Origin: Thermoproteota archaeon
GTDB taxonomy: Archaea; Thermoproteota; Nitrososphaeria_A; Caldarchaeales; Calditenuaceae
Direction of reading: 5' to 3'
DNA length: 64,000 nucleotides
NCBI GenBank assembly: GCA_030550235.1
Contig: JAUQPU010000002.1
Span: 231,164 to 295,163, forward strand
Part shown: piece by piece, positions 1 through 64,000 of the stretch
How positions within the stretch are numbered: position 1 is the first letter of the stretch
Layout: every line of letters begins with the position of its first letter
The notes under the pieces: generated by a model
Databases searched by the model: none
What the model was told of the DNA's origin: nothing
Seen by the model: only the letters and a program-made list of their open reading frames with translations
Made by a program: the position numbers and the translations under genes

Positions 1-1
1 A

Positions 2-187
2 TTCAAGGAAGTCTTCTTGGACTCACTGCTTAGGGCAGGGTTCAGGAACTACGTGCCAGAGAATCCTATGCTTGAGGACTCGATAGCCAAGTGGATTACA
101 GAGTATGTGGCAGGGAACGTTGACGAGGTAACCGCGACGACCGAGCTAACGAAGGAGTGGAAGAGTATTCTGAAGCTGAGCTATTAG
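2..187 (+). CDS. 3' end of an unidentified protein-coding gene; the gene begins upstream of the window
   Basis: Frame 2 is open from the window edge to TAG at 185-187 (...EYVAGNVDEVTATTELTKEWKSILKLSY*). No recognisable family from this fragment. Confidence 0.35.
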   Translation, partial: FKEVFLDSLLRAGFRNYVPENPMLEDSIAKWITEYVAGNVDEVTATTELTKEWKSILKLSY

Positions 188-204
188 CCCCACCATCAAC
201 ATCC

Positions 205-218
205 TTTTTTATTTTTTT
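205..218 (+). terminator. oligo-T tract, candidate archaeal intrinsic terminator for the upstream + strand gene
   Basis: TTTTTTATTTTTTT lies immediately after the + strand stop. It overlaps the last codons of the convergent agmatinase gene. Confidence 0.3.
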
Positions 219-1171
219 GATAAAGCTAGTAGGGAGATGAACTCGTAGATTAGGTTGGCGGCTAGAACAGCTGTTATCTCTCCGTAGTCATAGGGTGGGG
301 AGACCTCAACCAAGTCAAAGCCCACAAACTCTAGACTAGCGAGTCCGCGGAGGAGCTTGAGTGCTTCTCGGGAGGTGAGGCCGCCGACCTCGGGCGTCCC
401 AGTTCCGGGAGCGTAGGCTGGGTCGCATGCATCTATGTCGAAAGATAGATATGTGGCTCCTTCGCCTACTTTCCTCCTGATCTCACCGCAGACAGTCTCT
501 ATACCTCTCTTCTCGATGGAGTCCATAGTTATTACGTCGAATCCAAGAGACTCTGTCTCACTTATCTCGTCCTCTGAGAAGAGGCTGCCCCTAATCCCCA
601 CATGAACTGATCTGGAAGGGTCTATGAGGCCTTCTTCATAAGCCCTCCTAAACACTGTTCCATGGGTGTATTTCTGGGAGAAATGCTGGTCAACCATGTC
701 CAGATGGGCGTCTATATGAATTAGGGCCAGTCTCCCATGCCTCCTCGAGACTTCTTTCAACACGGGAAGCGATATTGAGTGGTCGCCGCCACAGACAAGC
801 GGTGTTACCCCACTATCTATTACTGTGCCTACTGTTTCAGAGATTTTCTGGTATGTAGATTCTATGCTGCTGGGCACCACGCTTATGTCTCCGAAATCGG
901 CGACGTTTAGGATGTCGAAGGGCTTGACTTTGAGATATGGGTTGTAGAGGCGTAGGAGTAGGGAGGCCTGCCTCACCGCAGCGGGCCCAAACCTAGTGCC
1001 CGGCCTGAAGACAACGCCGCCGTCGAAGGGTATGCCGATGAAGAGGGTATCGACACCTTCTAAATCCCTAGAGTGTGGGAGCCTCGCGAAGGTGTAGGGG
1101 CCTGTAAACCTAGGCGATACTAGGGAGTCAGCCGGATAGAACTTCCTGAGACCACCGGAGCCCTTAGACAC
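209..1171 (-). CDS. speB: agmatinase / ureohydrolase (arginase family)
   Basis: Arginase-family metal-binding motifs are present: GGDHSIS, DAHLD and SFDIDACDPAYAPGTGTPEVGGLT. Length 320 aa. Confidence 0.85.
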   Translation of the reverse strand: MSKGSGGLRKFYPADSLVSPRFTGPYTFARLPHSRDLEGVDTLFIGIPFDGGVVFRPGTRFGPAAVRQASLLLRLYNPYLKVKPFDILNVADFGDISVVPSSIESTYQKISETVGTVIDSGVTPLVCGGDHSISLPVLKEVSRRHGRLALIHIDAHLDMVDQHFSQKYTHGTVFRRAYEEGLIDPSRSVHVGIRGSLFSEDEISETESLGFDVITMDSIEKRGIETVCGEIRRKVGEGATYLSFDIDACDPAYAPGTGTPEVGGLTSREALKLLRGLASLEFVGFDLVEVSPPYDYGEITAVLAANLIYEFISLLALSKK

Positions 1172-1287
1172 GAATCAAGACCGTGGAGGGTGTATAAAGC
1201 ATTAATTTTAGAATTTCCATGGACGTAGCGGCTCCCTAGCTCCGGAGTAACAATTTTTAAGCCGCCTGAGGTAGAGGCTTTAGCCTC

Positions 1288-2436
1288 ATGCCAGTATCTC
1301 GGATAGACATACCGAACATAAGGCTCGGAGAGGAATTCAGCTGCAGCTGCGGTAAGAGACACCGGGTAGCGACCCGGCAGCTATTCTTCGGCGACTCGCT
1401 GGAGACGCTCCTTACCTCCCTCGACGATATAACATCTAAAGGTGGTCACGCTGTGATAGTTACCGGGCCAAGGACGCGACTCATAGCTGGCGAGACTGTC
1501 AAGGGATACTTTGCCTCGAGGGGGTTTCGTACACTTGTCATTGAGGTTGAGAGGGCTGACCTAGCCACTGTCGCGGAGGTTGAGAAGCTTGCCTCGGGCT
1601 GCTCCCTAACAGTGGCTGTGGGTGGTGGGAATGTGATAGACTCTTGCAAATACGCGGCGCACACGCTAGGTGTGCCATTCATCTCAATACCTACAACGAT
1701 ATCCCACGATGGCATAGCCTCACCTGTCGCCTCGATCCTCCTCGGCTCGAGAAGGACAAGCATAATGGCCACGCCTCCTGTAAAGGTTGTTATCGCCGAG
1801 CCACTCATCAGAAGCTCACCAAAGAGGCTAATCGCATCAGGTTGTGCGGACATACTCGCAAAGTCCACAGCCTTAAGAGACTGGCTACTAGGCCACATCA
1901 TAAAGGATGAGTACCTCTGCGAAAATACCTTAAACCTCACGGCCTCGGCCTTAAAAGATGTTAGAAGTTTTATCGACGGTGGAGGGAGAGATTTCCTACC
2001 TCTCGCTTCCGCCGCTGCGAAGTGTGGTGTAGCCATGGCGCTTGTCGGCTCCTCGAGGCCTTGCTCAGGGGCTGAACACCTCTTCTCGCACTACCTCGAT
2101 ATGGTCGGTGAAGGCTTAGGGCTTCACGGCGAGCAGGTGGGGCTCGGAGCTATACTCATGGCCGCCAGGTATGAGGACTCTGACGCACCCCCAGTGAAGG
2201 GGTTTGAGCTCTCAAGCCTAGATTTAAAAAACTATCTCTCAAGGGCAGGCGCGCCAACCAGCATAAGGGAGATTAACATCTCAACAGAGACGGCCGTAAG
2301 GGCGCTTCTAGAGTGTAAGAACCTCAGACCGGAGAGATACACCATACTACACCACGCACCGCTTACACAAACAGCCGCGCTCAAGCTCCTCAAGCAGACG
2401 GATATGCTCACCGAGACCCAGCAGCCCAAAGAATAG
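1288..2436 (+). CDS. egsA: glycerol-1-phosphate dehydrogenase [NAD(P)+] for the archaeal lipid backbone; the true start is possibly downstream
   Basis: Glycerol-dehydrogenase/DHQ-synthase-like fold motifs VAVGGGNVIDSCKYAA and IPTTISHDGIASP. Adjacent to NAD kinase, as is common in archaea. Confidence 0.7.
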   Translation: MPVSRIDIPNIRLGEEFSCSCGKRHRVATRQLFFGDSLETLLTSLDDITSKGGHAVIVTGPRTRLIAGETVKGYFASRGFRTLVIEVERADLATVAEVEKLASGCSLTVAVGGGNVIDSCKYAAHTLGVPFISIPTTISHDGIASPVASILLGSRRTSIMATPPVKVVIAEPLIRSSPKRLIASGCADILAKSTALRDWLLGHIIKDEYLCENTLNLTASALKDVRSFIDGGGRDFLPLASAAAKCGVAMALVGSSRPCSGAEHLFSHYLDMVGEGLGLHGEQVGLGAILMAARYEDSDAPPVKGFELSSLDLKNYLSRAGAPTSIREINISTETAVRALLECKNLRPERYTILHHAPLTQTAALKLLKQTDMLTETQQPKE

Positions 2437-2481
2437 TTCAACCCCCTTGCAGCGGCGGGCTGCGATGTCTTTATCACCTAG

Positions 2482-3297
2482 TTGGATGGTAGCGTGGATG
2501 GATTGTATGTTATAGTGGTGTATAGAAGAGATAAGCAGGGGGCTGACAGGGGGGCTTTAGAAGTTGGAGAACTCCTCCGGACCTACGGATGCGAGTATGA
2601 CCTCTACATGATGGATGAAAAAGGGATAAAGGAGCCTCTTGGATGCGACTACCTAATAGTCCTTGGCGGAGATGGCACCATACTGGCCTCCATCCACGCA
2701 CTTGAGGAGCCTGAGACACCAGTTCTCGCCATCTCATATGGAAGGGGTGGATATCTCGCAGATGCCTCACCCCAGGAGGCTAGGCGCGCCGTATCCGCGC
2801 TGCTTAACGGGAACTTCAGGCTTGACAGGCTCATGAGGCTCGATATAACTATAGACGGAGAGCTAATATCCGACGTAGTCAACGAGGCCTACATCTCAAA
2901 CTCCCTGGTAGGAAAGGTCGTAGAATTCGACCTAGAGGTCGAGAGGCTAAAGCTACAGAGCATAGTGGCCGACGGCATGGTCTTCTCAACACCGGTCGGC
3001 TCAACAGGATACAACACATCCCTAGGCGGCCCACTAGTCGACGAAGAGCTCGAACTAATCATAGCCACACCAGTCGCCCCCATAACAAGCCTCCGACCAA
3101 TGGTCTTCTCGGCACTAAGGCGTATAGTCATGAAAGGGGTTAGGGGGCCATTCTGCGCAGTTATCGACGGCTTAATAAGGCATGAATTTGAGAAGGGCGA
3201 GATCGTAGTCACAAAGTCACGCCACAGCACCGTCCTAGTAAGGACCTCGGAGGTATCACTCTGTGAGAGAAGAATCAAGAAGAGACTCGGAATCTAG
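2482..3297 (+). CDS. nadK: NAD+ kinase
   Basis: GGDGT motif (LIVLGGDGTIL) and the downstream DG...TPVGSTGYNTSLGGP NAD-kinase signature. Confidence 0.85.
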   Translation: MDGSVDGLYVIVVYRRDKQGADRGALEVGELLRTYGCEYDLYMMDEKGIKEPLGCDYLIVLGGDGTILASIHALEEPETPVLAISYGRGGYLADASPQEARRAVSALLNGNFRLDRLMRLDITIDGELISDVVNEAYISNSLVGKVVEFDLEVERLKLQSIVADGMVFSTPVGSTGYNTSLGGPLVDEELELIIATPVAPITSLRPMVFSALRRIVMKGVRGPFCAVIDGLIRHEFEKGEIVVTKSRHSTVLVRTSEVSLCERRIKKRLGI

Positions 3298-3676
3298 AGC
3301 CTACGTACTAGATACAAACGCGCTCCTCCTAGGATTCAGTGGAGTCAAAAACCTCTACACAACAGAAGCGGCCATTAAAGAGGTCAAATACGACGAACTC
3401 CAAGTAGCAAGGCTTGAGGCAATGCTAACATCCGGCGCATTAAAAATCGCTAGGCCAACAACAGAGGCCATAGAAAAAGTAAAAGAATCCGCAGGAAAAC
3501 AACTCGACAAGCTCTCCCAAACAGACCTAACAATACTAGCAGCAGCACTCGACCTCACAAAAACCCATAAAAAAGTCATAATCGTAACCGACGACTACAC
3601 CATACAACAACTCACAACAAAACTCCAACTAAACTTCATACCACTAAAACACAGTGGCATAAGAAAAACAAGATAA
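3263..3676 (+). CDS. PIN-domain protein (predicted ribonuclease)
   Basis: N-terminal YVLDTNALL acidic PIN motif and later VIIVTDDYTIQQ. Overlaps the nadK end by 35 nt. Confidence 0.55.
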   Translation: MREESRRDSESRAYVLDTNALLLGFSGVKNLYTTEAAIKEVKYDELQVARLEAMLTSGALKIARPTTEAIEKVKESAGKQLDKLSQTDLTILAAALDLTKTHKKVIIVTDDYTIQQLTTKLQLNFIPLKHSGIRKTR

Positions 3677-3850
3677 AAACCCGAGAACCAAACATCTGCA
3701 ACCAGCCAATATCCACTGAAGTCTTTAACAAGTGTATCAATCGCACGACCGCACCCCTAATAGCAACGAGGTTCTTAGCAGGTTTCAACCTTTCCTTCTC
3801 CTTTTGAAGGAGTTGAGTTATTTATGCTCTGGAGAGTTTAATCTTTTGTG

Positions 3851-4636
3851 TTAGATGGGTATCGGGCGGCGTTTATATACCCTATAGATAATCATGATTA
3901 GCGCCGCTATAATTGTCCACCAGGTTACTATGCGTACCGCTGTTGCATTTACACTGTGAATGTTTATGTGGGTTGGGTCTTGTGTTAGGAAGACTGCACA
4001 GAACGTGAATATGGCGACTGTCAATGCACCTATTATGTCTATTATGTTTTCTTTTCTTTGACCTGTATTGGTAATCTGCTTGGGAATTGTTTTCTTGAAT
4101 ATTAGAGCTGCCACGCTAGCTACAGCTGCAATTGTAGCGTATGTCTCAATGGTAATTTTTGGGGCTTGTGGCAAGTTTAGTTGAATGCTTATACGATAAG
4201 TTAGCCCCACAAGGACAAGTATTAGTAGTAGGGTTATTTTCTGTTTTCTAGTTAGTAACCTGTGATTCCAGTCTCGCGGGAAAAAGCGTGTTGCAATATA
4301 GAAGGTTAGGACACCCTGAATCATCCCCCACCAGAAAATATTGACATAGAAAAAAACAGGCCAATTTATGCCTAATAATTGCGGCTCAGCGAACTGGGTT
4401 GCAGGCACAAATATTGTGAAGACTGTTCCGAAAAAGAAGCCTACGATGACGAGGTGATAGTCTCTCAGGTGATATTTTCTGATCAGGTCTTCTAACAATA
4501 TAAAGTAAGGAAAGTATACCATGGATAGGAAAAGCGGCAGTAGAGGGTGAACTGTTAAGTCGTTTATACCTCTCATAGAGTATTCGAATAGTAAATTAAA
4601 TGCTACAGCGGCAAGCACTATCTTCCAATGGCTCAA
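3851..4636 (-). CDS. polytopic membrane protein, unknown function
   Basis: Multiple hydrophobic helices. Lies in a lower-GC stretch flanked by AT-rich intergenic DNA. Confidence 0.45.
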   Translation of the reverse strand: MSHWKIVLAAVAFNLLFEYSMRGINDLTVHPLLPLFLSMVYFPYFILLEDLIRKYHLRDYHLVIVGFFFGTVFTIFVPATQFAEPQLLGINWPVFFYVNIFWWGMIQGVLTFYIATRFFPRDWNHRLLTRKQKITLLLILVLVGLTYRISIQLNLPQAPKITIETYATIAAVASVAALIFKKTIPKQITNTGQRKENIIDIIGALTVAIFTFCAVFLTQDPTHINIHSVNATAVRIVTWWTIIAALIMIIYRVYKRRPIPI

Positions 4637-4846
4637 TGTAATCTATACACTCATTATTTCTAACCTAGTTTTGCTTAAAAACTTTAAGGTAGATGCGAAG
4701 CGAACAACCATAATCACGTCTATTTAACTCGAGAATTATGTTTTATGAAATCATAAATGTGCTCGTGTAGAGGTGGTCGAGGGTTAGGTTTTATCCTTTT
4801 TTAGGATTCTCGTGCCTGAGGTGTAGCATATGTTTATAATCTATAA

Positions 4847-5884
4847 ATGAGGTGGTCTGTGTGGCTGGTTATGTCTTATTCTGTGGATGAGTTTAGGTGT
4901 AGTGTTTGTGGGGCTCCGATTGATGTCTCTCCTTACTCGGTTGTGGTTGTTTGTGGTTATTGTGGGTGGAGCTCCTCTGTTGAGAGTGCTGGTTTGAAGC
5001 CTTTGGTCGTCCCGCCGGAGGATAGGGGCTTTCTCAGAGCATGGCTGGAGAAGATTGTCAGGTCAAAGGCTGGGAAAATAGCGACCGTTAGAGATGTCAG
5101 GTTTTTGATGGTGCCGGTCTGGGTCGTTTATGTAAACGCATCCACGCGATATAATGGGTATCGAACTGAAACTAGGTCGCGAAGAGTTGGGACAGGGAAA
5201 TATGCCAGAATCCAGACGTACGACGTCTACGTCCCTGTTAAAGGTGTCATCGACGAGAAGCTTGCCATCGCTGTTTATGGGCGAAGGTTCGAGTCGACAT
5301 TTGGGATTGGGACGGTGAAGTCGAGTGTCCTTGACAGGGTGCGGTCTGCTGTGGAGCTTGAGCCTTCCTTAACGAAGGGGTGGGATGTTCTTGGCTCAGA
5401 ATTCTCACAGGAAGAGGTGTTAGAAGCAGCCAAGACACGCGTAGCTGATGAGCATCGTAGAAGGCTTGAGTCGATGACGACCAAGCTCTATGACTGCTAC
5501 ACCACTGCGGATGTAGCTGGGGCACGTCTCATCCTCTACCCAGTCTTAGAGGCTCGATACGAGTCTGGTGGAAAATCATATCGGATGATTATTGATGGGG
5601 TTAAGGGCTCTACGAGGGTTTTGAAGGCGGAGCTTCCCATTACTACCTCCGCGAGAATTATTAGAGGATTAGCTGCCGCCGCTGTGGTTTTTGCTGCAGC
5701 CTTGCTTGCGTCGTTGCTCCAGCCTCTAATAGGTACGGAGATCCCTGAGGAGCTACAGCTTGCGATGACTGTCGCTCCACCGGCGATAGCGGGGTTTGCA
5801 GGGTTCTTGGGCTCAATGATGGCTACAGCTGTGCAGAGAATATCTAAAACAGTTGAAGAAATAGATATACGGGTCTTGGGGTGA
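4847..5884 (+). CDS. zinc-ribbon protein with C-terminal transmembrane region (paralog A); the true start is possibly ATG at 4871
   Basis: CSVCGAP...CGYCGW zinc ribbon near the N-terminus. A conserved block MVPVWVVYVNA is shared with the next gene. C-terminal hydrophobic segment AAAAVVFAAALLASLL...AIAGFAGFLG. A TATA-like TTTATAA sits about 35 nt upstream of 4871. Confidence 0.6.
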   Translation: MRWSVWLVMSYSVDEFRCSVCGAPIDVSPYSVVVVCGYCGWSSSVESAGLKPLVVPPEDRGFLRAWLEKIVRSKAGKIATVRDVRFLMVPVWVVYVNASTRYNGYRTETRSRRVGTGKYARIQTYDVYVPVKGVIDEKLAIAVYGRRFESTFGIGTVKSSVLDRVRSAVELEPSLTKGWDVLGSEFSQEEVLEAAKTRVADEHRRRLESMTTKLYDCYTTADVAGARLILYPVLEARYESGGKSYRMIIDGVKGSTRVLKAELPITTSARIIRGLAAAAVVFAAALLASLLQPLIGTEIPEELQLAMTVAPPAIAGFAGFLGSMMATAVQRISKTVEEIDIRVLG

Positions 5885-6894
5885 AGAAGATGTCTATCCA
5901 CATATATCAGTGCCCGAACTGCGGGGCCCCGTACAAAGTCAGAGAGGGGGACGTGGCGATAAAATGCAGTTACTGCAATACCGTCTTCAGAACATTCGAG
6001 GATGAAAAACGATTCATCATTCCAGTCTACTATGACAGTAGTCGGGCCATTGAAAACTTTCTTCTCTGGGTGAAAAAACAGACGGGCTATGAGGAGTCAC
6101 TTCCATTCAACATAAATCTTCTCGAGGTCAAACTGCATTTTTACCCATTCTGGGTTGTATCGCTTAATGCGAGGACAACCTTCACAGGAGTGGGGGAATA
6201 CGCGGAATTCAGTAACCCCGACTCAGGAGGCTATAGGAATATCAGAGTCATGACAAGAGAAGAATCTGGTAGTTTTGAGAGATTCTTCGAGCTTGTGCTA
6301 CCTGCTTCAAAAGATATCCCGTCAGAAGGTGAAGTCGTCGGCGTTTCAAGGATGAGAAAATTCTTCAGCCATGAATATGTCGAGCAGCAAGGTGGAGTTT
6401 TACACGGAGCCACAATTACGAGAGAGGATGCAAAAAGCATGGCCGAGCAGATAGCCGCAGCTGAGCTATCGAGACTTATCATGAGAGAAGTAGTGACAGT
6501 GAATACTCGAAACGATCAAATCCAGATCAAAGAGATCGCGCTCGTTTATATTCCGTTATGGCATGTGTCCTACGAGTTTAGGGGAGAGAAATATCGGGCA
6601 TTTATTGATGCCTCGTCGAGCAGGATTATCTACGCGTCTTATCCACCTGATATCGCTGAGAAGACGGCTTACTTGGGTGTTGCGGCTCTTCATGTAGTAC
6701 TAGGAGTTGTTTCAGCCTTTTTATTTTGGGGTTTTGGGTGGCTGCCAGTGGTCACCGTGTTCATCGGTTTTATTACAGCCGCTGTTGTTTATGCTTGGCG
6801 TGGTCTCTCTCCGACAAGGGCTAGAGAAATGGTTGATGAGAGAGACTTACTGAGGAAACAGGTCGAGACAGCAGCCAAGAAATGGTTGAGATAG
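5881..6894 (+). CDS. zinc-ribbon protein with C-terminal transmembrane region (paralog B)
   Basis: CPNCGAP...CSYCNT ribbon, a YPFWVVSLNA block, and the C-terminal TM AALHVVLGVVSAFLFWGFGWLPVVTVFIGFITAAVVY. Same architecture as the upstream gene. Confidence 0.6.
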   Translation: MKKMSIHIYQCPNCGAPYKVREGDVAIKCSYCNTVFRTFEDEKRFIIPVYYDSSRAIENFLLWVKKQTGYEESLPFNINLLEVKLHFYPFWVVSLNARTTFTGVGEYAEFSNPDSGGYRNIRVMTREESGSFERFFELVLPASKDIPSEGEVVGVSRMRKFFSHEYVEQQGGVLHGATITREDAKSMAEQIAAAELSRLIMREVVTVNTRNDQIQIKEIALVYIPLWHVSYEFRGEKYRAFIDASSSRIIYASYPPDIAEKTAYLGVAALHVVLGVVSAFLFWGFGWLPVVTVFIGFITAAVVYAWRGLSPTRAREMVDERDLLRKQVETAAKKWLR

Positions 6895-6937
6895 ACGGAG
6901 GTTTGAAGGAAACTATTATATTAGGGGATTCACAACG

Positions 6938-7483
6938 TTGGGCAAGATGAGCATAGAACGCGTCCGTAAAGAAATGGGACTCATGGAGAAAATCATGAGC
7001 TACATACCTGGATATAGGGGGTATAAGGAGAAGGAAATTAGAAGGGAGACAGACATTCTTGTGAGAAGAAAAATTAGCGGCATTCTCGCAGAGGCCCGGT
7101 CAATGCTAAACTCACCTCTGGGCCCGTCGGAGGCTAGAAAACTTGCCTATGATCAAGAGTCTAGGTTCGCTCTTGAAAATATTAGAACATCCCTCGACAA
7201 GGTGTCACAGCGGATAGATAAGGCCGTGGCTGGATATGCTGGGTTGTTTGACGCTGTCAAGATCCGGGAAGACAAGCTCGACGCCGTAATTAGTCATGAC
7301 CTTTCTCTGATTGAGAAGGCCGAGTCGATTAAGGCAATAGTTTCAGATCTTTTTTCGAAAAACATTGGGACTCCTGAGTGGAAAAACACGCTTACGGGCT
7401 TGATTTCAGCGGTTAGGGAGTTAGATCAGTTGATTGATGAGAGAATCGAGTTGCTGGAGGGTCTGAGCGAGGTGTCTGGCTGA
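6938..7483 (+). CDS. predicted all-helical coiled-coil protein, unknown function
   Basis: Helix-favouring composition throughout, with no TM segment. Its stop overlaps the ATG of the next gene (ATGA), suggesting translational coupling. Confidence 0.55.
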   Translation: MGKMSIERVRKEMGLMEKIMSYIPGYRGYKEKEIRRETDILVRRKISGILAEARSMLNSPLGPSEARKLAYDQESRFALENIRTSLDKVSQRIDKAVAGYAGLFDAVKIREDKLDAVISHDLSLIEKAESIKAIVSDLFSKNIGTPEWKNTLTGLISAVRELDQLIDERIELLEGLSEVSG

Positions 7484-8448
7484 TGCCTAAGGTCATTCAA
7501 TGGGTCGGGGCTAGAGAGGGAGACATAGTCTGGCGGTATCCTATAGACGAAATTGAGTGGGGGAGCAACTTAATTGTTGAGGAGTCACAGGCTGCTGTAT
7601 TTTTCCGAGATGGAAAAGCTTACGACGTGTTCAGGGCTGGTAGACATGTGATAACGACCGCAAATCTTCCACTTATCACAAAAGTTCTCTCAAGGATTGC
7701 GGGCTTTGACCGCGTACCCTTTAAGGCAATGGTTGTCTTTGTCTCTCTGAAACAGTTTCAAGGAAAGTTTGGGACACAGGGCCAGACAAGCGAGTTGGCT
7801 CCCCTTAAATTCTTTGGCAGCTTCTGGTTCAGAGTTGCTGAGCCCAACCTCTTCGTCCAAGAAGTGGTAGGCTCGCAGGGAACATATAGTACTGAGCAAA
7901 TGCAAGATTTCCTCAGGGCATATTTTAACGAGGCGCTAATCGACGAGTTGAGCCGGCACAGCATCGTCGAGGTTTACGGCAAACTCGATGAGACAAGCTT
8001 CCTTGCCAGAAATGTTGTCGGTCAGGCTTTCGTCAGGATTGGTCTGGAGTTGATTGATGTGAAGTTTGAAGGCCTTGACACCACGCCCGAGTGGAGGGAT
8101 AGAATCTTCTACCTGAGGCAGGGTGTTTCAGCAGCGGAGGTTCTTCGTATGCAGACAGTCGCTAAAACTGCTGAAGCTCTTTCCCAAAGCCAGGGCGCCG
8201 CTGTCGGAGCTGGTATCGCAGTCATACCTCCGCTTTTCCAGCAGCCTGTACAGCAGCCTCCCACTGTCGTGATCCTATGCCCCAGCTGTGGTTTCCAGAA
8301 CCCCCAGGGTGCAAAGTTCTGCAGTAACTGTGGAAAGCCCCTCGGCCCGCCACCCACGCCACAGCAACCAGCCAACAAGTGTCCAAACGGCCACGATGTT
8401 CCTCCAGGCTCTAAATTCTGCCCCGAATGCGGAGCCAAGCTATCATGA
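7483..8448 (+). CDS. SPFH/Band-7-like (Band_7_1-type) domain protein with C-terminal double zinc ribbon
   Basis: The N-terminal 230 aa resemble the PF13421 pattern (VIQWVG..DIVWRYP..SNLIVEESQAAVFFRDGK..AGRHVITTANLP..KFGTQGQ). Then a Q/P-rich linker and two ribbons, CPSCGFQNPQGAKFCSNCG and CPNGHDVPPGSKFCPECG. Confidence 0.65.
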   Translation: MPKVIQWVGAREGDIVWRYPIDEIEWGSNLIVEESQAAVFFRDGKAYDVFRAGRHVITTANLPLITKVLSRIAGFDRVPFKAMVVFVSLKQFQGKFGTQGQTSELAPLKFFGSFWFRVAEPNLFVQEVVGSQGTYSTEQMQDFLRAYFNEALIDELSRHSIVEVYGKLDETSFLARNVVGQAFVRIGLELIDVKFEGLDTTPEWRDRIFYLRQGVSAAEVLRMQTVAKTAEALSQSQGAAVGAGIAVIPPLFQQPVQQPPTVVILCPSCGFQNPQGAKFCSNCGKPLGPPPTPQQPANKCPNGHDVPPGSKFCPECGAKLS

Positions 8449-8762
8449 TCAGCTACGGGTCAGGAGCCCTAATCACCATAACATGCTCTCTAGGGATACT
8501 CCTTGTCCTAGGCGGAGCAGGGATAGTTCCAATCAACCTGCAGACAATAGCAGGCGTAGTGCTATCTATTTTCGGCATATACTCCATAGTATACAGCGTG
8601 TTTTCGAAAGATCTTTTCTACCACACACTTTGGGGTGGTGTATCAATAGCTATAGGAGCTGCATTACTTACCTCACCGGTAGTCAACCCAACCATAATGG
8701 TGGGAATAGCCCTCATTTTCATATCAATAGTAGGAGCTATAGCAGCACTTAAAAAAAGATAA
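8427..8762 (+). CDS. small membrane protein (3 predicted TM helices), last gene of the operon
   Basis: Hydrophobic 111-aa ORF overlapping the upstream gene's end by 22 nt. Confidence 0.5.
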   Translation: MRSQAIMISYGSGALITITCSLGILLVLGGAGIVPINLQTIAGVVLSIFGIYSIVYSVFSKDLFYHTLWGGVSIAIGAALLTSPVVNPTIMVGIALIFISIVGAIAALKKR

Positions 8763-8834
8763 TACAGATTCTCATCCGCGTTCGTCAACAACTTGTGATA
8801 TAGTGCATGAAGGCCCGGTAAAGAGTGTAGTTGT

Positions 8835-9366
8835 TCAAGTTATATCCAGCCGAGTCGTCGGAAGACCCAGAGCATTAGGATGGCTGTCCTCTATTGCCTC
8901 AAGCTCTTGCATAAGATTGTCCAGCATAGGGAACAAATCGTCCACCAACCTGTCCAATATTGTGTAAAGGATATAGGCCGGGCCTCTGCCCATAATGTCC
9001 TGTCGCCGGGCCGCATTGTCTCTGCACGTTTGGAAAAGCGCTGATAGGGGTTTTACATCTGACTGATTTACTGTGACGAGATAGTTTTTGCCGAGGAAGA
9101 CTCCTATCTGAGCCAATGTTATCGTGCTTCTATGGCTGTCGGTTTGGGGGAAAGTGTAGGATAGCGAATATGTGGTTAGGGTATACGTCGATTTTCGGGA
9201 GCTGGACTTTTGAGATGCAATCTTCAAGATTTAACATGCTGAAGGGGAAATGACGGCCCAGCATGTCCATCTCTCTCTGACTGGGCTTATTCACATTCAC
9301 CCAAACCACACCATCATGTCTCAGAAACTCTAAGCCGTCGAACTTCTCCACAACCCTAAACAGCAT
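8835..9366 (-). pseudogene. corA: frameshifted and 3'-truncated Mg2+ transporter CorA
   Basis: Two overlapping ORFs in different frames, 9130..9366 and 8835..9227, together match the CorA cytoplasmic domain (DGVVWVNVNKPSQREMDMLGRHF..LNLEDC..; ..KNYLVTVNQ..GPAYILYTILDRLVDDLFPMLDNL..LEAIED). The C-terminal TM helices and GMN motif are missing. Confidence 0.65.
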
Positions 9367-9447
9367 ACTACACTCTAATAAATTTCAGGCCTCTTGGATA
9401 CTATATCGTTGAGATTAACAGTCCTCCATAGACCTCCTATAGCTTCT

Positions 9448-10107
9448 CTATTTGGCAGAGAGCTGGGCTGAGACCTCAATTCTATTCGAGTTTCTATGGA
9501 TGGTTATTTCGAGCATCCCCAATAGCCTACCCTCAACTGTGCTCGGTCCCCCGACGCTTATATTAGCTTCATCAGCAGTGACGGAGACAAATGTAACTTC
9601 TTCGCGTAGCCCCCTGTTTTTCAGCTCCTCCTTGATCCTGTTCGAAACCATAGAGTGGTCCTCTATTGGTGATGAGGATGTATATTCCGCTGTTATGATT
9701 AAAACGTCTTCAAATATTGTCTCCGTGTATTGGGTGAGCGTTATTTTACTCCCAGTAGCAGATGAAAGGACTGAAGCCATGAAGCTGTTAAATTTTTTAC
9801 CAAACTCTGATGGTGGAGTTACTTCAGTAGTTCCACCAGTCTCTGTCCTACCTGTCATCATAGTGAATTCATGGGTTGTACTGAACGTCGTCAAGCCTGT
9901 CCTCGGAATGTAGGTGGAAAACAAGCCAATAATCAGGGCAGCCACAACCAGCAAGCCTATAACCAATAAGACCAAGGCCATCTTCATAATACACTGTTTG
10001 TCGAGATTTGGCAACCATATAAACATTTTTACCAAAGAAACCTCATGCGGCGCTTGAGGCAATATCGCCTCTATTTTTCTTATTTTCAAGAGAAAGACTA
10101 TGCACAA
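9448..10107 (-). CDS. membrane-anchored or secreted protein with Thr-rich linker, unknown function; the probable start is the internal MKMALVLL
   Basis: N-terminal hydrophobic anchor (ALVLLVIGLLVVAALIIGLF), then a T-rich segment (TTFSTTHEFTMMTGRTETGGTTEVTPP), then a globular domain. Confidence 0.45.
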   Translation of the reverse strand: MCIVFLLKIRKIEAILPQAPHEVSLVKMFIWLPNLDKQCIMKMALVLLVIGLLVVAALIIGLFSTYIPRTGLTTFSTTHEFTMMTGRTETGGTTEVTPPSEFGKKFNSFMASVLSSATGSKITLTQYTETIFEDVLIITAEYTSSSPIEDHSMVSNRIKEELKNRGLREEVTFVSVTADEANISVGGPSTVEGRLLGMLEITIHRNSNRIEVSAQLSAK

Positions 10108-10144
10108 TTTTTAAATATTTCTCTAGTCGAAGTATCTGAACAAA

Positions 10145-11287
10145 ATGATGTCCGATAAAATTAGATTGGCCTTGGTTGTAATAGTTATTTTGGTTATAGT
10201 AGTCGGAGTTTTTTCCGACGTTGCTGATGCAGCCCATACCCCTGCTTGGAGAAGAACTCGAACTAGAACTAGGACCACAACCTCGGCTCCAACATCGACA
10301 ATCCAAACAACAACTACAACATCTTCTAACACAGGATACTCTGATACGTTTCCAGCCGTTAATCCGGCAATTCTTGGAACATGTCCGCCTGAGGTCCATG
10401 ATAGATACTATGTCATCGGCCCTGATGGTAGAAAATACAGGACATGGCATCCTGTAACCGTGCCTATAGACCCGAATAACCCTGCAAAAGGCACATGCAC
10501 GTTTGCTCATGAACACGGTGATAATCCGCAGCAGGGAAGCTTCACAGACCTTCCCGCATTTGGATACGCAGCGAAGGTCGCTGGAATGGTTGAGGAGATA
10601 GCAGCCCACGCAGGCTTCAAGGTCTTCTACAAGCCAAAGAGGGGCGATGGACTAGGCAACAACGCTGAGTGGAGAATAGTAGTCCATCAGGGCACTGCTG
10701 GTGCGCGACGGCTAGTTCAAAGCCTCCACAGCATCCAAATCAATATAGTCGATGGGGCTGGGAGAGTAACTAAGGTTAACCTAATGGCTTCAACAGGTAA
10801 CCTCAACCCGAAATGCGGACCCCGCGTGGGCGACAGAATAATCCCCGACGAAGAATGCGTCTCCCGGGGGCTGTTCTACGAGGTCTGGTATTTCTCGGTG
10901 CGTGTAGGTGCTGGCAACATCAACGGAGCCAGGTTCTTCGCAGCGCCGGGAATCGCCGTCTACAACCCCATGACATACATGAAAGTAGGCGACCTCTCCA
11001 AAGTTTATCCAATATGCAGCGTGGTTGAGGGCCTGCCTTTCGGGGACCCGAGAAGTTTTTTCCTCGGCAACCAGAGAGCAGTTGAGCATCCAGACTTCGG
11101 CTGGGGCAACACAGGCTCCTCAACCTTCTGGACAGACGCATATGGCAATGAAGTCTCCACAAGCTGCGACCCCACCCGATGCATCAGACAGGTGGTTCCA
11201 TCAGGATACTATGCCTGGTTCGACGATGACTCGGTCTTCGACTGGCCTTGGATAGACCTGCCACTGGGCGCACCAGGGGGCAACTAA
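10145..11287 (+). CDS. secreted or anchored Cys-containing protein with Thr-rich linker, unknown function
   Basis: Signal/anchor LALVVIVILVIVVGVF, a TRTRTRTTTSAPTSTIQTTTTTSS linker (likely glycosylated), and a ~300-aa domain with several Cys and an HEHGD motif. Confidence 0.55.
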   Translation: MMSDKIRLALVVIVILVIVVGVFSDVADAAHTPAWRRTRTRTRTTTSAPTSTIQTTTTTSSNTGYSDTFPAVNPAILGTCPPEVHDRYYVIGPDGRKYRTWHPVTVPIDPNNPAKGTCTFAHEHGDNPQQGSFTDLPAFGYAAKVAGMVEEIAAHAGFKVFYKPKRGDGLGNNAEWRIVVHQGTAGARRLVQSLHSIQINIVDGAGRVTKVNLMASTGNLNPKCGPRVGDRIIPDEECVSRGLFYEVWYFSVRVGAGNINGARFFAAPGIAVYNPMTYMKVGDLSKVYPICSVVEGLPFGDPRSFFLGNQRAVEHPDFGWGNTGSSTFWTDAYGNEVSTSCDPTRCIRQVVPSGYYAWFDDDSVFDWPWIDLPLGAPGGN

Positions 11288-11502
11288 AAACCATATTTTT
11301 GCAATTCAGAAAAACATTTTAAAGAGCAGGAGAACTGGCCGATAAGAATCCATTTCAAATAAAGCGCTCGAACTCTTGCATTCCGAGAGTCATATGTAGA
11401 AATAAGAAATTATGCTTAATTATCAAATCAATATCTGAATAATAATTAATACTTATTTTAGGGGCATGTTGGTAAGATTAACCTGAGGGTTGACCTTACA
11501 TA

Positions 11503-12217
11503 CTATCCTACGCCTGGTGATGCGATGATAAGAGAGGGTACATAGAACTGTAAGATTGTGGTGATAGCGTAAAAAGCCATGAGAAGTACTCCCTCGCGTC
11601 GTGTGAGGAGTTTGTCGACGAACAACGGTGTTGCCAACAGTGTGAGGACAGATGCCCAATAGGCTTGGAGGCTGAGTAAAACTCCAGATGGGATTGTCAT
11701 CTCCAAACCATTTGACATTGTTGCTGCTAAAACCATTATTCCCAGCAGCAGTGAGTTATTGAGAATCTCGCTTCCGAGGATGTTTGCTATGGCTGTATCG
11801 ACTCCCACGCCTGCAGGTTCTTCGAGGTATTTGACAAATGGCTCAGCGGCTAAAAATATGCCGGCACCGCGCAGTATGAAGAGTATGGATAAAAAAAGCA
11901 TTGATGAGGGCGGCTTGTAGCTTTCTCGTTTAGAAGATACGTCTCCGTGTTTTTCGGCTTCGGATTAGCGAAGCTGCATGATACGAAAAACCCTAAACAC
12001 CATGGAAAGCAAAGATGGTATATGCTATGAAAAACGTAGCAAATAGAACACCGTCAAGCGTTTGATATCCATCGATAAACAAGACGGTGCTGGCTATCGA
12101 GACAATGATGCTTAATCCCAGGCTCATTAATAATATGTTGCTACCCATAGCCGAGCCCAAAACCGTTCCATACAAGCCAATAGAGGCGGCGCTAGCAACC
12201 AGCACAATCTCTGGCAA
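11503..12217 (-). pseudogene. fragments of a Ca2+/cation antiporter (CaCA, Na+/Ca2+ exchanger-type) gene
   Basis: Two short ORFs, 11993..12217 and 11503..11901, each carry an alpha-repeat-like motif (GSAMGSNILLMSLG; ANILGSEILNNSLLLG). They are separated by a frame break, and neither is a full-length protein. Confidence 0.5.
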
Positions 12218-12461
12218 TATCGTGGTGATGCTAGGCAGTGTTCTGCCGACAAAACGGGCGCCAAATCTGTGAGCGACTACCTCTGCACCCCATGATGACA
12301 GTCAGCCAGGCAAGCAGCAAAATAACTGCGCTCATGGCATTCGTGATGACGTTACAGTCTTTCATGAAACAAAGCATGTCAAGTCATACAATGTGCCCTC
12401 TTTATCTCTTTGGGAAGCCAAAAAGGCTACGAAAATTTAGTTAAATGTAGTATAACTGTGT

Positions 12462-14159
12462 TTAATGGCTGCAGCCGCATGATGGACCGCAGTTCTCTTC
12501 TTTTCCGGGTCCGCCTTGGACGGTTTGTAGCGCCTTTAGCCCGCCGAAGCCGGCGGTTTTAGTTGAAGCCATAGGCACCGCACTCTGTTTTGCTGGCAGC
12601 TTACGCTTGTAGAAGTCATCAGACAGCTTTCTGCCCGTCCTTTTCTCCCACTCCTCTATAGAGATTCCATAGACCGCCTGAATCCGGTCCCTGTACCATG
12701 CCGGGACTACATTGAAGGAGCAGAACGGCACTATCCTCATATCTGGTGTAAGGTAGTGGATGTCACATCTTCTGAGGCGTTCCTCATCGTGGTTATAGGG
12801 GTCCATGAAATGCATCATGCCTAGGAATAGTGATCTGCGGTGCCAGTCGCCTACGCTTTTGTAGTCGTGTCTTACTATTATGTCGAAGATCATTCTTGCG
12901 AGGTTCATTCCTGGGGGTTGTTTTTCTTTCTTGATAAACTTGGATATATTTGCTAGAACTTTCATTCCGACCCAGACTCTGCTTCTACCCATCTCGACCT
13001 CCTCGGCCTTGTCTTGTAGATATTTTATGAGCCCCTCAACGTCTACGAACTCTGTTATTGGAAGCATCTTGTCGTCTTTCTTGAAGACGTAGGTTCCTGC
13101 GCCGCAGGCGAAGTGTATGCTCAGCTCATATTTTGGCGTCCTCGTCAGAGCCTCTATGAAGTTTGTGAGCGGTGTGCAGGCTGGTACGGGGAACCAGGCA
13201 TCCCTTGTGATCTCGCCGTTTGTCTGTTCCTCAATTCTGATTATGCAGTCTGGTATCGTGATCCTATACTTCTCTCTCTCCTTCTTGGGCATCCTTCCGG
13301 TTAGGGAGACGGGCTGGAAGTTTACGGCCCTCACGACATCTATGTTCTTGAATCCGAATCGGATTATGTCGCCGAGCTCGTGGTCGTTTACGCTCTTAAT
13401 GACCGTGGGGACTAGGACTATTCCCACACCCAGCTTCCTAGCGTTCTCAAGAACTCCGGGCACTTCCCAGTGGTTCTTTGGGTTGGTCCTAGGTGTGACG
13501 CCGTCGAAGCTCATGTAGAGGTTGCTGACGCCAGCCTCTTTTACCCGCTTGAAGTATTCGAAGTCCTTGGAAAGTCTTATCCCATTGGTGTTGAGCTGGA
13601 TGTGGTCTACGCCTACTTCTTTGAGGATTTTTATGATTTCGGGGAGGTCGTCCCTAAGAGTGGGCTCTCCTCCGGTTATCTGGATGCTGTTGCCTGGTAC
13701 TGGCCTCTCTGCCTTCAGGTTAAGGGCCATCTCCCTGATCTGGTCCAGCGTTGGCTCGTAGATGTAGCCGGCCTTCTCCGCGTAGAAGAAGCAATACCAG
13801 CAGTGCAGGTCGCATCTATTGGTTATGACTAGGTTTGCGAGGCCTGTGTGGCTGAGGTGTGAGCTGCAGAGCCCACAGTTGTAGGGGCAGACGCTGCGGG
13901 CCGACTCTACATCGGGGTTTCCCGTCCCCTTCCCATCCTTAAGCCAGCTTGCAAACCTGTAATACATCTCAGCGTCGCCGAAGTATAGCTCGTCAAACTC
14001 TCCATGCTTGGGACAGGTCTTTTTGATGTATATTTTCCCATCGATCTCTAGAACATCTGCTGGTAGGGATTGGTAGCACTCTGGGCAGATGCTCCGGGTC
14101 CTTGTAACCAGCTTCTCCTTTACCTCCGTCTTCTCTCTCTCCTGTACAAGTGTAGCCAT
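12462..14159 (-). CDS. radical SAM enzyme with N-terminal rubredoxin-like Cys4 site and additional Cys clusters; possibly a tetraether lipid synthase (Tes/GDGT-MAS)-like enzyme
   Basis: CPECY..CPKHG and then CPYNCGLC. Radical SAM CxxxCxxC as NRCDLHCWYCF. GGEP glycine-rich SAM motif (ITGGEPTL). Cys-rich C-terminus CGPSCGCSH. Length 565 aa. Confidence 0.7.
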   Translation of the reverse strand: MATLVQEREKTEVKEKLVTRTRSICPECYQSLPADVLEIDGKIYIKKTCPKHGEFDELYFGDAEMYYRFASWLKDGKGTGNPDVESARSVCPYNCGLCSSHLSHTGLANLVITNRCDLHCWYCFFYAEKAGYIYEPTLDQIREMALNLKAERPVPGNSIQITGGEPTLRDDLPEIIKILKEVGVDHIQLNTNGIRLSKDFEYFKRVKEAGVSNLYMSFDGVTPRTNPKNHWEVPGVLENARKLGVGIVLVPTVIKSVNDHELGDIIRFGFKNIDVVRAVNFQPVSLTGRMPKKEREKYRITIPDCIIRIEEQTNGEITRDAWFPVPACTPLTNFIEALTRTPKYELSIHFACGAGTYVFKKDDKMLPITEFVDVEGLIKYLQDKAEEVEMGRSRVWVGMKVLANISKFIKKEKQPPGMNLARMIFDIIVRHDYKSVGDWHRRSLFLGMMHFMDPYNHDEERLRRCDIHYLTPDMRIVPFCSFNVVPAWYRDRIQAVYGISIEEWEKRTGRKLSDDFYKRKLPAKQSAVPMASTKTAGFGGLKALQTVQGGPGKEENCGPSCGCSH

Positions 14160-14322
14160 CTATCTTCACCCGCCCCCGTCTTCCGGCCTATTTAAGACTT
14201 ATCTGACAAAATTCACTGTGATAAAGGTAGAAGCCATGCCTCTCAAACTAGTTTAGCTAAATAAATCATATATACAGCCAGTAGCGTGGGATTATCAGGA
14301 GTCTTAAAAAGAGGCTGAGGAG

Positions 14323-14694
14323 ATGCTGCTGCCATCTGAGATTGAGGCGAAGGTGATGCTTCCCGTCCTTAGGGCGGCGGTAGTGACTCTTCTCGTCAGA
14401 GAATATGGCTTTCAGCAGCGGCAGGTTGCTAAGGCCCTTGGGATAACACAGCCGGCTGTGAGCAATTATTTGAGAATGGCCCGGGGCAAGATGAGGGAGA
14501 TTTGGGGGAACACTGCTATGAAAGAGGTTGCGGAGGGCATCGTCATGGCGATTCTAAACGGTAAGGATGAGATGGAGGTTAGGGAGCTTTTCCAGAAGGG
14601 GCTTGAGAGGCTTAGAAAAGAGAGGGTGCTCTGCCAGGCACATAAAACCCTGGAGCCGATACTTGATGTTGATTCATGCCACATCTGTGATTGA
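14323..14694 (+). CDS. helix-turn-helix transcriptional regulator
   Basis: HTH QRQVAKALGITQPAVSNYL. C-terminal CQAH...CHIC possible metal site. Confidence 0.55.
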   Translation: MLLPSEIEAKVMLPVLRAAVVTLLVREYGFQQRQVAKALGITQPAVSNYLRMARGKMREIWGNTAMKEVAEGIVMAILNGKDEMEVRELFQKGLERLRKERVLCQAHKTLEPILDVDSCHICD

Positions 14695-14730
14695 AACGCT
14701 TAAAAACATGTTAGGCAGCCTCTAATAGAT

Positions 14731-15234
14731 GTGAAGGCTTTCATTCTCGGGTCTGTCGGAAAGAGGAGTGAGCTTATAGAATGTCTCCAGGCAACCCGGA
14801 GGAGCCAGTTCGTGGAGGAGGCCTACCTCATCTTCGGGACGGCAGATCTAATTGCTAAAGTAAATGTTAACAATGTGGAGCAGCTAAACTCGGTCCTCGA
14901 CACGCTCTACCAAAACGGCATCGTCGACACAAACACGTTGATAGTAAATTCGGCGGGCCTAAACTTTGAGAGGCAGCCTCAACAGGCTAAGAAGAAGTGC
15001 GCCTACACTTTCATCAAGATCAGGAGACCGGCAGCGCCGAGGCTTTGGGATAGGTTTCTGCAGAGTATCGAATATGTGACTGAGGCATATGAGATATTCG
15101 GGGTATATGATGTGATCGTGGGCGTGAGTGAGGATGCGAGGAATGACTTCTTCAACTCCTACTTCAGGAGGCTCTGGCTACTCACAGAGATTAACATGAA
15201 CTCCACGACTACGATGTTTACTGTGGATATCTAG
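14731..15234 (+). CDS. tandem Lrp/AsnC-type ligand-binding (RAM) domain protein lacking its own HTH
   Basis: Two repeats of the RAM pattern (VEEAYLIFGTADLIAKV...TNTLIV and VTEAYEIFGVYDVIVGV...TTTMFTV). Confidence 0.55.
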   Translation: MKAFILGSVGKRSELIECLQATRRSQFVEEAYLIFGTADLIAKVNVNNVEQLNSVLDTLYQNGIVDTNTLIVNSAGLNFERQPQQAKKKCAYTFIKIRRPAAPRLWDRFLQSIEYVTEAYEIFGVYDVIVGVSEDARNDFFNSYFRRLWLLTEINMNSTTTMFTVDI

Positions 15235-16475
15235 GCCTTGAAGTATTTTAGGGCCTGTCTGAGGCCCTCGGCAAGCATGTGGATCTCTTCTCTCGTGTTG
15301 TATATGTAGAAGCTGGCTCTGGTGGTGGCTGTTAGGCCGAGCTTTGCGTGTAGGGGCATGGCGCAGTGGTGTCCTGCCCTGACTGCTATGTTGAAGGTCT
15401 TATCGAGATAGTCTGCTAGGTCGTGGGGGTGGATGTCGGCGAGTATGAATGAGACGAGGCCGCAACGGTCCTTCACAGACTCGGGCCCGATAATTCTTAG
15501 GTGTGGAATCTCGGAGAGTTCCTGGAGGGCTGTCTCTGTAAGCTCCTCCTCATGTCTCCTAACCCAGTCGAGGCCTATCCTCTTCAGATACTCTACCGCC
15601 GCTCCTAGACCCACTACGTCCCCCACGCTGGGCGTCCCCGCCTCAAATTTCCATGGAACTTCATTCCACTTTGAGCTACTTAGAGTCACCTCCCTAATCA
15701 TCTCACCCCCTCCCATGAACGGGTCCATCGACTCCAGTAACTCCTCGCGGGCTATCAGACACCCGACACCCATGGGGCCGAGCATCTTGTGCCCGGAGAA
15801 GGCTAGGAAGTCGCATCCAATCTCTTTGAAGCTGACAGGCATGTGTGGGACGCTCTGGGCCGCATCCACAAGCACTGCGGCGCCATACTCTTTCGCGGTC
15901 TTCGTGAGCTTTTTGACCGGGTTTATCGTTCCCAGAACATTCGAGGCGTGGACTATTGCCAGCAGGTCAGCATCCTTCAGGAACCTATCTATCTGGCTCA
16001 GGTCTAGGTAGCCGTCGGCCGTTATTGGTATCGCCTCGAGCTTAAGGTCCTTCAGCCCAGAGATAAGTTGCCACGGGACTATGTTGCTGTGATGCTCCAT
16101 CTCGGTGAAGACGATCTTCCCTCCCCTCTTTATTTTGCCTAGGGCGTAGGAGTATGCGACGAGGTTTATCGCCTCGGTCGTGTTTCTCGTGAAGACAACC
16201 TCACGCCAGCTGTGAGCATCAATGAACCCCGCTACCAGCCTTCTGACGCTCTCGTAGCGCTCAGTGGCCTCTATCGAGAGGTCGTAAACACCCCGGTGGA
16301 CGTTTGCGTTTAACTCGGCATAGTACTTCTCCATGGCTTGCAGCACCTGTCTTGGCTTCTGAGAAGTGGCGGCGTTGTCGAGATAGACTAGTGGCTTAGA
16401 GCCTCTCCTGGCCGAGAGTATTGGGAAGTCTTCCCTAATCCTGTATGGCGACTTTGACGCGGCCTCTTGGCTCAA
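15231..16475 (-). CDS. sufS: cysteine desulfurase (class V aminotransferase, SufS-type)
   Basis: PLP-lysine motif SGHKMLGPMGVGCL and LDNAATSQKP near the N-terminus. Length 414 aa. Confidence 0.85.
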   Translation of the reverse strand: MSQEAASKSPYRIREDFPILSARRGSKPLVYLDNAATSQKPRQVLQAMEKYYAELNANVHRGVYDLSIEATERYESVRRLVAGFIDAHSWREVVFTRNTTEAINLVAYSYALGKIKRGGKIVFTEMEHHSNIVPWQLISGLKDLKLEAIPITADGYLDLSQIDRFLKDADLLAIVHASNVLGTINPVKKLTKTAKEYGAAVLVDAAQSVPHMPVSFKEIGCDFLAFSGHKMLGPMGVGCLIAREELLESMDPFMGGGEMIREVTLSSSKWNEVPWKFEAGTPSVGDVVGLGAAVEYLKRIGLDWVRRHEEELTETALQELSEIPHLRIIGPESVKDRCGLVSFILADIHPHDLADYLDKTFNIAVRAGHHCAMPLHAKLGLTATTRASFYIYNTREEIHMLAEGLRQALKYFKA

Positions 16476-16573
16476 ACTATGAAGCTAGTGGTGCGGGGCT
16501 GATATAAGTGTACACGTGCTTCTCCCATTTGGTTAATGGTTATATTTCTCGATAGCTGTGGTAACGATGCGCC

Positions 16574-16966
16574 TTGAAGTTCAGTGAGAGTGAAGTTCGC
16601 TTTCTAAAGAGAAACGAGCTCTGCCGCCTAGCTACTCTAGATAATGAGGGAGCGCCGCACCTGGTCCCCGTATGCTACATATTCAGTGACGGCTACTTCT
16701 ACATCGTCTCCGACCTCGAGACATCGAAGGTCAGGAACATCAAGGGGGACAGAAGAGTTGCCGTCCTTGTGGACCAGTACCAGCCGAATAGGGCTGTCTT
16801 GGTAAGGGGGGAGGCAGAGATCCTGACGGAGGGTGGCGAGTTTAAGTCGGTTTCCGAGCTCTTCTTTAAGAAGTTCTCATGGGCCCGGCGGGACCCCTGG
16901 GGTGAGGGTGAGGTGGCGTTGATAAGGGTGAGGCCCCTAAAGAAGACTAGCTGGGGCCTTAAGTAG
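16574..16966 (+). CDS. pyridoxamine-5'-phosphate-oxidase-like FMN/F420-binding split-barrel protein
   Basis: LCRLATLD..GAPHLVPVCY pattern typical of PNPOx-like proteins. Length 130 aa. Confidence 0.55.
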   Translation: MKFSESEVRFLKRNELCRLATLDNEGAPHLVPVCYIFSDGYFYIVSDLETSKVRNIKGDRRVAVLVDQYQPNRAVLVRGEAEILTEGGEFKSVSELFFKKFSWARRDPWGEGEVALIRVRPLKKTSWGLK

Positions 16967-16990
16967 TGGCGCGGAGGTTTCTAGAAATAC

Positions 16991-17554
16991 TTGAAGACTA
17001 CTAGGAGGGCTTCATATATAATGGCGATCTCCGCTATTACCTTCATATCCTCGCTCTACATCTGGTTTCCATTCCTTGGGACCCGGGCGGCGCCTATGCA
17101 GCATTTCGGCAATGTGTTGGCTGGCGTGTTGATTGGTCCGCTCTGGGGTATTGCGGTACCCCTCATCGTCGGCTCGCTGAGGATAGTGTTGGGGGTTGGC
17201 ACACTCTTCGCATATCCAGGAGGATTGCCGGGGGTCATCCTCGTCGGCCTATTCTACAGGCTGACCAGACGGTTTAAAAATCCGAGGGCCAGGTTCTTAT
17301 GCTCCTTCGCAGAGCCTATTGGGACGGTCCTAATAGGTGGGACAGTCTCGCTACTACTCCTCGCCCCATTCCTCCCGGGCCTTTTCCCACTTTCATCTTC
17401 AATAATCATACTATTAGCCCGCAATGAATACCTCGTAGCCCTCCTGATATTCTGGTCCGGCTGGGCTGCCAGCTCGATTCCCGGCTCCGTCGCTGGTTAC
17501 CTAGTCCTCCTGGCCCTCCACAGGGTGATGCCACAGCTATTCGAGATAGATTAG
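16991..17554 (+). CDS. small polytopic membrane protein, probable ThiW-like ECF S-component (thiamine precursor uptake)
   Basis: About 160-aa core with 5-6 TM helices and Gly-rich helices. Sits directly upstream of thiDN. Confidence 0.4.
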   Translation: MKTTRRASYIMAISAITFISSLYIWFPFLGTRAAPMQHFGNVLAGVLIGPLWGIAVPLIVGSLRIVLGVGTLFAYPGGLPGVILVGLFYRLTRRFKNPRARFLCSFAEPIGTVLIGGTVSLLLLAPFLPGLFPLSSSIIILLARNEYLVALLIFWSGWAASSIPGSVAGYLVLLALHRVMPQLFEID

Positions 17555-17558
17555 CCGC

Positions 17559-18119
17559 ATGGCAACCTCCATCAAAGCACATGTCCTGGCAGGCAGTCGT
17601 ACCCTAATAGTCGGCGAGACTGGAACTGGGAAGACTCGACTCCTGTATAGGTTCCTGTGGATGCTCTCAGATGCAGGCTACTCAGGAGAGATAACTGTCA
17701 TAGACATGGCCCCGGGAGTGGCGTGGGGTGTAGGCGCGAAGCTGATGGAGGTTGGAGAGCTACCACGCAGCATCCGATATCTCACGAGCTGGGAGATAAG
17801 GCCGCCGAGACTAATCGGGAAGGACGCGGAGGAGGTCAAGAGGCTGGCTAGGCGGAACATGGAGCTCATAAACCCAATGATAGAAGAGTACATCGAGAGG
17901 CCCACAAAAATCCTCGCGATAAACGACTCAACAATCTTCATCCACGCCGGCGAGCCGGCCCGGCTTCTCATAGCCATCCAGCTCAGCAGGGCCTGGATGG
18001 TCACGGCCTACTCGGGGGCTAGGCTGGCTGATGATAAGGGTACAGGCATATCTGCGAGGGAGAGGGAGTTTGTCGCGGAGTTGCTGCAGGTAGCTGACAT
18101 AATTATAAGAATGGCATAA
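17559..18119 (+). CDS. small P-loop NTPase, unknown function
   Basis: Walker A VGETGTGKT and a Walker B-like hydrophobic strand + D (ILAINDS). Confidence 0.55.
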   Translation: MATSIKAHVLAGSRTLIVGETGTGKTRLLYRFLWMLSDAGYSGEITVIDMAPGVAWGVGAKLMEVGELPRSIRYLTSWEIRPPRLIGKDAEEVKRLARRNMELINPMIEEYIERPTKILAINDSTIFIHAGEPARLLIAIQLSRAWMVTAYSGARLADDKGTGISAREREFVAELLQVADIIIRMA

Positions 18120-19510
18120 TGCTATTAGATGATATGGTCTCCAGCGTTCCTAGAGTTCTTACGGTCGCCGGCTCCGATTCAGGAGGCGGAGCCGGGATTC
18201 AGGCAGATCTAAAGACCATAGCGGCTCTAGGGGGGCACGGAATGTCAGCAATAACCTCACTCACGGCCCAGAACACCCGCGAGGTTACAAGGATCGTCGA
18301 CCTTGACCCAGAATTCATCGCGGAGCAGATTAGGGTTTGCGTAAGCGACATAGGTGTTGACGCTGTTAAGACTGGGATGCTCCACACAACCGAGATCATC
18401 AGGGTTGTGGGCAGGGAGTTGAGGGGTCTTGACGTTCCGAAGGTCGTCGACCCGGTCATGGTTGCCAAGAGCGGCGCCAAGCTCTTACAGCCAGCCGCTG
18501 TCGACGAGCTTAAGAAGAGCCTCTTCCCCATCTCAACGGTCATCACACCAAACGCGAGCGAGGCAACGGTCCTAAGCGGTATCAGGATTACAGGTGAGGA
18601 GGACCAGAGAAGGGTTGCGAAGAGGCTTGCGGAGGAGTACGGCATACCTTCAGTGATTGTGAAGGGCGGTCATCTTCACGGCGACAGAGTTATAGACATA
18701 CTATACTATGACGGCTCATACTATAGATATGAGGTTCCGAGAATTGCCACTAGGGCCACGCATGGGACTGGCTGTGTCTTCGCCTCAGCCATAGCCACCG
18801 AGCTTGCAAAAGGTTCAACAATCCCCGAGGCCGCTAAGAAGGCGCAGAGCTTCGTCTACGAGGCCATTATGGGTGGATTCCTAATCGGCCAGGGGGCTGG
18901 GCCTGTAAACCCCATGAGCCAGGTCTTCAAACGCTCAGCCCTACTCGAGGCGCTGGCTAATGTCCGAGAGGCGGTCCAAAGGATCGAGGCGGCCGAGCAT
19001 GGGGGCGAGCTGGCCCCGGAGTCTGGGATTAACATAGCAGAGGCCCCGCTAGGCGCCACTAGTAGGGAGGAGGTGGTGGCGATACCGGGCAGGATCTCAA
19101 GGGTCTATAACAGGCTAAAGGTGGCCTCGCACCCTTGGATGGGAGGCTCAAGACATGTAGCAGACGCAGTCTTGACGATAATGCAGTACGACCATTCGAG
19201 GAGGGCGGCCATGAACATCAGATACTCTGAGGAGATACTTGCCGCGGCCCGGGAACTCGGGTTCTCTATCAGCTCATACGATAGGGCCCAGGAGCCCCCG
19301 GAGATCAAGTATGTCGAGGGCATGACGATTAAATGGGGGATTGCTAGAGCCTACGAGTCAGCCGGCAAAGTGACCGACATAATTTTCCACAGGGGAGATT
19401 GGGGTAAAGAGCCGATGATAACGATAACCGGTAGAAATAGCTTAGAGGTCGCAGATAAATTCTTCCTAATCCTCAAGAAATACCTTGAAAAAAGAAGGGG
19501 AAATTCTTAA
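18119..19510 (+). CDS. thiDN: bifunctional HMP/HMP-P kinase ThiD fused to archaeal thiamine-phosphate synthase ThiN
   Basis: N-terminal ThiD pattern (LTVAGSDSGGGAGIQADLKT...GVDAVKTGML). A C-terminal ~190-aa extra domain fits the ThiDN fusion typical of archaea. Confidence 0.75.
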   Translation: MLLDDMVSSVPRVLTVAGSDSGGGAGIQADLKTIAALGGHGMSAITSLTAQNTREVTRIVDLDPEFIAEQIRVCVSDIGVDAVKTGMLHTTEIIRVVGRELRGLDVPKVVDPVMVAKSGAKLLQPAAVDELKKSLFPISTVITPNASEATVLSGIRITGEEDQRRVAKRLAEEYGIPSVIVKGGHLHGDRVIDILYYDGSYYRYEVPRIATRATHGTGCVFASAIATELAKGSTIPEAAKKAQSFVYEAIMGGFLIGQGAGPVNPMSQVFKRSALLEALANVREAVQRIEAAEHGGELAPESGINIAEAPLGATSREEVVAIPGRISRVYNRLKVASHPWMGGSRHVADAVLTIMQYDHSRRAAMNIRYSEEILAAARELGFSISSYDRAQEPPEIKYVEGMTIKWGIARAYESAGKVTDIIFHRGDWGKEPMITITGRNSLEVADKFFLILKKYLEKRRGNS

Positions 19511-19770
19511 AGATGGCGGCGGAACAGTGTCAGAATAACTCAATATTTAACCAAGACGTAATACAACATAAACTTCATGGCACTATATTGTCGGATGGAC
19601 CAATAGAATTATAGTTTTCCCAGCCAAAAACAAAAATATAACATTTGGGCTTATATTTTGAGTAAATAATAATAAATTTCCGCTTAAATTTTAGGTTGAA
19701 TAACTACAATATAATTTTCCTTATAAGTTGAGAAGTTTATAGCGTCGCACCCGATACTATAGAACCAGTC

Positions 19771-20901
19771 ATGAGAGGCGTGGAGCTCGCTGTAGTCGGT
19801 GGAGGAGTGATAGGAGCATTTACAGCCTACTTCGCGGCAGAGAGGGGGTTTAGGGCTACACTCCTCGAGCAGGGTTACTTGGGAAGCGGGGCCAGCGGTA
19901 AATGCGCAGGAATCCACACAACACAGCTCGTACTACCCATCGACATAGAGCTTTCCAAGAGAAGCCAGGAGATCTATAGACGGGTGGCTCCCGAGTCTGT
20001 TGTGAGGACAGGGTTCCTCTCAATAGAGCCTGACTGGATGTCTAGATACTCGACAGAGCTCCTAAAAAGAGCAGGCATCAGGTACAGGGTTCTAAGTAAC
20101 AGGGAGGTGATGGACTGGATTGACTGGGTTAGAATTAGGGATTATGAGGTTGGCGTCTATACCCCTGACGATGCGGTAATCGATGTGTCGGGCCTCTTCC
20201 CCTCTCTGAAGGAGAGGCTGGAGGGGCTAGGCGTCAAGATATATGAGATAACCGAGATCACGGGTCTGGACCCTGAGCGGAGGATTCTCTACCTGAGAGG
20301 TGGGGAAAACCTTCCTTTCGACTACGCCGTTTTTGCGGCGGGTGCGTGGAATAGGGGACTTCTTGGCAGAAGCGGCGTCTGGAATGTGCCTGTCCTCGTC
20401 TATGCCTGTCAGGTGTTGTCATTTAATGTGGAGAGTGAGGTGCAGGATGTACCCATCTTTATCGAGGAGAGCCACGTATACATGAGGAGATTCGGAAGGA
20501 GAAACTTGCTGGTTGGTAACGGCTACGCTATAAAGCTTACATCCCCCTCAGACTGTCCACCCCACCCTTCGAGAGAGTTTATAAACGAACTTGGACAAAA
20601 GCTCTACGAAAGAGTCAGCCGGCCCGAGAACTATCGTCTCTCAGGCGGCTGGACTGGTGTCTGTAGCTCCTCGCCAGACGGCCGGCCCATAGTTGGAGAA
20701 GTTCCAGGTCATCCATGTCTCTACATCATAGACGGGCTTGATGGCTACGGCCTAATGAGGGGTCCAGCAATAGGCCAAGACCTTGTCGAGCTCATATCGG
20801 GAAGAGAGACTCCTGAATCCATTCGAGCCTTCAACCCTGCGAGGTTCATCAACTATTCCGGGGAGCCTGAGACTGTCATAGAGCTCCACTCATGGGTCTG
20901 A
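19771..20901 (+). CDS. FAD-dependent oxidoreductase (DAO family; glycine/sarcosine oxidase-like)
   Basis: Rossmann GxGxxG VVGGGVIGAFTAYFAAERG...LLEQG at the N-terminus. Length 376 aa. Confidence 0.75.
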   Translation: MRGVELAVVGGGVIGAFTAYFAAERGFRATLLEQGYLGSGASGKCAGIHTTQLVLPIDIELSKRSQEIYRRVAPESVVRTGFLSIEPDWMSRYSTELLKRAGIRYRVLSNREVMDWIDWVRIRDYEVGVYTPDDAVIDVSGLFPSLKERLEGLGVKIYEITEITGLDPERRILYLRGGENLPFDYAVFAAGAWNRGLLGRSGVWNVPVLVYACQVLSFNVESEVQDVPIFIEESHVYMRRFGRRNLLVGNGYAIKLTSPSDCPPHPSREFINELGQKLYERVSRPENYRLSGGWTGVCSSSPDGRPIVGEVPGHPCLYIIDGLDGYGLMRGPAIGQDLVELISGRETPESIRAFNPARFINYSGEPETVIELHSWV

Positions 20902-20904
20902 TAA

Positions 20905-21099
20905 TCACTCCCTCCTCGCTGCCTTTGAGGTCTTTAGCTCTACGATCTTTCGCCTCGCCTCATCAGCTGAGCTGGCAGTGGCAACTACATAGTCGGCCTT
21001 TAGAGTAGTTGTGTTGCCGCAGCTAAAGCACTTAAAGGTTCGCTGGCCCTTGATAAGCCTGTAACTCCCACACCTCGGGCAGTGGACGATGAGGTACAC
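20905..21099 (-). CDS. small zinc-ribbon protein
   Basis: CPRCGS...CFSCGN within 64 aa, basic C-terminus. Confidence 0.5.
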   Translation of the reverse strand: MYLIVHCPRCGSYRLIKGQRTFKCFSCGNTTTLKADYVVATASSADEARRKIVELKTSKAARRE

Positions 21100-21181
21100 T
21101 CTACTTCCCCCTAAAACCCTAGATTCGGTAGATAACTAATTAATAACCAAGGTGTGTTAAGGCCTTCTTGGGAGCAGAGTT

Positions 21182-23188
21182 ATGGATGGTTTGCCGGCTA
21201 GGGAGAATTTCGTACTGATGCCTGCCGGGACTGAGATTCTAATCTATGTAGTCCTCACACCCTTTGCCCTCGTCTTTCTCTACGGCCTCTACATCAGATT
21301 AAGAGGCTATGACCTGGGCTATCTCTGGCGTGTCTTCAAAATGAACCCCAGCGGCTTCGTCAAGTCCATGATAGAGTTTGCCTGGGCTCAGAGGAGGATT
21401 CTCCGAGACGTTAGAGCCGGGCTAATGCATCTCCTCATTTCCTATGGGACCCTTGTACTCTTCATCGGGACAACACTTGTATTCATAGACCAGGACATAT
21501 TGAAGCCACTAAGGACACGGCTACTTGTAGGGGACTTCTACCTTGTCTTCGAGATACTACTCGACGCATTTGGTGTGTTATTCCTAGCCGGCCTGGCATA
21601 TGCTCTGGTTAGGAGGGGGTATACGAGGCCAAGCCGCCTCAGCTATAGGAGGGAGTATTCTGCTCTACTCTCCCTTCTCTTCTTCATAGGAGTTACAGGG
21701 TTTATCCTAGAGGGGATTAGGATATATCTGCGCAACCCCGCTTGGGGCCTCTACTCTCCGGTCGGAGCCCTCTTAGCCGTGTTCATGAATAGCCTGAGCC
21801 TTGATGCCGAGGCCGCTGCACTGGCGTATAGGGGTCTCTGGTGGGTGCACGCGGTCGTCTCATTCAGCGGCGTCGCAGCCCTGCCATATACCAACCTACT
21901 CCACATTCTAGCTGCTTCACTAAACGTTGCAGTGAATAAGCAGCATGCGAGGACGCCTGGTCTAATCGAGACACCATTCATACTCAGCAAGCTTGACCTC
22001 GAGTCGGGCCTTCCGCCGGTGGGTATTGAGAGTGTCTCAGACCTTAAGCCGCGCCAGATATTGCAGGTCGACGCGTGCACGGATTGTGGGAGGTGTGATG
22101 AGGTCTGCCCCGCGCTGATGGCTGGGACCCCCCTCTCTCCCCGCATGATCGTGCAGAAGCTGAGAGGGGCATGGTGGAATGGTGTGGCTGATAACTTATT
22201 CGAAAACAACACCTTCACACTCGAGGAGGTTTACGCGTGTACAACCTGCGGGGCCTGCGAGTACGCCTGCCCAGTCCTCATAAGTCCCATGGAGCTGATA
22301 ATAGAGCTGAGGAGGGCGCTCGCACTCCGAGGGAATGTCACAAAGAAGGGCGTCGAGACCCTCTCGAACCTCGCTAGGACTAGGAACCCCTACGGGCTTG
22401 GTCAGGCCGAGAGGGCAAGGCTTCTCGAGGAGCTTGTACAGCTTGGTGCTAGGAGGGTTGAGGAGGTTGAGTCTGTCGAGATGGTATACTGGATTGGATG
22501 CGTGGGCGCCTATGACCCTAGGGCGAGGGAAGTGGTCAAACAGGTGGTCAAGCTCCTTATCTCCGCGGATGTCAGATTCGCCGTGATGTCAAGCGAGGAG
22601 GTGTGTAACGGAGACCCAGCTAGGAGGCTCGGAGAAGAGGGGAGGTTCCAGGAGCTTGCAGAAGAGGTGATCAGCCTCCTAGAATCCAAGGGAGTTAAGG
22701 TGATCATAACCCACTGCCCCCACTGCTTCGACATATTCTCCAGGCAGTACAGTGACCTGGGAGCTAAGTTCAAAGTCACAAGCCACATCAAACTCCTCCA
22801 CAGCCTCTATAAGGAGGGGAAGGTCAAGCTAGCCCAGCAGGCTCGCCTCGCAATCCACGACTCATGCATATTTGCCCGTATGCACGGTGTCGTCTCTGAG
22901 CCCAGGGAGTTGCTGAGCGGGGCGGAGCTTAGGGAGCCTGGGAGGAGGGGTAGGGAGACGATGTGCTGCGGGGCGGGCGGCGGAAACTATTGGCTCGATA
23001 TAAAGAGGACTAGACGCGAGAACCTGCTGAGGCTGGAAGAGCTTCTGAGGACAGGAGCGGAGACGGTTGTCACAGAATGTCCCTTCTGCCTGGCCATGCT
23101 CGAGGATGCTAGGAGGGTTCTGGGGGTGGAAGACCGTGTAAGTATTAGGGACATCTCCGAACTCCTTAAACCCGTCGAGAGGGATTGA
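21182..23188 (+). CDS. membrane-bound Fe-S oxidoreductase: NarI/DsrM-like cytochrome b domain fused to an HdrD/DsrK-like subunit (2x[4Fe-4S] + two CCG domains)
   Basis: N-terminal 5 TM helices with conserved His. CTDCGRCDEVCP and CTTCGACEYACP ferredoxin motifs. CCG-type Cys motifs (CNGD..., CPHCF, CCGAGGG, CPFC). Confidence 0.75.
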   Translation: MDGLPARENFVLMPAGTEILIYVVLTPFALVFLYGLYIRLRGYDLGYLWRVFKMNPSGFVKSMIEFAWAQRRILRDVRAGLMHLLISYGTLVLFIGTTLVFIDQDILKPLRTRLLVGDFYLVFEILLDAFGVLFLAGLAYALVRRGYTRPSRLSYRREYSALLSLLFFIGVTGFILEGIRIYLRNPAWGLYSPVGALLAVFMNSLSLDAEAAALAYRGLWWVHAVVSFSGVAALPYTNLLHILAASLNVAVNKQHARTPGLIETPFILSKLDLESGLPPVGIESVSDLKPRQILQVDACTDCGRCDEVCPALMAGTPLSPRMIVQKLRGAWWNGVADNLFENNTFTLEEVYACTTCGACEYACPVLISPMELIIELRRALALRGNVTKKGVETLSNLARTRNPYGLGQAERARLLEELVQLGARRVEEVESVEMVYWIGCVGAYDPRAREVVKQVVKLLISADVRFAVMSSEEVCNGDPARRLGEEGRFQELAEEVISLLESKGVKVIITHCPHCFDIFSRQYSDLGAKFKVTSHIKLLHSLYKEGKVKLAQQARLAIHDSCIFARMHGVVSEPRELLSGAELREPGRRGRETMCCGAGGGNYWLDIKRTRRENLLRLEELLRTGAETVVTECPFCLAMLEDARRVLGVEDRVSIRDISELLKPVERD

Positions 23189-23901
23189 GTGCGAGGGAGG
23201 AGAAGCAGAGGATAAGGGAGCGCGTCTGGGCACTGCTTTTAAGGGAGGGTGTCGCGCGTCCTCCATTCCCCATCCAGGGCAGGATACCGAACTTCCAGGG
23301 AGCAGAGGCAGCGGCACAGAGGCTACTCCAGCTGCACCATTTCAAATCTGCGCGGACCGTGAAGGTGAACCCAGACTCTCCGCAGCGCCACGTGAGGGAG
23401 CTGTGCCTGAGGAGTGGAAAGACACTTGTCATGCCGACTCCAAGGATACGCGGTGGGTTCCTCCTGCTCGAGCCCTCAAGAATCGACGCCTCAGAATACA
23501 GGCTTGCATCCACGATTAGGGGAGGGTTCATATATGGTGAGAGGGTTGAGCCTGAGAGTCTCGGGAGTGTTGACGTTATTGTGGCTGGCTCTGTCGCGGT
23601 CTCGCTAGCAGGGGCCAGGGTGGGGAAGGGCGAGGGTTACTCGGAGATAGAGTACGCTATATTGAGGATGCTTGGCAAGGTTCACGACGAGACACCAATT
23701 ATAACAACAGTCCACACTATACAAATTGTGGATATAATCCCTCTGGAGGAGTTTGACGTCCCAGTCGACTACATAGCCACAGAGAAGAGCCTAATAGCTA
23801 CTGGGACAACCATCCAAAAGCCAAGGGGCATCCTCTGGCATCTACTCGAGGAGAAGAAGATCGAGGAGATTCCTCTTCTTAAGAGGCTTAGAAGAGCTTG
23901 A
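23185..23901 (+). CDS. 5-formyltetrahydrofolate cyclo-ligase family protein
   Basis: N-terminal EKQRIRERV helix and a GxGxGYYD-type motif (GARVGKGEGYSEIEYA). Confidence 0.65.
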   Translation: MSAREEKQRIRERVWALLLREGVARPPFPIQGRIPNFQGAEAAAQRLLQLHHFKSARTVKVNPDSPQRHVRELCLRSGKTLVMPTPRIRGGFLLLEPSRIDASEYRLASTIRGGFIYGERVEPESLGSVDVIVAGSVAVSLAGARVGKGEGYSEIEYAILRMLGKVHDETPIITTVHTIQIVDIIPLEEFDVPVDYIATEKSLIATGTTIQKPRGILWHLLEEKKIEEIPLLKRLRRA

Positions 23902-23958
23902 ATAACTCGGAGTAGGCTAAACATTTATAGGATTCGCCGCCAGATACTAATCAGACTG

Positions 23959-24294
23959 ATGGCCACGCTCATAACATCTATAATCGACCCGCTAGTAATC
24001 CTGATCATCATGCTCACGAGTATCGTGCTCCCTGCCCTTCTACTTAGAAGGGAGAGGATGACTGGTGGTAGTGTTCCAAGGAACTACATCGAAGAGATAG
24101 ATGCCTTCTTTAACGAGGCTGCGGACGAGAAGCCGGTTGACGCCGTAGAGACGCTCCTTATAGCATATGCTGATCTGGGTGTATTGAGGGGTTGGAGGGC
24201 TGGGCTCTGGAGGGTCCTCTTAGCAGGCCGGCTCACCAGGCTTCTCCCAGCCCGCATATACAGGTGGATCCTAGGCCGTCTAGTCAATAGGTAG
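23959..24294 (+). CDS. small membrane protein
   Basis: Hydrophobic N-terminus (LVILIIMLTSIVLPALLL). Length 111 aa. Confidence 0.35.
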   Translation: MATLITSIIDPLVILIIMLTSIVLPALLLRRERMTGGSVPRNYIEEIDAFFNEAADEKPVDAVETLLIAYADLGVLRGWRAGLWRVLLAGRLTRLLPARIYRWILGRLVNR

Positions 24295-24308
24295 GGGGTG
24301 AATAAGGT

Positions 24309-25262
24309 GTGGAGAAGCTGTCTTGGATAAGGGATTTGGCTGAGAGGGTTAGGGCGGAGATACATAAGTCGATTGTGGGGATGGACACGGCTATTGACTC
24401 GCTTCTAATCTCTCTCCTCGTCCAAGGTCATGTCCTGATTGAGGGTGTACCGGGTCTTGCAAAGACGTACCTAGCCAAGGCCTTCGCAAACACCCTCTCA
24501 CTATCATTCAAGAGGATACAGTTCACAAACGACCTCCTGCCAAGTGACATAGTTGGTGGGATGATCTTTGACCGTCGTAGTGGGGAGTTTGTATTCAGGC
24601 CTGGGCCTATATTCGCAAACATAGTCCTCGCCGACGAGATTAACCGGGGGGCGCCGAGGACACAGTCCGCCCTCCTCGAGGCCATGCAGGAGTTCCAGGT
24701 GACTGTTGAGGGGAAGACATACCAACTCCCCCGACCATTCATGGTCATTGCAACTCAGAACCCCATTGAGCTTGAGGGAACATACCCACTCCCAGAGGCC
24801 GAGCTTGACAGATTCCTGGTCAGGGTTCTCGTCAACTATCCCAGCCGAGACGAGGAGATCGAGATTCTTAGGCTTAAGAATAGGCACGGCGAGGAGCTCA
24901 ACATCTCCCCGGTCGCGGATGCTAGGCAAGTCTTGGAAGCTATTGACGCTGTGAAGACCGTGTATATTGACGACGACGTTCTAGGATATATTGTTGACAT
25001 TGTGAGGGAGTCGAGAAGCTTGCCCGACGTAGTTATGGGGGCTAGCACGCGGGCTGAGACAGCCCTACTCTATGGCTCAAAGGCATATGCGGCAATGATG
25101 GGTAGAGACTACGTGATACCGGATGACGTGAAATACGTCACACCCCTAATACTCAACCATAGGATAATTCTGAGGAGGCAGGTCTCCTCTATTGGCAGGG
25201 AGGAGCATGAGACAATGCTCTTCGCCAGGAAAGTGCTTGAGAAGGTGGAGGCACCCAAGTAA
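24309..25262 (+). CDS. MoxR-family AAA+ ATPase
   Basis: GTG start. Walker A GVPGLAKT, Walker B LADEINR, sensor/arginine region. Length 317 aa, typical MoxR. Confidence 0.85.
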   Translation: MEKLSWIRDLAERVRAEIHKSIVGMDTAIDSLLISLLVQGHVLIEGVPGLAKTYLAKAFANTLSLSFKRIQFTNDLLPSDIVGGMIFDRRSGEFVFRPGPIFANIVLADEINRGAPRTQSALLEAMQEFQVTVEGKTYQLPRPFMVIATQNPIELEGTYPLPEAELDRFLVRVLVNYPSRDEEIEILRLKNRHGEELNISPVADARQVLEAIDAVKTVYIDDDVLGYIVDIVRESRSLPDVVMGASTRAETALLYGSKAYAAMMGRDYVIPDDVKYVTPLILNHRIILRRQVSSIGREEHETMLFARKVLEKVEAPK

Positions 25263-26567
25263 ATGCTTACAAGGGAGGGTGCCCTACTCCTAATCAGCCT
25301 CTCAGGCTGGATAATATTCATCTCCACACTACTTTACCATCCCTTCATCTTCCTAGCCTCCTTCTTCCTACAGACATTCTTCACTACCTACATCCTACTA
25401 GCTAATAGGAAGCTTCGGAGGCTAGACTTCAGTGGCCTCAAAGTCGAGCGGGCTGTTGAGCCCCAAAGAACTGGTGACAAGACCCGCTTGAAGGTGACGC
25501 TGGTAGTGAAGCTTGACGGCGAAGGCAGGCTCTACATACAGGCGATCGAGAGGCCGCCATATGGGACACATCTGATGGAGGGGTCGCTAAGACCTGAGGG
25601 CGCCGTGGGAGATGGACAGACTCTCAGCTCTTCATATGTTCTAGAGGTCTCACCCTCAATGGGACTTGTACGATTCGGAAAGATCACGCTACGAATACAC
25701 GACCCGCTTAGGCTCTGCTACGTCTCCAGGGAAATGGAGGGTGAGCAGGAGGTATTCATCCCATTGGGGGAGCAGCTGGTTGGAGCCGTCTATGGCAGGC
25801 TCCGGGCATCGTGGATTAGGCCGCCCATGGGGCTGGGTTTTAGAGGGCTTGTCGGCTATGACGACGAGTTCTCAGGCGTCAAGTCCTACGAGCTGGGCGA
25901 CAGGATCAGAGATATTCACTGGATGAGATATGCCCAGCAGGTCGACGAGGCGGAGATAGTGGCGAAGAAGTATGTCAAGAAGGGCGAGGTGACGCTCCAC
26001 ATAGTCGTCGACTGCTCACCATCCATAAACGCCGGGGAGGATGCCTCGCTCGTCACGGACATCTCCACGCTCCTCCGCCGGCTATGTCAGACAGCAGAAG
26101 AGGAGGGGAACCCTGTACAGTTCTGGCTGATAAACCCCGAGCTAAACCAGGCTGAGAAGGTCTCGCACCGCAGATTATTCTCAAGAGTGGCGATGGAGCA
26201 GTATATCGCGAGGGTCTTTCCATCTAGGGGGAAGGATGACGGAAAGATAGCAGAGGCCTTCTCTAGGGCTATCAAGGGCTCGAGCGTTGTCTTCTTTATC
26301 GTTAACCCGCCTTCGCCTAATGTGGAGGTGGTTGAGGATATGATTGAGACCTGTAGGGAGGCTGGTGCGAGATATGTCATATGCGTCCCCGACATGTCTA
26401 GCTACTTCTCAAGCCCCTCGGAACAGACCGACCGGCTCTTGGAGCTGGACAGGTTCTTCAAGGATAAGTGGGTCTCGAGGTTTAAGGATAGGGGCTCAGT
26501 CATCGAGATTAGGAAGGGGTTTGCGGTTGACATCACGAGGGAGGCTTTGAGGAGGGGGAGTGAATGA
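25263..26567 (+). CDS. DUF58-family protein (vWA-like partner of MoxR) with N-terminal TM hairpin
   Basis: Signature YELGDRIRDIHWMRYAQ. Starts at the TAAATG junction with moxR. Confidence 0.7.
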   Translation: MLTREGALLLISLSGWIIFISTLLYHPFIFLASFFLQTFFTTYILLANRKLRRLDFSGLKVERAVEPQRTGDKTRLKVTLVVKLDGEGRLYIQAIERPPYGTHLMEGSLRPEGAVGDGQTLSSSYVLEVSPSMGLVRFGKITLRIHDPLRLCYVSREMEGEQEVFIPLGEQLVGAVYGRLRASWIRPPMGLGFRGLVGYDDEFSGVKSYELGDRIRDIHWMRYAQQVDEAEIVAKKYVKKGEVTLHIVVDCSPSINAGEDASLVTDISTLLRRLCQTAEEEGNPVQFWLINPELNQAEKVSHRRLFSRVAMEQYIARVFPSRGKDDGKIAEAFSRAIKGSSVVFFIVNPPSPNVEVVEDMIETCREAGARYVICVPDMSSYFSSPSEQTDRLLELDRFFKDKWVSRFKDRGSVIEIRKGFAVDITREALRRGSE

Positions 26568-27274
26568 GGGCACGGCTAGTCGAGACGTCTTTGATGGCTG
26601 GAATCCTCCTCACGCCCCTACTCCTAAACCTGGACTATCTAGCCCGCATCTCCCTTACACCCTTCCTAATCCTCGGATGTCTCTCCCTCCTCTCGACCTA
26701 TCTCCCAGCCAAATATCAACACCTGATAATCCCACTCATATATCTGCCAGCCATCACGAGCCTCGTAATACTTGTTCTGGAGAGGATTCCACAATATATA
26801 ATAGACCTGGCCAGCGGATACTTGATCAGCATACCGTTTATATCCATGATCGGCCTTATCAAAAGCCCCAATCTCAGAACCACTGTTATAAGCTACATCA
26901 CGAGCCTCACAAGCTCCTATCTAGTCTGGGTAATAGCGATAGAGTCTACAGAACACGGTGGACAGCTGTTCCTCTCCCTGATAAACGTGTTCATCAGCAG
27001 GGAGGCGTGGGAGAGGCCCCAACCCCCCCAGATCTTCGCGGCTCTAACCGCTTTCTCATCCATAGCACTGGTCATATACCTCTGGCGGTCTTATGGAGCT
27101 GTGTTTAGACGGGAGCAGGGAGATGCCCTCTTACTATCAGCCACAGCGGCAAGCCTCGCGGTGGCCTCGGTAGTTCTCTACTCCCTATTTTATGATGACT
27201 CGGTGGCATTGGGACTTATCATCGCGGCCTCCCTAACCCTAGCCGCTACACTGAAGGTTGGTGTATTGAAGTGA
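26564..27274 (+). CDS. polytopic membrane protein, unknown function
   Basis: Six or more hydrophobic helices. Its start overlaps the stop of the upstream gene. Confidence 0.5.
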   Translation: MRARLVETSLMAGILLTPLLLNLDYLARISLTPFLILGCLSLLSTYLPAKYQHLIIPLIYLPAITSLVILVLERIPQYIIDLASGYLISIPFISMIGLIKSPNLRTTVISYITSLTSSYLVWVIAIESTEHGGQLFLSLINVFISREAWERPQPPQIFAALTAFSSIALVIYLWRSYGAVFRREQGDALLLSATAASLAVASVVLYSLFYDDSVALGLIIAASLTLAATLKVGVLK

Positions 27275-28854
27275 ATGCGAGGGCATCTCCTGCTCTAGCC
27301 TTAGCGGTGTTGATTGTGATGGTGATTCAGCCGATGGGCCAGGCCCAGGAAGAGGGCTTTCTACTGGTGGGGTACGGTGGCGAAAAGTTTCTACCCTTTC
27401 TCGACGGAGCGAGATACAGGTTTGTTGTAGGGGAGTCGCTGGTTCTGAAAGCGATAGGCTCGGACATCTCAGTTATACTAACCACAAGTAAGGATGAGGA
27501 ACACGTCTTCCGTATAGGTGCTGGAGACTCCTTGGAGGTCCGGAGATTTGGGCCTGGCGATGTGGGGCTCATGTCCCTAGCGGTGGTGGGTGGTGGGAAG
27601 GCGGTGATAGAGGTGCTCAGCGTGGAGGAGTCGGCCCTAGGATGGATTGAGTTCCAGCCAGTGGGAACTGTATCGAATGGGTCCGGGACGCAGGAGGTGT
27701 TAGAGGCGAGGATAGTTGGGTCCACCCTCTCAGGCTTCGAGCTGAGAGGAGAGGAGGGTGAGGGCAGGAGAATATTCGTCAGGCCCAACTCTACATTACA
27801 GCTACAAATACCAGCAAACGCTCTGAACGCGAAGGTCACACTCCTCAGCCAAGACTTCATCGAGTTGAGCGGCTACACTGGTCAACTACACCTTGTTTAT
27901 AGGGTTGAGCCCGTTGTGGCTGAGTATATGTTCAACGTGACTGGAACTGGTCAGCTTGTGCGGGTTGTCGACGTTCACATCCCCGCTCTGGGTGAGGTGG
28001 GTGAGAATGGTTTGGTCCCCCTTAGGTATGGTATACTTCTTATGAGTCTAGTGTATACTGCGCGCTCAGGGGGAAGGTTTGAGCAGAATTTCGAGGTCAT
28101 GGTCTCGCCCATTATGGATGAACCACCTCCGATGAGCTCCACCGTAACCATAACTCTTGAGGAGCTTCTACGCAGCGGTTTGGAGGTAGTCACTGCAGAC
28201 CTCAGCACGGGAAGGTTCGAGCACCGGGTGGTCCGCGTACCCGACTATCGAGTCATTGTCTATGACACCTACTTTGGAAGCTGGGTTGAGGATTACTCCA
28301 TCAGCTTCACTGGATACGTCTCGCTTAGGAATGGGACCGAGTCAATAATCATCCCCAGTACGGTCTCAATCAGCGAAGAGGAATACCCCTCCAGAATCGC
28401 CATCAGACCGTCTTTCACGGTCTACTCGGTTGATATAAGCGACTCCATAGGCCCTGTTACCCTAGAAGCAGGCAGGACCGTTACTATCTATGTGGAGGGT
28501 AGGCTTGTTGATGTAGAGGTGAGGCATGCGGCCGGTTTCCTCATACAGGACTCCAGTATCTATGTTAACGACACGTTTCGCGGTGTTGGTGGCAGTTTGA
28601 GCCTCAGACTTCCGGCTGGAATATACAACTTCTCAGCTGCGACCCCGTTTGGGAAGGTTTTCTCTGCCGCCGACGTCAGGGATGTTAGGCGGGTGGTACT
28701 AGTCGTGAGGGGGTACACTGCTGAGACACTAGCACTCATAACTGTCTTTCTAATACAGCTCTCGATCTTTGCGATGTATTCTTGGAGGTGGTTGAAGTCT
28801 AGGAGGCTTAGGGGTATTTGGGGGTCGAGCGGCGAAAATCAGGCTAAGAAATAA
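27271..28854 (+). CDS. large extracellular protein with signal peptide and C-terminal TM anchor, multiple N-glycosylation sequons
   Basis: Signal LALAVLIVMVIQPMGQAQE and C-terminal TM LALITVFLIQLSIFAMY followed by a basic tail. N-x-S/T sequons are frequent. Confidence 0.5.
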   Translation: MNARASPALALAVLIVMVIQPMGQAQEEGFLLVGYGGEKFLPFLDGARYRFVVGESLVLKAIGSDISVILTTSKDEEHVFRIGAGDSLEVRRFGPGDVGLMSLAVVGGGKAVIEVLSVEESALGWIEFQPVGTVSNGSGTQEVLEARIVGSTLSGFELRGEEGEGRRIFVRPNSTLQLQIPANALNAKVTLLSQDFIELSGYTGQLHLVYRVEPVVAEYMFNVTGTGQLVRVVDVHIPALGEVGENGLVPLRYGILLMSLVYTARSGGRFEQNFEVMVSPIMDEPPPMSSTVTITLEELLRSGLEVVTADLSTGRFEHRVVRVPDYRVIVYDTYFGSWVEDYSISFTGYVSLRNGTESIIIPSTVSISEEEYPSRIAIRPSFTVYSVDISDSIGPVTLEAGRTVTIYVEGRLVDVEVRHAAGFLIQDSSIYVNDTFRGVGGSLSLRLPAGIYNFSAATPFGKVFSAADVRDVRRVVLVVRGYTAETLALITVFLIQLSIFAMYSWRWLKSRRLRGIWGSSGENQAKK

Positions 28855-28869
28855 AATACGCCAGGGCCT

Positions 28870-30300
28870 GTGAGTGATTGGCTTCTCATGCTCTCACCCT
28901 ACAGGGTTGTTCTAGACTCTTGGCAGGGCCGAGCTGCCCTCATCCTCCTCATCCTCATGGCAGCAGTCTCCCTCTACACACTTTCAAGCTATCCGCTAGA
29001 CTATGGCCCCAGGGTCTGGAACAATCCATCCCACTGGGCTGAATACCCGAAGGCCGTCCCACCGGCCTGGAGCTCCTCAGGCCTCAGCTTCCCCCACACG
29101 ATACTCGTCTTCGAAAATCCATCCTTTCTAGGTGATGGCCTAGTAGTCTATGAGAAGAGACTTCGATACGACTCGCTGGAACCTCCAAGCGGGATTACGG
29201 TGAAGATTGGGGGAGTCAGGTTCCAGTCCGCTCCACCTATAATAGAGGTATTGATGATTAGGCCCGACGGCATAGAGATTAGCCTCGCCACTGTAAGCCC
29301 GGGCGGCCCGAGGCCCGATGAGGCTCCACCCTACCTAAGGTTTGGAGACCAACCTCTGAGGGTCTTCCCCGCATCCTCCCGGAGTGTCCAGGTAATGGCT
29401 GCCCAGAGGCTCTCGCAGGTTTATGGCGCTGAGATACGCGAGGAGGATGTTTCCCAGAGGCTTGAGCAATACCTCTTCTCTAGGCCCAGCATGGAAGGCC
29501 GTCTCGAGCCCCTCAAAGGGGAGTATCTCTTCAGGCTCCTACTGTATCGTCAGGACCCGGCCGACGGTGTTGGAGAGGCCTCGATCGTTCTGGCTGGGAG
29601 TGTATACGGCTTTATGGGCACAGACACGCTTGGCCGGGACCTGGCCCAGGGGCTTCTCTTCGGCTTCCCCGTCTCCCTCTCTATAGGCCTTCTCGCGGCC
29701 GGGGTGACTACCTTCATCGGAGCCTCACTCGGACTCCTAGGCGGATACCTTGGAGGACGGGTAGACCAGCTAATCCAGAGGGCGGCAGACGTCACAGCCA
29801 ACATCCCACTCCTCCCAATCCTCATCCTCCTAGCCTACACCTTCAGGCCAGGACTAATACTCATAATACTACTCTTAACGCTCTTCAGCTGGCCGGGCCT
29901 CACAATCCTCACTCGCTCAATGGTTATCCAGCTGAGGAACTCTGCCCTGGTGGACGCTGCAAAGTCGATAGGAGCTGGATATCTCAGAATCATAGCTAGA
30001 CACATAGCGCCCAACGTGGCCCCCTATATTCTCGGACAGATGATATTGAGCATACCATCGGCGATACTTGCCGAAGCTGGGCTTAGCTTCCTAGGCCTCG
30101 GGGACCCGCAGATACCCACTTGGGGGAGTATACTCGAGCAGGCCTTCAGGACGGGGGCCGTCTTTGTGGGATACTGGTGGTGGGTGGTGCCACCGGGCCT
30201 CCTAATCGCTTTGACTTCAATATCCTTCATACTCTTGGCGCTGAGCCTAGAGCCTGCCATAAACCCGCGCTTAGCCTCGCGGCGCAGAAGAGCTGCTTGA
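28870..30300 (+). CDS. DppC/OppC-family ABC permease with ~230-aa N-terminal extracytoplasmic extension
   Basis: GTDTLGRDL motif and EAA loop DAAKSIGAGYLRIIARHIAPN. No DppA/B/D/F genes are adjacent. Confidence 0.7.
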   Translation: MSDWLLMLSPYRVVLDSWQGRAALILLILMAAVSLYTLSSYPLDYGPRVWNNPSHWAEYPKAVPPAWSSSGLSFPHTILVFENPSFLGDGLVVYEKRLRYDSLEPPSGITVKIGGVRFQSAPPIIEVLMIRPDGIEISLATVSPGGPRPDEAPPYLRFGDQPLRVFPASSRSVQVMAAQRLSQVYGAEIREEDVSQRLEQYLFSRPSMEGRLEPLKGEYLFRLLLYRQDPADGVGEASIVLAGSVYGFMGTDTLGRDLAQGLLFGFPVSLSIGLLAAGVTTFIGASLGLLGGYLGGRVDQLIQRAADVTANIPLLPILILLAYTFRPGLILIILLLTLFSWPGLTILTRSMVIQLRNSALVDAAKSIGAGYLRIIARHIAPNVAPYILGQMILSIPSAILAEAGLSFLGLGDPQIPTWGSILEQAFRTGAVFVGYWWWVVPPGLLIALTSISFILLALSLEPAINPRLASRRRRAA

Positions 30301-30304
30301 GAGA

Positions 30305-34030
<3,726 letters not shown>

Positions 34031-34163
34031 ATATGGATAATCGGTTAGCCATTATTTAAATATCCATGAACATAACATTTGCGAAGCACCTTCAAGTAAA
34101 CGACACGCCACCCCCCTAGCCATTAGTGTTTAATAGAACTCACTCACAGCTATTTCTCTGGGT

Positions 34164-35303
34164 GTGTTTGAGGCTGCCTTTCCAGTCGAGGAGAGATACG
34201 ACCTCTGGAGGCTAGCCACGTTTACACTCAATAAGAGGATCCCGATACACAGGTGGTTCTATTTTAAGGAGGGGTTCTCTCGCGACCTAGTCGTTATGCT
34301 TTTGGAGGAGCTTGGTTTAGCTGAGGGTTGTGTTGTCTTGGACCCGTTCGTAGGCTCGGGGACTACACCCTTAACCTGTATGGAGTTAGGGATGAAGGGT
34401 GTTGGAGTGGACGCATCTCCACTTGCAGCCTTTGTCTCCATTGCGAAGACCAGAATATATAACCACGAAGAGCTCAGGAGGGCCCTTGACACCCTCCTCT
34501 CATCAAGGCCAAGCCAGCCGAGCCTAGAGGGTCTGGGTACAAAAGTTAAGCGGGCATACCCTAGAAGGAACCTCGTGGAGCTTCTAAGCCTAAGAGAAGC
34601 CATCGAGGAGGTTGAACAGGAAGACGTGAGAATATTTCTCAAGATGGCTCTGATAAATGCAGCCTCGAAGGCCTCCTATATCTTTAGGGATGGCTCTGTT
34701 TTGAGATTTATTAAGCGCCCCATCCCGCCCCTCAGGCCCTTCTTCCGAAGAATCGCACAGTCGATGATCGATGATGTGAGGAGGGTGAGATTCAGTAGCG
34801 GCCCAGCAACTATACTGGAGGGAGATGCTAGGCGGCTGGACTCTATAGAGGACGAGTCTGTAGAAGCTATAATAACCTCACCCCCCTACCTCAACAAGAT
34901 AGAATACACGAAAGTGTACGAGGTGGAGCTCGAGCTCTTCTTCAAGAAGAGAGAGCAGGACCTTATAAGGTCATATATAGGATTGGTCGGGAGGGAGGCC
35001 CCTAGAGTAATCGAGGGTCTAGAAGAGCTCCCAGACTCCGCCAAGCTATACTTCTCGGACATGATGGATTGTTTAGAGGAGATGTGGCGGGTCTTGAAGA
35101 ATGGAGGTAGGGCCGCGATAGTGGTGGCTGGAGGCGTATATCCAGATAGGATTGTCGAGTCAGACTACATACTGGCAGGTCTAGCCAGGGAGATAGGGTT
35201 TACCGTAGAGAAGATACGAGTGATTGGCAGGAGGGTAGCGACGAGTGGGAGGGTCCATAGAATAGGAGCGGCCCGAGAGAGCATAATATATCTCAGGAAA
35301 TAG
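34164..35303 (+). CDS. SAM-dependent amino-methyltransferase (N6A/N4C DNA MTase-like), orphan
   Basis: Motif I VLDPFVGSGTTPL with a preceding HRWFYFKEGFS block. Motif IV IITSPPY lies C-terminal to motif I. No restriction endonuclease gene is adjacent. Confidence 0.6.
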   Translation: MFEAAFPVEERYDLWRLATFTLNKRIPIHRWFYFKEGFSRDLVVMLLEELGLAEGCVVLDPFVGSGTTPLTCMELGMKGVGVDASPLAAFVSIAKTRIYNHEELRRALDTLLSSRPSQPSLEGLGTKVKRAYPRRNLVELLSLREAIEEVEQEDVRIFLKMALINAASKASYIFRDGSVLRFIKRPIPPLRPFFRRIAQSMIDDVRRVRFSSGPATILEGDARRLDSIEDESVEAIITSPPYLNKIEYTKVYEVELELFFKKREQDLIRSYIGLVGREAPRVIEGLEELPDSAKLYFSDMMDCLEEMWRVLKNGGRAAIVVAGGVYPDRIVESDYILAGLAREIGFTVEKIRVIGRRVATSGRVHRIGAARESIIYLRK

Positions 35304-36480
35304 CCAGTTTGGCCCTTCTCCCACGCCAGGTCAATTCTATACGCCTTCTCGATACTGAGAGGTACGAATCTATGAGAGAGAGGACGAGGACCCAGTTAGC
35401 AAGGAGCGTCAGGGGTGCATAAATTAAGCTATATCTCACGCGAAGCCTCCGGAGCTCGAGGAGATTTGCAGCTATGTTCAGGGCAACCGAGATAGCTCCT
35501 AAGAATAGCAATGGAATGGAGGGGAAGAGAATAGCTAGGACCAAGATTATCTGGGGTAGCAAGAGCTGTATGAATGCGCCTGTGATGAAGTATTTCAACC
35601 GGCCGAGGCTATGTGTTGCGGCATAGTCTCCTACAAGCCGCTTGATGGCACTTATGTAACCTGAGAGGCTTCCAGCATACTCGGCCACTATCCTCTCCGA
35701 ACCATTTAGTAGAAGCATCCGATAACCCCTCCTCTTGAGGAGACTTGCCAGGGCCCTATCCTCTAGTACACGGCTACGAACTGCCTTATGCCCACCGACC
35801 TCGCTGTAGACCCTCCTATTTATGAGGATGAAGGCTCCAAAGAGAAACGCTGTTGGGTCTCTTGGGTCATTGCTCCGGGTTGGTGGGAATAGGGACCAGA
35901 GGATGTTCTGTAGTAGTGGGAGCATTATCTTAGATGGGAGGGAGCCTGTGTCCAGTCTTGGTATCAGCGAAAGAGCGTCGAGGCCTTCCAACTCGCACTT
36001 AGCTAAGGCGTCGGCTAAAACGTTCTCGTTTAAAAGCCTCGTATCCGCGTCCATGAATAGAAGCCAGTGGTTTGAGGAGTGTTGAAACCCCCTCCAGCAG
36101 GCCCAATTCTTCCCCCACCAGTCCGCCGGGGGCTCCCCAACCCTCATATACTTGACCCCCTTACGCAGAAAGCTACCTAGAACAAGCCCACCAGTACCAT
36201 CCTCCGAGCCGTCATCTACAAAGATGACCTCACCCCCTACACCCCTCTGCATAAGGAGGGTAGAGAGACAACCCTCTACCCAATCCTCAACATTTCTGCC
36301 CGGGATTATCACTGAGAGCTGGGATCTGGGTTTATGATGCAGTTCTCTGAGCTTCTCAAGCCCGTGGAGCGTGATTGCCCGTTTATGTACAATCCATATC
36401 CACGCCAGCACAGTTAGAGTGAGGATTGCCGCTACGATTAGGAGGGCCACGATATATAGAGTGTTTGTGGCGGTAGCCAT
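35293..36480 (-). CDS. family 2 glycosyltransferase with C-terminal membrane domain
   Basis: LSVIIPGRNVE...VIFVDDGSEDGT GT2 motifs, DAD (DxD), multiple C-terminal TM helices. Confidence 0.75.
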   Translation of the reverse strand: MATATNTLYIVALLIVAAILTLTVLAWIWIVHKRAITLHGLEKLRELHHKPRSQLSVIIPGRNVEDWVEGCLSTLLMQRGVGGEVIFVDDGSEDGTGGLVLGSFLRKGVKYMRVGEPPADWWGKNWACWRGFQHSSNHWLLFMDADTRLLNENVLADALAKCELEGLDALSLIPRLDTGSLPSKIMLPLLQNILWSLFPPTRSNDPRDPTAFLFGAFILINRRVYSEVGGHKAVRSRVLEDRALASLLKRRGYRMLLLNGSERIVAEYAGSLSGYISAIKRLVGDYAATHSLGRLKYFITGAFIQLLLPQIILVLAILFPSIPLLFLGAISVALNIAANLLELRRLRVRYSLIYAPLTLLANWVLVLSLIDSYLSVSRRRIELTWRGRRAKLAIS

Positions 36481-36537
36481 CTATTACGGGGCATTGTTGT
36501 TGGGGGAGATTTAAAAGTCACCGGGCCAAAGAACTAA

Positions 36538-36861
36538 GTGGTGCCGGATTTGGAGAAGCCAAGCGAAGAGAAGATAATGAGCGCTCTAAAGATGTGTTAC
36601 GACCCAGAGATACCCGTAAACATAGTCGACCTTGGCCTAATATACGACCTAAAGATCAGAGATGACAACTCAGTCTATATCAAGATGACGCTTACAGCGC
36701 CGGGGTGTCCCGTGGGCTTCTTCCTTGTTGAGCAGGTTAAGGAGGCTGTTAAGACAATGTGCCCCAGCGTTACACGGGTTGATGTCGATTTGGTCTTTGA
36801 CCCGCCCTGGACCCCGGATAGAATGTCTGACGAGGCTAAGGAGCTGCTAGGGATGCTCTAG
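36538..36861 (+). CDS. sufT: Fe-S cluster assembly protein (DUF59 / SufT / MIP18 family)
   Basis: CYDPEIPVNIVDLGLIY...MTLTAPGCP signature. Length 107 aa. Confidence 0.75.
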   Translation: MVPDLEKPSEEKIMSALKMCYDPEIPVNIVDLGLIYDLKIRDDNSVYIKMTLTAPGCPVGFFLVEQVKEAVKTMCPSVTRVDVDLVFDPPWTPDRMSDEAKELLGML

Positions 36862-37967
36862 CCCGCCTGATTCTCCTCTCCACCCTCAACCATCAACGCA
36901 AGCCTAGTGGCGATGGCCCTACTCTTTTCACCCGAGAGCGCCGAGTACCTCACCGCCTCTATTAGGTCCCACATCATCTGGTAGGCTGTATTGTCAGGAG
37001 GCCCTCTCAAGTGTAGCTCGCTGAAGAGTACCGCAACATCGTCGAGGAACGGTGTTATGCCTAGGAGCCTATTGCTGCAGATGGCCAAGAATCTCAGTGT
37101 TTCGGCACCAACTCCCTTGACTGCCAGTAGGTCCTCAAAGCTGTCTGGCGGCGAGCCCGCGATCTTAGAGAGGGCGCTCCAGCTCACCCTAACTGGGGCT
37201 GTGAGGGGGTTCACCTCCCCCGCCACACCTTCCGCCGAGAAGTCGCTGAGCCTTGTCTGGTTGCCGCCTAGACCGGGCTTTATTGACTTCAGACGCGCTA
37301 AGGGGTAGCTGAGAATCTCTAGGCACCCCTTCTGGAGCTCTATGTTCTTCTTCAGAGTGAAGTCGAGTGAGTAGAAGCTCCTCATCGCTGAGGTTACCCC
37401 TGTGTGTGGTTCTACAGTGAACTTGGAATAGGCGATACGGCCAGAGTGCCACTGGTATAGCCTGTTCAGGCCGGCCTTGGAGGCAACTTGTATAACTGCC
37501 CACTCAGCCTTAGAGTTGAATATTATCACGTGAAGCCAGAGACGGAACCCGTCCTGCACAGCGACATCATCAACCTTCGCCGTCATCCTGCTCGAATACT
37601 TCAGCCACTCTACCTGCTTTTCGGAGAGCCCCATAAAGGAGGCCTCTCTCTCGACAGTGTCTGGGACTGTGAACCTCTTCGCATAGAGCCCCCCAGCCAC
37701 GCTTATCTCCCAATCGCTCCTGACATTGTTCATCAGGGCTGAGACCAGAAGAACTATGCTTCCTGCATCGTCGTTGTTAAGGTTGACGGAGCGGCAGAAG
37801 AGTCTAAAAGACCAAGGATCCGATAGGAGCTCTAGAAATTCTGAGGAGCCGAAATATCCTATAAAGGAGTCAACGATGACTGGGAGGGTTGAAGAGACCT
37901 CAAGATACAATTGGCGGTTAAAGGTGGGGGGACCAGCCGCTAAGTCCATAGAGCCTAGTTTAAACAT
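36858..37967 (-). CDS. conserved hypothetical protein with C-terminal helix-hairpin-helix (DUF763-like)
   Basis: LLAVKGVGAETLRFLA HhH motif. Length 369 aa. Confidence 0.4.
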   Translation of the reverse strand: MFKLGSMDLAAGPPTFNRQLYLEVSSTLPVIVDSFIGYFGSSEFLELLSDPWSFRLFCRSVNLNNDDAGSIVLLVSALMNNVRSDWEISVAGGLYAKRFTVPDTVEREASFMGLSEKQVEWLKYSSRMTAKVDDVAVQDGFRLWLHVIIFNSKAEWAVIQVASKAGLNRLYQWHSGRIAYSKFTVEPHTGVTSAMRSFYSLDFTLKKNIELQKGCLEILSYPLARLKSIKPGLGGNQTRLSDFSAEGVAGEVNPLTAPVRVSWSALSKIAGSPPDSFEDLLAVKGVGAETLRFLAICSNRLLGITPFLDDVAVLFSELHLRGPPDNTAYQMMWDLIEAVRYSALSGEKSRAIATRLALMVEGGEENQAG

Positions 37968-38068
37968 CTGAAGGTTAGTTGGCCATTAGACTTGTTTTTA
38001 AGCAGCTCACTAGAAAAATTTTGAGACTTTCCGGAGTAAAAATTGGGTATGATAAATACGGCTCCTAG

Positions 38069-38314
38069 CTATGCCGTGATTTTTTCCTCCCGTAGCGCCT
38101 CCTTTAGCGGGATGTCGATGTAAGTGCCGTCTGGGAGAACTCTCCTAACGATGATGGGTAGGACTCCGAGGGCTAGCTCACGTTGGGCTATCGTGAATGC
38201 GGTGTCGTTAGGCCGCGGCTCAACAAGTGGGAAAGCTCCTAGAGAGAGTTGTAGAGCCCTCCCCCCAATAATCTTGGTTATCTCGTATTTTGTTAACCTC
38301 TTCTGAAGAGTCAT
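38069..38314 (-). CDS. rpoK: DNA-directed RNA polymerase subunit K (Rpb6/omega homolog)
   Basis: LTKYEITKIIGGRALQLSLGA signature. 81 aa, immediately downstream of the thermosome gene. Confidence 0.7.
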   Translation of the reverse strand: MTLQKRLTKYEITKIIGGRALQLSLGAFPLVEPRPNDTAFTIAQRELALGVLPIIVRRVLPDGTYIDIPLKEALREEKITA

Positions 38315-38320
38315 AAAGTT

Positions 38321-39982
38321 TCAGTCGAAAGAGGGGCTGGACTCGCCTTCCTCTTCTTCCTTCTTCTCCTTCTTCGCTCCAGCCTCGGATAGCTTTGAGG
38401 CTGCTATGATGTCGTCGATCTTCAATATCATGCTTGCTGCCTCAACTGCAGACTTAATCACCTGTTTCTTAACGATGACTGGTTCCAATACTCCCGCAGC
38501 CCACATGTCTCCGAGCTTGTTTTCAAGTACGTTGACGCCCTCCCACTTCTTGCCCTCCTTGTGGCTTGACCTCAGTGAGACGATGCTCTCTATTGGGTCG
38601 AGGCCAGCGTTCTCTGCCAGCTGCATAGGCACCCTCTCGATTGCGTCGGCAAACTTCTCAACAGCCAGCTGCTCCTTCCCAGGCAGGGTCTTGGCAAAGT
38701 CCCTCAGCTTGGATGCTACCTCGATCTCAGGGGCTCCACCGCCAGCCACCATCTTGGGCTCTAATAGCATGTCTTTAACAACGTTTATAGCGTCTTTGAA
38801 CGACCTCTCGGCCTCGTCGACAATCCTCTGCGTCCCTCCGTGGATTAATATGCTCACGGATTTCGGGTTCTTGCAGCCTTCAATAAACACCATCTTATCC
38901 TCGCCAACCCTCCTCTCCTCGATTAGGGCCGCGCTGCCCAAGTCTGCGGGGGCAAGGTCGTCCACTCTCGAGACTACTCTGCCCCCCGTCGCCTTAGCTA
39001 GCTTGTCCATGTCGCTTTTCTTAATCCGCCTCACTGCAACTATCCCCTTCCTCGCTAGGAAGTGCTGTGCCAGGTCATCTATCCCCTTCTGGCAGAGGAC
39101 AACGTTCGCACCTGTGGCGGCGATCTTCTCAACCATGTCTTTAAGCATCTTTTCCTCCTGCTCCATGAAAGCCCTCATCTGCTCCGGTGTCTCGATATTC
39201 AGCTTGGCGTCAAACTCTGTCTTCTCAATCTCGAGGCTGGCATCGAGCAGAGCTATCTTCGGGTTTCTAATCAGCTTGGGCATATCTGGGTGGACGATCT
39301 CCTTGTCTAGTACGACGCCCTCAATTAGTTTAGTATCCATGATTGAGCCATACTCCTTCTTCTCGAGCTTAATGTCGTCGAGATCAATCCGCCACTGCCC
39401 ATTAACATTCTCTGCAACCTTCAACACTGCATCAACAGCCAAGCCAGCGATGAAGTCCGCATACTCTGAAACAAGCTTACTGATGAGCGCGCTTTTAGCT
39501 ATCTTCACTAGTTCACCTTTATTTGTTGGGTCGACTGATACAGCTATGTTGTCCAGGATGTTTATAGCCTCCTTCGCAGCTTTCCTGAAGCCATCAATTA
39601 TAATTGATGGGTGAACGTCTTTCTCGATTAGCTCCTCGGCGGCTGAGAGGAGCTCACCCGCCAATACGACGGCCGTTGTCGTCCCATCGCCGACTTCCTC
39701 GTCCTGGGCCTTAGCAACTTCTACAAGCATCTTAGCCACGGGGTGCTCGACATCCATCTCCTTTAGAATCGTGGCGCCATCATTTGTTATCACTATGTCT
39801 CCGAAGCTGTCTACAAGCATCTTATCCATTCCCCGAGGCCCGAGCGATGTCCTCATCGTCTCTGCAATGACTTTAGCCACCATGATGGCGGCAGACTGAG
39901 CCTCCCTACCCTTCGTCCTCTGTGTCCCCTCCTTCAGAATTATAACCGGGACAGTACCTACGCTACCTGGAGCTGCTGACAT
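38321..39982 (-). CDS. ths: thermosome subunit (group II chaperonin)
   Basis: ATP-binding motifs GDGTTT and LGPRGMDKM, an apical helical protrusion, and a Glu-rich tail. Length 553 aa. Confidence 0.95.
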
Positions 39983-40016
39983 AATGTATCACCAGTATTG
40001 ATGGGGATGGCCCCTA

Positions 40017-40024
40017 TTTATATA
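40017..40024 (-). promoter_or_regulatory. TATA box for the thermosome gene
   Basis: The minus-strand sequence TATATAAA is centred about 38 nt upstream of the ths ATG. Confidence 0.35.
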
Positions 40025-40148
40025 CCCTTTCCGCAAAAACAAGGCTTCAGGAAGAGCATACATGTTCTCTCAAGATTTCTTGAGTATTATGTTCAAGGTT
40101 TTAGGGTATTGAGTTTATCTACTGGCCAATCGAGTTCCAGCATCGACG

Positions 40149-40292
40149 ATGAAGCTGATAAGTGTTAAGCTCCCAGAAGCATTAATAGAGGGGATGGATG
40201 AGCTTGTAAAAAAGAAGATCTACCCGAGCCGCTCAGCCATTCTAAGAGCCGCGGTAAGGGATTTGCTTAAGAAAGAGCTTTGGACTGAGTGA
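40149..40292 (+). CDS. ribbon-helix-helix (CopG/NikR-N-like) DNA-binding protein of 47 aa, absent from the ORF track because it is short
   Basis: Translation MKLISVKLPEALIEGMDELVKKKIYPSRSAILRAAVRDLLKKELWTE is a textbook RHH (beta-strand, helix, helix). Confidence 0.6.
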   Translation: MKLISVKLPEALIEGMDELVKKKIYPSRSAILRAAVRDLLKKELWTE

Positions 40293-40368
40293 AACGGTGG
40301 CTAAGCAGATGCCTAGCCACCCAGGCTAGCTTAGTGGTGGCCATAGTTTTATTAGTCGAGGGGATGCT

Positions 40369-41382
40369 GTGAAGCCTAGACTTGGCATGAGGCTGCGGAT
40401 GGTGATTCCTAAAGGGTCGCTTGAGAAGGGGTCGATTGAGCTGCTTGAGAAGGCCTTCTACAAGGTGGAGGGGTACGAGAGGAGCTACAACCCACTAGTT
40501 AGTGATAGGGAGATAGACCTTAGGGTTCTGAGGCCTCAGGAAATCCCCGTGTATATTGCTGAGGGGTTGTTTGATGTAGGGATAACTGGGCGAGACTGGG
40601 TTGAGGAGACAGGTGCCGATGTGAAGATTCTAAGGAATTTAGAGTTTGGGAAGGTCAAGCTTGTCTTCGCCGCTCCAGTCTCCCACAATTACGAGAGTCT
40701 GAACCATTTCCTAGAGAAGAACCTCTCAAACGGCAGGCCCGTGAAGATTGCAACGGAGTATCTCAACATTACAATGAGTAGGGTCATGTCGGCTGAGGCA
40801 TATAGGGCTAGGTTCGGCTCCAAGAAGCCCATGATAATAACGCCGTGGTATAGATACGGTGAGAACCCCAGCGTCTCGATACTACTATCCTTTGGGGCGA
40901 CTGAGGCTAAGCCCCCTCTTGCAGCAGATGCCATAGTGGATAATACAGAAACTGGAAGGACGCTTGAGCAGAATAACCTAGCCATAGTGGAGGAGTTGAT
41001 GGAGAGCTCCGCCCACCTGGTTGCAAATAGGCAGGCCCTCGAGGATGAGTGGAAGCGTGAAAAGATATACGACATCCTAACGATGTTTACCGGAGTAATC
41101 GAGTCTGAGAAGAAGCTTCACATATTCTTGAACGTGAGGGAGGAGAACCTGGGGGAGCTCTTAGCCACGCTTCCAGCCCTCAAGTCCCCCACAATCAACA
41201 AGCTATCGATGGAGGGCTGGTATGCCGTGAACACCGTCATAGACAAGACAGAGCTCCACAGGATACTCCCCAAGCTAAGGAGGCTCGCCCAAGGCCTGGT
41301 TGCGCACAGGCCCGAGCTCATCCTTCCTCTAGAGGAGATTGGGCATGAGGGTGGAGAAAATCTCGGGGGAAAACGCGGCTGA
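40369..41382 (+). CDS. hisG: ATP phosphoribosyltransferase
   Basis: GRDW, ATEYLNIT and LSFGATEAKPPLAADAIVD motifs. Long-form HisG with C-terminal regulatory domain. The start is possibly at MRLRMVIP. Confidence 0.85.
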   Translation: MKPRLGMRLRMVIPKGSLEKGSIELLEKAFYKVEGYERSYNPLVSDREIDLRVLRPQEIPVYIAEGLFDVGITGRDWVEETGADVKILRNLEFGKVKLVFAAPVSHNYESLNHFLEKNLSNGRPVKIATEYLNITMSRVMSAEAYRARFGSKKPMIITPWYRYGENPSVSILLSFGATEAKPPLAADAIVDNTETGRTLEQNNLAIVEELMESSAHLVANRQALEDEWKREKIYDILTMFTGVIESEKKLHIFLNVREENLGELLATLPALKSPTINKLSMEGWYAVNTVIDKTELHRILPKLRRLAQGLVAHRPELILPLEEIGHEGGENLGGKRG

Positions 41383-42634
41383 GGTGGCCCGGCTTTTAAG
41401 AGCAAGGGGCAGCCAGACAGGCAAAATTAGCGAGGCTGTGATGGAGATAATCGAGTCTGTCAGGCGCGAGGGCGATCATGCTCTATTGAGGCTAGCTGAG
41501 GAGCTTGACGGTGTACACATGAGCCGCGACGAACTCATATCAACGAGGCAGGAGGCTAGGGAGGCCTTTGAGAACTCCCCCGAGAGGCTAGTCTCAGCTA
41601 TGAAGAGTCTGAGGAGGAGGTTGCTGAGGGTTGAGAAGAGGCTCTATAGGCGCCTATCACTGAAGATAGTTGATGGCGCCTGCAGTGTTGAGATTAGACC
41701 CGTGGCAATAGAGTCTATTGGATGCTACGCGCCTGGCGGCTCGGCATCCTACCCCTCGACGGTCCTCATGATGGGCGTTCCTGGGCTTGTCGCAGGGGTC
41801 GAGCGCCTTGTTCTAGCCACACCGCCGCGTAAAAGGGAGGAAGATAGACGGACTGTCCTAGCCGCCTCATATCTGGCCGGATATAGGGAGATACTTTGGG
41901 CCGGTGGCGCACAGGCTATAGCCGCCCTGGCCTATGGTACAGAATCTGTCCGGAGAGTGGAGAAGATAGTTGGGCCTGGGAATAGATACGTCCTGGAGGC
42001 TAAGCTGGCTGTTTCGCGGGATGTCGCTGTTGACTTTACAGCAGGGCCGACTGAGCTGCTCGTAGTCCTCGACCACTCGGCACCCGCCAGGCAGGTTGCT
42101 CTAGAGATGGCTGCACAGGCAGAGCATAGCCCAGACACATTAATAGGGGCCCTAGCCCTCGACCAGGAGTCTGAGGCCGCAATCCTCGAGAGCCTCTCAG
42201 ACCTCTTGAAGCATCTACCCGAGGACTCCCAAGCCCGGGTCTCGCTTCAAAGGAACGGGTTCGTATGCACAGCTGATAGCTGGGAGGCTGCCGTACGCTT
42301 CATAAACAACCTCGCACCAGAGCACCTTCTCCTATACGCCAAGTCAGAGAGAGGATCCATAAAGGATATACGCAGCGCAGGGGTCGTGAGCTATGGCCGA
42401 CACCCCTCAGGAGTCTTTCTAGACTATTACGCCGGCCCAAATCATGTTTTGCCGACTGATGGTGTGGCATCCATAAGAGGTGGGCTCTCGGTCCTAGACT
42501 ATGTGAAGCTGCTAACTACTGTTAGGCCGACGAGGGCTGGGCTGAGGCGCGCCTTGAGGGATATGCGTGAGCTGATAATGGCTGAGGGGCTTCCACTACA
42601 CCTTAGGGCCTTGGAGGAGGTTGTAGGCGGTTGA
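41339..42634 (+). CDS. hisD: histidinol dehydrogenase
   Basis: GPGNRYV and AGPTELLVV motifs; the Zn-binding His/Asp region matches HisD-like spacing. Confidence 0.85.
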   Translation: MGMRVEKISGENAAEVARLLRARGSQTGKISEAVMEIIESVRREGDHALLRLAEELDGVHMSRDELISTRQEAREAFENSPERLVSAMKSLRRRLLRVEKRLYRRLSLKIVDGACSVEIRPVAIESIGCYAPGGSASYPSTVLMMGVPGLVAGVERLVLATPPRKREEDRRTVLAASYLAGYREILWAGGAQAIAALAYGTESVRRVEKIVGPGNRYVLEAKLAVSRDVAVDFTAGPTELLVVLDHSAPARQVALEMAAQAEHSPDTLIGALALDQESEAAILESLSDLLKHLPEDSQARVSLQRNGFVCTADSWEAAVRFINNLAPEHLLLYAKSERGSIKDIRSAGVVSYGRHPSGVFLDYYAGPNHVLPTDGVASIRGGLSVLDYVKLLTTVRPTRAGLRRALRDMRELIMAEGLPLHLRALEEVVGG

Positions 42635-43803
42635 CACTCACCAAATATTATAAGATACAGGGGGAGGCGCCAGCATACATTCTCAGGGAGTCGGCAGACA
42701 TTCTCAGAAAACTAGACTCCATACTCTTCGACTGCGACGGAGTCCTAATAGACACTAGGGAGAGCTACGATAAGGCAATAATCAAAACCATTACAATAAT
42801 CTATGAGCGGATTCTAAACATAGAGCTTATCGCATCTACAGTGAGCAACAGCCACATCTACCTTCTCAGGTCAACTGGAGGATTCAACAACGACACAGAC
42901 ACAACATACGTTCTAGCCCTCTGGCTTTTTACGGGGTTGCCGAGGAGTAGGGCCGAGGTGGTTCAGGAGCTTGAATTTGTGGTTAATGGCACTGGAAACC
43001 CCCGTAAGCTCCTAGACGATGTCTCTCAGATCGTCGCAGCCAGAACAGGATACCTCAGGCACGAGATTCAACCAAATCCCCCGCCCCTCGAGCAGGTGGT
43101 ATCAGAGTCCATAAGACGTACTGGACGGCAAATCCTATCAGTCGAGGACCTAGAGCAGACCATAGGGGAGTTTGCAGAGCGTAGAGGCCTTCTGCCCCTC
43201 TTCGAGAAATTCAAGCAGGTAATCGGGAGGCCTGGGAGGTATGGCGAGGGCATAGTGGAGACCCTCTTCTGCGACCTCTACTACGGCCCAGAGAATGTGA
43301 GGAGGATCTTCGGCAGGGAGAGCCACTTCGACCTAGGGCCGGGGATGTATCTGAATGAGAGGATAAATGTGAAGGAGTCTACATTAGCACGGCTTGCTGA
43401 GAAAATTGGAGTGGAGAGGATGAGCATAGTCAGCGGCAGGGATAAGATATCTACAGAGATTGTGCTGGGAGGCTTGATGAGATACTTTAACAGGAATGCC
43501 TGCGTCTTCCTCGCCGACGAGTACCGGGTGGTTGGTGAGATGGTTAAGAAACCTAGCCCGTATGGGATTCTTAAGGCTATTACGCGGATGGATGGCGCCT
43601 CTACGCCCATCTATCTTGGTAACTCTGCTGAGGACCTGTTCATGTCGCGGAGCGTTGACAAGTATGGCTACAGGACACTATTCGGCGCCGTGATAGGTCT
43701 CGCCCCTAACCCAACAGAGTCTATCGAGTTCTTCGCATCACTTGGCTCGGACGCTATACTCGTAAGCCCAGACGACCTCGTCAAGCTTTGGAGGATGATT
43801 TGA
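42631..43803 (+). CDS. HAD-superfamily hydrolase with large cap insertion; candidate histidinol-phosphate phosphatase
   Basis: HAD motif I LFDCDGVLIDT at the N-terminus and a motif IV-like GNSAEDL near the C-terminus. Embedded between hisD and hisB with overlapping stops and starts. Confidence 0.55.
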   Translation: MTLTKYYKIQGEAPAYILRESADILRKLDSILFDCDGVLIDTRESYDKAIIKTITIIYERILNIELIASTVSNSHIYLLRSTGGFNNDTDTTYVLALWLFTGLPRSRAEVVQELEFVVNGTGNPRKLLDDVSQIVAARTGYLRHEIQPNPPPLEQVVSESIRRTGRQILSVEDLEQTIGEFAERRGLLPLFEKFKQVIGRPGRYGEGIVETLFCDLYYGPENVRRIFGRESHFDLGPGMYLNERINVKESTLARLAEKIGVERMSIVSGRDKISTEIVLGGLMRYFNRNACVFLADEYRVVGEMVKKPSPYGILKAITRMDGASTPIYLGNSAEDLFMSRSVDKYGYRTLFGAVIGLAPNPTESIEFFASLGSDAILVSPDDLVKLWRMI

Positions 43804-44384
43804 TGGAGAGGCGTGGGAGCTCAGTCACACGGAAGACTGGAGAGACGAAGATAACAGTCAGCCTAACTCTAGACGGTGAGGGTGCTTTTAGAGGCTCAAC
43901 AGGCATAAAGTTCTTCGACCACATTCTCTCCCTTCTTGCATATCACAGCTTCATGGACCTGTCTATCGAGGCTGAGTGGGATCTCAAGCACCATGGCGTG
44001 GAAGATGTTGGTATAGTATTAGGCCAGGCCATGGGAGAGGCTCTGGGAGAGCGTGAAGGAATAGCTAGGTTCGGATACGCCCTCATCCCGATGGACGAGG
44101 CCCTAGCCGAGGCTTCGGTAGACCTGGTGAGGAGGCCACACATCAAGGTGGACCTCAGCCTATCAAACCCATCCATAGAAGACATGGCTGCGGAAGACAT
44201 AGTCCACTTCCTACAGTCGCTCGCCAACTCAATCCCAGCCGTAATCCACGTCAACGTGAGGTATGGCCTAAATGACCACCACCGCGTCGAGGCGGCAGTC
44301 AAGGCCCTCGCGGTAGCCTTTAGAAACGCCTGGCAGAGAGAGCCGAGGAGGAGGGGGCCGCCAAGCAGCAAGGGCATGGTGTAG
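43788..44384 (+). CDS. hisB: imidazoleglycerol-phosphate dehydratase
   Basis: RKTGETKI...LDGEG N-terminus and HH/EA metal motifs typical of IGPD. Confidence 0.85.
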   Translation: MEDDLMERRGSSVTRKTGETKITVSLTLDGEGAFRGSTGIKFFDHILSLLAYHSFMDLSIEAEWDLKHHGVEDVGIVLGQAMGEALGEREGIARFGYALIPMDEALAEASVDLVRRPHIKVDLSLSNPSIEDMAAEDIVHFLQSLANSIPAVIHVNVRYGLNDHHRVEAAVKALAVAFRNAWQREPRRRGPPSSKGMV

Positions 44385-44388
44385 ATGG

Positions 44389-44982
44389 ATGAAGGTTGGG
44401 ATACTGAACCTCGGCCTCAGCAACCTCTTCAGCATAACCTCCGCGGTCAAGAAACTAGGAGCAGAAGTTATCCTACTCGAGCAGCCTACCACCGAGATAG
44501 ACGCCCTAGTCTTCCCAGGGGTCGGAAACTTCATGGAGGGAGCGCGCAGGACCCAGGGGATCATGGGGGAGTTGCTGGACTATATCAGCTCCGGGGCCCC
44601 CTACCTCGGTGTATGTCTTGGGATGCAGTTGCTATTTGAGTCGAGTGAGGAGGGCCCTGGGGATGGGCTGGGCTTCTTCAGGGGAGAAGTTAGGCGTCTT
44701 AGGGCGGCTAAGGTCCCCCATATGGGCTGGAACAAGATAACACCAGTCAGGCCCTCGCCACTGATTGAGGATGTCCAGCCCGGTGAGTATGCCTACTTCA
44801 TGCACTCCTACGCACCTAGGCCAGTAGAGGAGCGAATAGTAATCGCCATAACCAGCTATGGAGAGGACTTTCCCTCGATTGTAGGTGGTGGAGCCGTCTT
44901 CGGGACGCAGTTCCACCCTGAAAAATCTGGGAGGACGGGTGAAAAGATACTTAAAAACTATCTCCAAGCCGCTAAGCGTTGA
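44389..44982 (+). CDS. hisH: imidazole glycerol phosphate synthase glutaminase subunit
   Basis: Class I GATase triad: GVCLGMQLL and the HPE C-terminal motif (QFHPEKS). Confidence 0.85.
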   Translation: MKVGILNLGLSNLFSITSAVKKLGAEVILLEQPTTEIDALVFPGVGNFMEGARRTQGIMGELLDYISSGAPYLGVCLGMQLLFESSEEGPGDGLGFFRGEVRRLRAAKVPHMGWNKITPVRPSPLIEDVQPGEYAYFMHSYAPRPVEERIVIAITSYGEDFPSIVGGGAVFGTQFHPEKSGRTGEKILKNYLQAAKR

Positions 44983-45041
44983 TGTGTTAGGCGAAGATTT
45001 AAGAGAGACAGAGATGATATATAACTGAGAGTAATAGCAAT

Positions 45042-46121
45042 ATGGAGATTCCGGGGAAGGCTGCAGAGCTATGGGTGGCCGAGGCTGGGAGGATTAAGTG
45101 CACAGCATGCGCCCGCTACTGCCGCCTATCCGACAACCAGGTAGGCCTATGCGGGGTGAGAGGGGTCCACGACGGAAAGCTATACCTCCACGTCTACGGC
45201 AGAATAATAGCGAGCCATGTCGACCCAATAGAGAAGAAGCCAGTCACACACTTCATGCCCGGAACTAGAATATTCAGCATAGCGACGACAGGCTGCAACT
45301 GGCTCTGCCAGTACTGCCAGAACTTCGATATAAGCCAGAGGAGGAAGGTGGAGGGGATTGAGGTGACGCCGCGCCAAGTTGTCGAACACGCCATAAGATA
45401 TGGCTCACACGGAATCGCATACACTTACAACGAGCCTACAATCTTCATGGAGTTTGCAAGGGATATAGGCCTCGAGGCAAAGCGGAGCGGCCTCTTCAAT
45501 ATCTTCGTAACAAATGGTTACTGGACACCAGAGTCTGTAGCCATGGCTGGGACATTCCTCGACTCCGCGACAGTGGACTTCAAGGGTAATGGAGAGCGAG
45601 GGTTTGTGAGAAGATACATAGGGATACCGGACGTAGAGCCTATCTTTCAGACACTCCTCGAGATGAAGGAGAAGACGAGAATACATATCGAAATAACTGA
45701 CCTGGTCGTGCCCGAGATAGGGGACGATCTAAATGCGGCGAGAAAGCTTGTGAGATGGGTTCATGACAACCTAGGCCCAGACACACCCATTCATTTCCTC
45801 AGATTCCACCCGGACTACAAGCTCATGCACCTACCATGGACCCCCGTCGAAACCCTAGAAGCCCATTGGAAAATAGCGAAGGAGGAGGGGATGAACTACG
45901 CCTACATAGGTAATGTGCCCGGACATCCATACGAGCATACATACTGCCCAGGCTGCGGATATATAGTCGTGGAGCGGCTCGGCTTCGACATAATAGAATG
46001 GCGCCTAACACATGAGAACAAATGTCCAAGATGCGGCTACAAAATAGCGATAACTGGTAGGCCGCCGCAGCAAGGGCTCAAGAAAAGCAGATTCATACCA
46101 GTCCACTGGAATCTGACCTAA
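45042..46121 (+). CDS. AmmeMemoRadiSam-system radical SAM enzyme (PFL-activase-like)
   Basis: CNWLCQYCQN radical SAM cluster motif and TNGYW. C-terminal Cys pairs CPGCG...CPRCG. Confidence 0.7.
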   Translation: MEIPGKAAELWVAEAGRIKCTACARYCRLSDNQVGLCGVRGVHDGKLYLHVYGRIIASHVDPIEKKPVTHFMPGTRIFSIATTGCNWLCQYCQNFDISQRRKVEGIEVTPRQVVEHAIRYGSHGIAYTYNEPTIFMEFARDIGLEAKRSGLFNIFVTNGYWTPESVAMAGTFLDSATVDFKGNGERGFVRRYIGIPDVEPIFQTLLEMKEKTRIHIEITDLVVPEIGDDLNAARKLVRWVHDNLGPDTPIHFLRFHPDYKLMHLPWTPVETLEAHWKIAKEEGMNYAYIGNVPGHPYEHTYCPGCGYIVVERLGFDIIEWRLTHENKCPRCGYKIAITGRPPQQGLKKSRFIPVHWNLT

Positions 46122-46593
46122 ACTCCCAACACCAAAGTCTCTCTATAATACTAGTCTTAGCCTCCTAGAGACACTAGGTTTCAAAATACCTCAGACACTT
46201 CAGGGCCAGCGATGCGAGACAAGGCCTTGGACAAGCAGCCCGGGCTCACATCCCTCTCTACATCAAATCCTTCATAGAAAATACCGGCTACACTTCCCCG
46301 GAGCCAGCGGATAGCCCCACATCCATGACGGCATACGCAGCCCGCCTCGCCATAGATATCTACACAGCACAGCTAGCCGATGTTGAAGAATCTAAAAAGC
46401 TCGAGCGCCTCCTCCACCGCTTCGTCAAAACCCACCTCATACCAGCCTTAAAAACATGCAAACCCTCAAAACAAAGCCCTCTCAGGGGTGATTCAGGCGA
46501 TTGCGGAGCTTTTAGAGAGGGATTGTGAAAGCTTGTTGAGACTGCTAGTGGAAAAAGGTTTAACCCAATTACGTAGTGGGTGCATGTTTTTAA

Positions 46594-47613
46594 ATGTCTG
46601 GATACTTCTACTCGCATAGAATGCAACTTGTCGATAGCTTCGGCCGCGTGGCGCGGAAGCTTAGGCTCTCCGTCACAGATAGATGCAACTTCAAGTGCGA
46701 CTTCTGCATGCCACTAAAACCCACATGGATACCCAGCTCAGAGATTCTAACCTTTGACGAGATATCGAGGGTCGTAAAAATACTGGCATCGATGGGTGTC
46801 TCAAAGATACGGCTCACAGGAGGGGAGCCCCTTGTCAGGAGAGAGATTGAGAAATGCGTGAAGATTCTGAAAAAGGTGCCGGGCGTGGAGACCATATCGA
46901 TGACCACGAATGGCTATTTTCTTGATGAGAAGGCAGCAGCTCTCAAGGAGTCTGGACTAGACAGCGTCACAATAAGCCTACACAGCCTAAAACCTGAAAG
47001 GTATGAACAAATAGTCGGGAGAAAGGATGCTTTCAGCAAGGTTCTCAGCGGAATCAAGAGGGCTCAGGCCGTAGGCCTCAGTCCCGTCAAGTTAAACTGC
47101 GTAGTCATACGTGGCTGTAACGACGACGAGATACTTGATTTCGTAGAGCTGGGACGTGAGACTGGCCTAGTCGTAAGATTTATCGAATACATGCCCTTTG
47201 ATGGCAAGAATATGTGGAATCCCGATAGACTCGTCACTGGAGCAGAGATAATCTCAAAAATAGAGGAGAAATATAGAATCGAGAGGCTGCCCCGAGAGCA
47301 TGGAAGCACATCCCTCACCTATAGAATCAAAGATGGATCTGGTACGCTAATTAATATCATAACCACCATGTCACAGCCATTCTGCAGAGACTGCGACAGA
47401 ATAAGATTGTCGGCCGACGGCAAGATTGTACCATGTCTGTTCAGCCGCGACGACTACGATGTTAAGAAACTTCTACGGAACAATGCATCAGACGAGGAGA
47501 TAGCTGATTTTATCAGAAGCGCCTTCATGAAGAAGTTCGCGGGCGTGGAGACGCTGCTGAAAAACGGGGAAGTTGAGCCATTGATTAGACCCATGCACAC
47601 CATAGGCGGCTAG
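46594..47613 (+). CDS. moaA: GTP 3',8-cyclase (molybdenum cofactor biosynthesis protein A)
   Basis: LSVTDRCNFKCDFCMP radical SAM motif, GGEPL, and a C-terminal second cluster CRDCDRIRLSADGKIVPC. Confidence 0.85.
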   Translation: MSGYFYSHRMQLVDSFGRVARKLRLSVTDRCNFKCDFCMPLKPTWIPSSEILTFDEISRVVKILASMGVSKIRLTGGEPLVRREIEKCVKILKKVPGVETISMTTNGYFLDEKAAALKESGLDSVTISLHSLKPERYEQIVGRKDAFSKVLSGIKRAQAVGLSPVKLNCVVIRGCNDDEILDFVELGRETGLVVRFIEYMPFDGKNMWNPDRLVTGAEIISKIEEKYRIERLPREHGSTSLTYRIKDGSGTLINIITTMSQPFCRDCDRIRLSADGKIVPCLFSRDDYDVKKLLRNNASDEEIADFIRSAFMKKFAGVETLLKNGEVEPLIRPMHTIGG

Positions 47614-47839
47614 TCTCATAACTCAAGTCTCCTCAGCTCTGTTGCAATTATTATGCCGCGTCTCATCAAATATTACAGCAATGCTCGTGAAGTTATCTGG
47701 CACAGCAACATACAGTATGTCACGCGACACTTGATACGCTACAGGCATGCCAGGTAATTTTTGCATAAATTTTTTAATAAGTATGGGATTTTCCATGACA
47801 ATGGTCTGTCGCATATCTACGTTATGGAAGTATCGTGAC

Positions 47840-48844
47840 ATGAGGACATTAATTATAGAGAACTCACGCATACGGTTAGTTATACTATTAGATAAAGGGG
47901 CCGACATAATAGAACTGAGATATAAGCCATTGGATCTGGATCTCATGTGGCATTCACCAACCGGTTGGAGAAACCCGGTAATGGAGACCTCGCCTAACCC
48001 AAATAATATGGGAGGGTTCCTTGATTACTATGGAGGAGGATGGCAGGATATTGTGCCTTCCGCCGGTGGAGCAAGTGTAACACACAGGGGCGCAGCTCTT
48101 GGGATACATGGAGAATCTTCCATGCTTCCATGGAGCTGTGAAATTTTAGAGGACGGTGTGGAAGAAGTTTCCGCCCACCTATGGGTTGAAGGTGTCAGAT
48201 ACCCCTTTAGACTTGATAAGTGGATAGAGGTAAGACGGGATGAAGAGAAGCTCTACGTGAGGGAGAGACTCTCAAACCCTAGTAATCAGGCGCTTGAATA
48301 TTCGTGGCTTCAGCATCCCTCATTTGGGGAGCCATTCCTAGAGCCCAAATGTAAAATACGGATACCTACACCCGCAGAGGTTATAGTTTTGGAGGGGGAG
48401 CACCTCGGCAGACTCCAGCCAGGAACATATGAGTGGCCTACAGTCGCCGGAAAGGATGGCAAACCCATCGATTTGAGCATAATACCTTCCAGAGAGATTG
48501 TGGCTGAGGAGACTTCCTTCATAGCGAATATGAGAGAGGGATGGTACATACTTTCGAACCCCAAGCTAGACCTGGGGTTTGGACTCGCATGGGACATAGG
48601 TGTGTATAGGTACCTATGGTTCTGGCAGAACTACAATGCGCCTGATTATCCTTGGTATGGCACCGCATGGAATATCGCACTTGAACCTTGCACAAGCTAT
48701 CCCGGAGGCCTCCCAGCCCAGATACAGAGAAAAACGCACATAACCATCCCTCCAAAAGGGCACCTTGAGACCTCACTAACAGCATTCGTACTAAGCAACC
48801 CAGAGAAGATAGGCAAACTAGACGTCAGAGGCGAAAGCGAGTAG
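47840..48844 (+). CDS. galactose-mutarotase-fold (aldose-1-epimerase-like / DUF4432-like) protein; the ORF track starts it at 47747, but ATG at 47840 (MRTLIIEN) is more plausible
   Basis: LDLMWHSPTGW...GGGWQDIVPSAGG...HGESS...W pattern of mutarotase-like beta-sandwich enzymes. Followed by sugar oxidoreductases. Confidence 0.5.
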   Translation: MRTLIIENSRIRLVILLDKGADIIELRYKPLDLDLMWHSPTGWRNPVMETSPNPNNMGGFLDYYGGGWQDIVPSAGGASVTHRGAALGIHGESSMLPWSCEILEDGVEEVSAHLWVEGVRYPFRLDKWIEVRRDEEKLYVRERLSNPSNQALEYSWLQHPSFGEPFLEPKCKIRIPTPAEVIVLEGEHLGRLQPGTYEWPTVAGKDGKPIDLSIIPSREIVAEETSFIANMREGWYILSNPKLDLGFGLAWDIGVYRYLWFWQNYNAPDYPWYGTAWNIALEPCTSYPGGLPAQIQRKTHITIPPKGHLETSLTAFVLSNPEKIGKLDVRGESE

Positions 48845-48923
48845 CTTACATCAGTGTTCAACCCCGTATTTTAACAATATTGTGAGAACAAATATTATAT
48901 ACCGGTTTCCCAGATAGCCAGTT

Positions 48924-49955
48924 GTGGCGGCTAAAATTACTGTTGCAATATTGGGATACGGATTCATGGGCTCTACACACGCTGATGCTTGGCGCTTGAT
49001 TGATGGATGCGTTGTTAAAGGTGTTTGGGCGAGGGACAATTCAAAGACATCAAAGTTCGCATCAGAACGCGGAATCAAGGCTTATTCCTCATTTAGCGAT
49101 GTCTTGGACGACAAAGAAGTTGACGTAGTTGACATATGCACGCCAACATACACTCATGCCGAGTACGCCATACAGGCGTTGAAGTCTGGTAAGCACGTAA
49201 TAGTTGAGAAGCCCATGGCACTGAGCCTAGCAGATGCAGATAAAATGATTCATGCTGCGGATGAAAGCGGAATGAAGTTGATGGTGGCCCACGTTCTAAG
49301 GTTTTTCCCAGAATATATGAAGGTGAAGGAATTGGTAGACGAGGGTAAGCTCGGCGAGATATGCCAGGCTAGGGCTTTTAGAGGAGGCGCTTTTCCTGAA
49401 TGGAGCCCGTGGTTTGGTGAGGTTGAGAAGAGTGGGGGCGTGGCCGTTGATACTGCAATACACGATGTGGACTACATAACTTGGATTAGCTCAGGCATCC
49501 CCCAACGAGTATACGCAAAGATTAGGCGCGGAGCTAAAGAAGCCTCAGCTAAATATGAAATCGCCTTCATAAACGTGAGATATAAGAATGGAATGATAGC
49601 CTTCATTGAGGCAAGCTGGGCGCATCCACCCTCATTCCCCTTCACGATGAAGCTAGAGCTGGACGGCACCGAAGGAACGGTAACATTGGACAACCAGTCC
49701 CCAGTCCCTATCTCGCTATTCTCGCGAACTATAAGGCAAGGATATGCACCAGAGTCTCTACCTTGGAAGCCTATGGTGCATCCATTCCCGCTTGACCCAT
49801 TCTACCGCGAGCTATCACATTTTGTAGACTGCGTTAGAAACGACAAGACACCAATGACAGACGGGAGAGCGTCGCGGAGAAGCTTGGAGGTGTGCCTCGC
49901 GAGCGTGAAATCTGCAGAGACAGGTAGGCCAGTTGAGCTACCATTCGTGGGGTGA
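48924..49955 (+). CDS. Gfo/Idh/MocA-family NAD(P)-dependent oxidoreductase (paralog 1)
   Basis: N-terminal Rossmann ILGYGFMGSTHA and the EKP motif (VIVEKPMA). Confidence 0.8.
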   Translation: MAAKITVAILGYGFMGSTHADAWRLIDGCVVKGVWARDNSKTSKFASERGIKAYSSFSDVLDDKEVDVVDICTPTYTHAEYAIQALKSGKHVIVEKPMALSLADADKMIHAADESGMKLMVAHVLRFFPEYMKVKELVDEGKLGEICQARAFRGGAFPEWSPWFGEVEKSGGVAVDTAIHDVDYITWISSGIPQRVYAKIRRGAKEASAKYEIAFINVRYKNGMIAFIEASWAHPPSFPFTMKLELDGTEGTVTLDNQSPVPISLFSRTIRQGYAPESLPWKPMVHPFPLDPFYRELSHFVDCVRNDKTPMTDGRASRRSLEVCLASVKSAETGRPVELPFVG

Positions 49956-50967
49956 GGAAATGGGCAGCCTATTTAAAGTTGGATTTTTAGGGGTAGCGCA
50001 TTTCCACGCTGACAGCTACGCGAGAGCACTTAGAAAACTGCCAGACACTGAGATAGTAGGTGCCTTTGATGACGACACATCCCTTGGTAAGAAATTCTGT
50101 GAGGACTTCAAGACAGAATACTACAGAAGCGCCTCGCAGCTACTCGATAAAGAATTGGATGCAGTCATAATAACATCTGAGAACTTTAAACACTATGAAT
50201 GCATAATACAGGCCTTGGATAAGGGCTTAAACATTCTGTGCGAAAAACCCATGACCACAAATCTGCGCGACGCTGAAGATGTAGTGGCTCGGGTAGAGAA
50301 ACAGAAGGTTGTGTTTCAGATGTGCTATGTCATGAGATATCATACAGTATCCTCGCTTGTAAAAGAGCTCATAGACTCGGGGGGCGTTGGAAAGCTGATC
50401 TCACTAGTTGGCACGAATAAGCTTAACAGGTCTCTACCCCTGCTTAGGAGGTGGTTTACTGACCCAAGACTATCTGGGGGCGGCGCTGTGATGGACCACA
50501 CAGTCCATCTAGCTGACCTGATGAGATGGTATACGGGCGATGAGGTGGATGAAGTCTATACCGAGATAGGGAAAAAAGTGAATAACAGCCTCATGGTGGA
50601 GGACAACTTCTTCACAACTATTCGTTTTAGGGGGGATGTGATAGGACACATTGACGGGAGTTGGACATATGCCTCAGGCCTCTATACGTGGGGTGACGTG
50701 AGGATGGAGATTGTGGGTACCGACGGCGCCTTATTCATGGACGCTTTTCGGCAAAACGTGTACTATATAGGAGACAGGCAGCCAAACGATAAATTATCCT
50801 GGAGCTACTATGGGTGCGATCCTGACCTAGCAATGATAACGGATTTTAAGAAGTGTGTACAGGAGAATAAACAGCCCAGAGCAACTGTAAAAGACGGCTA
50901 CGAGGGCGTTAGGATCTCACTCGCCAGCTATGAATCCAGCAGACGCGGGGCCCCTGTAAAGCCTTAA
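49933..50967 (+). CDS. Gfo/Idh/MocA-family oxidoreductase (paralog 2)
   Basis: VGFLGVAHFHADSYA Rossmann and ILCEKPMT. Confidence 0.8.
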   Translation: MSYHSWGEEMGSLFKVGFLGVAHFHADSYARALRKLPDTEIVGAFDDDTSLGKKFCEDFKTEYYRSASQLLDKELDAVIITSENFKHYECIIQALDKGLNILCEKPMTTNLRDAEDVVARVEKQKVVFQMCYVMRYHTVSSLVKELIDSGGVGKLISLVGTNKLNRSLPLLRRWFTDPRLSGGGAVMDHTVHLADLMRWYTGDEVDEVYTEIGKKVNNSLMVEDNFFTTIRFRGDVIGHIDGSWTYASGLYTWGDVRMEIVGTDGALFMDAFRQNVYYIGDRQPNDKLSWSYYGCDPDLAMITDFKKCVQENKQPRATVKDGYEGVRISLASYESSRRGAPVKP

Positions 50968-51025
50968 CTAGGCTCAAAAACCCTAACGAATGAGACAATA
51001 GACGTTCCCCAGCCTAGCCCCATGG

Positions 51026-51790
51026 CTATTTTGTTACGCGACTTATCTCTTCCGTAAGTGCGTTCACGAATAAGTTGAAAAGTTTCTCTCCCTTCTCCCT
51101 ACTTGCGAGTGTAGCATCTCCACATACGCCCGTCTTAAAATCACGACCAAGGAATCTCGAAGTAGTCAATATTCTAATGGCCTCGTTAAAGTTAGCAGTG
51201 GTCATGCCGCGGGGGATGAAATCCGGCACCTCCTTGACAGCCTTGCTCATATCCACTAGGTCAGGCCTCAGGAAGAGCATTAAACTCGTCTCCAACTCCT
51301 CCGCATGTATGAATATCTCCTCCTCAAGAATAGATGATAGAGTCTCCATACTAACTACCGTATATGGTGAGATATTATGTACTGTCATGCCGTGTAGATC
51401 ATGTGATGTATTAAGCCACTGTGTAACTGCAAACAAGTGGTAGATATGCCCAGCGTGCCCGGAAACAAGCACGAGGTGTTTAACACCATATTTTGAGACG
51501 CCCACCGCTATATCTCTGACCAATCTAACCAATGTTGATGGTCTAAGTGATATTGTACCCACCATTGGCAAATGGTCGTCTGAATAACCATAAGGTATGA
51601 GTGGTAAGACAGCAGCGTTTATCCTCTTAGCAACTTCCTTACAAAGCTCCCAAGCTATTATATGGTCAGTTCCGAGGGGTAGGTGTGGACCATGTTGCTC
51701 AGTACTACCAATGGGAAGCAAAGCAACCTTAGTCTGCTTGGTCAGCTCTGATAACTGCGTTGTAGATTTTTCAGCCCATAGCAGGGTCAT
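51026..51790 (-). CDS. creatininase-family amidohydrolase
   Basis: LLPIGSTEQHGPHLPLGTD and VLVSGHAGH metal-binding motifs. Length 254 aa. Confidence 0.75.
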   Translation of the reverse strand: MTLLWAEKSTTQLSELTKQTKVALLPIGSTEQHGPHLPLGTDHIIAWELCKEVAKRINAAVLPLIPYGYSDDHLPMVGTISLRPSTLVRLVRDIAVGVSKYGVKHLVLVSGHAGHIYHLFAVTQWLNTSHDLHGMTVHNISPYTVVSMETLSSILEEEIFIHAEELETSLMLFLRPDLVDMSKAVKEVPDFIPRGMTTANFNEAIRILTTSRFLGRDFKTGVCGDATLASREKGEKLFNLFVNALTEEISRVTK

Positions 51791-51918
51791 GCCTCTATCA
51801 AGCGTGCGAGTTATTTAAAAATTTTAGAAACATTGAAAGAAGAGCTCCATATCGCTCTTATTACCAACTTTGGCTAAATTTTTAAATACACCTCACTGAC
51901 CACACTTTTTGACGATAT

Positions 51919-53013
51919 ATGTCACGAAAATTGGGTGTATTAGTTCACGGCGCGGGCTGGGTCTCTACACAGCACATAGAAGCATATAAAAACAATCCAC
52001 ATACACGAGTAGTGGCTATCTCGAGTAGAAGGCTAGAGAGTGCTAGAAAGAGAGCAGAGGAGGCGGGTCTTCACGACGTCAAACTATATGACGATTATCA
52101 TAAGGCACTTGAAAATCCTGATGTTGATATAGTGTCTATTTGTACTCCCCAGCATCTCCATGCTCAAAACACCATAGATGCCGCAAAAGCCGGTAAGCAT
52201 ATGTTGATTGAGAAGCCGATAGCCAACTCGGTGGAGGAGATGAAAGCAATGAGAGATGCGGTCCGTAAAGCTAAAGTGAAGACGGTGGTTAGCTTTGTTT
52301 TAAGATGGAACCCATTATTTGAGGCGATAAAGATTCTGATATCGAGTGGATTCTTGGGGAAGATATACTACGTAGAAACCGACTATCAGAGTGCTATTGC
52401 TGCGTGGTGGTCTGGATATGAAGATGCACGAAAGAAAGAAACGGGGGTGAGCGCGTTCCTAGTTGGCGGCTGTCATGCCATAGATGCTATGAGGTGGTTT
52501 GCTAGTGAGGAGAGGTATGGAGCAGCAAAACCTATCGAGGTTTTCGCATACTCAGGAGGGCTTAGAAAAGGGAAGATAAGACAATGGAACTACTATAAAC
52601 AGAGATGGGAGGATATGCCACCCCTCGAATATGATGACCTGGAGGTCGCATTAGTAAAGTTCGATAATGGTGTTATTGGTAAAGTCTCGGTCAACTTCGG
52701 CGGTGTCCAACCGTACACATTCCCAATCGAGATATTTGGCGATCACGGCACTATAAAGGATAACAGGCTATGGTCAGCGAAGTTTGAGGGCAACCAGAAG
52801 GGGTGGATAACAATCCCCACAATATTGCCAGATAGCGCCGAGGTGACCCATCATCCATTCCAGCAAGAAATCGACCACTTTGTAGACTGCATCCTGAACG
52901 ATAGGGAGTCTCACTGTAATCTGGAGGACGCCATCAGAACGCATGAGGTAGCATTTGCGGCCCTTAAATGTTATGAGACTGGGAGGCCAGTTAGGCTGCC
53001 GCTGCTTGAGTAA
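51919..53013 (+). CDS. Gfo/Idh/MocA-family oxidoreductase (paralog 3)
   Basis: LVHGAGWVSTQH Rossmann and LIEKPIA. Confidence 0.8.
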   Translation: MSRKLGVLVHGAGWVSTQHIEAYKNNPHTRVVAISSRRLESARKRAEEAGLHDVKLYDDYHKALENPDVDIVSICTPQHLHAQNTIDAAKAGKHMLIEKPIANSVEEMKAMRDAVRKAKVKTVVSFVLRWNPLFEAIKILISSGFLGKIYYVETDYQSAIAAWWSGYEDARKKETGVSAFLVGGCHAIDAMRWFASEERYGAAKPIEVFAYSGGLRKGKIRQWNYYKQRWEDMPPLEYDDLEVALVKFDNGVIGKVSVNFGGVQPYTFPIEIFGDHGTIKDNRLWSAKFEGNQKGWITIPTILPDSAEVTHHPFQQEIDHFVDCILNDRESHCNLEDAIRTHEVAFAALKCYETGRPVRLPLLE

Positions 53014-53052
53014 ATATTTATATGATGTGAAAAGATAGCAAGTGTTGCAACT

Positions 53053-54144
53053 ATGGCTAAGCTTGAACTTGTCGGCCTCTATAAGAGATTTGGCGCTCAG
53101 GAGGCAGTTAAGAACCTCACACTAGTTGTTGAAGATGGGAAGATGGCTTGTCTACTAGGCCCCTCGGGCTGTGGGAAGACCACCACTTTAAGAATGGTGG
53201 CTGGCCTCGAGAAGCCTGATTCTGGAGACATCTACATCGGGGGTAAGAGAGTTAACGACCTCCCCCCATACGAGCGCAACATATCCATGGTATTCCAATT
53301 CTATGCTATCTATCCTGGAATGACAGTTTATGATAACCTGGCATTCCCCCTGAAGCAGAAAAAGATCCCGAAGGATGAGATAGATAGGCGTGTGAAAGAG
53401 ATTGCAGAAATATTGAGGATTAACCATATTCTAAAGGAGGATGCGATAAGGCTGCCTGCCGGAGAAAAACAGAGAATCGCTCTGGGAAGGGCCCTGATCA
53501 AGGAGCCTGAAATACTCCTACTTGACGAGCCTTTAACGAACCTTGATGCGCGGCTTAGGGCCGTTATGCGTAAAGAAATTAAGAGATTGCACCTCAAGCT
53601 GAAGACCACCACCTTATACGTCACCCACGACCAAATCGAGGCGATGACTATGGCGGACGTGATAGGAGTGATGAATCTAGGAGTATTGCAGCAATATGGT
53701 CCACCGCACGAGCTATATAACAAGCCCGCCAACATGTTTGTCGCAGGTTTCTTGGGAACCCCTCCTATGAACTTTCTGGACTTCTCCTATATAGTAAATG
53801 GAAAGAAATATTTTGATTTTGGCGAATTCAAGATCACGGACCCAGAGCTGTTAAACATGCTCCCATCTACGCTTGAGTCAAACGAGCTAGTACTAGGGAT
53901 AAGGCCTAAAGATGTCATAATCAGTTTTAACACTGAAGAATCCGACTCATACGGCTGGGAGATAAAGGTTGTGGAGCCTGTCGGGGACAAATATATCGTC
54001 TTTATGAGTCTTGGAGATAAATCCATAAGAGTGGTGGTCCCGGCGATAGAGCGGGGAATCGAAGTGGGAAAGAAGGTGGGCATAAGATTCAGGAAGGAGA
54101 CCATCCACATATTCGACAGGAAGACGGGAAATGCTATATTATAG
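53053..54144 (+). CDS. sugar ABC transporter ATP-binding protein (MalK/UgpC-type with C-terminal TOBE domain), NBD 1
   Basis: Walker A GPSGCGKTT, Walker B LLLDEPLTNLD, H-loop YVTHDQ. The signature is degenerate (LPAGEKQR in place of LSGGQ). Confidence 0.85.
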   Translation: MAKLELVGLYKRFGAQEAVKNLTLVVEDGKMACLLGPSGCGKTTTLRMVAGLEKPDSGDIYIGGKRVNDLPPYERNISMVFQFYAIYPGMTVYDNLAFPLKQKKIPKDEIDRRVKEIAEILRINHILKEDAIRLPAGEKQRIALGRALIKEPEILLLDEPLTNLDARLRAVMRKEIKRLHLKLKTTTLYVTHDQIEAMTMADVIGVMNLGVLQQYGPPHELYNKPANMFVAGFLGTPPMNFLDFSYIVNGKKYFDFGEFKITDPELLNMLPSTLESNELVLGIRPKDVIISFNTEESDSYGWEIKVVEPVGDKYIVFMSLGDKSIRVVVPAIERGIEVGKKVGIRFRKETIHIFDRKTGNAIL

Positions 54145-54165
54145 AATGATAGAGGGTATGGCGTT

Positions 54166-55254
54166 ATGGTAAGTGTCAGGTTGGAAAACGTCACTAAAAT
54201 AGTAGGGGGTAGACCGCTAGTTGACGACCTAACGCTCGACATAAAATCGGGTGAGCTCGTCGCCCTTTTCGGACCGCCGGGCTCAGGCAAGACTACAGTC
54301 CTTAGATTAATAGCTGGACTTGACACAGTCACTAGTGGAAAAATCTACATTGATGAACAGCTGGTCAACGATCTCAGCCCTGCCAGGAGGGAGGTGGGGA
54401 TGGTTTTCCAGAGCTTTGCATTATACCCTACCTACACGGTTTTCGACAACTTGGCATTCCCTCTAAGAAAGAAAGGGCTATCCCAGTCAGAGATAAAGAA
54501 TAGGGTAGAGGGTGTAGCTCAAAAGCTTGGCATAAGTCACCTACTGCAGAAGAAGCCTGCATTTCTAAGTGGCGGAGAGAAGCAGAGAGTTGCTATTGGT
54601 CGCGCGATAGTAAAGGAGCCGAAAGTCCTTCTAATGGATGAGCCCTTAACAAATCTTGACGCTAAGTTAAGGATACTAGTTAGGACCGAGATTAGAAGGC
54701 TTCAGCAGGAGCTTGGAATAACAACGATAGTAAGCACACCAGATGATCAAGAGGCACTATCTATAGCTGATAAGATAGCAGTCATGCGTCAAGGTAAGCT
54801 CATACAATACGCTGACACGCCCACAATCTATAATAAACCCTCGCACCTCTTCGTAGCCCAGAACATCGGGACCCCCCAGATAAACATAATTGAGGCAAAG
54901 TTGCTGACAGATGGTCAAACACCCCTTCTTGACCTAAAATTCACAAAGGTCAGAATACCTGAGAGTAGTCTAAACCTGAAGGAATATGTTGGAAAAGACG
55001 TTCTCGTCGGATTGAGACCGAGCGAGATAAGAGTGAGTAAGAATCCCTTGGGAGTCGAGCAGGTTAAGGTTAGAGTAGAGTTTATAGAACCTCTGGGGGC
55101 CGAATCTATTGTAACCCTATCAGCTGGGGAAGAGAGCTTAACAGCTGTAGTTCCCCCTGGCACACCCTTAGAGATTGGAGAAGAAGCCTATATGGAACTT
55201 GAAGGTGCTACTTTACACGTCTTCGACAAAGAGTCGGGCTTAGCCATAGTCTAG
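54166..55254 (+). CDS. second MalK-type ABC ATP-binding protein, NBD 2, with degenerate H-loop
   Basis: Walker A GPPGSGKTT, signature LSGGEKQR, Walker B LLMDEPLTNLD. The H-loop position reads VSTPDDQ, lacking the histidine. Confidence 0.8.
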   Translation: MVSVRLENVTKIVGGRPLVDDLTLDIKSGELVALFGPPGSGKTTVLRLIAGLDTVTSGKIYIDEQLVNDLSPARREVGMVFQSFALYPTYTVFDNLAFPLRKKGLSQSEIKNRVEGVAQKLGISHLLQKKPAFLSGGEKQRVAIGRAIVKEPKVLLMDEPLTNLDAKLRILVRTEIRRLQQELGITTIVSTPDDQEALSIADKIAVMRQGKLIQYADTPTIYNKPSHLFVAQNIGTPQINIIEAKLLTDGQTPLLDLKFTKVRIPESSLNLKEYVGKDVLVGLRPSEIRVSKNPLGVEQVKVRVEFIEPLGAESIVTLSAGEESLTAVVPPGTPLEIGEEAYMELEGATLHVFDKESGLAIV

Positions 55255-55297
55255 ACTCAAAAAATTATTAGATAAATTTATGGTTTTAGATGCTGTA

Positions 55298-56188
55298 TTA
55301 CTTTACCGCCCCAGCTACCAATCCGCTTATGAGGTATCTACGGAATATGGCGATCACGACTAGCGCGGGTAGCATTGCCACGACGCCACCCGCCATCAAT
55401 ATTCCTACGGGCTTGTATGGCTGGGCGGCCATGAAGCCGACGATTACAGGCATAGTCCTTGAGAGCTGCGTCTGAGTCACCATAAAGGCGAAGAAGAACT
55501 CACCCCAAGAGACCATAAACGATATAATACCGACCGCGACGATTCCAGGAGTGATAACAGGCAAAACAACTCTAAACAACGTCTCAAAACGCCCATATCC
55601 ATCAACTCTAGCAGCATCCTCAATATCAGCAGGGACAGTACTCAGATATGTGTTCAATATCCATATGTTTAATGGAATAGTGAAGGCGGCGTGAACCAGT
55701 ATGACAGCGATAAGAGTATCGTAGAGCTTTAAACCGAAGAAGTTTTGTATTATAATATAGTAAGGTACCACGATTGCAACCGGAGGAATTAGACGACCAG
55801 CAATAGACATGTAGAAGAGGAGTTGGCTTCCGGGGAACCGTATCCTGGTGTATGCATATGATGCGAGTGTTGCTGCAAACACGTTTATCGCTATAACCAC
55901 GAGGCCTATTATCACACTATTCGCTAAAGCGTTTGGAAACCATCTCGCAACGGCGGGTAGGAAGGTGAGCCTACCGCTCTCTTGTAATCTAGCTTCAATT
56001 GCACTGCTTGTATCGAATATGAACCAGTAATTGAAGTAGACGGGATTGTGGGGGATAATTGTAGGTGGCGCTGAATGTATCTCAGGCTCCGACTGCAGAC
56101 TTAAGTCAAGCATCCAAAGTATCGGCAATAATACCCAGCAGGCAACGACTATCGAGGCGAGCAGGATGCCGATTTTCTTTCTATCCAT
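55298..56188 (-). CDS. carbohydrate ABC transporter permease (MalG/UgpE-like)
   Basis: Six TM helices and EAA-type loop DIEDAARVDGYGRFETLFRVVLP. Confidence 0.8.
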   Translation of the reverse strand: MDRKKIGILLASIVVACWVLLPILWMLDLSLQSEPEIHSAPPTIIPHNPVYFNYWFIFDTSSAIEARLQESGRLTFLPAVARWFPNALANSVIIGLVVIAINVFAATLASYAYTRIRFPGSQLLFYMSIAGRLIPPVAIVVPYYIIIQNFFGLKLYDTLIAVILVHAAFTIPLNIWILNTYLSTVPADIEDAARVDGYGRFETLFRVVLPVITPGIVAVGIISFMVSWGEFFFAFMVTQTQLSRTMPVIVGFMAAQPYKPVGILMAGGVVAMLPALVVIAIFRRYLISGLVAGAVK

Positions 56189-56205
56189 AACTTTGAATCA
56201 CCCCC

Positions 56206-57093
56206 CTAAGCCCTCAGCCTCAACCTACCTATCCTCAGCGCCCTGAAATAGGCTATAATCAGCCCTATACTCACAAGAACGACCATAAACGATAATGCAG
56301 AGGCCCTGCCGAAGTTTAGGAATGTGAACATCTCGCTGAACGTGTAATATGATATCACCGCTGTGAAGTTTCCAGGACCACCTGCGGTAATTACATACAC
56401 TATATCGAATGTCCAGAGGGCCATTAGGGTGGTATAAACCGCCACGATGAGCATGAACGGTTTAAGCCAGGTGAATGTTATCGACTTAAACCTTGACCAT
56501 TCCCTTGCACCATCTATTAATGCGGCTTCGTAGAGCTCCTGAGGAATTGACTGTATACCAGCTAGGAAGAGGAGCGTGGGTAGCGGCAGCTGAACCCAGA
56601 GAAACGCCAATACTAGGATCAGCATCGCAGGCCACTTTAGGCTGAGCCACGGTATGTAGGAGTCGATAACGCCTAGCCCCTTTAATGCGGCGTTGAAGAT
56701 TCCGTAGTTTGCGTCGAAAATCCACTTCCACACGGCTGAACTTACAACTAGTGGTATTGCCCATGGGACTAGGACTAGCCATTGCAGGAATCCTACGCCT
56801 CTAAACTTCTGGGAAAGGAGGAGAGCTAAGCCAAGCGAGATTAATACTGTTAAAGGAACAGATATCACTGCGAAGATGACTGTAGCTAGTACAGAGTCGG
56901 TAAAGTAATAGGAATTGATGACTTGGATGAAGTTGTCGAAGCCTATGAATCTTATCTCTTCAGGATACTTCAGGTCATACCTCTGTGTACTAACATAAAT
57001 TGCATAGCCTATTGGGTAGAATGTAAACGGTAGGACAAATAAGAGTGAGGGTATTAGCGCTAAAATAATAAATCGTATGTCTTCTTTAAGCAA
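56206..57093 (-). CDS. carbohydrate ABC transporter permease (MalF/UgpA-like)
   Basis: EAA loop YEAALIDGAREWSRFKSITFTWLKP. Six TM helices. Confidence 0.8.
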   Translation of the reverse strand: MLKEDIRFIILALIPSLLFVLPFTFYPIGYAIYVSTQRYDLKYPEEIRFIGFDNFIQVINSYYFTDSVLATVIFAVISVPLTVLISLGLALLLSQKFRGVGFLQWLVLVPWAIPLVVSSAVWKWIFDANYGIFNAALKGLGVIDSYIPWLSLKWPAMLILVLAFLWVQLPLPTLLFLAGIQSIPQELYEAALIDGAREWSRFKSITFTWLKPFMLIVAVYTTLMALWTFDIVYVITAGGPGNFTAVISYYTFSEMFTFLNFGRASALSFMVVLVSIGLIIAYFRALRIGRLRLRA

Positions 57094-57119
57094 GCCAGTC
57101 CACCAGGGCTACTCTAAGG

Positions 57120-58724
57120 CTATTTGCCGGTCTTCGACTCTCGCTTCATCCTATTCCATTCTTCAGCCAACCTGTTGAGAACCGCTAAGATGTCATCATC
57201 ACTCAGTCCCCTGTTGCCTAGTATCAGGTCGTGAATTAGTGGCCTCGCAACTCCTGCCTGCCAGTATCCCCACCATTCAGACCACCATGTGGTCATTCTC
57301 GGATCGTTGAAGAAGTCGTATCCCTTAAACAGCACTTGCCTTTTAACCTCTGGATCAACCCAGCTCTTGACCGACTCTCTTATATCGGCGTATTTTGGAT
57401 CCTCCCACATGCTTATATATATTGGGCCTACCCCCTTCTCATTATTTAGTCGTCTACAGACGAAGTACTCGCCGTTTTCAAAGTCTGGCCTCCCATTTTT
57501 AGTCCTACCGCCTACGAATTGCAGTACGCGCCAAGTAGCCTCGAGGGTGTTTCGGCCTTGCTCTAGAGTCTTCCTAGAGACTTGGTAAGTTCTGTAGATT
57601 GTTGAGACGCGGCCGCTGCCGGGTGCCACAGCCATTCTGAGGTTCCCCGCCTCTTTTGAGGGTGGTGTATTAGCAAATGCTAGGTCATAGTCTGGCATCC
57701 AGAAGAATGTGTGGGCGCCTGAGCCAAAGGCGTTAACGGCCTGTGCCTCGTCGTATAGGACGCCCTTGGTTGAGGCTAGCTTCTCCTTGTGTATCATGTC
57801 GAGCTGCCATCTGAGGCTCTGGAACCAGGGAGACTTCTTGTCGTTGAAGATGGGGTTCAAATCCTCATCCCACATGAACGGGCCTTCCTGATCAGTCATA
57901 CCTAGCATGAAGCAGTATGTGCCCACCTCCACAAATCCCCAGCTGCCATACCATATTCCGATTGGGTCGTCATTCACTCCCTTCTGTTTGATTAGTCTAG
58001 CCTGCTCCTCTAGGTCCTCCCAAGTCTTCGGCGGCTCGTCGATTCCAGCCTCCTGTAGATGTCTCGCATTATACATGAAGGCTTGTGCTCCGCCATAATA
58101 GAACAGGCCAGTTACCTTTCCAGTGTCTGGGTTAATGAGACCTTTTCTGAACCCTGGGAATACGTCGTCTAGGTATCTCCTAATCTCTGGGAAGTAATCT
58201 TCCATATCGATGAGCCATCCGTTCTGTTGGTAGATGTATGTGACGTCTGGTGTGCTATAGTGAATGTTGGGTGGGTTGCCTGCAGTGTATGCTGCGCTGA
58301 GCCCTGAGAAGAATGTGTCCAGCCCATAGTCAACTACTTGTAGGTCTATGTCTGGATTATATTGATTAAATATTCTGGCGTTGTCTTGAACTAGCTCTAC
58401 ACCCCAGCTCCATATGCCCCACGTCACAGGTACCTTCTGGCCTACTGGTCCCGTGGTTGTTTGTGCGGTAGTTGTTACTTGTTGGGTAACGGTCTGCGTC
58501 ACTACCCTTGTCACTGTCTGGGGCGTTTGTTGCGCGCCTGAAGACCCGGCCAGATATCCGCCAACAGCGCCGATTACGACTCCTGCCGCGACACCAACAG
58601 CCAGTTTCCCAGCAGATGAGAGGGCTGCACGCCTTGTCACGGTCTTATCTAGTGGATTTCGCAAAAGCACATCTTTTTCATCCTCTTTATGGGGTTTGGT
58701 TTTGGACTTCCTAGTACCTGGCAT
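57120..58724 (-). CDS. extracellular sugar-binding protein (family 1 SBP) with N-terminal TM anchor and Thr-rich linker
   Basis: Anchor LAVGVAAGVVIGAVGGYLAG, a TVTRVVTQTVTQQVTTTAQTTTGP linker, then a ~440-aa SBP-like domain rich in W/Y. Confidence 0.7.
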   Translation of the reverse strand: MPGTRKSKTKPHKEDEKDVLLRNPLDKTVTRRAALSSAGKLAVGVAAGVVIGAVGGYLAGSSGAQQTPQTVTRVVTQTVTQQVTTTAQTTTGPVGQKVPVTWGIWSWGVELVQDNARIFNQYNPDIDLQVVDYGLDTFFSGLSAAYTAGNPPNIHYSTPDVTYIYQQNGWLIDMEDYFPEIRRYLDDVFPGFRKGLINPDTGKVTGLFYYGGAQAFMYNARHLQEAGIDEPPKTWEDLEEQARLIKQKGVNDDPIGIWYGSWGFVEVGTYCFMLGMTDQEGPFMWDEDLNPIFNDKKSPWFQSLRWQLDMIHKEKLASTKGVLYDEAQAVNAFGSGAHTFFWMPDYDLAFANTPPSKEAGNLRMAVAPGSGRVSTIYRTYQVSRKTLEQGRNTLEATWRVLQFVGGRTKNGRPDFENGEYFVCRRLNNEKGVGPIYISMWEDPKYADIRESVKSWVDPEVKRQVLFKGYDFFNDPRMTTWWSEWWGYWQAGVARPLIHDLILGNRGLSDDDILAVLNRLAEEWNRMKRESKTGK

Positions 58725-58748
58725 AGCCCTTTTAGGAGTTCCCCCTTG

Positions 58749-58756
58749 CTTATAAA
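58749..58756 (-). promoter_or_regulatory. TATA box for the sugar ABC operon (SBP-permease-permease)
   Basis: The minus-strand sequence TTTATAAG lies about 27-34 nt upstream of the SBP ATG. A further ATATATAT sits upstream. Confidence 0.35.
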
Positions 58757-59108
58757 TTTTTTAGATATATATCACCCGGCCGACAAAAACTGATAATCTG
58801 ATTGTAGGCGACTATCCATAAACGACGATCTCCACAGGTTAAGTTATAGCCGGTGAGATGTAATCTCGAGCTTGCAGTTCAATCGTCTTAAAATCGGTTT
58901 CCATAACCTCAAAAACCTGTAGAGATTATATAATTTTTAAATAAAATTAAATGTTATAGTGAACTATGTATTACCCACGTGTAATCATATGGATCCAGGG
59001 ACCCTTTTAGCTATCAGTCTAACCGATTTTTAGAGACATAGTGAAATGGCCTCCGAGTCTGTATGTTTTAAGGCAACATCGACTATTCACAATTTACTAG
59101 TAAATTAG

Positions 59109-59219
59109 TGCGGGGGGTGGGATTTGAACCCACGAACCCCTACGGGACAGGGGCTCCCATCTCATTATATTTTGGAGATCCTGAGCCCTGCGCCTTTGAC
59201 CAGGCTTGGCGACCCCCGC
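59109..59219 (-). tRNA. tRNA-Leu(CAG) with an intron in the anticodon loop region; CCA is not encoded
   Basis: The reverse complement gives the acceptor stem GCGGGGG/CCCCCGC with discriminator A, a D-arm GCCAAGCCTGGTCAAAGGC, an anticodon stem CAGGG/CCCTG with loop CTCAGGA (anticodon CAG), a ~26-nt insertion (TCTCCAAAATATAATGAGATGGGAGC), a long variable arm CCCGTAGGGG, and a T-arm GTGGGTTCAAATCCCAC. Confidence 0.85.
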
Positions 59220-59268
59220 TCCTCTGTTTTACCTTAGTCTGGTCTTGGTTTTTTAGTTTTTTTGGGGA

Positions 59269-60471
59269 TTAGTAGCGGGGGATTGTGGGGTCTATCTGTT
59301 CTGCGTAGGCGTCGATTCCTCCTGCTAGGTTGTAGGTGTTTGTTAGGCCTAGTTCTCTGAGTAGTTTGACGGCTAATGCGCTTCTTTGTCCCGAGTGGCA
59401 GTAAACTATTACCTTGCGTGTCTGGTCTATCTCGTGTAGCCTAGATGTGAGCTGGCTCAGGGGTATGAGCTTTGCGCCGGTTATCCTGCAGATCTCCCAC
59501 TCCACAGGCTCCCGGACGTCGATTAGCTGGATCTCCTCACCAGCCTCGAGAAGCCTCTTCAACTCGAGCGGTGTGATGGAGTTCCTAGCAGCGTCCAAGG
59601 CCTCGCCTGAGACCCTTGTCCCACAGAACTGCTCATAGTCTATAAGCTCCTTTATCGTGGGGTTCTCGCTGCAGACTGGGCAGCCTTTATCCCTGTTTAT
59701 CCGCAGCTCCCTGAAGGTGATGGAGAGGGCGTCTACGAGGAGAAGCCTACCTATGAGGGGCTCGCCTATCCCCAATATTAGCTTTAGGGCCTCGTTTGCC
59801 TGGAGCGACCCGATGATTCCTGGGAGTACGCCCAGGACACCGCCCTCGGCGCACGATGGGACTAAGCCTGGCGGTGGAGGCTCGGGGTAGAGGCACCTGT
59901 AGCAGGGGCCTTTCCCAGCATAGAATACGCTGACCTGGCCGTCGAACCTGAATATACTGCCGTAGATTAGTGGTTTTTTCAGAAAGACGCATGCGTCGTT
60001 GAGGAGATATCTTGTGGGGAAGTTATCGGTGGCGTCGACCACTACGTCGTAGTCCTTGATTATGTCGAGGGCATTCTCAGAGTTGATTAGAGTCTCATAT
60101 GCCATAACTTCTATGTGGGGGTTTAGCTTGAGGAGCCTCTCCCTAGCTACCTCGACCTTCTTCCTACCCACGTCCGGTGTGGAGAAGATCACTTGGCGCT
60201 GGAGGTTAGTCTCATCTACCTCGTCAAAGTCCAGGAGCCCAATCTTCCCGACGCCAGCAGCGGCTAGATATAGTGAGACAGGTGCTCCAAGGCCTCCGAC
60301 GCCTACAACTAACACACTAGCATCTTTCAGCCTCCTCTGACCCTCGAGACCCACCTCAGGCATAATTAGATGCCGACCATACCTCCGTATCTCGTCCATC
60401 GTGAAGCTTGCGTAGCTTGAGCCAGATACGGCCTGACGCTGTATTAGGCCTGACACACCTCGCTTTTTCAC
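59269..60471 (-). CDS. moeB: MoeB/ThiF-type E1-like adenylyltransferase fused to a C-terminal rhodanese domain
   Basis: VLVVGVGGLGAPVSLYLAAAGVGKIGLLDFD Rossmann. CxxC pairs (CYRC, CPVC). Rhodanese active site CHSGQRS. Confidence 0.8.
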   Translation of the reverse strand: MKKRGVSGLIQRQAVSGSSYASFTMDEIRRYGRHLIMPEVGLEGQRRLKDASVLVVGVGGLGAPVSLYLAAAGVGKIGLLDFDEVDETNLQRQVIFSTPDVGRKKVEVARERLLKLNPHIEVMAYETLINSENALDIIKDYDVVVDATDNFPTRYLLNDACVFLKKPLIYGSIFRFDGQVSVFYAGKGPCYRCLYPEPPPPGLVPSCAEGGVLGVLPGIIGSLQANEALKLILGIGEPLIGRLLLVDALSITFRELRINRDKGCPVCSENPTIKELIDYEQFCGTRVSGEALDAARNSITPLELKRLLEAGEEIQLIDVREPVEWEICRITGAKLIPLSQLTSRLHEIDQTRKVIVYCHSGQRSALAVKLLRELGLTNTYNLAGGIDAYAEQIDPTIPRY

Positions 60472-60509
60472 AAAACTTAGCTGCCTTTTAAATATATGCT
60501 GAGGGGCGG

Positions 60510-60791
60510 TTAGAAGCCACCTGCTATGGCAGGCAGGATCAATATTTTGTCAGAGTCCTTGAGCCGCGTCTCGAGTCCGTTGAGCGTCTTGATGTCTTGG
60601 TCGTTGATGAAGATGTTGACGAAGCTTCTGAGCCTCTGATTCTCGTCGAAGAGGTATCGGCCTATACTGGGGTAGCGGTCAAGCAGTGCAGCTAGGGCCT
60701 CGCCAACGGTCTCTGCGTTTACCTCGACCTGGTTCGTGTTGCCGGTCAGCGCCCTGAGGGCAGAGGGTATCTGGATTACTACTCTCAACAC
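60510..60791 (-). CDS. MoaD/ThiS-like ubiquitin-fold sulfur carrier (SAMP-like) ending ...AIAGGF
   Basis: 93-aa beta-grasp pattern. C-terminal Gly-Gly is followed by a single Phe before the stop. Confidence 0.6.
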   Translation of the reverse strand: MLRVVIQIPSALRALTGNTNQVEVNAETVGEALAALLDRYPSIGRYLFDENQRLRSFVNIFINDQDIKTLNGLETRLKDSDKILILPAIAGGF

Positions 60792-60884
60792 CCGCCGCCT
60801 CGTATCAGAGATATGAGCAACTCTTTAAGATTAATTCAGGAAAAGCGCGGATGAAGACCTGAAATATAACTGATTTACGGAGGG

Positions 60885-61553
60885 TTGTGCATTTTTAAAT
60901 ACTGGATCAGCCGATGCCTCTTGAGTCTATTGAACTTTTTCGACCCTGGGTTCTGGGCCAGCCTAACAATGCTCGGATATACCGGCATCTTCTTAGCTAG
61001 CTTCCTGGGAAGCCTTCTTCCCTTCGTCTCGGGGCCATATGTTCCCCCGATAATCTTGGGAATAGTCGCTGGGAGGCTTGACCCAGCCTCCACGGCCCTC
61101 TTAAGCGCAGCCGGGGCGGCCTCAGGCAAGGTCATCCTTTTCAACGTCTTTAAGGGTGGAAGAAGGCTGCTAAGCCGAGGGTCTCTTGAGAGGATAGAGC
61201 CGCTTGAGCGTGTTCTAAGGAGGTATGGCTGGGTTGCAGTACTCCTGACCGCCGCCACACCTCTTCCTGACGACATCATGTATCTTTTATTAGCTGTGGC
61301 CGGCTATCGGAGTGCTTACTTTTTCCCACTAGTCTTTGCTGGTAAGCTGCTCATAACTACGGCGGTTGCATATGTTGCTTTCTACTGGGCGGGGTTAGCC
61401 TGCCTATTGGTCGAGTGCGGGCCCACAGGCATAACGCCTGAGTCGGCCCTGTTATTTGGCATTTTGAGCGCCGGCGCTGCGATGGGCCTTGTCTACCTAA
61501 TCACGCGGCTGGACTGGGGTAGTATTCTAAAGAGAGTTGGGCTTGATGCCTAG
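60885..61553 (+). CDS. YqaA/DedA-related (COG1238-like) membrane protein
   Basis: Four or five TM helices and the motif AATPLPDDIMYLLLAVAGY resembling the YqaA ATxLPxPxD...AG signature. Confidence 0.45.
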   Translation: MCIFKYWISRCLLSLLNFFDPGFWASLTMLGYTGIFLASFLGSLLPFVSGPYVPPIILGIVAGRLDPASTALLSAAGAASGKVILFNVFKGGRRLLSRGSLERIEPLERVLRRYGWVAVLLTAATPLPDDIMYLLLAVAGYRSAYFFPLVFAGKLLITTAVAYVAFYWAGLACLLVECGPTGITPESALLFGILSAGAAMGLVYLITRLDWGSILKRVGLDA

Positions 61554-61632
61554 TCAGAGGTAATCCATGGATTTGTAGGCCGGTGGCTGAGAGAGGCATT
61601 TTTTATCTTGCCTCCGCCTAGGCCTTTTTGGG

Positions 61633-62856
61633 TTGTCGGGCCCAGTCGAGAGATCAATGGCCTTTGTGAAGCGGGTCTTCAGAGAATTTTACAGGGATAA
61701 CGTAGGTGTTGTTTCGCCTCCACCCAGGCCCGAGGCGCGTGAGTTCGGCTATTGGTCTTTTGAGAGGGGGGAGATGGTTAGGCACCTCTCATTTAGGTCT
61801 GCTGAAGAGGTGAGGGCTGAGATAGCTAAGGTGGTGCCACTCCACGCCTACCGCTCAGCAGCCTACTACCAGTACCCGTCGGCTCCGATGGAGGAGAAGG
61901 GCTGGCAGGCGGCGGACCTGATCTTCGACATCGACGCAGACCATCTCGATGTTCCATGCGTAACTCAGCATGTCTATCGGGTATGTCCTGTACATGGGCT
62001 CCTCGATGATGGAGCTAAGACCTGTCCAGTGTGCGGCACTGGTGCTAGGGAGGTGGACTGGGTCTGCGATATTTGCTTGAGTGCGGCGCGGGCCGAGACC
62101 ACTAGGCTTGTCGAGATATTGGTAGGAGAGCTGGGCGTGAATGAGGGTGAGCTTGAGGTCGGCTTCTCAGGGAATAGGGGATACCACATCGTCGCATACT
62201 CCCCTGACCATCTAACGCTCGACCAGATGGCGCGTAAGGACCTAGTGGGGTATCTGACTTGTGTGGGGCTAAGCCCCGGGCTTCTAGGGCTTCCGTGGAA
62301 GAGGGGCGGGAGGGGGAGGCCAAGGCTCGACCTACTCCCCCCGCCGGCTTTCAACGAGCCGGGCTGGCGCGGCAGGATAATCAGGCGAGCCTACTCCATC
62401 CTCCAGAGTCAGGCCGTCCCGCCTGGCCTCGAAAGATATGCTGGGATTATTAGGGAGATCAGGGATGCCTGGTCTGTGGAGCCTGACTGGACGGTGGCGC
62501 CGCTGGGGTTCTGGACGAGGCTTCTGGACGAAGCTATCCGGATGGAGGCCCTGCGGATAGACCCAGTAGTCACTACGGATATTCATAGACTCTTGAGGCT
62601 CTCTGGCACGCTTAACGGGAAGACAGGGCTCCTAGCCAAAAAAATCCCTCTAGAAATGCTAGAGGACTTCGACCCGCTAAATGAGTGTGTCGTCCTTCCG
62701 AGGGAGGAGAGAGTTAGGGTTAGGGTGGCCTATTCACCGGCCTTTAGGCTGGGTGGTGAGGAGTTCGACGAGATATCTGAGCCGCGCTCGGTTATGCTTC
62801 CGATTTATGCGGGGGTATACCTGGTGTTGAAGGGGCTGGCGAGGATAGAGGCCTAG
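61633..62856 (+). CDS. priS: DNA primase small (catalytic) subunit
   Basis: LIFDIDADHL catalytic DxD. Zinc knuckle CPVHG...CPVCG. SGNRGYHI motif. Confidence 0.85.
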   Translation: MSGPVERSMAFVKRVFREFYRDNVGVVSPPPRPEAREFGYWSFERGEMVRHLSFRSAEEVRAEIAKVVPLHAYRSAAYYQYPSAPMEEKGWQAADLIFDIDADHLDVPCVTQHVYRVCPVHGLLDDGAKTCPVCGTGAREVDWVCDICLSAARAETTRLVEILVGELGVNEGELEVGFSGNRGYHIVAYSPDHLTLDQMARKDLVGYLTCVGLSPGLLGLPWKRGGRGRPRLDLLPPPAFNEPGWRGRIIRRAYSILQSQAVPPGLERYAGIIREIRDAWSVEPDWTVAPLGFWTRLLDEAIRMEALRIDPVVTTDIHRLLRLSGTLNGKTGLLAKKIPLEMLEDFDPLNECVVLPREERVRVRVAYSPAFRLGGEEFDEISEPRSVMLPIYAGVYLVLKGLARIEA

Positions 62857-62865
62857 ATGGGTTGT

Positions 62866-64000
62866 CTATCCAAGCCTATATTCCTCGTGTATCGCCTGTA
62901 CGGCCCTAACCCCGTCTGTCTCCTTAACTACGAATGATATGTTGAGCTCGGAGCTCCCCTGAGCTATCATTCTTACATTTATCCCCCTTCTAGCTACTGC
63001 GCCGAAGACCTTGCTAGCTACGCCTGGAGTACCCTTCATCCCCTCACCAACGACAGCCACGACAACCACATCCCTCTCACAGTCGATACCTCTAATCAAG
63101 CTTGGGGGACTCGAGCTCTTAATCGCCTCCAACGCTAGGTCTGCAGAGTCCCTCCTCACTATCAGGGATATGCTCGACTCCGAGACACTCTGCGACATCA
63201 TCATGACGTTTACGCCGCGTTCTGAGATGCTCTTGAGTATATGGGCCGCGCTCCCAGGCTTCCCGACCGCCGAGGCTCCCCTCACGGTTATCATTGCTAC
63301 ATCCCTCACAAGCAGCACGCCCTTGACCACAGAGCCGGTGCTGTATCCCTGACCCGTGATAAGTGTGCCGGGTGCGCTGGGGTTGAAGGTATTCTTTATA
63401 CGGACCTTCACCTGCCCATTCTGCGCAGCCTCTATCGCCCTCGGGTGGAGCCCCTTGGCCCCGAAGACAGCCATCTCCAGTGCCTCATCATAAGATAGCT
63501 GTGGTATGACCTTGGCGTCCCCGACTATTCGTGGGTCCGTTGTAAGTAGGCCATCCACATCGCTCCAGAGAACAACCTCGTCGGCCTGGATGCCAGCACC
63601 AAGCAGTGTAGCGGTGAAGTCTGAGCCCCCGCGCCCTAGTGTTGTGATGGCACCATCGCGAGCACGCCCGATAAACCCCGTGACAACCGGGACAATCCCT
63701 CGGCTCAGGAGTGGGAGAATGATGCTCTTGATGTTGTTGAGCGTCTCATCCATGATTGGAGTTGCGTACCCGAAGTCTGAGTCTGTGATTATGCCTGCTT
63801 CCCCTCCTTCAAGATACTTGGCAGATATACCCTGAGCCTGGAGGGCGCATGTGAAGATCCATGTCGAGAGCCTCTCACCGAAAGAGAGGACCAGGTCCCG
63901 GCTCCTCGGAGTGACTTCTCGGAGGAAATAGATGCTGGAGAGGATGTGTGTGAGGTCGTTCAGCCTCTCCTCTACACCTCTAAGGGCCTCACCTCTCAGT
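62866..64000 (-). CDS. lysC: aspartate kinase (partial; the N-terminus lies beyond the window end)
   Basis: LSFGERLS, GRGGSDFTA and LWSDVDGLLTTDPR motifs and C-terminal ACT domains. The frame is open from 63754 to the window edge. Confidence 0.8.
   Translation of the reverse strand, partial: LRGEALRGVEERLNDLTHILSSIYFLREVTPRSRDLVLSFGERLSTWIFTCALQAQGISAKYLEGGEAGIITDSDFGYATPIMDETLNNIKSIILPLLSRGIVPVVTGFIGRARDGAITTLGRGGSDFTATLLGAGIQADEVVLWSDVDGLLTTDPRIVGDAKVIPQLSYDEALEMAVFGAKGLHPRAIEAAQNGQVKVRIKNTFNPSAPGTLITGQGYSTGSVVKGVLLVRDVAMITVRGASAVGKPGSAAHILKSISERGVNVMMMSQSVSESSISLIVRRDSADLALEAIKSSSPPSLIRGIDCERDVVVVAVVGEGMKGTPGVASKVFGAVARRGINVRMIAQGSSELNISFVVKETDGVRAVQAIHEEYRLG

Follow-up and report, generated by a model that had tools for sequence, protein, structure and literature searches.

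A flexible low-GC island in a Calditenuaceae archaeon, probably exchanged through its flanks, with a corA gene decayed by a frameshift and an internal deletion

A low-GC block in the genome of an uncultured, hot-spring species of Calditenuaceae (Caldarchaeales, Nitrososphaerota) contains an operon with an SPFH gene and, close to the end of the operon, the remains of a corA gene. This raises the question of how the block came to its site, and whether the arrival of the operon, or of a larger element, interrupted corA or removed a part of the gene, as a reading of the sequence alone had suggested. The window is the whole stretch of DNA analysed, 64,000 nucleotides, and all positions refer to it.

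Composition and content of the island

The island lies between two conserved, convergent genes, a PIN_6 gene to the left and a Tes-like radical-SAM gene to the right. Its features are the following.

3705-12460, no strand: the variable island itself (8,756 bp), flanked by the PIN (+) and Tes (-) genes, whose 3' ends face it
3851-4636, minus strand: polytopic membrane protein of 261 aa with about 6 TM segments (TM scan), GC 0.407
4637-4846, no strand: AT-rich divergent promoter spacer, GC 0.338, separating the membrane-protein gene from the SPFH cassette
4847-5884, plus strand: ZnA, cassette gene 1, with an N-terminal CxxC...CxxC zinc ribbon followed by a central domain and, at the C-terminus, a TM segment
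5881-6894, plus strand: ZnB, cassette gene 2, with a zinc ribbon, a central alpha/beta domain and C-terminal TM helices
6938-7483, plus strand: CC181, cassette gene 3, a soluble all-helical protein of the NCBIfam LIMLP_15305 family
7483-8448, plus strand: SPFH gene, cassette gene 4, with a Band_7_1 domain joined by a Pro/Gln-rich linker to a C-terminal double zinc ribbon
8427-8762, plus strand: TM111, cassette gene 5, a small multi-TM membrane protein of 111 aa, overlapping the SPFH gene by 22 nt
8840-9366, minus strand: corA pseudogene with a frameshift and an out-of-frame internal deletion
9448-10107, minus strand: Thr-linker protein, N-terminally anchored, Thr-rich linker at residues 63-101, no family match
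10145-11287, plus strand: Thr-linker protein, signal-anchored, linker at residues 27-74, Cys-containing domain of ~310 aa, no family match
11288-11502, no strand: AT-rich spacer, GC 0.316, with a convergent gene ending at either side
11503-12377, minus strand: CaCA (Na_Ca_ex) antiporter pseudogene, both ends kept, at least 2 frame disruptions

The lower GC first noticed by eye is borne out. GC is 0.466 for 3677-12461 and 0.516 for the remaining window, which places the region in the lowest 0.9% among windows of 8,785 nt. GC3 is 0.492 +/- 0.046 in the 8 intact island genes and 0.626 +/- 0.036 in the 40 other genes, with disjoint ranges (Mann-Whitney p = 5.3e-9), and the membrane-protein gene at 3851-4636 is the GC minimum of the island. 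The island differs from its flanks in both GC and codon usage, and the composition of its DNA is foreign to the host. Its low GC is not unique within the window, a second low-GC region being found at 46.6-57.1 kb (GC 0.467), and low GC3 falls short of proving a foreign origin since the resident PIN gene is likewise low in every species compared. Three AT-rich spacers had been taken as the bounds of the region. They exist (GC 0.425 in 3677-3850, the other two as listed) but are ordinary for intergenic DNA here, which ranges from 0.21 to 0.58 across the window (0.323 in 19511-19770, for example), and only 3677-3850 has a boundary position. Strain L003 has a 93-nt insertion at 4766, inside the spacer 4637-4846.

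The SPFH operon is intact, as had been read, but comprises five genes (in the order ZnA, ZnB, CC181, SPFH, TM111) rather than four, since the conserved TM111 belongs to it. ZnA and ZnB are paralogous, with 25% identity. The first cassette gene of L091, L095 and L093 shares 68%, 52% and 48% identity with ZnA, respectively, and ZnB is 55-67% identical to its counterparts in these genomes. ZnB has weak matches to Zn_ribbon_4 and MJ0042 CXXC and TM helices according to the TM scan; the pLDDT of its AF2 model is 59. CC181 matches NF047596 with E = 8.4e-10, which is below the curated cutoff of that model, and its AF2 model is a helical bundle (pLDDT 75) with no significant fold match in the PDB and none to ESCRT-III/PspA. 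The SPFH protein matches Band_7_1 (E = 1.2e-28) and DZR (E = 3.1e-10), and no TM segment was found in it by the TM scan. Its relatives, more than 5,000 at 64-87% identity, are found in Caldarchaeales, Bathyarchaeia and Nezhaarchaeota. Among 80 metagenome loci, the CC181 gene adjoins the SPFH gene in 70, and TM111 is kept 3' of the SPFH gene in 54 as well as in L091, L093, L095 and L100. The nearest copies of the cassette proteins are at most 88% identical for SPFH and at most 68% for the others.

The five genes recur in the same order in four other contexts: adjacent to Cmr, in a ribosomal-protein cluster, adjacent to HisRS and, in L100, near Tes. The L100 cassette has the same orientation and is located at a distance of 6.9 kb from the 3' end of Tes; in L091, L093 and L095 the cassette has surroundings unrelated to Tes. 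Nucleotide homology between the copies is limited to the cassette coding sequence. GC3 of the cassette matches that of the host in L093 (0.87 vs 0.89) and L095 (0.62 vs 0.62), and is 0.50 vs 0.63 in the window. Judging by gene order and context, the cassette is a portable unit.

The 261-aa membrane protein has no match in Pfam, NCBIfam, PADLOC or PHROGs and no homologue in the fetched loci outside the window's species. Three secreted or anchored Thr-linker proteins had been proposed, of which the two listed above are verified and the third is not. The protein encoded at 9448-10107 probably starts at an internal Met near 9984, the MAG annotations being 179-195 aa. The 380-aa protein encoded at 10145-11287 has homologues in Caldarchaeum sp. 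L011, L022 and L082 (80% overall, 90% over the domain), and their genes are immediately 5' of Tes. As a whole the cargo is a mosaic: besides the five-gene cassette it includes a single orphan membrane protein, the two surface proteins with Thr linkers and two dead cation transporters.

The site in related species and the ancestry of the flanks

The island arrangement is found in 24 of 24 contigs of the window's species. These contigs come from independent assemblies, one is 1.39 Mb long, and their nucleotide identity over 21.7 kb is 99.7-99.99%; the island is fixed in all sampled genomes of the species. The relatives do not have the same arrangement. Blastn homology to L086, a member of species A (L086-L088), ends at 3704 and restarts at 12461, with 353 bp between these points in L086-L088. 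This gap almost matches the interval 3677-12461 of the sequence-only reading, and the view of the region as variable and probably foreign is strongly supported. Species D (L097) has 526 bp at the site. Species C, consisting of L090 and L007 (one species, 99.985% identity over a 6.7-kb overlap), has an unrelated insert of ~12.9 kb with genes for glyoxalases, an enoyl-CoA hydratase and an N6_N4 methylase with a ResIII helicase, while HR02 and L098 have yet other content. The short spacers of species A and species D have no sequence in common. That of species A includes a 39-aa ORF, of which 38 aa are 82-87% identical to the N-terminal end of a 140-aa ORF found directly upstream of the SPFH cassette in L100. 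From this resemblance species A may have lost the island, rather than the window's lineage having gained it.

The island is enclosed by a recombinant tract of ~11.4 kb, about 2100-13500, with the following arms.

2100-3704, plus strand: left arm, comprising the 3' end of a G1P-dehydrogenase-like gene, an NAD kinase gene, the PIN_6 gene and 28 nt of conserved 3' tail
2482-3297, plus strand: NAD kinase gene, in the left arm
3263-3676, plus strand: PIN_6 gene, in the left arm
12461-13500, minus strand: right arm, comprising the 3' ~60% of the Tes-like radical-SAM gene
12462-14159, minus strand: Tes-like radical-SAM gene, whole

Informative sites favour species C outside the tract and species A inward from about 2100. 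The amino acid identity to species A and species C is 89% vs 76% for NADK, 84% vs 60% for PIN and 93% vs 91% for Tes, and a Tes patch at 13206-13505 shares 98% identity with species A. The remaining nine flank genes found in both species A and species C (ARG, G1PDH, HTH, LRP, NifS, PNPOx, ThiW, h186 and ThiDN) are nearer to species C, and all of them except G1PDH are also nearer to HR02 than to species A. The inner flanks within the tract group with species A and the outer flanks with species C and HR02, the informative sites being 494 vs 180 in the inner flanks and 594 vs 1191 in the outer flanks (Fisher p = 5e-72).

Because the island is located inside a tract with flanks of different ancestry, homologous recombination is the most likely vehicle. 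The sequence 3705-12460 is a flexible genomic island at a turnover hotspot, and it probably arrived via homologous recombination in its flanks. Recombination would have used the conserved genes on both sides, G1PDH/NADK/PIN to the left and Tes to the right, with delivery independent of a site-specific element. The donor DNA would be that of another Calditenuaceae lineage, and the cargo would have been exchanged together with the flanks or reshaped afterwards by insertions and deletions.

An unlikely but not negligible alternative is vertical inheritance with differential loss, by which the block (or at least the linkage between cassette and Tes) would be ancestral in Caldarchaeales. Deletion would have left short spacers in species A and D, other DNA would have taken its place in species C and HR02, and the low GC would reflect local relaxed selection instead of a foreign origin. 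The position and orientation of the cassette in L100 agree with such a history, as do the homologues of the 380-aa protein next to Tes in L011, L022 and L082 and the truncated copy of the L100 cassette-neighbour ORF in the species A spacer, and the two pseudogenes show decay of the block in place. Relaxed selection fits poorly with the intact cassette genes, which are also ~0.13 below the host core GC3 here and match their hosts in L093 and L095. Moreover, the closest relatives by outer-flank identity, species C and HR02, hold entirely different content, three cassette contexts (L091, L093, L095) are unrelated to Tes, and the discordant ancestry of the inner flanks is not predicted by vertical descent.

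A degraded integrated mobile element (provirus, plasmid or ICE-like) with eroded integrase and att sites is far less probable, even if low GC, pseudogenes, orphan membrane and surface proteins, a variable site and the methylase and helicase pair at the same site in species C would all be expected of one. Searches of the region confirmed what had been seen by eye, finding no integrase, transposase or flanking or att-like direct repeat, nor any tRNA at the borders. The PHROGs search of the island gave nothing past zinc-ribbon noise, no relative of the island was found in IMG/VR, PLSDB gave only distant bacterial SPFH genes (identity 38% or less), and PADLOC no system.

Decay of the corA and CaCA genes

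The corA pseudogene is made up of the following parts.

9366-9148, minus strand: N-terminal part
9146-9150, minus strand: C5 run, with the frameshift in or beside it
9152-8886, minus strand: middle part
about 8884-8887, minus strand: junction of the internal deletion, ~148 codons (about 450 bp) lost, out of frame
8884-8843, minus strand: native last 14 codons, AILMLWVFRRLGWI
8842-8840, minus strand: TAA stop

The reconstructed ORF matches Pfam CorA at positions 2-141 of 292 (E = 1.5e-22), and the best intact relatives among 1.84 billion representatives are 35-45% identical. Aligned with residues 325-338 of a 339-aa CorA, the 14 C-terminal residues agree at 10 positions; their codons are on the same strand as the N-terminal homology and directly abut its end. 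Since the native C-terminus and stop are kept, the missing ~148 codons are internal and the 3' end is intact. The portion lost runs from the end of the stalk helix through TM1 and the YGMN motif into TM2, most of which is missing. Of the earlier description of corA as frameshifted and truncated, the frameshift stands and the 3' truncation does not. The gene had been thought to end 73 nt from the operon (8835 vs 8762); the two are indeed close, but the retained stop puts the distance between these convergent neighbours at 77 nt.

Insertion of the SPFH operon or a larger element into a resident corA, or deletion of the corA 3' half on its arrival, would explain the apparent corA end near the last cassette gene, the Pfam match limited to less than half of the domain and a cassette context that differs in each species examined. 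The retention of AILMLWVFRRLGWI-TAA at 8884-8840 and the internal position of the loss make this proposal highly improbable. There is no corA fragment on the other side of the cassette, corA is resident at the island site in none of the relatives, and none of the other cassette copies examined adjoins corA. Judged by its reading frames, corA was inactivated by a frameshift and an internal deletion, not by the SPFH operon.

The CaCA antiporter fragments that had been recognised are confirmed by a match to Na_Ca_ex (E = 1.2e-13) with frameshifts. The second repeat is without its first ~63 positions, the alpha-2 region, through internal loss. Both corA and CaCA were inactivated in place, through frameshifts and internal deletions. 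That a chimeric MAG contig joins unrelated DNA through an assembly or binning artefact, as the metagenomic source of the window and the sharp composition change at the borders might suggest, can be dismissed in view of the identical arrangement in the 24 contigs, the 1.39-Mb one among them.

Likeness to known systems

In Bacillus subtilis, SamI (YdjI) has no membrane anchor; it combines an SPFH domain with a low-complexity linker and a zinc finger at the C-terminus, and is recruited by the zinc-ribbon membrane protein YdjG (PMC8581546; PMC9239133; bioRxiv 10.64898/2026.02.06.704340). Like pspA-ydjGHI (samGHI), the cassette encodes a soluble SPFH protein of the Band_7_1 type that carries a low-complexity linker and ends in a zinc finger, along with membrane proteins, one with an N-terminal zinc ribbon. 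The cassette differs in having an archaeal host and no PspA/ESCRT-III gene, in having two paralogous zinc-ribbon anchors in place of YdjG and YdjH, and in its additional helical LIMLP_15305-family protein and small multi-TM protein. In SPFH-NfeD operons of the stomatin/QmcA-YbbJ type, too, the gene after the SPFH gene overlaps it and encodes a small membrane protein, but the cassette SPFH protein is of the Band_7_1 type without a membrane anchor, and TM111 has no significant match to the NfeD membrane domain (E = 0.41). By analogy of domain architecture, the cassette should function as a YdjGHI/SamGHI-like membrane system, in which the ZnA/ZnB anchors would recruit the SPFH oligomer to the membrane, where it would organise or sense membrane stress.

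The island is a low-GC block missing from relatives, as are tRNA-linked, integrase-borne islands and integrated archaeal viruses and plasmids, but differs from these in having no integrase, att repeats, adjacent tRNA or viral or plasmid genes. Pneumococcal capsule loci and the flexible islands of Prochlorococcus and haloarchaea are exchanged via homologous recombination in conserved flanks. Like them, the island varies in both presence and content at a single site bordered by conserved genes. It also shares an atypical composition, the absence of integrase and att sites, flanking genes of mosaic, discordant ancestry and a cargo rich in membrane and surface proteins, with the methylase/helicase pair at the site in species C. 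It differs in that the polymorphism is between species and not within the sampled population, in that neither a donor nor any other genome with the island was found, and in a cargo that includes a widely conserved, housekeeping-like membrane cassette and two dead transporters, not glycosylation or defence genes. The kind of plasticity is ordinary, and the island joins the known flexible-island type.

Gene content and composition of the island

The 8,756 bp at 3705-12460, between the PIN_6 gene (+) and the Tes-like radical-SAM gene (-), form a genuine flexible island, located at a hotspot of recombination and turnover and carrying a mosaic cargo. The flanks encode arginase, a G1P-dehydrogenase-like Fe-ADH (G1PDH), NAD kinase (NADK), PIN_6, the Tes-like radical-SAM protein with its HMPTM zinc ribbon, HTH, Lrp and NifS, and their nearest relatives assign the window to the Calditenuaceae (Caldarchaeales, formerly 'Aigarchaeota', phylum Nitrososphaerota). 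Independent assemblies contain the exact Tes protein on 24 contigs, among them one of 1.39 Mb. At all places shown the gene order is that of the window, with 99.7-99.99% identity over 21.7 kb. It follows that the arrangement is real, and that it is fixed in the population sampled. The island carries the following features.

Features of the island (window coordinates and strand)
3851-4636 (-): polytopic membrane protein, 261 aa, without assigned family
4847-5884 (+): ZnA, zinc-ribbon membrane protein
5881-6894 (+): ZnB, paralogue of ZnA (25% identical)
6938-7483 (+): helical protein, 181 aa; NCBIfam LIMLP_15305 family, E = 8e-10 (below the curated cutoff of that model)
7483-8448 (+): SPFH protein (Band_7_1, E = 1.2e-28) with a Pro/Gln linker and a double zinc ribbon, without TM segment
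8427-8762 (+): small multi-TM protein, 111 aa, overlapping the SPFH gene
8840-9366 (-): corA pseudogene
9448-10107 (-): anchored Thr-linker protein
10145-11287 (+): anchored Thr-linker protein
~11503-12377 (-): CaCA pseudogene

The sequence-only reading had listed three Thr-linker proteins; two of these were verified and the third was not. A 93-nt insertion polymorphism is present in L003, a locus of the same species, at the point corresponding to window 4766 in the divergent promoter spacer that precedes the SPFH cassette, and the other strains are collinear.

The sequence-only reading is largely correct in what it observed and correct in its general interpretation. Alignment to relatives agrees with the proposal that the region is variable, since the flanks are conserved while the site itself is short or different. 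In species A (loci L086-L088) the order is arginase, G1PDH, NADK, PIN, 353 bp, Tes, HTH, Lrp, NifS; blastn homology to the window ends at 3704, 28 nt beyond the PIN stop codon, and restarts at 12461, the Tes stop codon. A more distant relative, species D (L097), has 526 bp at the site. Species C, represented by two loci (L090 and L007) with an overlap that is 99.985% identical, has about 12.9 kb of unrelated genes for glyoxalases, an enoyl-CoA hydratase and an N6_N4 methylase with a ResIII helicase. HR02 (L089 and L006) has PIN and Tes on separate contigs with other genes after each, and in L098 HerA-NurA, TatD and HisRS genes lie downstream of PIN. The PIN and Tes genes are convergent, so that the variable DNA lies between two 3' ends and insertions there hit no promoter.

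Several other features of these loci were recorded. The methylase of species C (831 aa) is followed by a 1012-aa ResIII/YagJ-type helicase, with a very low GC3 of 0.36 (L090:17204-20795 / L007:13055-17619), and the two are a restriction-modification or defence-like pair at the PIN-Tes site. The region downstream of PIN is rearranged in L098, which also has a ribosomal protein S12 gene with an intein (17707-19680, Pfam Intein_splicing). A 75-aa ORF in the L097 spacer and a 39-aa ORF in the L086 spacer, taken by eye for a nucleotidyltransferase fragment and a DUF3782-type N-terminus, had no Pfam support and are regarded as orphan ORFs.

The base composition and codon usage of the island deviate from the host core, as had been noticed by eye. 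In a sliding-window analysis the GC content of 3677-12461 is 0.466, against 0.516 in the rest of the window, and only 0.9% of the windows of the same length are equally low. The GC3 of the eight intact island genes (0.492 +/- 0.046) does not overlap with that of 40 other genes (0.626 +/- 0.036; Mann-Whitney p = 5.3e-9). Low GC alone proves nothing, because a second equally low block is found at 46.6-57.1 kb (GC 0.467) and the resident PIN gene has a GC3 of 0.39 in the window and is low in every species. In PIN_6 (3263-3676) and its orthologues in L086 and L090 the GC3 is 0.39-0.50, against about 0.6 in their neighbours; this is gene-specific and no sign of transfer. PIN_6 and the NAD kinase gene share an overlap of 35 nt. 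The AT-rich spacers that were thought to bound the region do have a low GC (0.425, 0.338 and 0.316), but intergenic spacers elsewhere in the window have values between 0.21 and 0.58, and only the first of the three is located at a border. They are ordinary promoter or terminator regions.

The second block, defined by low GC3, covers 46594-58724 (GC 0.467, GC3 about 0.51) and encodes a MoaA-like radical-SAM protein, DUF4432, three GFO/IDH/MocA oxidoreductases, a creatininase-family protein and sugar ABC-transporter components. Directly after it, at 59109-59219 (-), Rfam matched a tRNA of 111 nt, presumably with an intron, that ARAGORN had missed. The block may be another island, adjacent to a tRNA.

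Decayed transporter genes and the SPFH cassette

The corA and CaCA genes are both pseudogenes that decayed in place. With tblastn, residues ~14-76 of CorA relatives match 9336-9148 and residues ~81-165 match 9131-8886 in a different frame, which places a frameshift in or beside the C5 run at 9146-9150. The last 14 residues match 8884-8843 in the third frame (AILMLWVFRRLGWI against ACLMLWYFRKLGWV, 10/14 identical), followed by TAA at 8842-8840. The three pieces show that an out-of-frame internal deletion removed about 148 codons (about 450 bp), and with them the tail of the stalk helix, TM1, the YGMN motif and the larger part of TM2. The native C-terminus was detected only by tblastn with full-length relatives; a Pfam search in three frames of 8450-8900 gave no C-terminal CorA remnant. 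Without one continuous frame, TM1 and the GMN motif there is no functional CorA Mg2+/Co2+ channel. The gene is thus frameshifted, as had been described, but it is not truncated at its 3' end, and this natural end lies 77 nt from the last stop codon of the cassette. The survival of this end refutes the suggestion that the SPFH operon, or a larger element, had inserted into corA or deleted part of it. A gene fragment beside an operon is not evidence of breakage by that operon, and a tempting but wrong inference is hereby corrected.

With the 161 reconstructed N-terminal residues as query, a word-indexed search matched only the pseudogene itself, and the nearest intact CorA relatives found by exhaustive HMMER search are 35-45% identical; neither search identified a corA donor or orthologue. 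The corA remnant has 8.8 SNPs/kb within the species, against about 3/kb elsewhere, but these are just six SNPs and do not count as evidence. The recognition of CaCA antiporter fragments was correct. The remnant keeps both ends and is distributed over three frames, with the second Na_Ca_ex repeat covering model positions 64-150 of 151, so that the first ~63 positions of this repeat are missing. Two complete alpha-1/alpha-2 repeats in one frame are not present and the gene encodes no functional antiporter.

The five genes of the SPFH cassette are conserved as a self-contained unit and recur in constant order in varied contexts: at a type III-B Cmr locus (L091/L092), in a ribosomal-protein cluster (L093), beside HisRS (L095/L096; L101 represents this locus again) and near Tes (L100). 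The amino acid identity to the window copy across these loci is 48-68% for ZnA, 55-67% for ZnB, 56-67% for the helical protein (CC181), 77-87% for the SPFH protein and 38-58% for the small membrane protein (TM111), and nucleotide homology between the copies is confined to coding sequence. The GC3 of the cassette fits that of its host in L093 (0.87 against 0.89) and L095 (0.62 against 0.62) and deviates from it in the window (0.50 against 0.63). More than 5,000 relatives of the SPFH gene were found (64-87% identical among the best 120 listed), in the Nitrososphaerota groups Caldarchaeales, Bathyarchaeia and Nezhaarchaeota. The CC181-SPFH-TM111 core is present in most metagenome loci examined, with the helical protein accompanying the SPFH gene in 70/80 and the small membrane protein in 54/80.

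In L091/L092 (Caldarchaeum sp.) the cassette lies between two inosine-uridine nucleoside hydrolase gene fragments, which are another pseudogene, and the type III-B CRISPR-Cas Cmr module (neighbours at 5552-6013 and 11382-18846). These surroundings also look like a variable region.

The SPFH protein, with its Band_7_1 domain, DZR (E = 3.1e-10) and lack of a TM segment, is equal in architecture to YdjI/SamI of B. subtilis, which combines Band_7_1, a low-complexity linker and a C-terminal zinc finger, has no anchor, and is brought to the membrane by YdjG, a zinc-ribbon membrane protein, acting together with YdjH (PMC8581546, PMC9239133, bioRxiv 10.64898/2026.02.06.704340). In both ZnA and ZnB a CxxC...CxxC ribbon lies at the N-terminus and TM segments at the C-terminus (the structural model, made for ZnB, is weak, pLDDT 59), and from the YdjI-like architecture they would be expected to tether the SPFH oligomer to the membrane. 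Unlike the YdjGHI/SamGHI module the cassette has no PspA gene or domain, and the 181-aa helical protein gave no ESCRT-III/PspA match in Pfam, in a PDB sequence search or in a fold search. This protein is modelled confidently as a helical bundle with no significant PDB match; a marginal resemblance to the SRP54 M domain (E = 0.0016, profile search against PDB) was not relied on. Its match to LIMLP_15305, a Leptospira-named family without assigned function, is full-length, and this family would then span bacteria and archaea. The parallel in architecture makes the cassette a candidate archaeal counterpart of the bacterial stress module.

Proposed exchange of the tract by homologous recombination

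The absence of integrase, transposase and direct repeats reported by eye was confirmed by domain and border-repeat searches. No integrase, recombinase or transposase domain was found in any ORF of 3263-12461, and no att-like repeats at the island borders; the only repeat touching a border (3680-3709 / 8346-8375, 73% identity) is at chance level. The interval 3000-13000 has no tRNA, the sole one in the window being that at 59109-59219, and no Rfam match even at E <= 0.1. Tandem repeats gave nothing relevant. For the cassette, an IMG/VR scan gave no mobile-element link, PLSDB only distant bacterial SPFH genes, and PHROGs and PADLOC nothing meaningful.

The flanks have two ancestries. In the outer flanks the window proteins are closer to species C than to species A in 9/9 shared genes, and closer to HR02 in 8/9; the identity to species C, HR02 and species A is 92%, 91% and 80% for LRP and 86%, 85% and 72% for ThiDN. 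In the genes touching the island the order is reversed, with identities to species A, C and HR02 of 89%, 76% and 75% for NADK, 84%, 60% and 54% for PIN, and 93%, 91% and 91% for Tes. By sliding nucleotide identity and counts of informative sites, the switches lie at ~2100 (3' end of G1PDH) and ~13500 (inside Tes). Sites at which the window matches only species A or only species C number 494 against 180 in the inner flanks and 594 against 1191 in the outer (Fisher p = 5e-72). Over a 300-nt patch of Tes (13206-13505) the identity to species A (L086) reaches 98%, compared with 82-94% in the rest of the gene and 55-75% in the outer flanks, which suggests a very recent gene conversion between two distinct species.

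The simplest reading is that homologous recombination via the conserved flanks swapped a tract of about 11.4 kb between lineages, the island being either included or remodelled later. Exchange of this kind needs no integrase, and the flux appears to proceed by homologous recombination in core genes, not by integrases.

Gain, loss and the Tes neighbourhood

Gain of the island in the lineage of the window is favoured, short of proof. It is supported by the short spacers of species A and D, by the unlike cargo of the closest relatives and by the composition, including the cassette GC3 that is host-like in L093 and L095 only. Against a simple gain, a 39-codon ORF in the species A spacer shares 82-87% identity with the N-terminal part of a 140-aa ORF directly upstream of the L100 cassette. 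In L100, a metagenome contig, the cassette lies 6.9 kb from the 3' end of Tes and is oriented as in the window, and in three Caldarchaeum contigs Tes is abutted by a homologue of the 380-aa protein. The Tes neighbourhood is a long-standing flux zone, deletions included.

A tentative and rather doubtful extension is that the highly conserved Tes-like lipid-synthase gene serves as a homology arm for recombination between species across the Caldarchaeales, the DNA at its 3' end being swapped repeatedly. This would explain the unrelated cargo at one site in at least five species, the 98% patch in Tes between otherwise distant species, and the SPFH cassette and the 380-aa surface protein beside Tes in other genera. 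If true, the SPFH cassette would be a 'roaming operon', moving between archaeal genomes without a mobility gene. In L022 (8264-11332, Caldarchaeum sp.) the Tes-like gene is a single 1022-aa ORF with an in-frame insertion of ~1.37 kb at residue ~123, beside the radical-SAM cysteine motif, which may be an intein.

The phenomenon is of a well-known kind and holds nothing surprising to a specialist. The junctions of a gene-flux hotspot in an uncultured family of thermophilic archaea are documented exactly, and this bears on the exchange of membrane functions among streamlined hot-spring archaea.

Follow-up and report, generated by a model that had tools for sequence, protein, structure and literature searches.

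The SPFH-NfeD operons, represented by stomatin/YbbK-YbbJ, FloA/YqfA-YqeZ and FloT/YuaG-YuaF, join the gene for an SPFH protein to that for a small membrane protein, and it is thought likely that the two products work jointly at the membrane. The SPFH protein of these operons is of the PF01145 type, with a membrane anchor of its own and long coiled coils. A second arrangement is the pspA-ydjGHI operon (pspA-samGHI) of B. subtilis. Its SPFH protein, YdjI, is soluble, requires YdjG and YdjH to form membrane foci, and both binds PspA and localises it (PMC8581546). The SamGHI proteins also have roles that are independent of PspA: cells that have lost SamI are reported to signal stress constitutively via SamG and SamH, a phenotype for which PspA is dispensable (bioRxiv 10.64898/2026.02.06.704340). 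Finally, the 'Meth_adaptin' ESCRT loci encode proteins that combine SPFH, coiled-coil and zinc-ribbon parts (Makarova et al. 2024, PMC10936438).

Here we analyse a five-gene operon of a Thermoproteota archaeon, located at 4871-8762 on the + strand of a 64-kb window (the whole stretch of DNA that was analysed). In our judgment the operon probably specifies an archaeal, PspA-less version of the membrane-associated YdjG-YdjH-YdjI (SamGHI) SPFH complex, a variant for which we found no description in the literature searched. The features of the locus are as follows.

4833 to 4839, + strand: TTTATAA heptamer upstream of gene 1, TATA-box-like, a candidate archaeal promoter element read from the sequence.
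4871 to 5884, + strand: gene 1, YdjG/SamG family, 337 aa (345 aa from ATG 4847), with a Cys4 zinc ribbon at the N-terminus, an alpha/beta domain predicted to be cytoplasmic, and a TM anchor at the C-terminus.
5881 to 6894, + strand: gene 2, YdjG/SamG family, 337 aa, with a zinc ribbon, two helix-plus-beta-sheet units, two TM helices and a C-terminal helix.
6947 to 7483, + strand: gene 3, encoding a soluble protein of 178 aa (181 aa from TTG 6938) that forms a helical bundle in its AF2 model.
7483 to 8448, + strand: gene 4, a soluble SPFH protein of the YdjI/SamI type, 321 aa, with PF13421 at residues 16-199, a Q/P-rich linker, and zinc ribbons at 266-284 and 302-318.
8445 to 8762, + strand: gene 5, a small polytopic membrane protein, 105 aa (111 aa from ATG 8427), in which about four segments are hydrophobic.
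8835 to 9366, - strand: a frameshifted, truncated CorA pseudogene, a neighbour of the operon that lies outside it.

The original prediction was of a six-gene operon, but the list of open reading frames holds five (4847-5884, 5881-6894, 6938-7483, 7483-8448 and 8427-8762), all co-directional on the + strand, as had been stated. We place the starts of genes 1, 3 and 5 at ATG 4871, ATG 6947 and ATG 8445, respectively, on the basis of the N-termini of orthologs, the lengths of homologs and the gene calls of three sister assemblies, which give proteins of 337, 337, 178, 321 and 105 aa. For gene 1, whose orthologs have their first Cys about 6 residues after the start, ATG 4871 is also favoured by its spacing from the TTTATAA heptamer, which is 32 nt for this codon but only 8 nt for ATG 4847. 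The overlapping junctions GTGA at 5881-5884 and ATGA at 7480-7483, where the start of gene 4 overlaps the stop of gene 3, stand as predicted. The 22-nt overlap reported at 8427 goes with the earlier start for gene 5; with ATG 8445, the junction between genes 4 and 5 is a 4-nt ATGA overlap.

As judged by its sequence, the gene 4 product is a full-length homolog of B. subtilis YdjI. The prediction that its N-terminal domain is a PF13421 SPFH domain, with a Q/P-rich linker and zinc ribbons after it, was borne out (E 1.2e-28; 100.7 bits against a gathering cutoff of 24), and there were further Pfam matches to PF01145 (8.7e-16) and DZR (3e-10). A BLASTP comparison with B. subtilis-type YdjI, from a reference locus whose identity was confirmed via published primers, gave an E value of 6e-16 with 22% identity over 338 columns and ran the full length of the protein, including the terminal zinc ribbons. 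There are indeed two of these ribbons, although the second is not of the predicted CxxC..CxxC form and instead reads CPNGH...CPEC; most relatives have three. No membrane segment was found in a Kyte-Doolittle scan of the protein. The gene 4 product thus resembles YdjI in being a soluble PF13421 protein whose low-complexity linker leads to C-terminal zinc ribbons, and it is unlike the self-anchored, coiled-coil-bearing SPFH proteins of the SPFH-NfeD operons. It shares with the 'Meth_adaptin' loci the presence of zinc ribbons on an archaeal SPFH protein, and those loci offer a contextual link between SPFH proteins and membrane-remodelling machinery (PMC10936438), but the Vps4, ESCRT-III, adaptin-appendage and GOLD-domain genes that they contain were found neither in this cassette nor in the flanks examined.

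Genes 1 and 2 encode true homologs of YdjG and not merely proteins that resemble it. That the two are paralogs, as predicted, was upheld by BLASTP (E 5e-9; 23% identity over 286 aligned residues), and the features said to be common to them were confirmed: an N-terminal Cys4 ribbon, which takes the form CxxC...CxxC in both, a P-x-W-V-V block, and C-terminal TM helices. The profile of the gene 1/2 family matched B. subtilis-type YdjG in hhalign at 99.8% (E 2.3e-28; 292 columns), and hmmsearch likewise connected family and YdjG (4.6e-38). In single-sequence searches gene 2 matched YdjG across 302 aa (BLASTP, E 6e-10), and YdjG used as a tblastn query recovered gene 1 at 4889-5608 (1e-4). The YdjG-like family is large (8,976 clusters at 50% identity), and within Caldarchaeales the adjacency of genes 1 and 2 is conserved. 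The AF2 model of gene 2 (pLDDT 82) places TM helices at about 258-281 and 287-309; comparison of its alpha/beta domain with solved structures gave no informative relative, which we count against our preferred explanation. Both operons thus encode a zinc-ribbon protein that has an alpha/beta domain and is anchored in the membrane at its C-terminus, but the archaeal version is duplicated and has one ribbon and two TM helices, unlike YdjG, which has two ribbons and one TM helix.

Gene 5 is not a counterpart of YdjH. Its product has about four hydrophobic segments as counted from the sequence, not the three TM segments originally proposed, and neither a Pfam match to the TPM domain nor similarity to YdjH (BLASTP E 4.9) was obtained, which leaves one of the three B. 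subtilis partners without an equivalent. Nor could it be assigned to NfeD: an NfeD_membrane hint (E 0.41; 11 bits against a cutoff of 26) was not recovered in three homologs, and a protein of 105 aa has no room for the OB-fold domain of NfeD, unlike the partners in the SPFH-NfeD operons. The original prediction of an archaeal variant of the pspA-ydjGHI logic therefore holds for the YdjI and YdjG homologs, and for the grouping in one operon of a soluble helical protein and a further membrane protein, but not for gene 3 as PspA or for gene 5 as YdjH, the TPM-domain protein whose place is taken by a small polytopic one. The order of the genes also differs, as does the host, here a Thermoproteota archaeon.

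The most constant feature of the cassette is the pairing of genes 3 and 4. In all 78 of the non-redundant archaeal loci that had sufficient sequence, gene 3 is followed on the same strand by gene 4, which comes directly after it in 60 and is set apart from it by one additional YdjG-like gene in 17; the two usually lie within a few bases of each other, and their stop and start codons often overlap. Gene 3 is thus a constant partner of the SPFH gene. Most of the loci belong to Caldarchaeales and Bathyarchaeia, the pairing being present in a Nezhaarchaeota genome as well, and the cassette is conserved across the archaeal order and phylum. Gene 5 is present in most of the loci and YdjG-like genes in about half; homologs of gene 5 lie 3' of gene 4 in Caldarchaeales and 5' of gene 3 in Bathyarchaeia, within the same cassette. 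The complete five-gene order recurs in other Caldarchaeales, where the flanking genes are different. With the SPFH identity of gene 4 confirmed and its co-location with gene 3 kept in other genomes, the two findings that could have overturned the original prediction both came out in its favour.

What kind of protein does gene 3 encode? Its AF2 model (pLDDT 84.8) is all-helical, as predicted, with helices at 32-57, 63-98, 111-138 and 146-178, although the predicted length of 181 aa becomes 178 with the corrected start. None of 565 homologs has a Pfam domain, and the structural matches of the fold are generic four-helix bundles, a result that we also count against our preferred explanation. The closest family we found is LIMLP_15305_fam of Leptospira (NCBIfam NF047596), which was matched by all 46 aligned gene 3 members (best E 3.6e-16) in an alignment spanning positions 6-172 of 175, that is, its full length. 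Because the gene 3 protein of the window scores about 39 bits (38.8 bits, E 8.4e-10) and its relatives likewise fall far below the curated cutoff of 210 bits, we regard gene 3 as a distant relative, and not a member, of that family. The gene 3 protein carries the invariant motifs PGYRGYKEKE and AVAGYAGxFD. Conservation is strongest in two Gly/Tyr-rich loops, and these look more like a putative binding site than part of a polymerising coiled coil.

The original prediction placed this helical protein in the position of PspA. This is apt as to its place in the operon, but the profile searches gave no grounds for any further equivalence. No relation of gene 3 to the PspA/ESCRT-III superfamily was detected: none of the 46 members matched PspA_IM30 or Snf7 in Pfam at E values up to 1, hhalign against B. 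subtilis-type PspA gave a probability of 0.09% and hence no profile similarity, and the long alpha1-alpha2 hairpin of the ESCRT-III fold was not found. It could still be a functional analogue of PspA: an effector outside ESCRT-III that binds or repairs membranes and is gathered by the SPFH scaffold where the membrane is damaged, in archaea whose copy of the module lacks PspA. In keeping with this idea, gene 3 stands in the operon where a soluble helical partner is expected and is never parted from gene 4; in B. subtilis, YdjI binds and localises PspA (PMC8581546); a conserved, moderately amphipathic N-terminal helical segment precedes its invariant loop; and a tblastn search with PspA found no match within the 64-kb window. 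A PspA_IM30 gene was likewise found at none of the related loci examined. Nonetheless, the lack of any relation to PspA in sequence or profile, the modest hydrophobic moment of the N-terminal segment (at most 0.42) and the concentration of conservation in the two loops lead us to consider such an analogue unlikely.

We propose that the products of genes 1 and 2, and probably that of gene 5, reside in the membrane, the ribbon and alpha/beta domains facing the cytoplasm, and that these proteins would draw the SPFH protein, which is otherwise soluble, to the membrane's inner face, by analogy with the action of YdjG and YdjH on YdjI. The gene 3 protein would be produced in step with that of gene 4 and would bind it at a fixed stoichiometry. 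It may be a client or effector gathered at the membrane by the SPFH scaffold; or it may be a helical subunit that provides the coiled-coil part absent from PF13421 proteins. The role of such a complex would be a housekeeping one, in surveillance of membrane integrity, the response to stress or the organisation of microdomains, and would not include a mobile defence function. Alternatively, the module could sense membrane stress and act mainly through signalling or regulation, a role proposed for SamGHI in B. subtilis, and not as a structural scaffold, with gene 3 as an adaptor that is released or bound on stress. The constitutive signalling seen on loss of SamI, with PspA dispensable (bioRxiv 10.64898/2026.02.06.704340), would fit a sensor, the many zinc ribbons of genes 1, 2 and 4 could serve as interaction modules, and the invariant loops of gene 3 point to a specific site for a ligand or partner. 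No transcription factor or kinase is conserved in the cassette, however, nor any other domain recognisable as an output, and the sensor overlaps largely with the SPFH complex that we favour, from which sequence cannot separate it. We judge a sensor of this sort to be quite unlikely.

The genomic setting has a housekeeping character. The operon had been described as lying in a lower-GC, pseudogene-containing stretch, from which acquisition was suggested. The pseudogene, a remnant of corA, is real but outside the operon, and low GC is limited to the intergenic region and the gene for a membrane protein that lies upstream; the operon itself is of ordinary composition (GC 0.488 as compared with 0.507 +/- 0.029 for 4-kb windows, the 34th percentile). 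Housekeeping and core-metabolism genes flank it, with no defence island. The cassette occurs throughout whole classes and the gene 4 protein, which has more than 5,500 homologs, is 60-87% identical across Thermoproteota classes, the opposite of what is seen for patchy, fast-evolving defence genes, and a single copy of the cassette is present in 83 of 85 related loci, the other two having a tandem gene 5. These considerations argue against recent acquisition, and together with the searches that follow they argue against the defence option that the original prediction had kept in view.

In its strongest form, that option would make the module an antiviral or abortive-infection system in which gene 3 is a membrane-disrupting four-helix-bundle effector restrained by the SPFH scaffold. 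The fold of gene 3 does resemble the executioner bundles of MLKL, CC-NLR and HeLo-like proteins, but the faint Rx_N and SNaCT11 Pfam hints in its sequence (E 0.11-0.14) do not recur across the family, and no relatives of gene 3 were found in viral contigs or plasmids. Likewise, PADLOC-DB gave no significant match: genes 1, 3, 4 and 5 had none at all, and the sole match among the five proteins, of gene 2 to PDC-S64 at 17 bits, was restricted to the zinc ribbon (residues 10-41). A defence system is accordingly the reading to which we give very little credence, and a housekeeping SPFH complex remains the one we prefer. Some bacterial PF13421 genes do sit in plasmid or defence-like surroundings, and some bacterial PF13421-YdjG dyads adjoin TIR-domain genes or are found on a small plasmid that also bears restriction and toxin-antitoxin genes; the PF13421 family is therefore not uniformly housekeeping. 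On a Vibrio plasmid a YdjG-like gene directly adjoins a PF13421 gene, and hence the SPFH-YdjG dyad is present in both bacteria and archaea.

The interval 4847–8762 holds five co-directional genes rather than the six first proposed. An ORF search delimited them as follows:

4847–5884, + strand: gene 1, YdjG-like protein; likely start ATG 4871
5881–6894, + strand: gene 2, YdjG-like protein
6938–7483, + strand: gene 3, predicted helical-bundle protein; likely start ATG 6947
7483–8448, + strand: gene 4, SPFH protein
8427–8762, + strand: gene 5, predicted small membrane protein; likely start ATG 8445

The starts of genes 1, 3 and 5 likely need moving to these ATG codons, judging from ortholog starts, homolog lengths and sister-assembly calls: the first cysteine of gene 1 orthologs lies about six residues after their start, homologs of gene 3 are almost always 178 aa long, and the products called in three other assemblies of the same organism measure 337, 337, 178, 321 and 105 aa. 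Two predicted stop/start overlaps, GTGA at 5881–5884 and ATGA at 7480–7483, are both present, and the 22-nt overlap placed at 8427 becomes a second ATGA overlap, between genes 4 and 5, once gene 5 begins at ATG 8445. The TTTATAA heptamer at 4833–4839 is too near ATG 4847 to serve that codon; ATG 4871 lies 32 nt further on. The operon's only sizeable gap, between genes 2 and 3 (6895–6946), is AT-rich and contains TATTATATTA. It is conceivable that this gap holds a candidate internal promoter for genes 3, 4 and 5; in Bathyarchaeia, the conserved unit starts at gene 5–gene 3–gene 4. A scan for sigma-70 promoters and intrinsic terminators gave counts equal to the shuffled expectation, these models not being applicable to an archaeon.

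The assignment of gene 4 to the SPFH family PF13421 (Band_7_1) held, with a Pfam match of 1.2e-28 (100.7 bits, cutoff 24), which matches to PF01145 and a double-zinc-ribbon family accompany. The two predicted zinc ribbons of its C-terminus (8260–8448) are likewise present, but the second reads CPNGH...CPEC rather than CxxC..CxxC. Three such ribbons occur in 102 of the 120 closest gene 4 cluster representatives, and one seems to have been lost in this lineage. No hydrophobic segment was found in gene 4, and a PDB sequence search with it gave no significant match. Its homologs number more than 5,500. Full-length identity to the best 120 is 61–87%, and these derive from Caldarchaeum, Bathyarchaeia, Nezhaarchaeota and other Nitrososphaerota/Thermoproteota MAGs; at the sequence level, conservation across classes is unusually strong. 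The names carried by identical and near-identical proteins place the host in the archaeal Caldarchaeales/Nitrososphaerota group.

The original prediction had cast the operon as an archaeal variant of the pspA–ydjGHI logic of B. subtilis, and direct comparison bears this out. Primer sequences for the gene ends were taken from published pspA–ydjGHI papers, and the first ten codons of ydjG, used as a degenerate pattern, led to three metagenome contigs, two of which we examined. One (L088) is a complete pspA–ydjG–ydjH–ydjI locus and the other (L086) is the same without the pspA start only; the YdjG and YdjI termini in both match the published primers. Gene 4 aligns with YdjI from end to end, terminal ribbons included (BLASTP E 6e-16). 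YdjG aligns with the gene 1/2 family alignment of 42 sequences over 292 columns (hhalign 99.8%, E 2.3e-28) and matches the family HMM at 4.6e-38, and gene 2 matches YdjG at BLASTP E 6e-10. Gene 4 is thus a homolog of YdjI, and genes 1 and 2 are homologs of YdjG. The operon is real and conserved, a variant of the YdjG/YdjI (SamG/SamI) SPFH module. It differs from pspA–ydjGHI in lacking PspA and the TPM protein YdjH and in having two unassigned partner families, those of genes 3 and 5: the gene 3 family shows no relation to PspA (hhalign probability 0.09%), nor gene 5 to YdjH (BLASTP E 4.9). An identification of gene 5 as NfeD was dropped when its homologs did not repeat the match.

Genes 1 and 2 are paralogs, as had been proposed (E 5e-9). 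The AF2 model of gene 2 (pLDDT 82) has an N-terminal ribbon followed by two helix-plus-long-beta-sheet units, TM helices at 258–281 and 287–309, and a C-terminal helix. This predicted architecture is that described for YdjG by Ravi et al., comprising zinc ribbons, a YpeB-like alpha/beta domain and a TM segment (PMC11237479); PDB structure searches with the model gave no informative match. A word-indexed search returned only 42 close relatives of genes 1 and 2, nearly all from Caldarchaeales. An exhaustive profile search extended the family to 8,976 clusters at 50% identity; 4,574 have E values below 1e-10, and a second, YdjG-like ribbon is present in many. Because the family is this large and one member directly adjoins a PF13421 gene on a Vibrio plasmid, we conclude that the SPFH–YdjG dyad is widespread and not bound to PspA. 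No SPFH neighbor was found for three distant YdjG-like proteins (P0279–P0281). On a bacterial contig (L089 6001–7113), a distant YdjG-like gene has no SPFH gene near it; its neighbors, on the other strand, are the chaperone genes dnaK and clpB.

How far is the arrangement conserved? A scan at one genome per species found gene 3 relatives in 187 genomes. ORFs from the best 80 of these loci, and from five earlier ones, were searched with genes 1–5. Synteny was counted in the 78 non-redundant loci whose sequence runs on for 1.1 kb or more past gene 3. Gene 4 follows gene 3 within 150 nt in 60 of the 78, often overlapping or within 2 nt; one extra gene separates them in 17, and in one locus gene 4 comes after a 1.25-kb gap. 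The neighborhood check, run from gene 3, thus found gene 4 downstream in 78/78 loci. The product of the intervening gene (L006 6543–7796, L023 2137–3381 and 15 others) is YdjG-like, about 415 aa long and soluble, and lacks a TM segment; about 110 aa at its N-terminus form an additional domain, and a P/Q-rich linker leads into the ribbon. The order gene 5–gene 3–gene 4 occurs in 24 loci; a YdjG-like gene precedes that trio in 14, mostly from Bathyarchaeia, in which its product is a 250-aa soluble form; and the order of the window, YdjG–YdjG–gene 3–gene 4–gene 5, recurs in 10 loci from Caldarchaeales. The five-gene cassette lies amid entirely different flanking genes in archaeon HR01 and another MAG, and the gene 3–gene 4 pair also occurs in Nezhaarchaeota and in one MAG labelled Norongarragalinales. 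A gene absent from the window adjoins the pair in roughly a dozen genomes of Bathyarchaeia and Nezhaarchaeota, usually on the opposite strand (L001 8587–9183; also L002, L036, L041, L043, L044, L066, L067, L072, L078 and L082); its product, of about 200 aa, has an Arrestin_N match (E 2e-10) and a C-terminal zinc ribbon.

A search with gene 3 found 565 homologs, with no Pfam domain in the 120 listed and no recurrent Pfam family across 46 members. Its AF2 model (pLDDT 84.8) is a compact helical bundle with two short N-terminal helices ahead, and conservation peaks in the loops PGYRGYKEKE and AVAGYAGxFD and in flanking helices. All 46 members match NCBIfam NF047596 (the Leptospira LIMLP_15305 family) over the full length, the best at E 3.6e-16, far under the curated cutoff; these matches point to distant bacterial relatives of the family. 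The sole literature mention of LIMLP_15305 was in an sRNA table without product names. An identity with PspAA/PspAB was rejected, PspAA being an alpha/beta domain. The gene 3 profile gave no significant match among PDB sequences, no match by hmmsearch in any bacterial locus fetched, and no relation to hypothetical proteins beside PF13421 genes on Bacteroides and Butyrivibrio plasmids.

The suggestion that the operon sits in a lower-GC, acquired stretch fails on composition: its GC of 0.488 lies within the 0.507 ± 0.029 of 4-kb windows, so low GC is rejected as a sign of acquisition. The flanks are metabolic, with genes for an arginase-family enzyme, an Fe-ADH_2 protein, NAD kinase, a radical-SAM enzyme and a class-V aminotransferase, and thiamine genes. 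A defense module, also entertained at first, found no favor here: PADLOC returned nothing for the operon proteins except a 17-bit match limited to a ribbon, and viral contigs and plasmids yielded no gene 3 relatives. Plasmid or defense-like surroundings do occur for a few bacterial PF13421 genes, and a defense role somewhere in the wider family is therefore possible. On the Vibrio coralliilyticus plasmid NZ_CP048695.1 (L094 4962–7115), no pspA accompanies a PF13421 SPFH gene and the YdjG-like gene (hmmsearch 1.6e-47) immediately after it. Neighboring genes code for a TIR-domain protein and a "TRAFs-binding domain" protein, which could hint at a defense-related use of the dyad in some bacteria.

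By homology with the B. subtilis system, the YdjG-like proteins would serve as membrane anchors, holding the soluble gene 4 product at the cytoplasmic face (PMC8581546; bioRxiv 10.64898/2026.02.06.704340), and gene 5 may aid that anchoring. Gene 3 may be a membrane-concentrated cargo or effector, or else a helical subunit of the scaffold. From homology and synteny, which are observed directly, we infer these interactions, this topology and a physiological role in membrane integrity or stress. Translational coupling to gene 4, and the fact that the two were never found apart, make gene 3 most likely a stoichiometric partner of gene 4.

To our knowledge, work on YdjI and YdjG (SamI and SamG) has been confined to B. 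subtilis, where they were treated mainly as PspA accessories. Our searches of the literature on YdjG, YdjI, Band_7_1 and PF13421 in archaea turned up no description of the archaeal cassette, the nearest mention being an SPFH–ESCRT contextual link in Methanobacteriota (PMC10936438). The pair's conservation deep into Archaea without PspA suggests that the SPFH–YdjG dyad is the ancestral core, and agrees with recent evidence for PspA-independent roles of SamGHI (bioRxiv 10.64898/2026.02.06.704340). For archaeal membrane biology, the cassette gives a named context to two uncharacterized families, that of gene 3 (at least 187 species-level genomes) and that of gene 5 (most related loci examined). 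Conservation of gene 4 is strong across classes and implies a putative important role for it in membrane biology among Bathyarchaeia, Caldarchaeales and related groups. The gene 3–gene 4 pair offers structural and biochemical work a concrete entry point to soluble SPFH action. We think it unlikely that gene 3 founds an unrecognized class of SPFH-recruited, compact four-helix-bundle membrane effectors, outside ESCRT-III/PspA, that protect or remodel Thermoproteota membranes; were it such an effector, the dyad would be an ancient, general-purpose platform for recruitment, with an exchange of cargo between bacteria (PspA) and archaea (gene 3).

Finally, we note several features elsewhere in the window. 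Just downstream of gene 5 (8835–9366, - strand), ORF fragments of 78 and 130 aa match CorA residues 2–140 of 292; with the membrane part missing, this reads as a frameshifted, truncated CorA pseudogene. An assembly error is unlikely, since gene calls in two sister assemblies place the 78-aa fragment identically. Two ORFs without a Pfam match follow at 9448–11287, one of 219 aa (- strand) and one of 380 aa (+ strand), the latter with a Thr-rich N-terminal segment and an identical call in sister assemblies. ARAGORN calls no tRNA in the window; at 59109–59219 (- strand), the Rfam tRNA model matches at 43.9 bits over 111 nt for its 71 positions, probably an intron-containing archaeal tRNA.

Follow-up and report, generated by a model that had tools for sequence, protein, structure and literature searches.

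A probable tetraether lipid synthase orthologue with a cysteine-bearing C-terminal tail in a thermophilic Caldarchaeales archaeon

A 64-kb stretch of DNA (here the window, meaning the whole stretch that was analysed) encodes a large radical SAM protein, and the question that it raises is whether this protein is a tetraether lipid synthase (Tes, also termed GDGT-MAS) or a member of another radical SAM family. GDGTs span the membrane and lie behind both the thermostability of archaea and TEX86, a palaeotemperature proxy. Tes, by joining two membrane lipids tail to tail, commits them to GDGT synthesis, and an organism whose genome encodes it is predicted to make GDGTs. The DNA comes from a hot-spring archaeon of the Caldarchaeales (formerly Aigarchaeota).

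From the evidence presented here, the probability that the gene is an orthologue of Tes, in a thermophilic Caldarchaeales host, is about 0.9. It is an ordinary, well-conserved copy of a known enzyme. Tes is already on record, together with GrsA and GrsB, for cultivated Caldarchaeales (Calditenuis; PMC12979851), and at least 24 MAG contigs in public databases encode a Tes protein 100% identical to this one; because of this earlier report and these identical copies, the gene adds no new biology. The single feature that may offer a useful lead is a clade-specific, cysteine-bearing C-terminal tail, which takes another form in the Tes of ammonia oxidisers.

Family membership and metal ligands

The 565-residue open reading frame described by the sequence-only reading, which gave no strand, was confirmed and lies on the minus strand, with its ATG at 14159 and its TAA at 12464-12462 (Table 1). 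The Tes equivalog profile of NCBIfam (NF045702) has a cutoff of 450 bits, and the product scores 723.6 (E=1e-217), its residues 21-499 covering positions 2-484 of the 486 in the profile. Residues 19-507 align with chain residues 23-514 of PDB 7TOL, the GDGT-MAS/Tes of Methanocaldococcus jannaschii (MJ0619; 7TOL, 7TOM), at 46.5% identity (E=2.9e-141). An AF2 model (pTM 0.82) compared by Foldseek with 7TOM/7TOL gave a TM score of 0.90 (normalised to the target) over ∼512 columns that include all four domains, while other radical SAM structures scored no higher than 0.31, the next being MoaA (TM 0.31), with the radical SAM core only. The profile match, the alignment and the structural comparison all support the Tes/GDGT-MAS-like assignment proposed from the sequence. 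The protein is a member of this family and has its domain architecture and the full set of its metal ligands. No transmembrane segment was predicted in the protein, the highest mean Kyte-Doolittle value over 19 residues being 1.3, and other Tes proteins likewise lack one (PMC8941075).

Table 1. Positions in the window of the tes gene, its domains and flanking elements, and a second lipid-related gene
Feature	Position	Strand	Basis
tes coding sequence, 565 codons plus TAA stop (12462-12464)	12462..14159	minus	ORF list
Rubredoxin-like zinc-ribbon domain (aa 19-60), mononuclear Fe site C25/C28/C49/H52	13980..14105	minus	Pfam PF23545 Zn_ribbon_HMPTM, 1.9e-17
N-terminal auxiliary [4Fe-4S] ligand motif C91-x3-C95-x2-C98-x2-H101	13857..13889	minus	MJ0619 alignment
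Radical SAM core (aa 111-268); CX3CX2C = C116/C120/C123 at nt 13791-13814	13356..13829	minus	Pfam PF04055, 1.9e-28
C-terminal auxiliary-cluster domain (SPASM-like), C352 to C480	12720..13106	minus	MJ0619 alignment
C-terminal extension (aa 524-565), predicted disordered, ending C557-GPS-C561-G-C563-S-H565	12465..12590	minus	beyond 7TOL alignment end; pLDDT ∼30
Putative promoter/initiation region: TTAAATA (14189-14195), 30-36 nt upstream of ATG; GGTGA (14166-14170)	14166..14195	minus	read from sequence
T-rich tracts (TTTT, TTTTT), 27-44 nt past stop	12420..12435	minus	read from sequence
Probable glycerol-1-phosphate dehydrogenase (EgsA)	1288..2436	plus	Pfam Fe-ADH_2; NF002022; PDB matches

The metal ligands of MJ0619 were taken from Lloyd et al. 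2022 (PMC9433317) and a 2026 review (PMC13459092), and all 13, together with Tyr459, are matched by identical residues in the alignment of the two proteins. The motifs picked out earlier (C25-P-E-C28, C49-P-K-H52, C91-PYN-C95-GL-C98 and C116-DLH-C120-WY-C123) are all present. The N-terminal site, which had been described as either Cys3His or Cys4-like, is of the Cys3His and not the Cys4 type, since C25-x2-C28-x20-C49-x2-H52 maps to C9/C12/C33/H36 of MJ0619 with equal spacing. C91, C95, C98 and H101 map to C73, C77, C80 and His83, and the loop that carries these [4Fe-4S]N ligands has low pLDDT in the cofactor-free AF2 model. C116, C120 and C123 map to C98, C102 and C105, and the SAM-pocket residues F124, Q282, S285 and R289 match Phe106, Gln268, Ser271 and Arg275. 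In the C-terminal domain, C352, C465 and C480 correspond to C338, C455 and C470 and are probably ligands of the C-terminal [4Fe-4S] cluster, being the only cysteines in that domain that the two proteins share. M449 is equivalent to Met439, the labile ligand, and Y469 to the strictly conserved Tyr459.

Alignment with MJ0619 and a check of cysteine conservation, which had been suggested with the original assignment, thus found every ligand in place, and conservation extends to the 115 homologues aligned. None of the 115 departs from C91, C95, C98 and H101 or from C352, M449, C465, Y469 and C480, and the ligands of the iron site are invariant except for one gapped row at C25 and C28. Hence the protein shares with the M. 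jannaschii enzyme its four-domain architecture, Tyr459 and the ligand sets of the Cys3His iron, the Cys3His [4Fe-4S]N, the CX3CX2C motif and the Cys3Met [4Fe-4S]C. It differs in several respects. The non-ligand residues Cys438 and Cys456 of MJ0619 are replaced by Met and Asp, and Arg210 aligns with N226, an Asn that is invariant in the clade of the window protein, although an adjacent indel makes the alignment uncertain at this point. A 42-residue tail with three cysteines and a histidine is present in the window protein and missing from MJ0619. The hosts also differ, MJ0619 being from a methanogen whereas the Caldarchaeales are described as aerobic heterotrophs (PMC12979851).

Proposed chemistry and alternative assignments

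If the protein works as its M. jannaschii homologue does, the [4Fe-4S] cluster bound by C116, C120 and C123 would cleave SAM reductively to yield a 5'-deoxyadenosyl radical. An archaeol-type diether phospholipid would lose a hydrogen atom to this radical, at the terminal methyl carbon of one of its saturated phytanyl chains. The resulting lipid radical would be held through a C–S bond by the auxiliary [4Fe-4S] cluster of the C-terminal domain, with C352, C465 and C480 as ligands and M449 as the labile fourth one. A second SAM would generate a radical at a second phytanyl terminus, and attack of this radical on the sulfur-bound carbon would create a C(sp3)–C(sp3) bond and so a biphytanyl chain. 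A single such coupling between two lipids would give GTGT and a second would give GDGT-0; with two couplings per GDGT, four SAM would be used for each GDGT. Macrocyclic archaeol would be a by-product, formed when the coupling is intramolecular. Electrons would presumably be relayed by [4Fe-4S]N (C91/C95/C98/H101) and by the Cys3His iron site at the surface (C25/C28/C49/H52). We infer from homology that the protein has this lipid-coupling activity and product spectrum, with GDGT as the main product in the host.

The alternative that survives best is a Tes-family paralogue with another substrate or another main product (macrocyclic archaeol, GTGT, or no GDGT, as in Halobacteria). Organisms that lack GDGT do carry Tes homologues, Halobacteria among them, and heterologous expression of Saci_0703 gave no product (Zeng et al., PMC8941075). 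Moreover, the split between GDGT and macrocyclic archaeol is variable and poorly understood (PMC8941075; bioRxiv 10.64898/2026.09.04.749484), and the apparent replacement of Arg210 by Asn, the clade-specific tail and the occurrence of two Tes loci in one related MAG are further points in favour of this reading. Against this stand a score far over the equivalog cutoff of NF045702, the invariance of all catalytic and ligand residues, and the clustering of the protein, at 60-70% identity, with the Tes of Nitrososphaeria, which are the best-established GDGT producers. Caldarchaeales genomes also encode GDGT ring synthases, the substrate of which is GDGT (PMC12979851). Taken together, we regard divergence of function in a paralogue as very unlikely.

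The nearest named relatives are from Caldarchaeum, Pelearchaeum, HR01 and HR02. NCBI and JGI list proteins of Bathyarchaeia and of the ammonia-oxidising Nitrososphaeria as 'tetraether lipid synthase Tes'; for these the identity of 60-70% refers to the catalytic body, and the ligands are invariant. Total lengths are also similar (∼550-570 residues), since those proteins too have a cysteine-containing C-terminal extension. In the intein-containing Tes (NCBIfam NF045703), some of which are from Caldarchaeum MAGs, the extein is 67-82% identical to the window protein, but an intein of ∼458 residues splits their radical SAM motif between the positions of Tyr122 and Cys123, and the window gene has no intein.

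The possibility that TrsS, or another radical SAM/SPASM maturase such as PqqE, AhbD, NirJ or MoaA, had been misread as Tes is far more remote than that of a paralogue. TrsS, a radical SAM (seleno)protein family (NCBIfam NF045646), is built on a homologous full-length scaffold and aligns with residues 20-485, but its score of 328.6 bits falls below its own cutoff of 490 and is less than half that of the Tes profile. The MoaA and SPASM families match the radical SAM core, with hits confined to residues ∼106-314 and scores well under their thresholds: at most 82 bits for MoaA against cutoffs of at least 231 (one model giving 81.9 against 284), 42.2 for AhbD (cutoff 500) and 36.6 for PqqE (cutoff 381). 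Their folds likewise match the core only, at TM ∼0.3. Since TrsS, the sister family, is a selenoprotein, the 3' end of tes was inspected for selenocysteine. The TAA stop is followed by several further in-frame stops with no in-frame UGA, so that readthrough is implausible and a Sec codon was rejected. Judged by the HMM scores, a TrsS or SPASM assignment is effectively refuted; among radical SAM subfamilies Tes is the best match, and the residues specific to it are present. Equally negligible is the legacy annotation of MJ0619 as a pterin C-methyltransferase (HMPTM, 7,8-dihydro-6-hydroxymethylpterin dimethyltransferase), a name that survives in the Pfam domain Zn_ribbon_HMPTM and in the JGI product names of some homologues, but an activity that Lloyd et al. 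could not corroborate for MJ0619, which they showed to bind lipid and to form GDGT and macrocyclic archaeol (PMC9433317), and one that sits poorly with a family spread across non-methanogenic archaea.

A C-terminal tail beyond the crystallised enzyme

The sequence-only reading had listed a Cys-rich tail next to the cysteine motifs. The tail exists, and its last residues (CGPSCGCSH) contain three cysteines and a histidine, but it is not among the known cluster sites and forms an extra segment beyond the end of the crystallised enzyme, in which it is absent. These 42 residues are predicted to be disordered from their low pLDDT. A motif, ASTKTAGFGG, and one to four terminal cysteines are kept in nearly all Tes proteins of Caldarchaeum, Pelearchaeum, HR01 and HR02, where the tail ends in CGCSH, CCSH or CGCGH; in one species of that clade the tail has no cysteine. 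Tes of Geocrenenecus and Terraquivivens lack the tail, as does MJ0619. The tails of Nitrososphaeria and Bathyarchaeia Tes look unrelated ('LYRGTLRRGGH..GCGC...IQPITGT' or '...GCA.SEMH...'), and their cysteines are internal whereas those of the window protein are at the extreme C-terminus. The same two types of ending, GH..GCGC or GCA.SEMH, with differently placed cysteines, occur among Tes of ammonia oxidisers, Bathyarchaeia and Marsarchaeota. This comparison covered Tes outside the Sulfolobales, Thermococcales and methanogens, apart from MJ0619.

When the tail alone was searched against 1.84 billion representative proteins, the only matches were a C-terminal fragment of Tes and a spurious IQ-repeat protein, and for this reason the idea of a module common to other proteins was rejected. 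No other open reading frame in the 64-kb window ends in CC or CXC. A literature search of limited scope found no description of the tail in publications on Tes.

A functional appendage, by either of two mechanisms, is a doubtful proposition, with the odds clearly against it. One candidate mechanism is a cysteine-based membrane tether, in which a flexible linker with a CC or CXC end would recall, by analogy, lipid-modified termini of the Rab type; if so, it would explain how Tes gains access to a membrane substrate without a transmembrane helix. The other candidate is that the cysteines and histidine provide an additional metal or redox site for the iron and [4Fe-4S]N centres, which are exposed at the surface. 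Were the tail functional, the cysteine tails of ammonia-oxidiser, Bathyarchaeia and Marsarchaeota Tes could be convergent or diverged counterparts, and any effect on membrane targeting, metal content or O2 tolerance would bear on Tes in the main environmental producers of GDGT. The structures and mechanistic studies of Tes to date are all of the M. jannaschii enzyme, which has no tail.

Neighbouring genes and flanking DNA

A glycerol-1-phosphate (G1P) dehydrogenase, which catalyses the first step of the pathway to which Tes belongs, had been noted in the window as lipid-synthesis context that is not adjacent to the radical SAM gene. The corresponding open reading frame (egsA) matches NF002022 over its full length with 276.5 bits, under the strict cutoff of 413, and its top PDB matches are the G1P dehydrogenases 5FB3, 4RGQ and 4RFL (E∼1e-45). 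The full-length match and these archaeal structures make the identification probable and sound at the family level. The two genes are ∼10 kb apart with unrelated genes between them and are not physically linked. Hence the dehydrogenase itself stands, as a probable one. Since tes stands alone, with neighbours that vary between genera, the lipid-synthesis context is not one of linked genes.

The gene order around tes is shared by conspecific MAGs alone, and the surroundings are unrelated in Ca. Caldarchaeum subterraneum, in a Nitrososphaerales contig and in another Nitrososphaeria MAG. The idea that tes belongs to a lipid operon or has a conserved partner was therefore rejected and, given the same differences in gene order between genera, neither the divergent HTH gene nor the SufS gene close by can have a conserved role; synteny lends no functional support. 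No genes for GrsA/GrsB, GGGPS, DGGGPS or GGR were found in the 64-kb window. AmmeMemoRadiSam and MoaA genes are present there and were considered as GDGT ring synthases, a reading that was rejected.

An intergenic region of 163 nt is common to tes and the divergent HTH gene at 14323. Within it, TTAAATA may represent an archaeal TATA box, judging from its sequence. A scan for promoters and terminators of the bacterial type around tes was uninformative, as expected since the host is an archaeon. The T-rich tracts downstream of the stop codon possibly constitute an archaeal oligo-T terminator.

Assignment to the tetraether lipid synthases

The protein encoded by tes is very probably (probability about 0.9, judged from sequence and model comparisons) a functional tetraether lipid synthase (Tes, also termed GDGT-MAS) of the MJ0619 kind. 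It matches the NCBIfam equivalog NF045702 ('tetraether lipid synthase Tes') at 723.6 bits (cutoff 450), with essentially the entire profile covered, and Pfam places a radical SAM core at residues 111–268 (1.9e-28) and an 'HMPTM' N-terminal zinc ribbon at residues 19–60 (1.9e-17). The sole strong match in a PDB search was M. jannaschii GDGT-MAS (7TOL/7TOM, E=2.9e-141), and residues 19–507 align with residues 23–514 of the 7TOL chain (numbered as native MJ0619 plus 20) at 46.5% identity. An AlphaFold2 model built from a 53-sequence alignment (pTM 0.82, mean pLDDT 79) gave a target-normalised TM score of 0.90 against 7TOM/7TOL over ∼512 columns; MoaA, HydE and viperin, which rank next, match only in the radical SAM barrel (TM ∼0.3). 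Among the other families tried, TrsS scored 328.6 bits (cutoff 490), MoaA at most 81.9 bits (cutoffs of at least 231), and PqqE, AhbD, NirJ and other SPASM families at most 42 bits (cutoffs 380–650). The sequence-only reading, which had proposed a candidate tetraether lipid synthase and named other radical SAM subfamilies as its competitors, is thus borne out by the profile score, the 7TOL match, the modelled fold and the identical metal ligands. No transmembrane segment is predicted, as is also the case for other Tes proteins (Zeng et al.).

Four metallocofactors have been defined for GDGT-MAS (Lloyd et al. 2022, PMC9433317; 2026 review, PMC13459092), and in the alignment to MJ0619 each ligand position carries an identical residue. 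The rubredoxin-like Fe ligands of MJ0619 (C9, C12, C33 and H36) correspond to C25, C28, C49 and H52 with identical spacing, those of [4Fe-4S]N (C73, C77, C80 and the histidine H83) to C91, C95, C98 and H101, and those of the radical SAM [4Fe-4S] cluster (C98, C102 and C105) to C116, C120 and C123. For [4Fe-4S]C, Met439 and three cysteines (C338, C455 and C470) correspond to M449, C352, C465 and C480; we infer that these three cysteines are ligands because they are the only ones common to both proteins in the C-terminal cluster domain. The motifs picked out earlier by eye are all present in the ORF (C25-PE-C28, C49-PK-H52, C91-PYN-C95-GL-C98 and C116-DLH-C120-WY-C123), and the conservation expected of the cluster-ligating cysteines extends to every ligand position in a 115-sequence MAFFT alignment, with the exception of a single gapped row at C25/C28. 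In the SAM pocket, F124, Q282, S285 and R289 are also kept. The sole departure found in the catalytic body is at MJ Arg210, which aligns, next to an indel, to Asn226, a residue invariant in the clade. The chief remaining doubt is generic, in that Tes homologues occur in organisms without GDGT, such as Halobacteria (Zeng et al.).

By homology with MJ0619, for which the steps have been demonstrated, the radical SAM cluster would split SAM to give a 5'-deoxyadenosyl radical that removes a hydrogen from a saturated phytanyl chain at its terminal carbon. The lipid radical would be held on [4Fe-4S]C as a C–S adduct, whose carbon would be attacked by a second SAM-derived radical on another chain to form the biphytanyl C–C bond. 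Two such couplings between two diethers would yield GTGT and then GDGT-0, and intramolecular coupling would yield macrocyclic archaeol.

Relatives and the C-terminal tail

The nearest named relatives are Tes from archaeon HR02 (91% identity), followed by those of Caldarchaeales MAGs (88%), those of Pelearchaeum, HR01 and Ca. Caldarchaeum subterraneum (∼82%), and those of Nitrososphaerales and Bathyarchaeia (60–70%). The identical protein lies on at least 24 public NCBI MAG contigs with identical gene order (for example a 1.39-Mb contig of GCA_038736325.1), so the host belongs to a hot-spring Caldarchaeales population that has been sampled repeatedly. Earlier work on cultivated Caldarchaeales describes Tes together with GrsA and GrsB (PMC12979851); the enzyme family, its occurrence in the lineage and the sequence itself are thus all on record. 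Several close relatives (P0017, P0029, P0032, P0038 and P0043) carry an intein of ∼458 residues exactly between Tyr122 and Cys123, so that the third cysteine of the CX3CX2C motif is the +1 extein residue; the gene studied here is intein-free. The Caldarchaeum MAG BF3_201808_bins_33 has Tes matches (81–82% identity) on two separate contigs (loci L013 and L084), which could reflect a second copy or strain heterogeneity of the bin.

The sole non-standard feature of the protein, and a minor lead, is a tail (residues 524–565) that continues beyond the point where the crystallised enzyme stops and is predicted to be disordered (pLDDT ∼30). It has the cysteine-rich ending noticed earlier (N-C557-GPS-C561-G-C563-S-H565). 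Tails of the Caldarchaeum/Pelearchaeum/HR01/HR02 clade retain the motifs 'ASTKTAGFGG' and 'IQGG' along with one to four cysteines in the final ten residues (endings such as CGCSH, CCSH, CCSR, CGCGH and CCCGQ); in one species the tail is truncated and has no cysteine. Tail identity is 47–83% versus 80–96% for the core, and hence the tail evolves faster. In contrast, MJ0619 and Tes from the other Caldarchaeales Geocrenenecus and Terraquivivens have no tail, while ammonia-oxidiser, Bathyarchaeia and Marsarchaeota proteins have a different one with internal cysteines ('LYRGTLRRGGH..GCGC...IQPITGT' or '...GCA.SEMH...'). Across loci L008–L087 (proteins P0001–P0120) the tails sort by lineage into types: a terminal CxC or CC in Caldarchaeum, GH..GCGC…IQPITGT in ammonia-oxidisers and Bathyarchaeia, and GCA.SEMH in Nitrososphaera, Nitrosocaldus and Nitrosopumilus. 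A search with the tail found it on no other protein, none of the remaining ORFs of the window terminates in CC or CXC, and the Tes literature searched makes no mention of the tail or of lineage-specific tail types. It is rather unlikely that the tail serves as a Cys-lipid membrane tether or as an additional metal/redox site, and neutral drift is a further possibility.

Genomic setting and other features of the window

Coordinates of tes and other features
Feature	Position	Strand	Remarks
G1PDH	1288..2436	plus	full-length NF002022 match, 276.5 bits (strict cutoff 413)
Decayed transporter genes	8835..9366 and 11503..12217	minus	just downstream of tes
380-aa protein	10145..11287	plus	N-terminal hydrophobic segment, Thr-rich linker; position conserved in sister MAGs
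tes	12462..14159	minus	565 codons; ATG at 14159, TAA at 12464-12462
Divergent HTH protein	14323..14694	plus	123 aa; shares 163-nt intergenic region with tes
MoxR-type AAA ATPase (AAA_3), three co-directional ORFs (434, 236, 527 aa), ABC permease	24309..28854	plus	putative module
Family-2 glycosyltransferase	35293..36480	minus	best NCBIfam matches sub-threshold
Two adjoining radical SAM genes	45042..47613	plus	AmmeMemoRadiSam-system enzyme; MoaA-like GTP 3',8-cyclase
Low-G+C region	46000..58000		0.46-0.49
tRNA gene	59109..59219	minus	Rfam 43.9 bits; long variable arm; ∼29-nt insert in anticodon loop

With a TTAAATA box 30–36 nt and a GGTGA 7–11 nt ahead of its ATG, and with T-tracts and additional in-frame stops beyond its TAA, tes appears to form an archaeal transcription unit of its own. 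Its neighbours are unrelated housekeeping genes (the divergent HTH gene, an AsnC-type regulator, SufS, a PNPOx-like protein, ThiW and ThiDN) together with Na/Ca-exchanger and CorA remnants, and its surroundings are wholly different in Ca. C. subterraneum and two other Nitrososphaeria genomes. We therefore regard tes as stand-alone, its context carrying no functional evidence. The HTH gene adjoins tes in the host species only, not in other genera, and so gives no evidence of regulating it; the HTH protein bears a Cys/His cluster at its C-terminus (…LCQAH…VDSCHICD). CorA is broken into a 130-aa and a 78-aa ORF that overlap, and the Na/Ca-exchanger remnant comprises 132 aa plus a 74-aa ORF. Since gene calls for this remnant and for one CorA fragment recur at matching positions in same-species MAGs, they are likely real pseudogenes and not assembly errors. 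The 380-aa protein has no Pfam match and, from its hydrophobic N-terminal segment and Thr-rich linker, looks secreted or surface-exposed.

The G1P dehydrogenase previously noticed in the same window is real, its best PDB matches being archaeal G1PDHs (∼1e-45), and lies ∼10 kb from tes; no Grs, GGGPS, DGGGPS or GGR gene was found within the 64 kb. The glycosyltransferase, with HpnB (hopene-associated) and CruG (carotenoid 2'-O-glycosyltransferase) as best matches, is a candidate for glycosylating isoprenoids or lipids. Neither of the adjoining radical SAM genes encodes a GDGT ring synthase; the AmmeMemoRadiSam-system enzyme scores 324.5 bits, over its cutoff.

A scan of the window with ARAGORN gave no tRNA despite the Rfam match, in which the anticodon-loop insert is an archaeal-type intron. 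The three ORFs following the MoxR-type ATPase have no Pfam match, and the whole may be a MoxR-associated module. The low-G+C region (0.50–0.57 in the rest of the window) encodes three GFO/IDH/MocA oxidoreductases, a DUF4432 protein, a creatininase-family protein and a sugar-type ABC transporter with two MalK-like ATPases, and may be an acquired sugar-utilisation island.

Follow-up and report, generated by a model that had tools for sequence, protein, structure and literature searches.

A long-cap HAD-superfamily protein between hisD and hisB of a Calditenuaceae archaeon is a predicted histidinol-phosphate phosphatase of the nmHisN/toHisN lineage

We were interested in which enzyme carries out the histidinol-phosphate phosphatase (HolPase) reaction, step 8 of histidine biosynthesis, at a his locus that contains no gene named for it. 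Of all steps in the pathway, HolPase most often lacks an assigned gene: 20% of prototrophs are without one (GapMind 2026), as are two thirds of the histidine-producing archaea in KEGG (Kinateder, Mayer, Nazet & Sterner 2024, Protein Sci 33:e4899; PMC10804674). A preliminary description of the window (the whole stretch of 64,000 nucleotides analyzed here) had pointed to a 390-aa HAD-superfamily protein encoded within a hisG-hisD-X-hisB-hisH cluster as a candidate for the missing enzyme. The candidate is supported by homology, by a specificity fingerprint (YDRD with I50 and I76), and by synteny. The word "missing," on the other hand, does not stand, as the step had already been assigned to this HAD family, first for Thermococcus (2008) and later for Thaumarchaeota and Bathyarchaeota (Kinateder et al. 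2024). Because the protein has full-length homology to an assayed family, carries the fingerprint, and is encoded by a gene with a conserved position next to hisB, we consider it very probable that 42631–43803 encodes a monofunctional HolPase of the nmHisN/toHisN HAD lineage, its activity and specificity being predicted from the homology, residues, fold, and synteny that we observed.

The gene, a hisN-type gene for a C1-capped, IA-like HAD protein, has a TTG start and spans 42631..43803 (+) in the ORF list of the window, and the public gene calls contain an identical 390-aa protein (P0001, 100% identity and coverage). Pfam and NCBIfam matches to the neighbors bear out the gene order of the preliminary description. 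Upstream lie hisG (40369..41382, +), which encodes a long-form ATP phosphoribosyltransferase with a HisG_C regulatory domain, and hisD (41339..42634, +), which encodes the histidinol dehydrogenase that consumes histidinol, the HisN product. Downstream are hisB (43803..44384, +; also named in the public calls), a monofunctional imidazoleglycerol-phosphate dehydratase (IGPD) without a fused phosphatase domain, and hisH (44389..44982, +), the glutamine amidotransferase subunit of IGP synthase.

Both junctions of the gene are compact. At the hisD/hisN junction (42614..42634, +), a Shine-Dalgarno-like run, GGAGGAGG (42614–42621), ends 9 nt 5' of the TTG at 42631, and this start overlaps the hisD stop (TGA, 42632–42634) by 4 nt (TTGA), as had been described. 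The 16-nt overlap reported on the other side applies only to the longest hisB ORF, which begins at TTG 43788. At the hisN/hisB junction (43791..43805, +), a GGAGG (43791–43795) stands 7 nt upstream of an ATG (43803–43805) that shares 1 nt with the hisN stop (TGA, 43801–43803), reading TGATG. This ribosome-binding motif, the public calls (a 193-aa IGPD starting at ATG 43803), and the NCBIfam IGPD models, whose alignments begin at residues 6–12 of the long version, all favor ATG 43803, which is most likely the true start, over TTG 43788, and the overlap is then probably 1 nt. The three genes hisD, hisN, and hisB are tightly packed whichever hisB start applies, and hisN would be translationally coupled to both of its neighbors.

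Several other features of the surrounding DNA deserve mention. The hisG/hisD overlap measures 38–44 nt, as hisD starts at TTG 41339 in its longest ORF but at 41345 according to the public calls; either value exceeds the usual 1–4 nt of coupling overlaps. A 47-aa ribbon-helix-helix ORF (PF01402 RHH_1, CopG-like; 40149–40292, +) is found 77 nt upstream of hisG, and its position is kept in Candidatus Calditenuaceae archaeon HR02 (L001, 5519–5662) and in three MAG copies of the region (L008–L010); it may encode a protein that regulates transcription of the his genes. Since tblastn gave no match to hisA, hisF, hisI, hisE, or hisC anywhere in the 64-kb window, the his cluster is split, with the remaining pathway genes outside the 64 kb. 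The split region extends over 40369–46121; in a relative with 42% identity (L004), hisH is followed by hisA-hisF-hisI, and here and in HR02 it is followed by an AmmeMemoRadiSam-type radical SAM gene (45042–46121; TIGR04337, 324 bits). Further downstream, 47747–55254 holds a DUF4432 gene, three GFO/IDH/MocA oxidoreductases, a creatininase-family gene (a name taken from the public calls for L008), and two MalK-like ABC ATPases, and it resembles an island for sugar or inositol-type catabolism, unrelated to hisN.

The protein has a large family. It occurs in identical form in three Nitrososphaerota MAGs, in one case on a 1.39-Mb contig (GCA_038736325.1), and its closest named relative, from HR02, is 71% identical and has a matching gene order. 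A search of a large protein database returned 596 homologues, and an exhaustive profile search returned 3358 representatives at E ≤ 1e-3 and 421 (50%-identity clusters) at E ≤ 1e-30, numbers that place the feature far beyond chance. Among the matches were many 324-aa Nitrosopumilus proteins annotated "HAD family hydrolase," with 28%–33% identity and 97%–100% coverage; BLASTP against the Ca. N. salaria homologue gave an E-value of 1e-44 and 29% identity over 379 columns.

These homologues lead to an enzyme that has been assayed. The product of Nmar_1556, a previously uncharacterized N. maritimus gene flanked by hisC and hisB, was purified and named nmHisN; with Mg2+ it hydrolyzed histidinol phosphate with a kcat of 0.79 s-1 and a KM of 73 uM, and it hydrolyzed none of nine other phosphoesters (Kinateder et al. 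2024). An alanine scan yielded a specificity fingerprint, Y24-D25-K56-E64, with I28 and I52 as accessory positions. The same authors report, citing Lee et al. 2008, that toHisN (TON_0887) is a monofunctional "DDDD-superfamily" HolPase of Thermococcus onnurineus; it carries K56R and E64D, and YDKE, YDRD, and YDKD were all accepted as HolPase signatures. The network cluster with these signatures was made up of Thaumarchaeota and Bathyarchaeota sequences (Kinateder et al. 2024). Our own literature search returned no usable paper on TON_0887, on 6IAH/Tt82, or on HolPase in Aigarchaeota. Judged by its sequence, the window protein is a divergent new member of this already known family. Its identity to Nitrosopumilus and Bathyarchaeota members (28%–33%) lies under the 45% threshold of the published network, so its clade would form its own cluster there, 45% being a clustering threshold and not a functional criterion; the identity to the Nitrosopumilus homologues is also below the 40% required by GapMind.

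Curated models say little about this family. Pfam PF00702 matched the motif I region only (27.3 bits), and TIGR01548 (HAD-SF-IA-hyp1), a hypothetical-equivalog model, matched residues 30–119 only, with 48.6 bits, well under its curated cut-off of 140.2. TIGR01548 was the top NCBIfam match for all 15 of the family members tested. No curated model names the nmHisN/toHisN-type family, and for this reason public records and curated HMM libraries still offer only "hypothetical protein" or "HAD family hydrolase" for these proteins. A relationship to the HisB N-terminal domain of E. coli was considered and dropped, as the corresponding model (TIGR01656, Histidinol-ppas) gave no match to the window protein at E ≤ 0.1. 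Among known structures, a search with the single protein sequence matched 6IAH (Tt82) weakly (E-value of 9e-7), and a search with the family profile reached the same entry at 3e-25.

We then read the catalytic and specificity positions from alignments with Nitrosopumilus, Bathyarchaeota, and closer relatives. Motif I, LFDCDGVLIDT, lies at residues 32–42, near the N terminus as first described, and contributes the pair D34/D36; of the 264 family sequences that were aligned, 261 have the DxD and the remaining three are gapped there. Motif II is S268, in an I-V-S-G-R strand (S or T in 264/264), and motif III is K307, in K-K-P, which is invariant across the 264 sequences. Published nmHisN numbering was mapped through close 324-aa homologues standing in for Nmar_1556, the offset being 17 residues ahead of a short variable loop and 18 beyond it. 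The spacing from Y to K is 33 in these homologues, 32 as published, and 34 in the window protein; despite the one-residue offset in the proxies, the residue identities make the mapping, as an alignment reading, unambiguous. The specificity columns of the window protein are Y46, D47, R80, and D88, that is, YDRD, the form found in toHisN, and the accessory hydrophobic positions (published I28 and I52) are I50 and I76. Over the family, Y is invariant, the second column holds mostly D and otherwise chiefly N, and the last two columns are split between K and R and between E and D, in agreement with the published description (Kinateder et al. 2024).

An AlphaFold2 model (66-sequence alignment; mean pLDDT of 92.7, pTM of 0.88) has a Rossmannoid core, a short N-terminal hairpin, and ∼12 helices between the motif I and motif II strands. 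The very large cap insertion noticed at the outset is borne out by this model: it comprises ∼220 mostly helical residues (residues ∼42–262; 42754..43416, +) and is inserted after motif I, which makes it a C1-type cap. The best structural match was PDB 1QYI (S. aureus Q8NW41, structural-genomics target ZR25; 13%–15% identity), which we set aside as a functional clue, given that it is uncharacterized and without the SYD and (K/R)xxGGFN fingerprint. In the alignments, length variation is concentrated in a sub-region of the cap (residues ∼100–188; 42928–43194, +), which has 88 residues here versus 38 in the Nitrosopumilus proteins. A large cap is not unusual in this family, because 82 of 144 representatives (50% identity) have at least 70 residues in the variable region; proteins of 380–400 aa form the largest length class. 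The long cap is thus the commonest form of the family, and the characterized enzymes belong to a short-cap minority. The long-cap clade that has an Asn in motif IV (see below) might be functionally distinct from the two characterized short-cap enzymes. The extra sub-domain (∼50–90 residues at ∼100–188) might dock onto HisD or HisB for direct transfer of histidinol, or might serve regulation or thermostability, and the D-to-N change might alter the metal preference or the rate-limiting step; none of our observations speaks positively for such a functional distinction, and we regard it as very unlikely.

We were curious to see how widely the position next to hisB is kept. The homologue lies directly upstream of hisB in all 10 metagenome and MAG loci fetched by exact-protein look-up. 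This set includes three copies of the window's own region (L008–L010) and also spans HR02, a 39%-identical Calditenuaceae MAG, the 42%-identity relative (from a hot spring), a Bathyarchaeota MAG, a marine TARA lineage, Nitrosopumilus, and a bacterium with Omp85/TamB neighbors. A scan with one genome per species gave 80 loci, 72 of them with at least 700 bp of downstream sequence, and hisB was the next gene in 67 of these 72. The lineages covered were Calditenuis, Caldarchaeum, Terraquivivens, Bathyarchaeia, Nitrososphaerales, Nitrosopumilales, Nitrosotalea, Jordarchaeia, Freyarchaeota, Blastocatellia, and Krumholzibacteriaceae, and the adjacency is shared by Caldarchaeales, Bathyarchaeia, Nitrosopumilales, Asgard archaea, and a few bacteria. 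With X denoting the hisN homologue, the commonest order was hisG-hisD-hisC-X-hisB-hisH-hisA-hisF-hisI. Of the five exceptions, three retain YDRD and GNSxED, namely L033 (a Nitrososphaerota MAG) and the two Ca. Caldarchaeum sp. loci L036 and L069, and these are therefore probably cases in which the his genes have become dispersed. Absence of the gene from the his clusters of relatives, which the preliminary description would have counted against a HolPase role, is clearly not what these loci show.

Some members at the edges of the family depart from the common pattern. Asgard homologues from Jordarchaeia (L065, 4001–5212) and Freyarchaeota (L072, 4001–5212) sit within hisC-X-hisB clusters and carry F-I-K-D at the specificity positions instead of Y-D-K/R-D/E, with GDTVSD as motif IV, so the published fingerprint does not hold for every family member encoded in a his cluster. 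Bacterial members exist as well: one (L005, 1372–2553) has POTRA/Omp85/TamB neighbors and another (L021, 4001–5083) comes from a Blastocatellia MAG, both lying in complete his clusters with YDRD (confirmed for L021), and a third, from Krumholzibacteriaceae (L077, 2348–3427), has Y-V-K-D and is not part of a his cluster.

Three alternatives to the HolPase assignment, weakly supported and together holding only a small share of the probability, were weighed against these data. The first is that this HAD phosphatase acts on another substrate or on a broad range of them, such as phosphoglycolate or sugar phosphates, and is merely located in a his cluster. Some automatic annotations suggest such substrates, but the underlying matches lie far below curated cut-offs and cover core motifs only. 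The cap fingerprint, on the contrary, agrees with that of enzymes specific for histidinol phosphate, nmHisN rejected the other phosphoesters offered to it (Kinateder et al. 2024), and the adjacency to hisB persists across phyla down to ∼25%–30% identity, all of which makes this alternative very unlikely.

The second alternative concerns motif IV. The GNSAED noted near the C terminus is indeed there, at residues 330–335 (G330-N331-S-A-E334-D335), with E334 nearly invariant and D335 conserved over the 264 sequences. The first Asp of this motif is usually a Mg2+ ligand, and it is replaced by Asn in the window protein and in 48 of the 264 sequences, essentially its own clade. Close relatives (at least 38% identity) thus have G-N-S-x-E-D versus G-D-S-x-E-D in most of the family, including the Nitrosopumilus homologues; Tt82 has G-D-T-I-N-D. 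This could mean that N331 has weakened or abolished catalysis and that the clade protein is a non-catalytic or regulatory partner of HisD or HisB, with histidinol phosphate hydrolyzed by an enzyme encoded elsewhere. Against this, the Asn is conserved and not variable, its side-chain oxygen could, by general chemistry, still coordinate Mg2+, all other catalytic and specificity residues are intact (E334 and D335 among them), and the operon position is kept in the Asn clade (L001, L002, L004, and L012). We consider a crippled enzyme highly improbable. That the ORF is an annotation artefact, or that the true product is shorter and begins at an internal start codon, as its TTG start and the ∼17 residues by which published numbering implies a shorter N terminus in N. 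maritimus than in the 324-aa homologues might suggest, is scarcely credible given that the first 30 residues keep their length and sequence in the 390-aa relatives and are modeled confidently as a β-hairpin and helix (pLDDT 88–92), and that a GGAGG run lies 9 nt upstream of the TTG.

Taking the protein to be a HolPase, we can propose a mechanism based on HAD chemistry and the published alanine scan (Kinateder et al. 2024). Asp34 would attack the phosphate of L-histidinol phosphate to give an aspartyl-phosphate intermediate, and Asp36 would serve as general acid/base, protonating the leaving histidinol. The phosphate would be held by Ser268 and Lys307, and Mg2+ would be bound by motifs I and IV (N331, E334, and D335). 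As the helical cap closes over the active site, Tyr46, Asp47, Arg80, and Asp88 would recognize the imidazole and amino moieties of L-histidinol phosphate and stabilize the transition state. The product histidinol would then be oxidized by HisD, encoded immediately upstream.

The practical value of the assignment is improved annotation and metabolic reconstruction of uncultured archaea; it brings no new biological principle. Genomes of the Caldarchaeales/Aigarchaeota type are predicted from sequence to fill the HolPase step with the nmHisN/toHisN family, and the long-cap form makes up the majority of a family with at least 421 50%-identity clusters. The new questions that arise are limited to the roles of the extended cap and of the motif IV Asn.

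How does the window protein compare with known HolPases and their relatives? The N-terminal domain of E. coli HisB (HAD-IIIA) and P. aeruginosa PA0335 (PSP-like) share with it the superfamily, the Asp-nucleophile chemistry, and the reaction predicted for it, and the PHP-type HisJ/HisK and IMPase-type HisN enzymes catalyze the same reaction; all of these have caps or folds unrelated to that of the window protein and were independently recruited (Kinateder et al. 2024). The window protein is related to the Thermococcus proteins toHisN and Tt82. Tt82 of T. thioreducens (PDB 6IAH), a structural relative of toHisN, has Y-D...R...D at the fingerprint columns, and both proteins are ∼240 aa long with a seven-helix cap, to which the window protein adds ∼150 cap residues. 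The single helical cap has nine helices in nmHisN versus seven in toHisN (Kinateder et al. 2024), and ∼12 in the window protein. With nmHisN it shares the HAD lineage, a single large helical C1 cap, the position just upstream of hisB, motif I FDCDGVLID, and the SYD and (K/R)STGGFN segments, and the two can be aligned end to end through the 324-aa Nitrosopumilus homologues (29%–33% identity, E-value of 1e-44). It differs in being ∼66 residues longer than these homologues, in its fingerprint (YDRD versus YDKE), in motif IV (GNSAED versus GDSMED), and in gene order, as hisC does not lie between hisD and hisN in the window, unlike the N. maritimus arrangement. Finally, nmHisN melts at 37°C, whereas the source of the window is, judged by its relatives, probably thermophilic.
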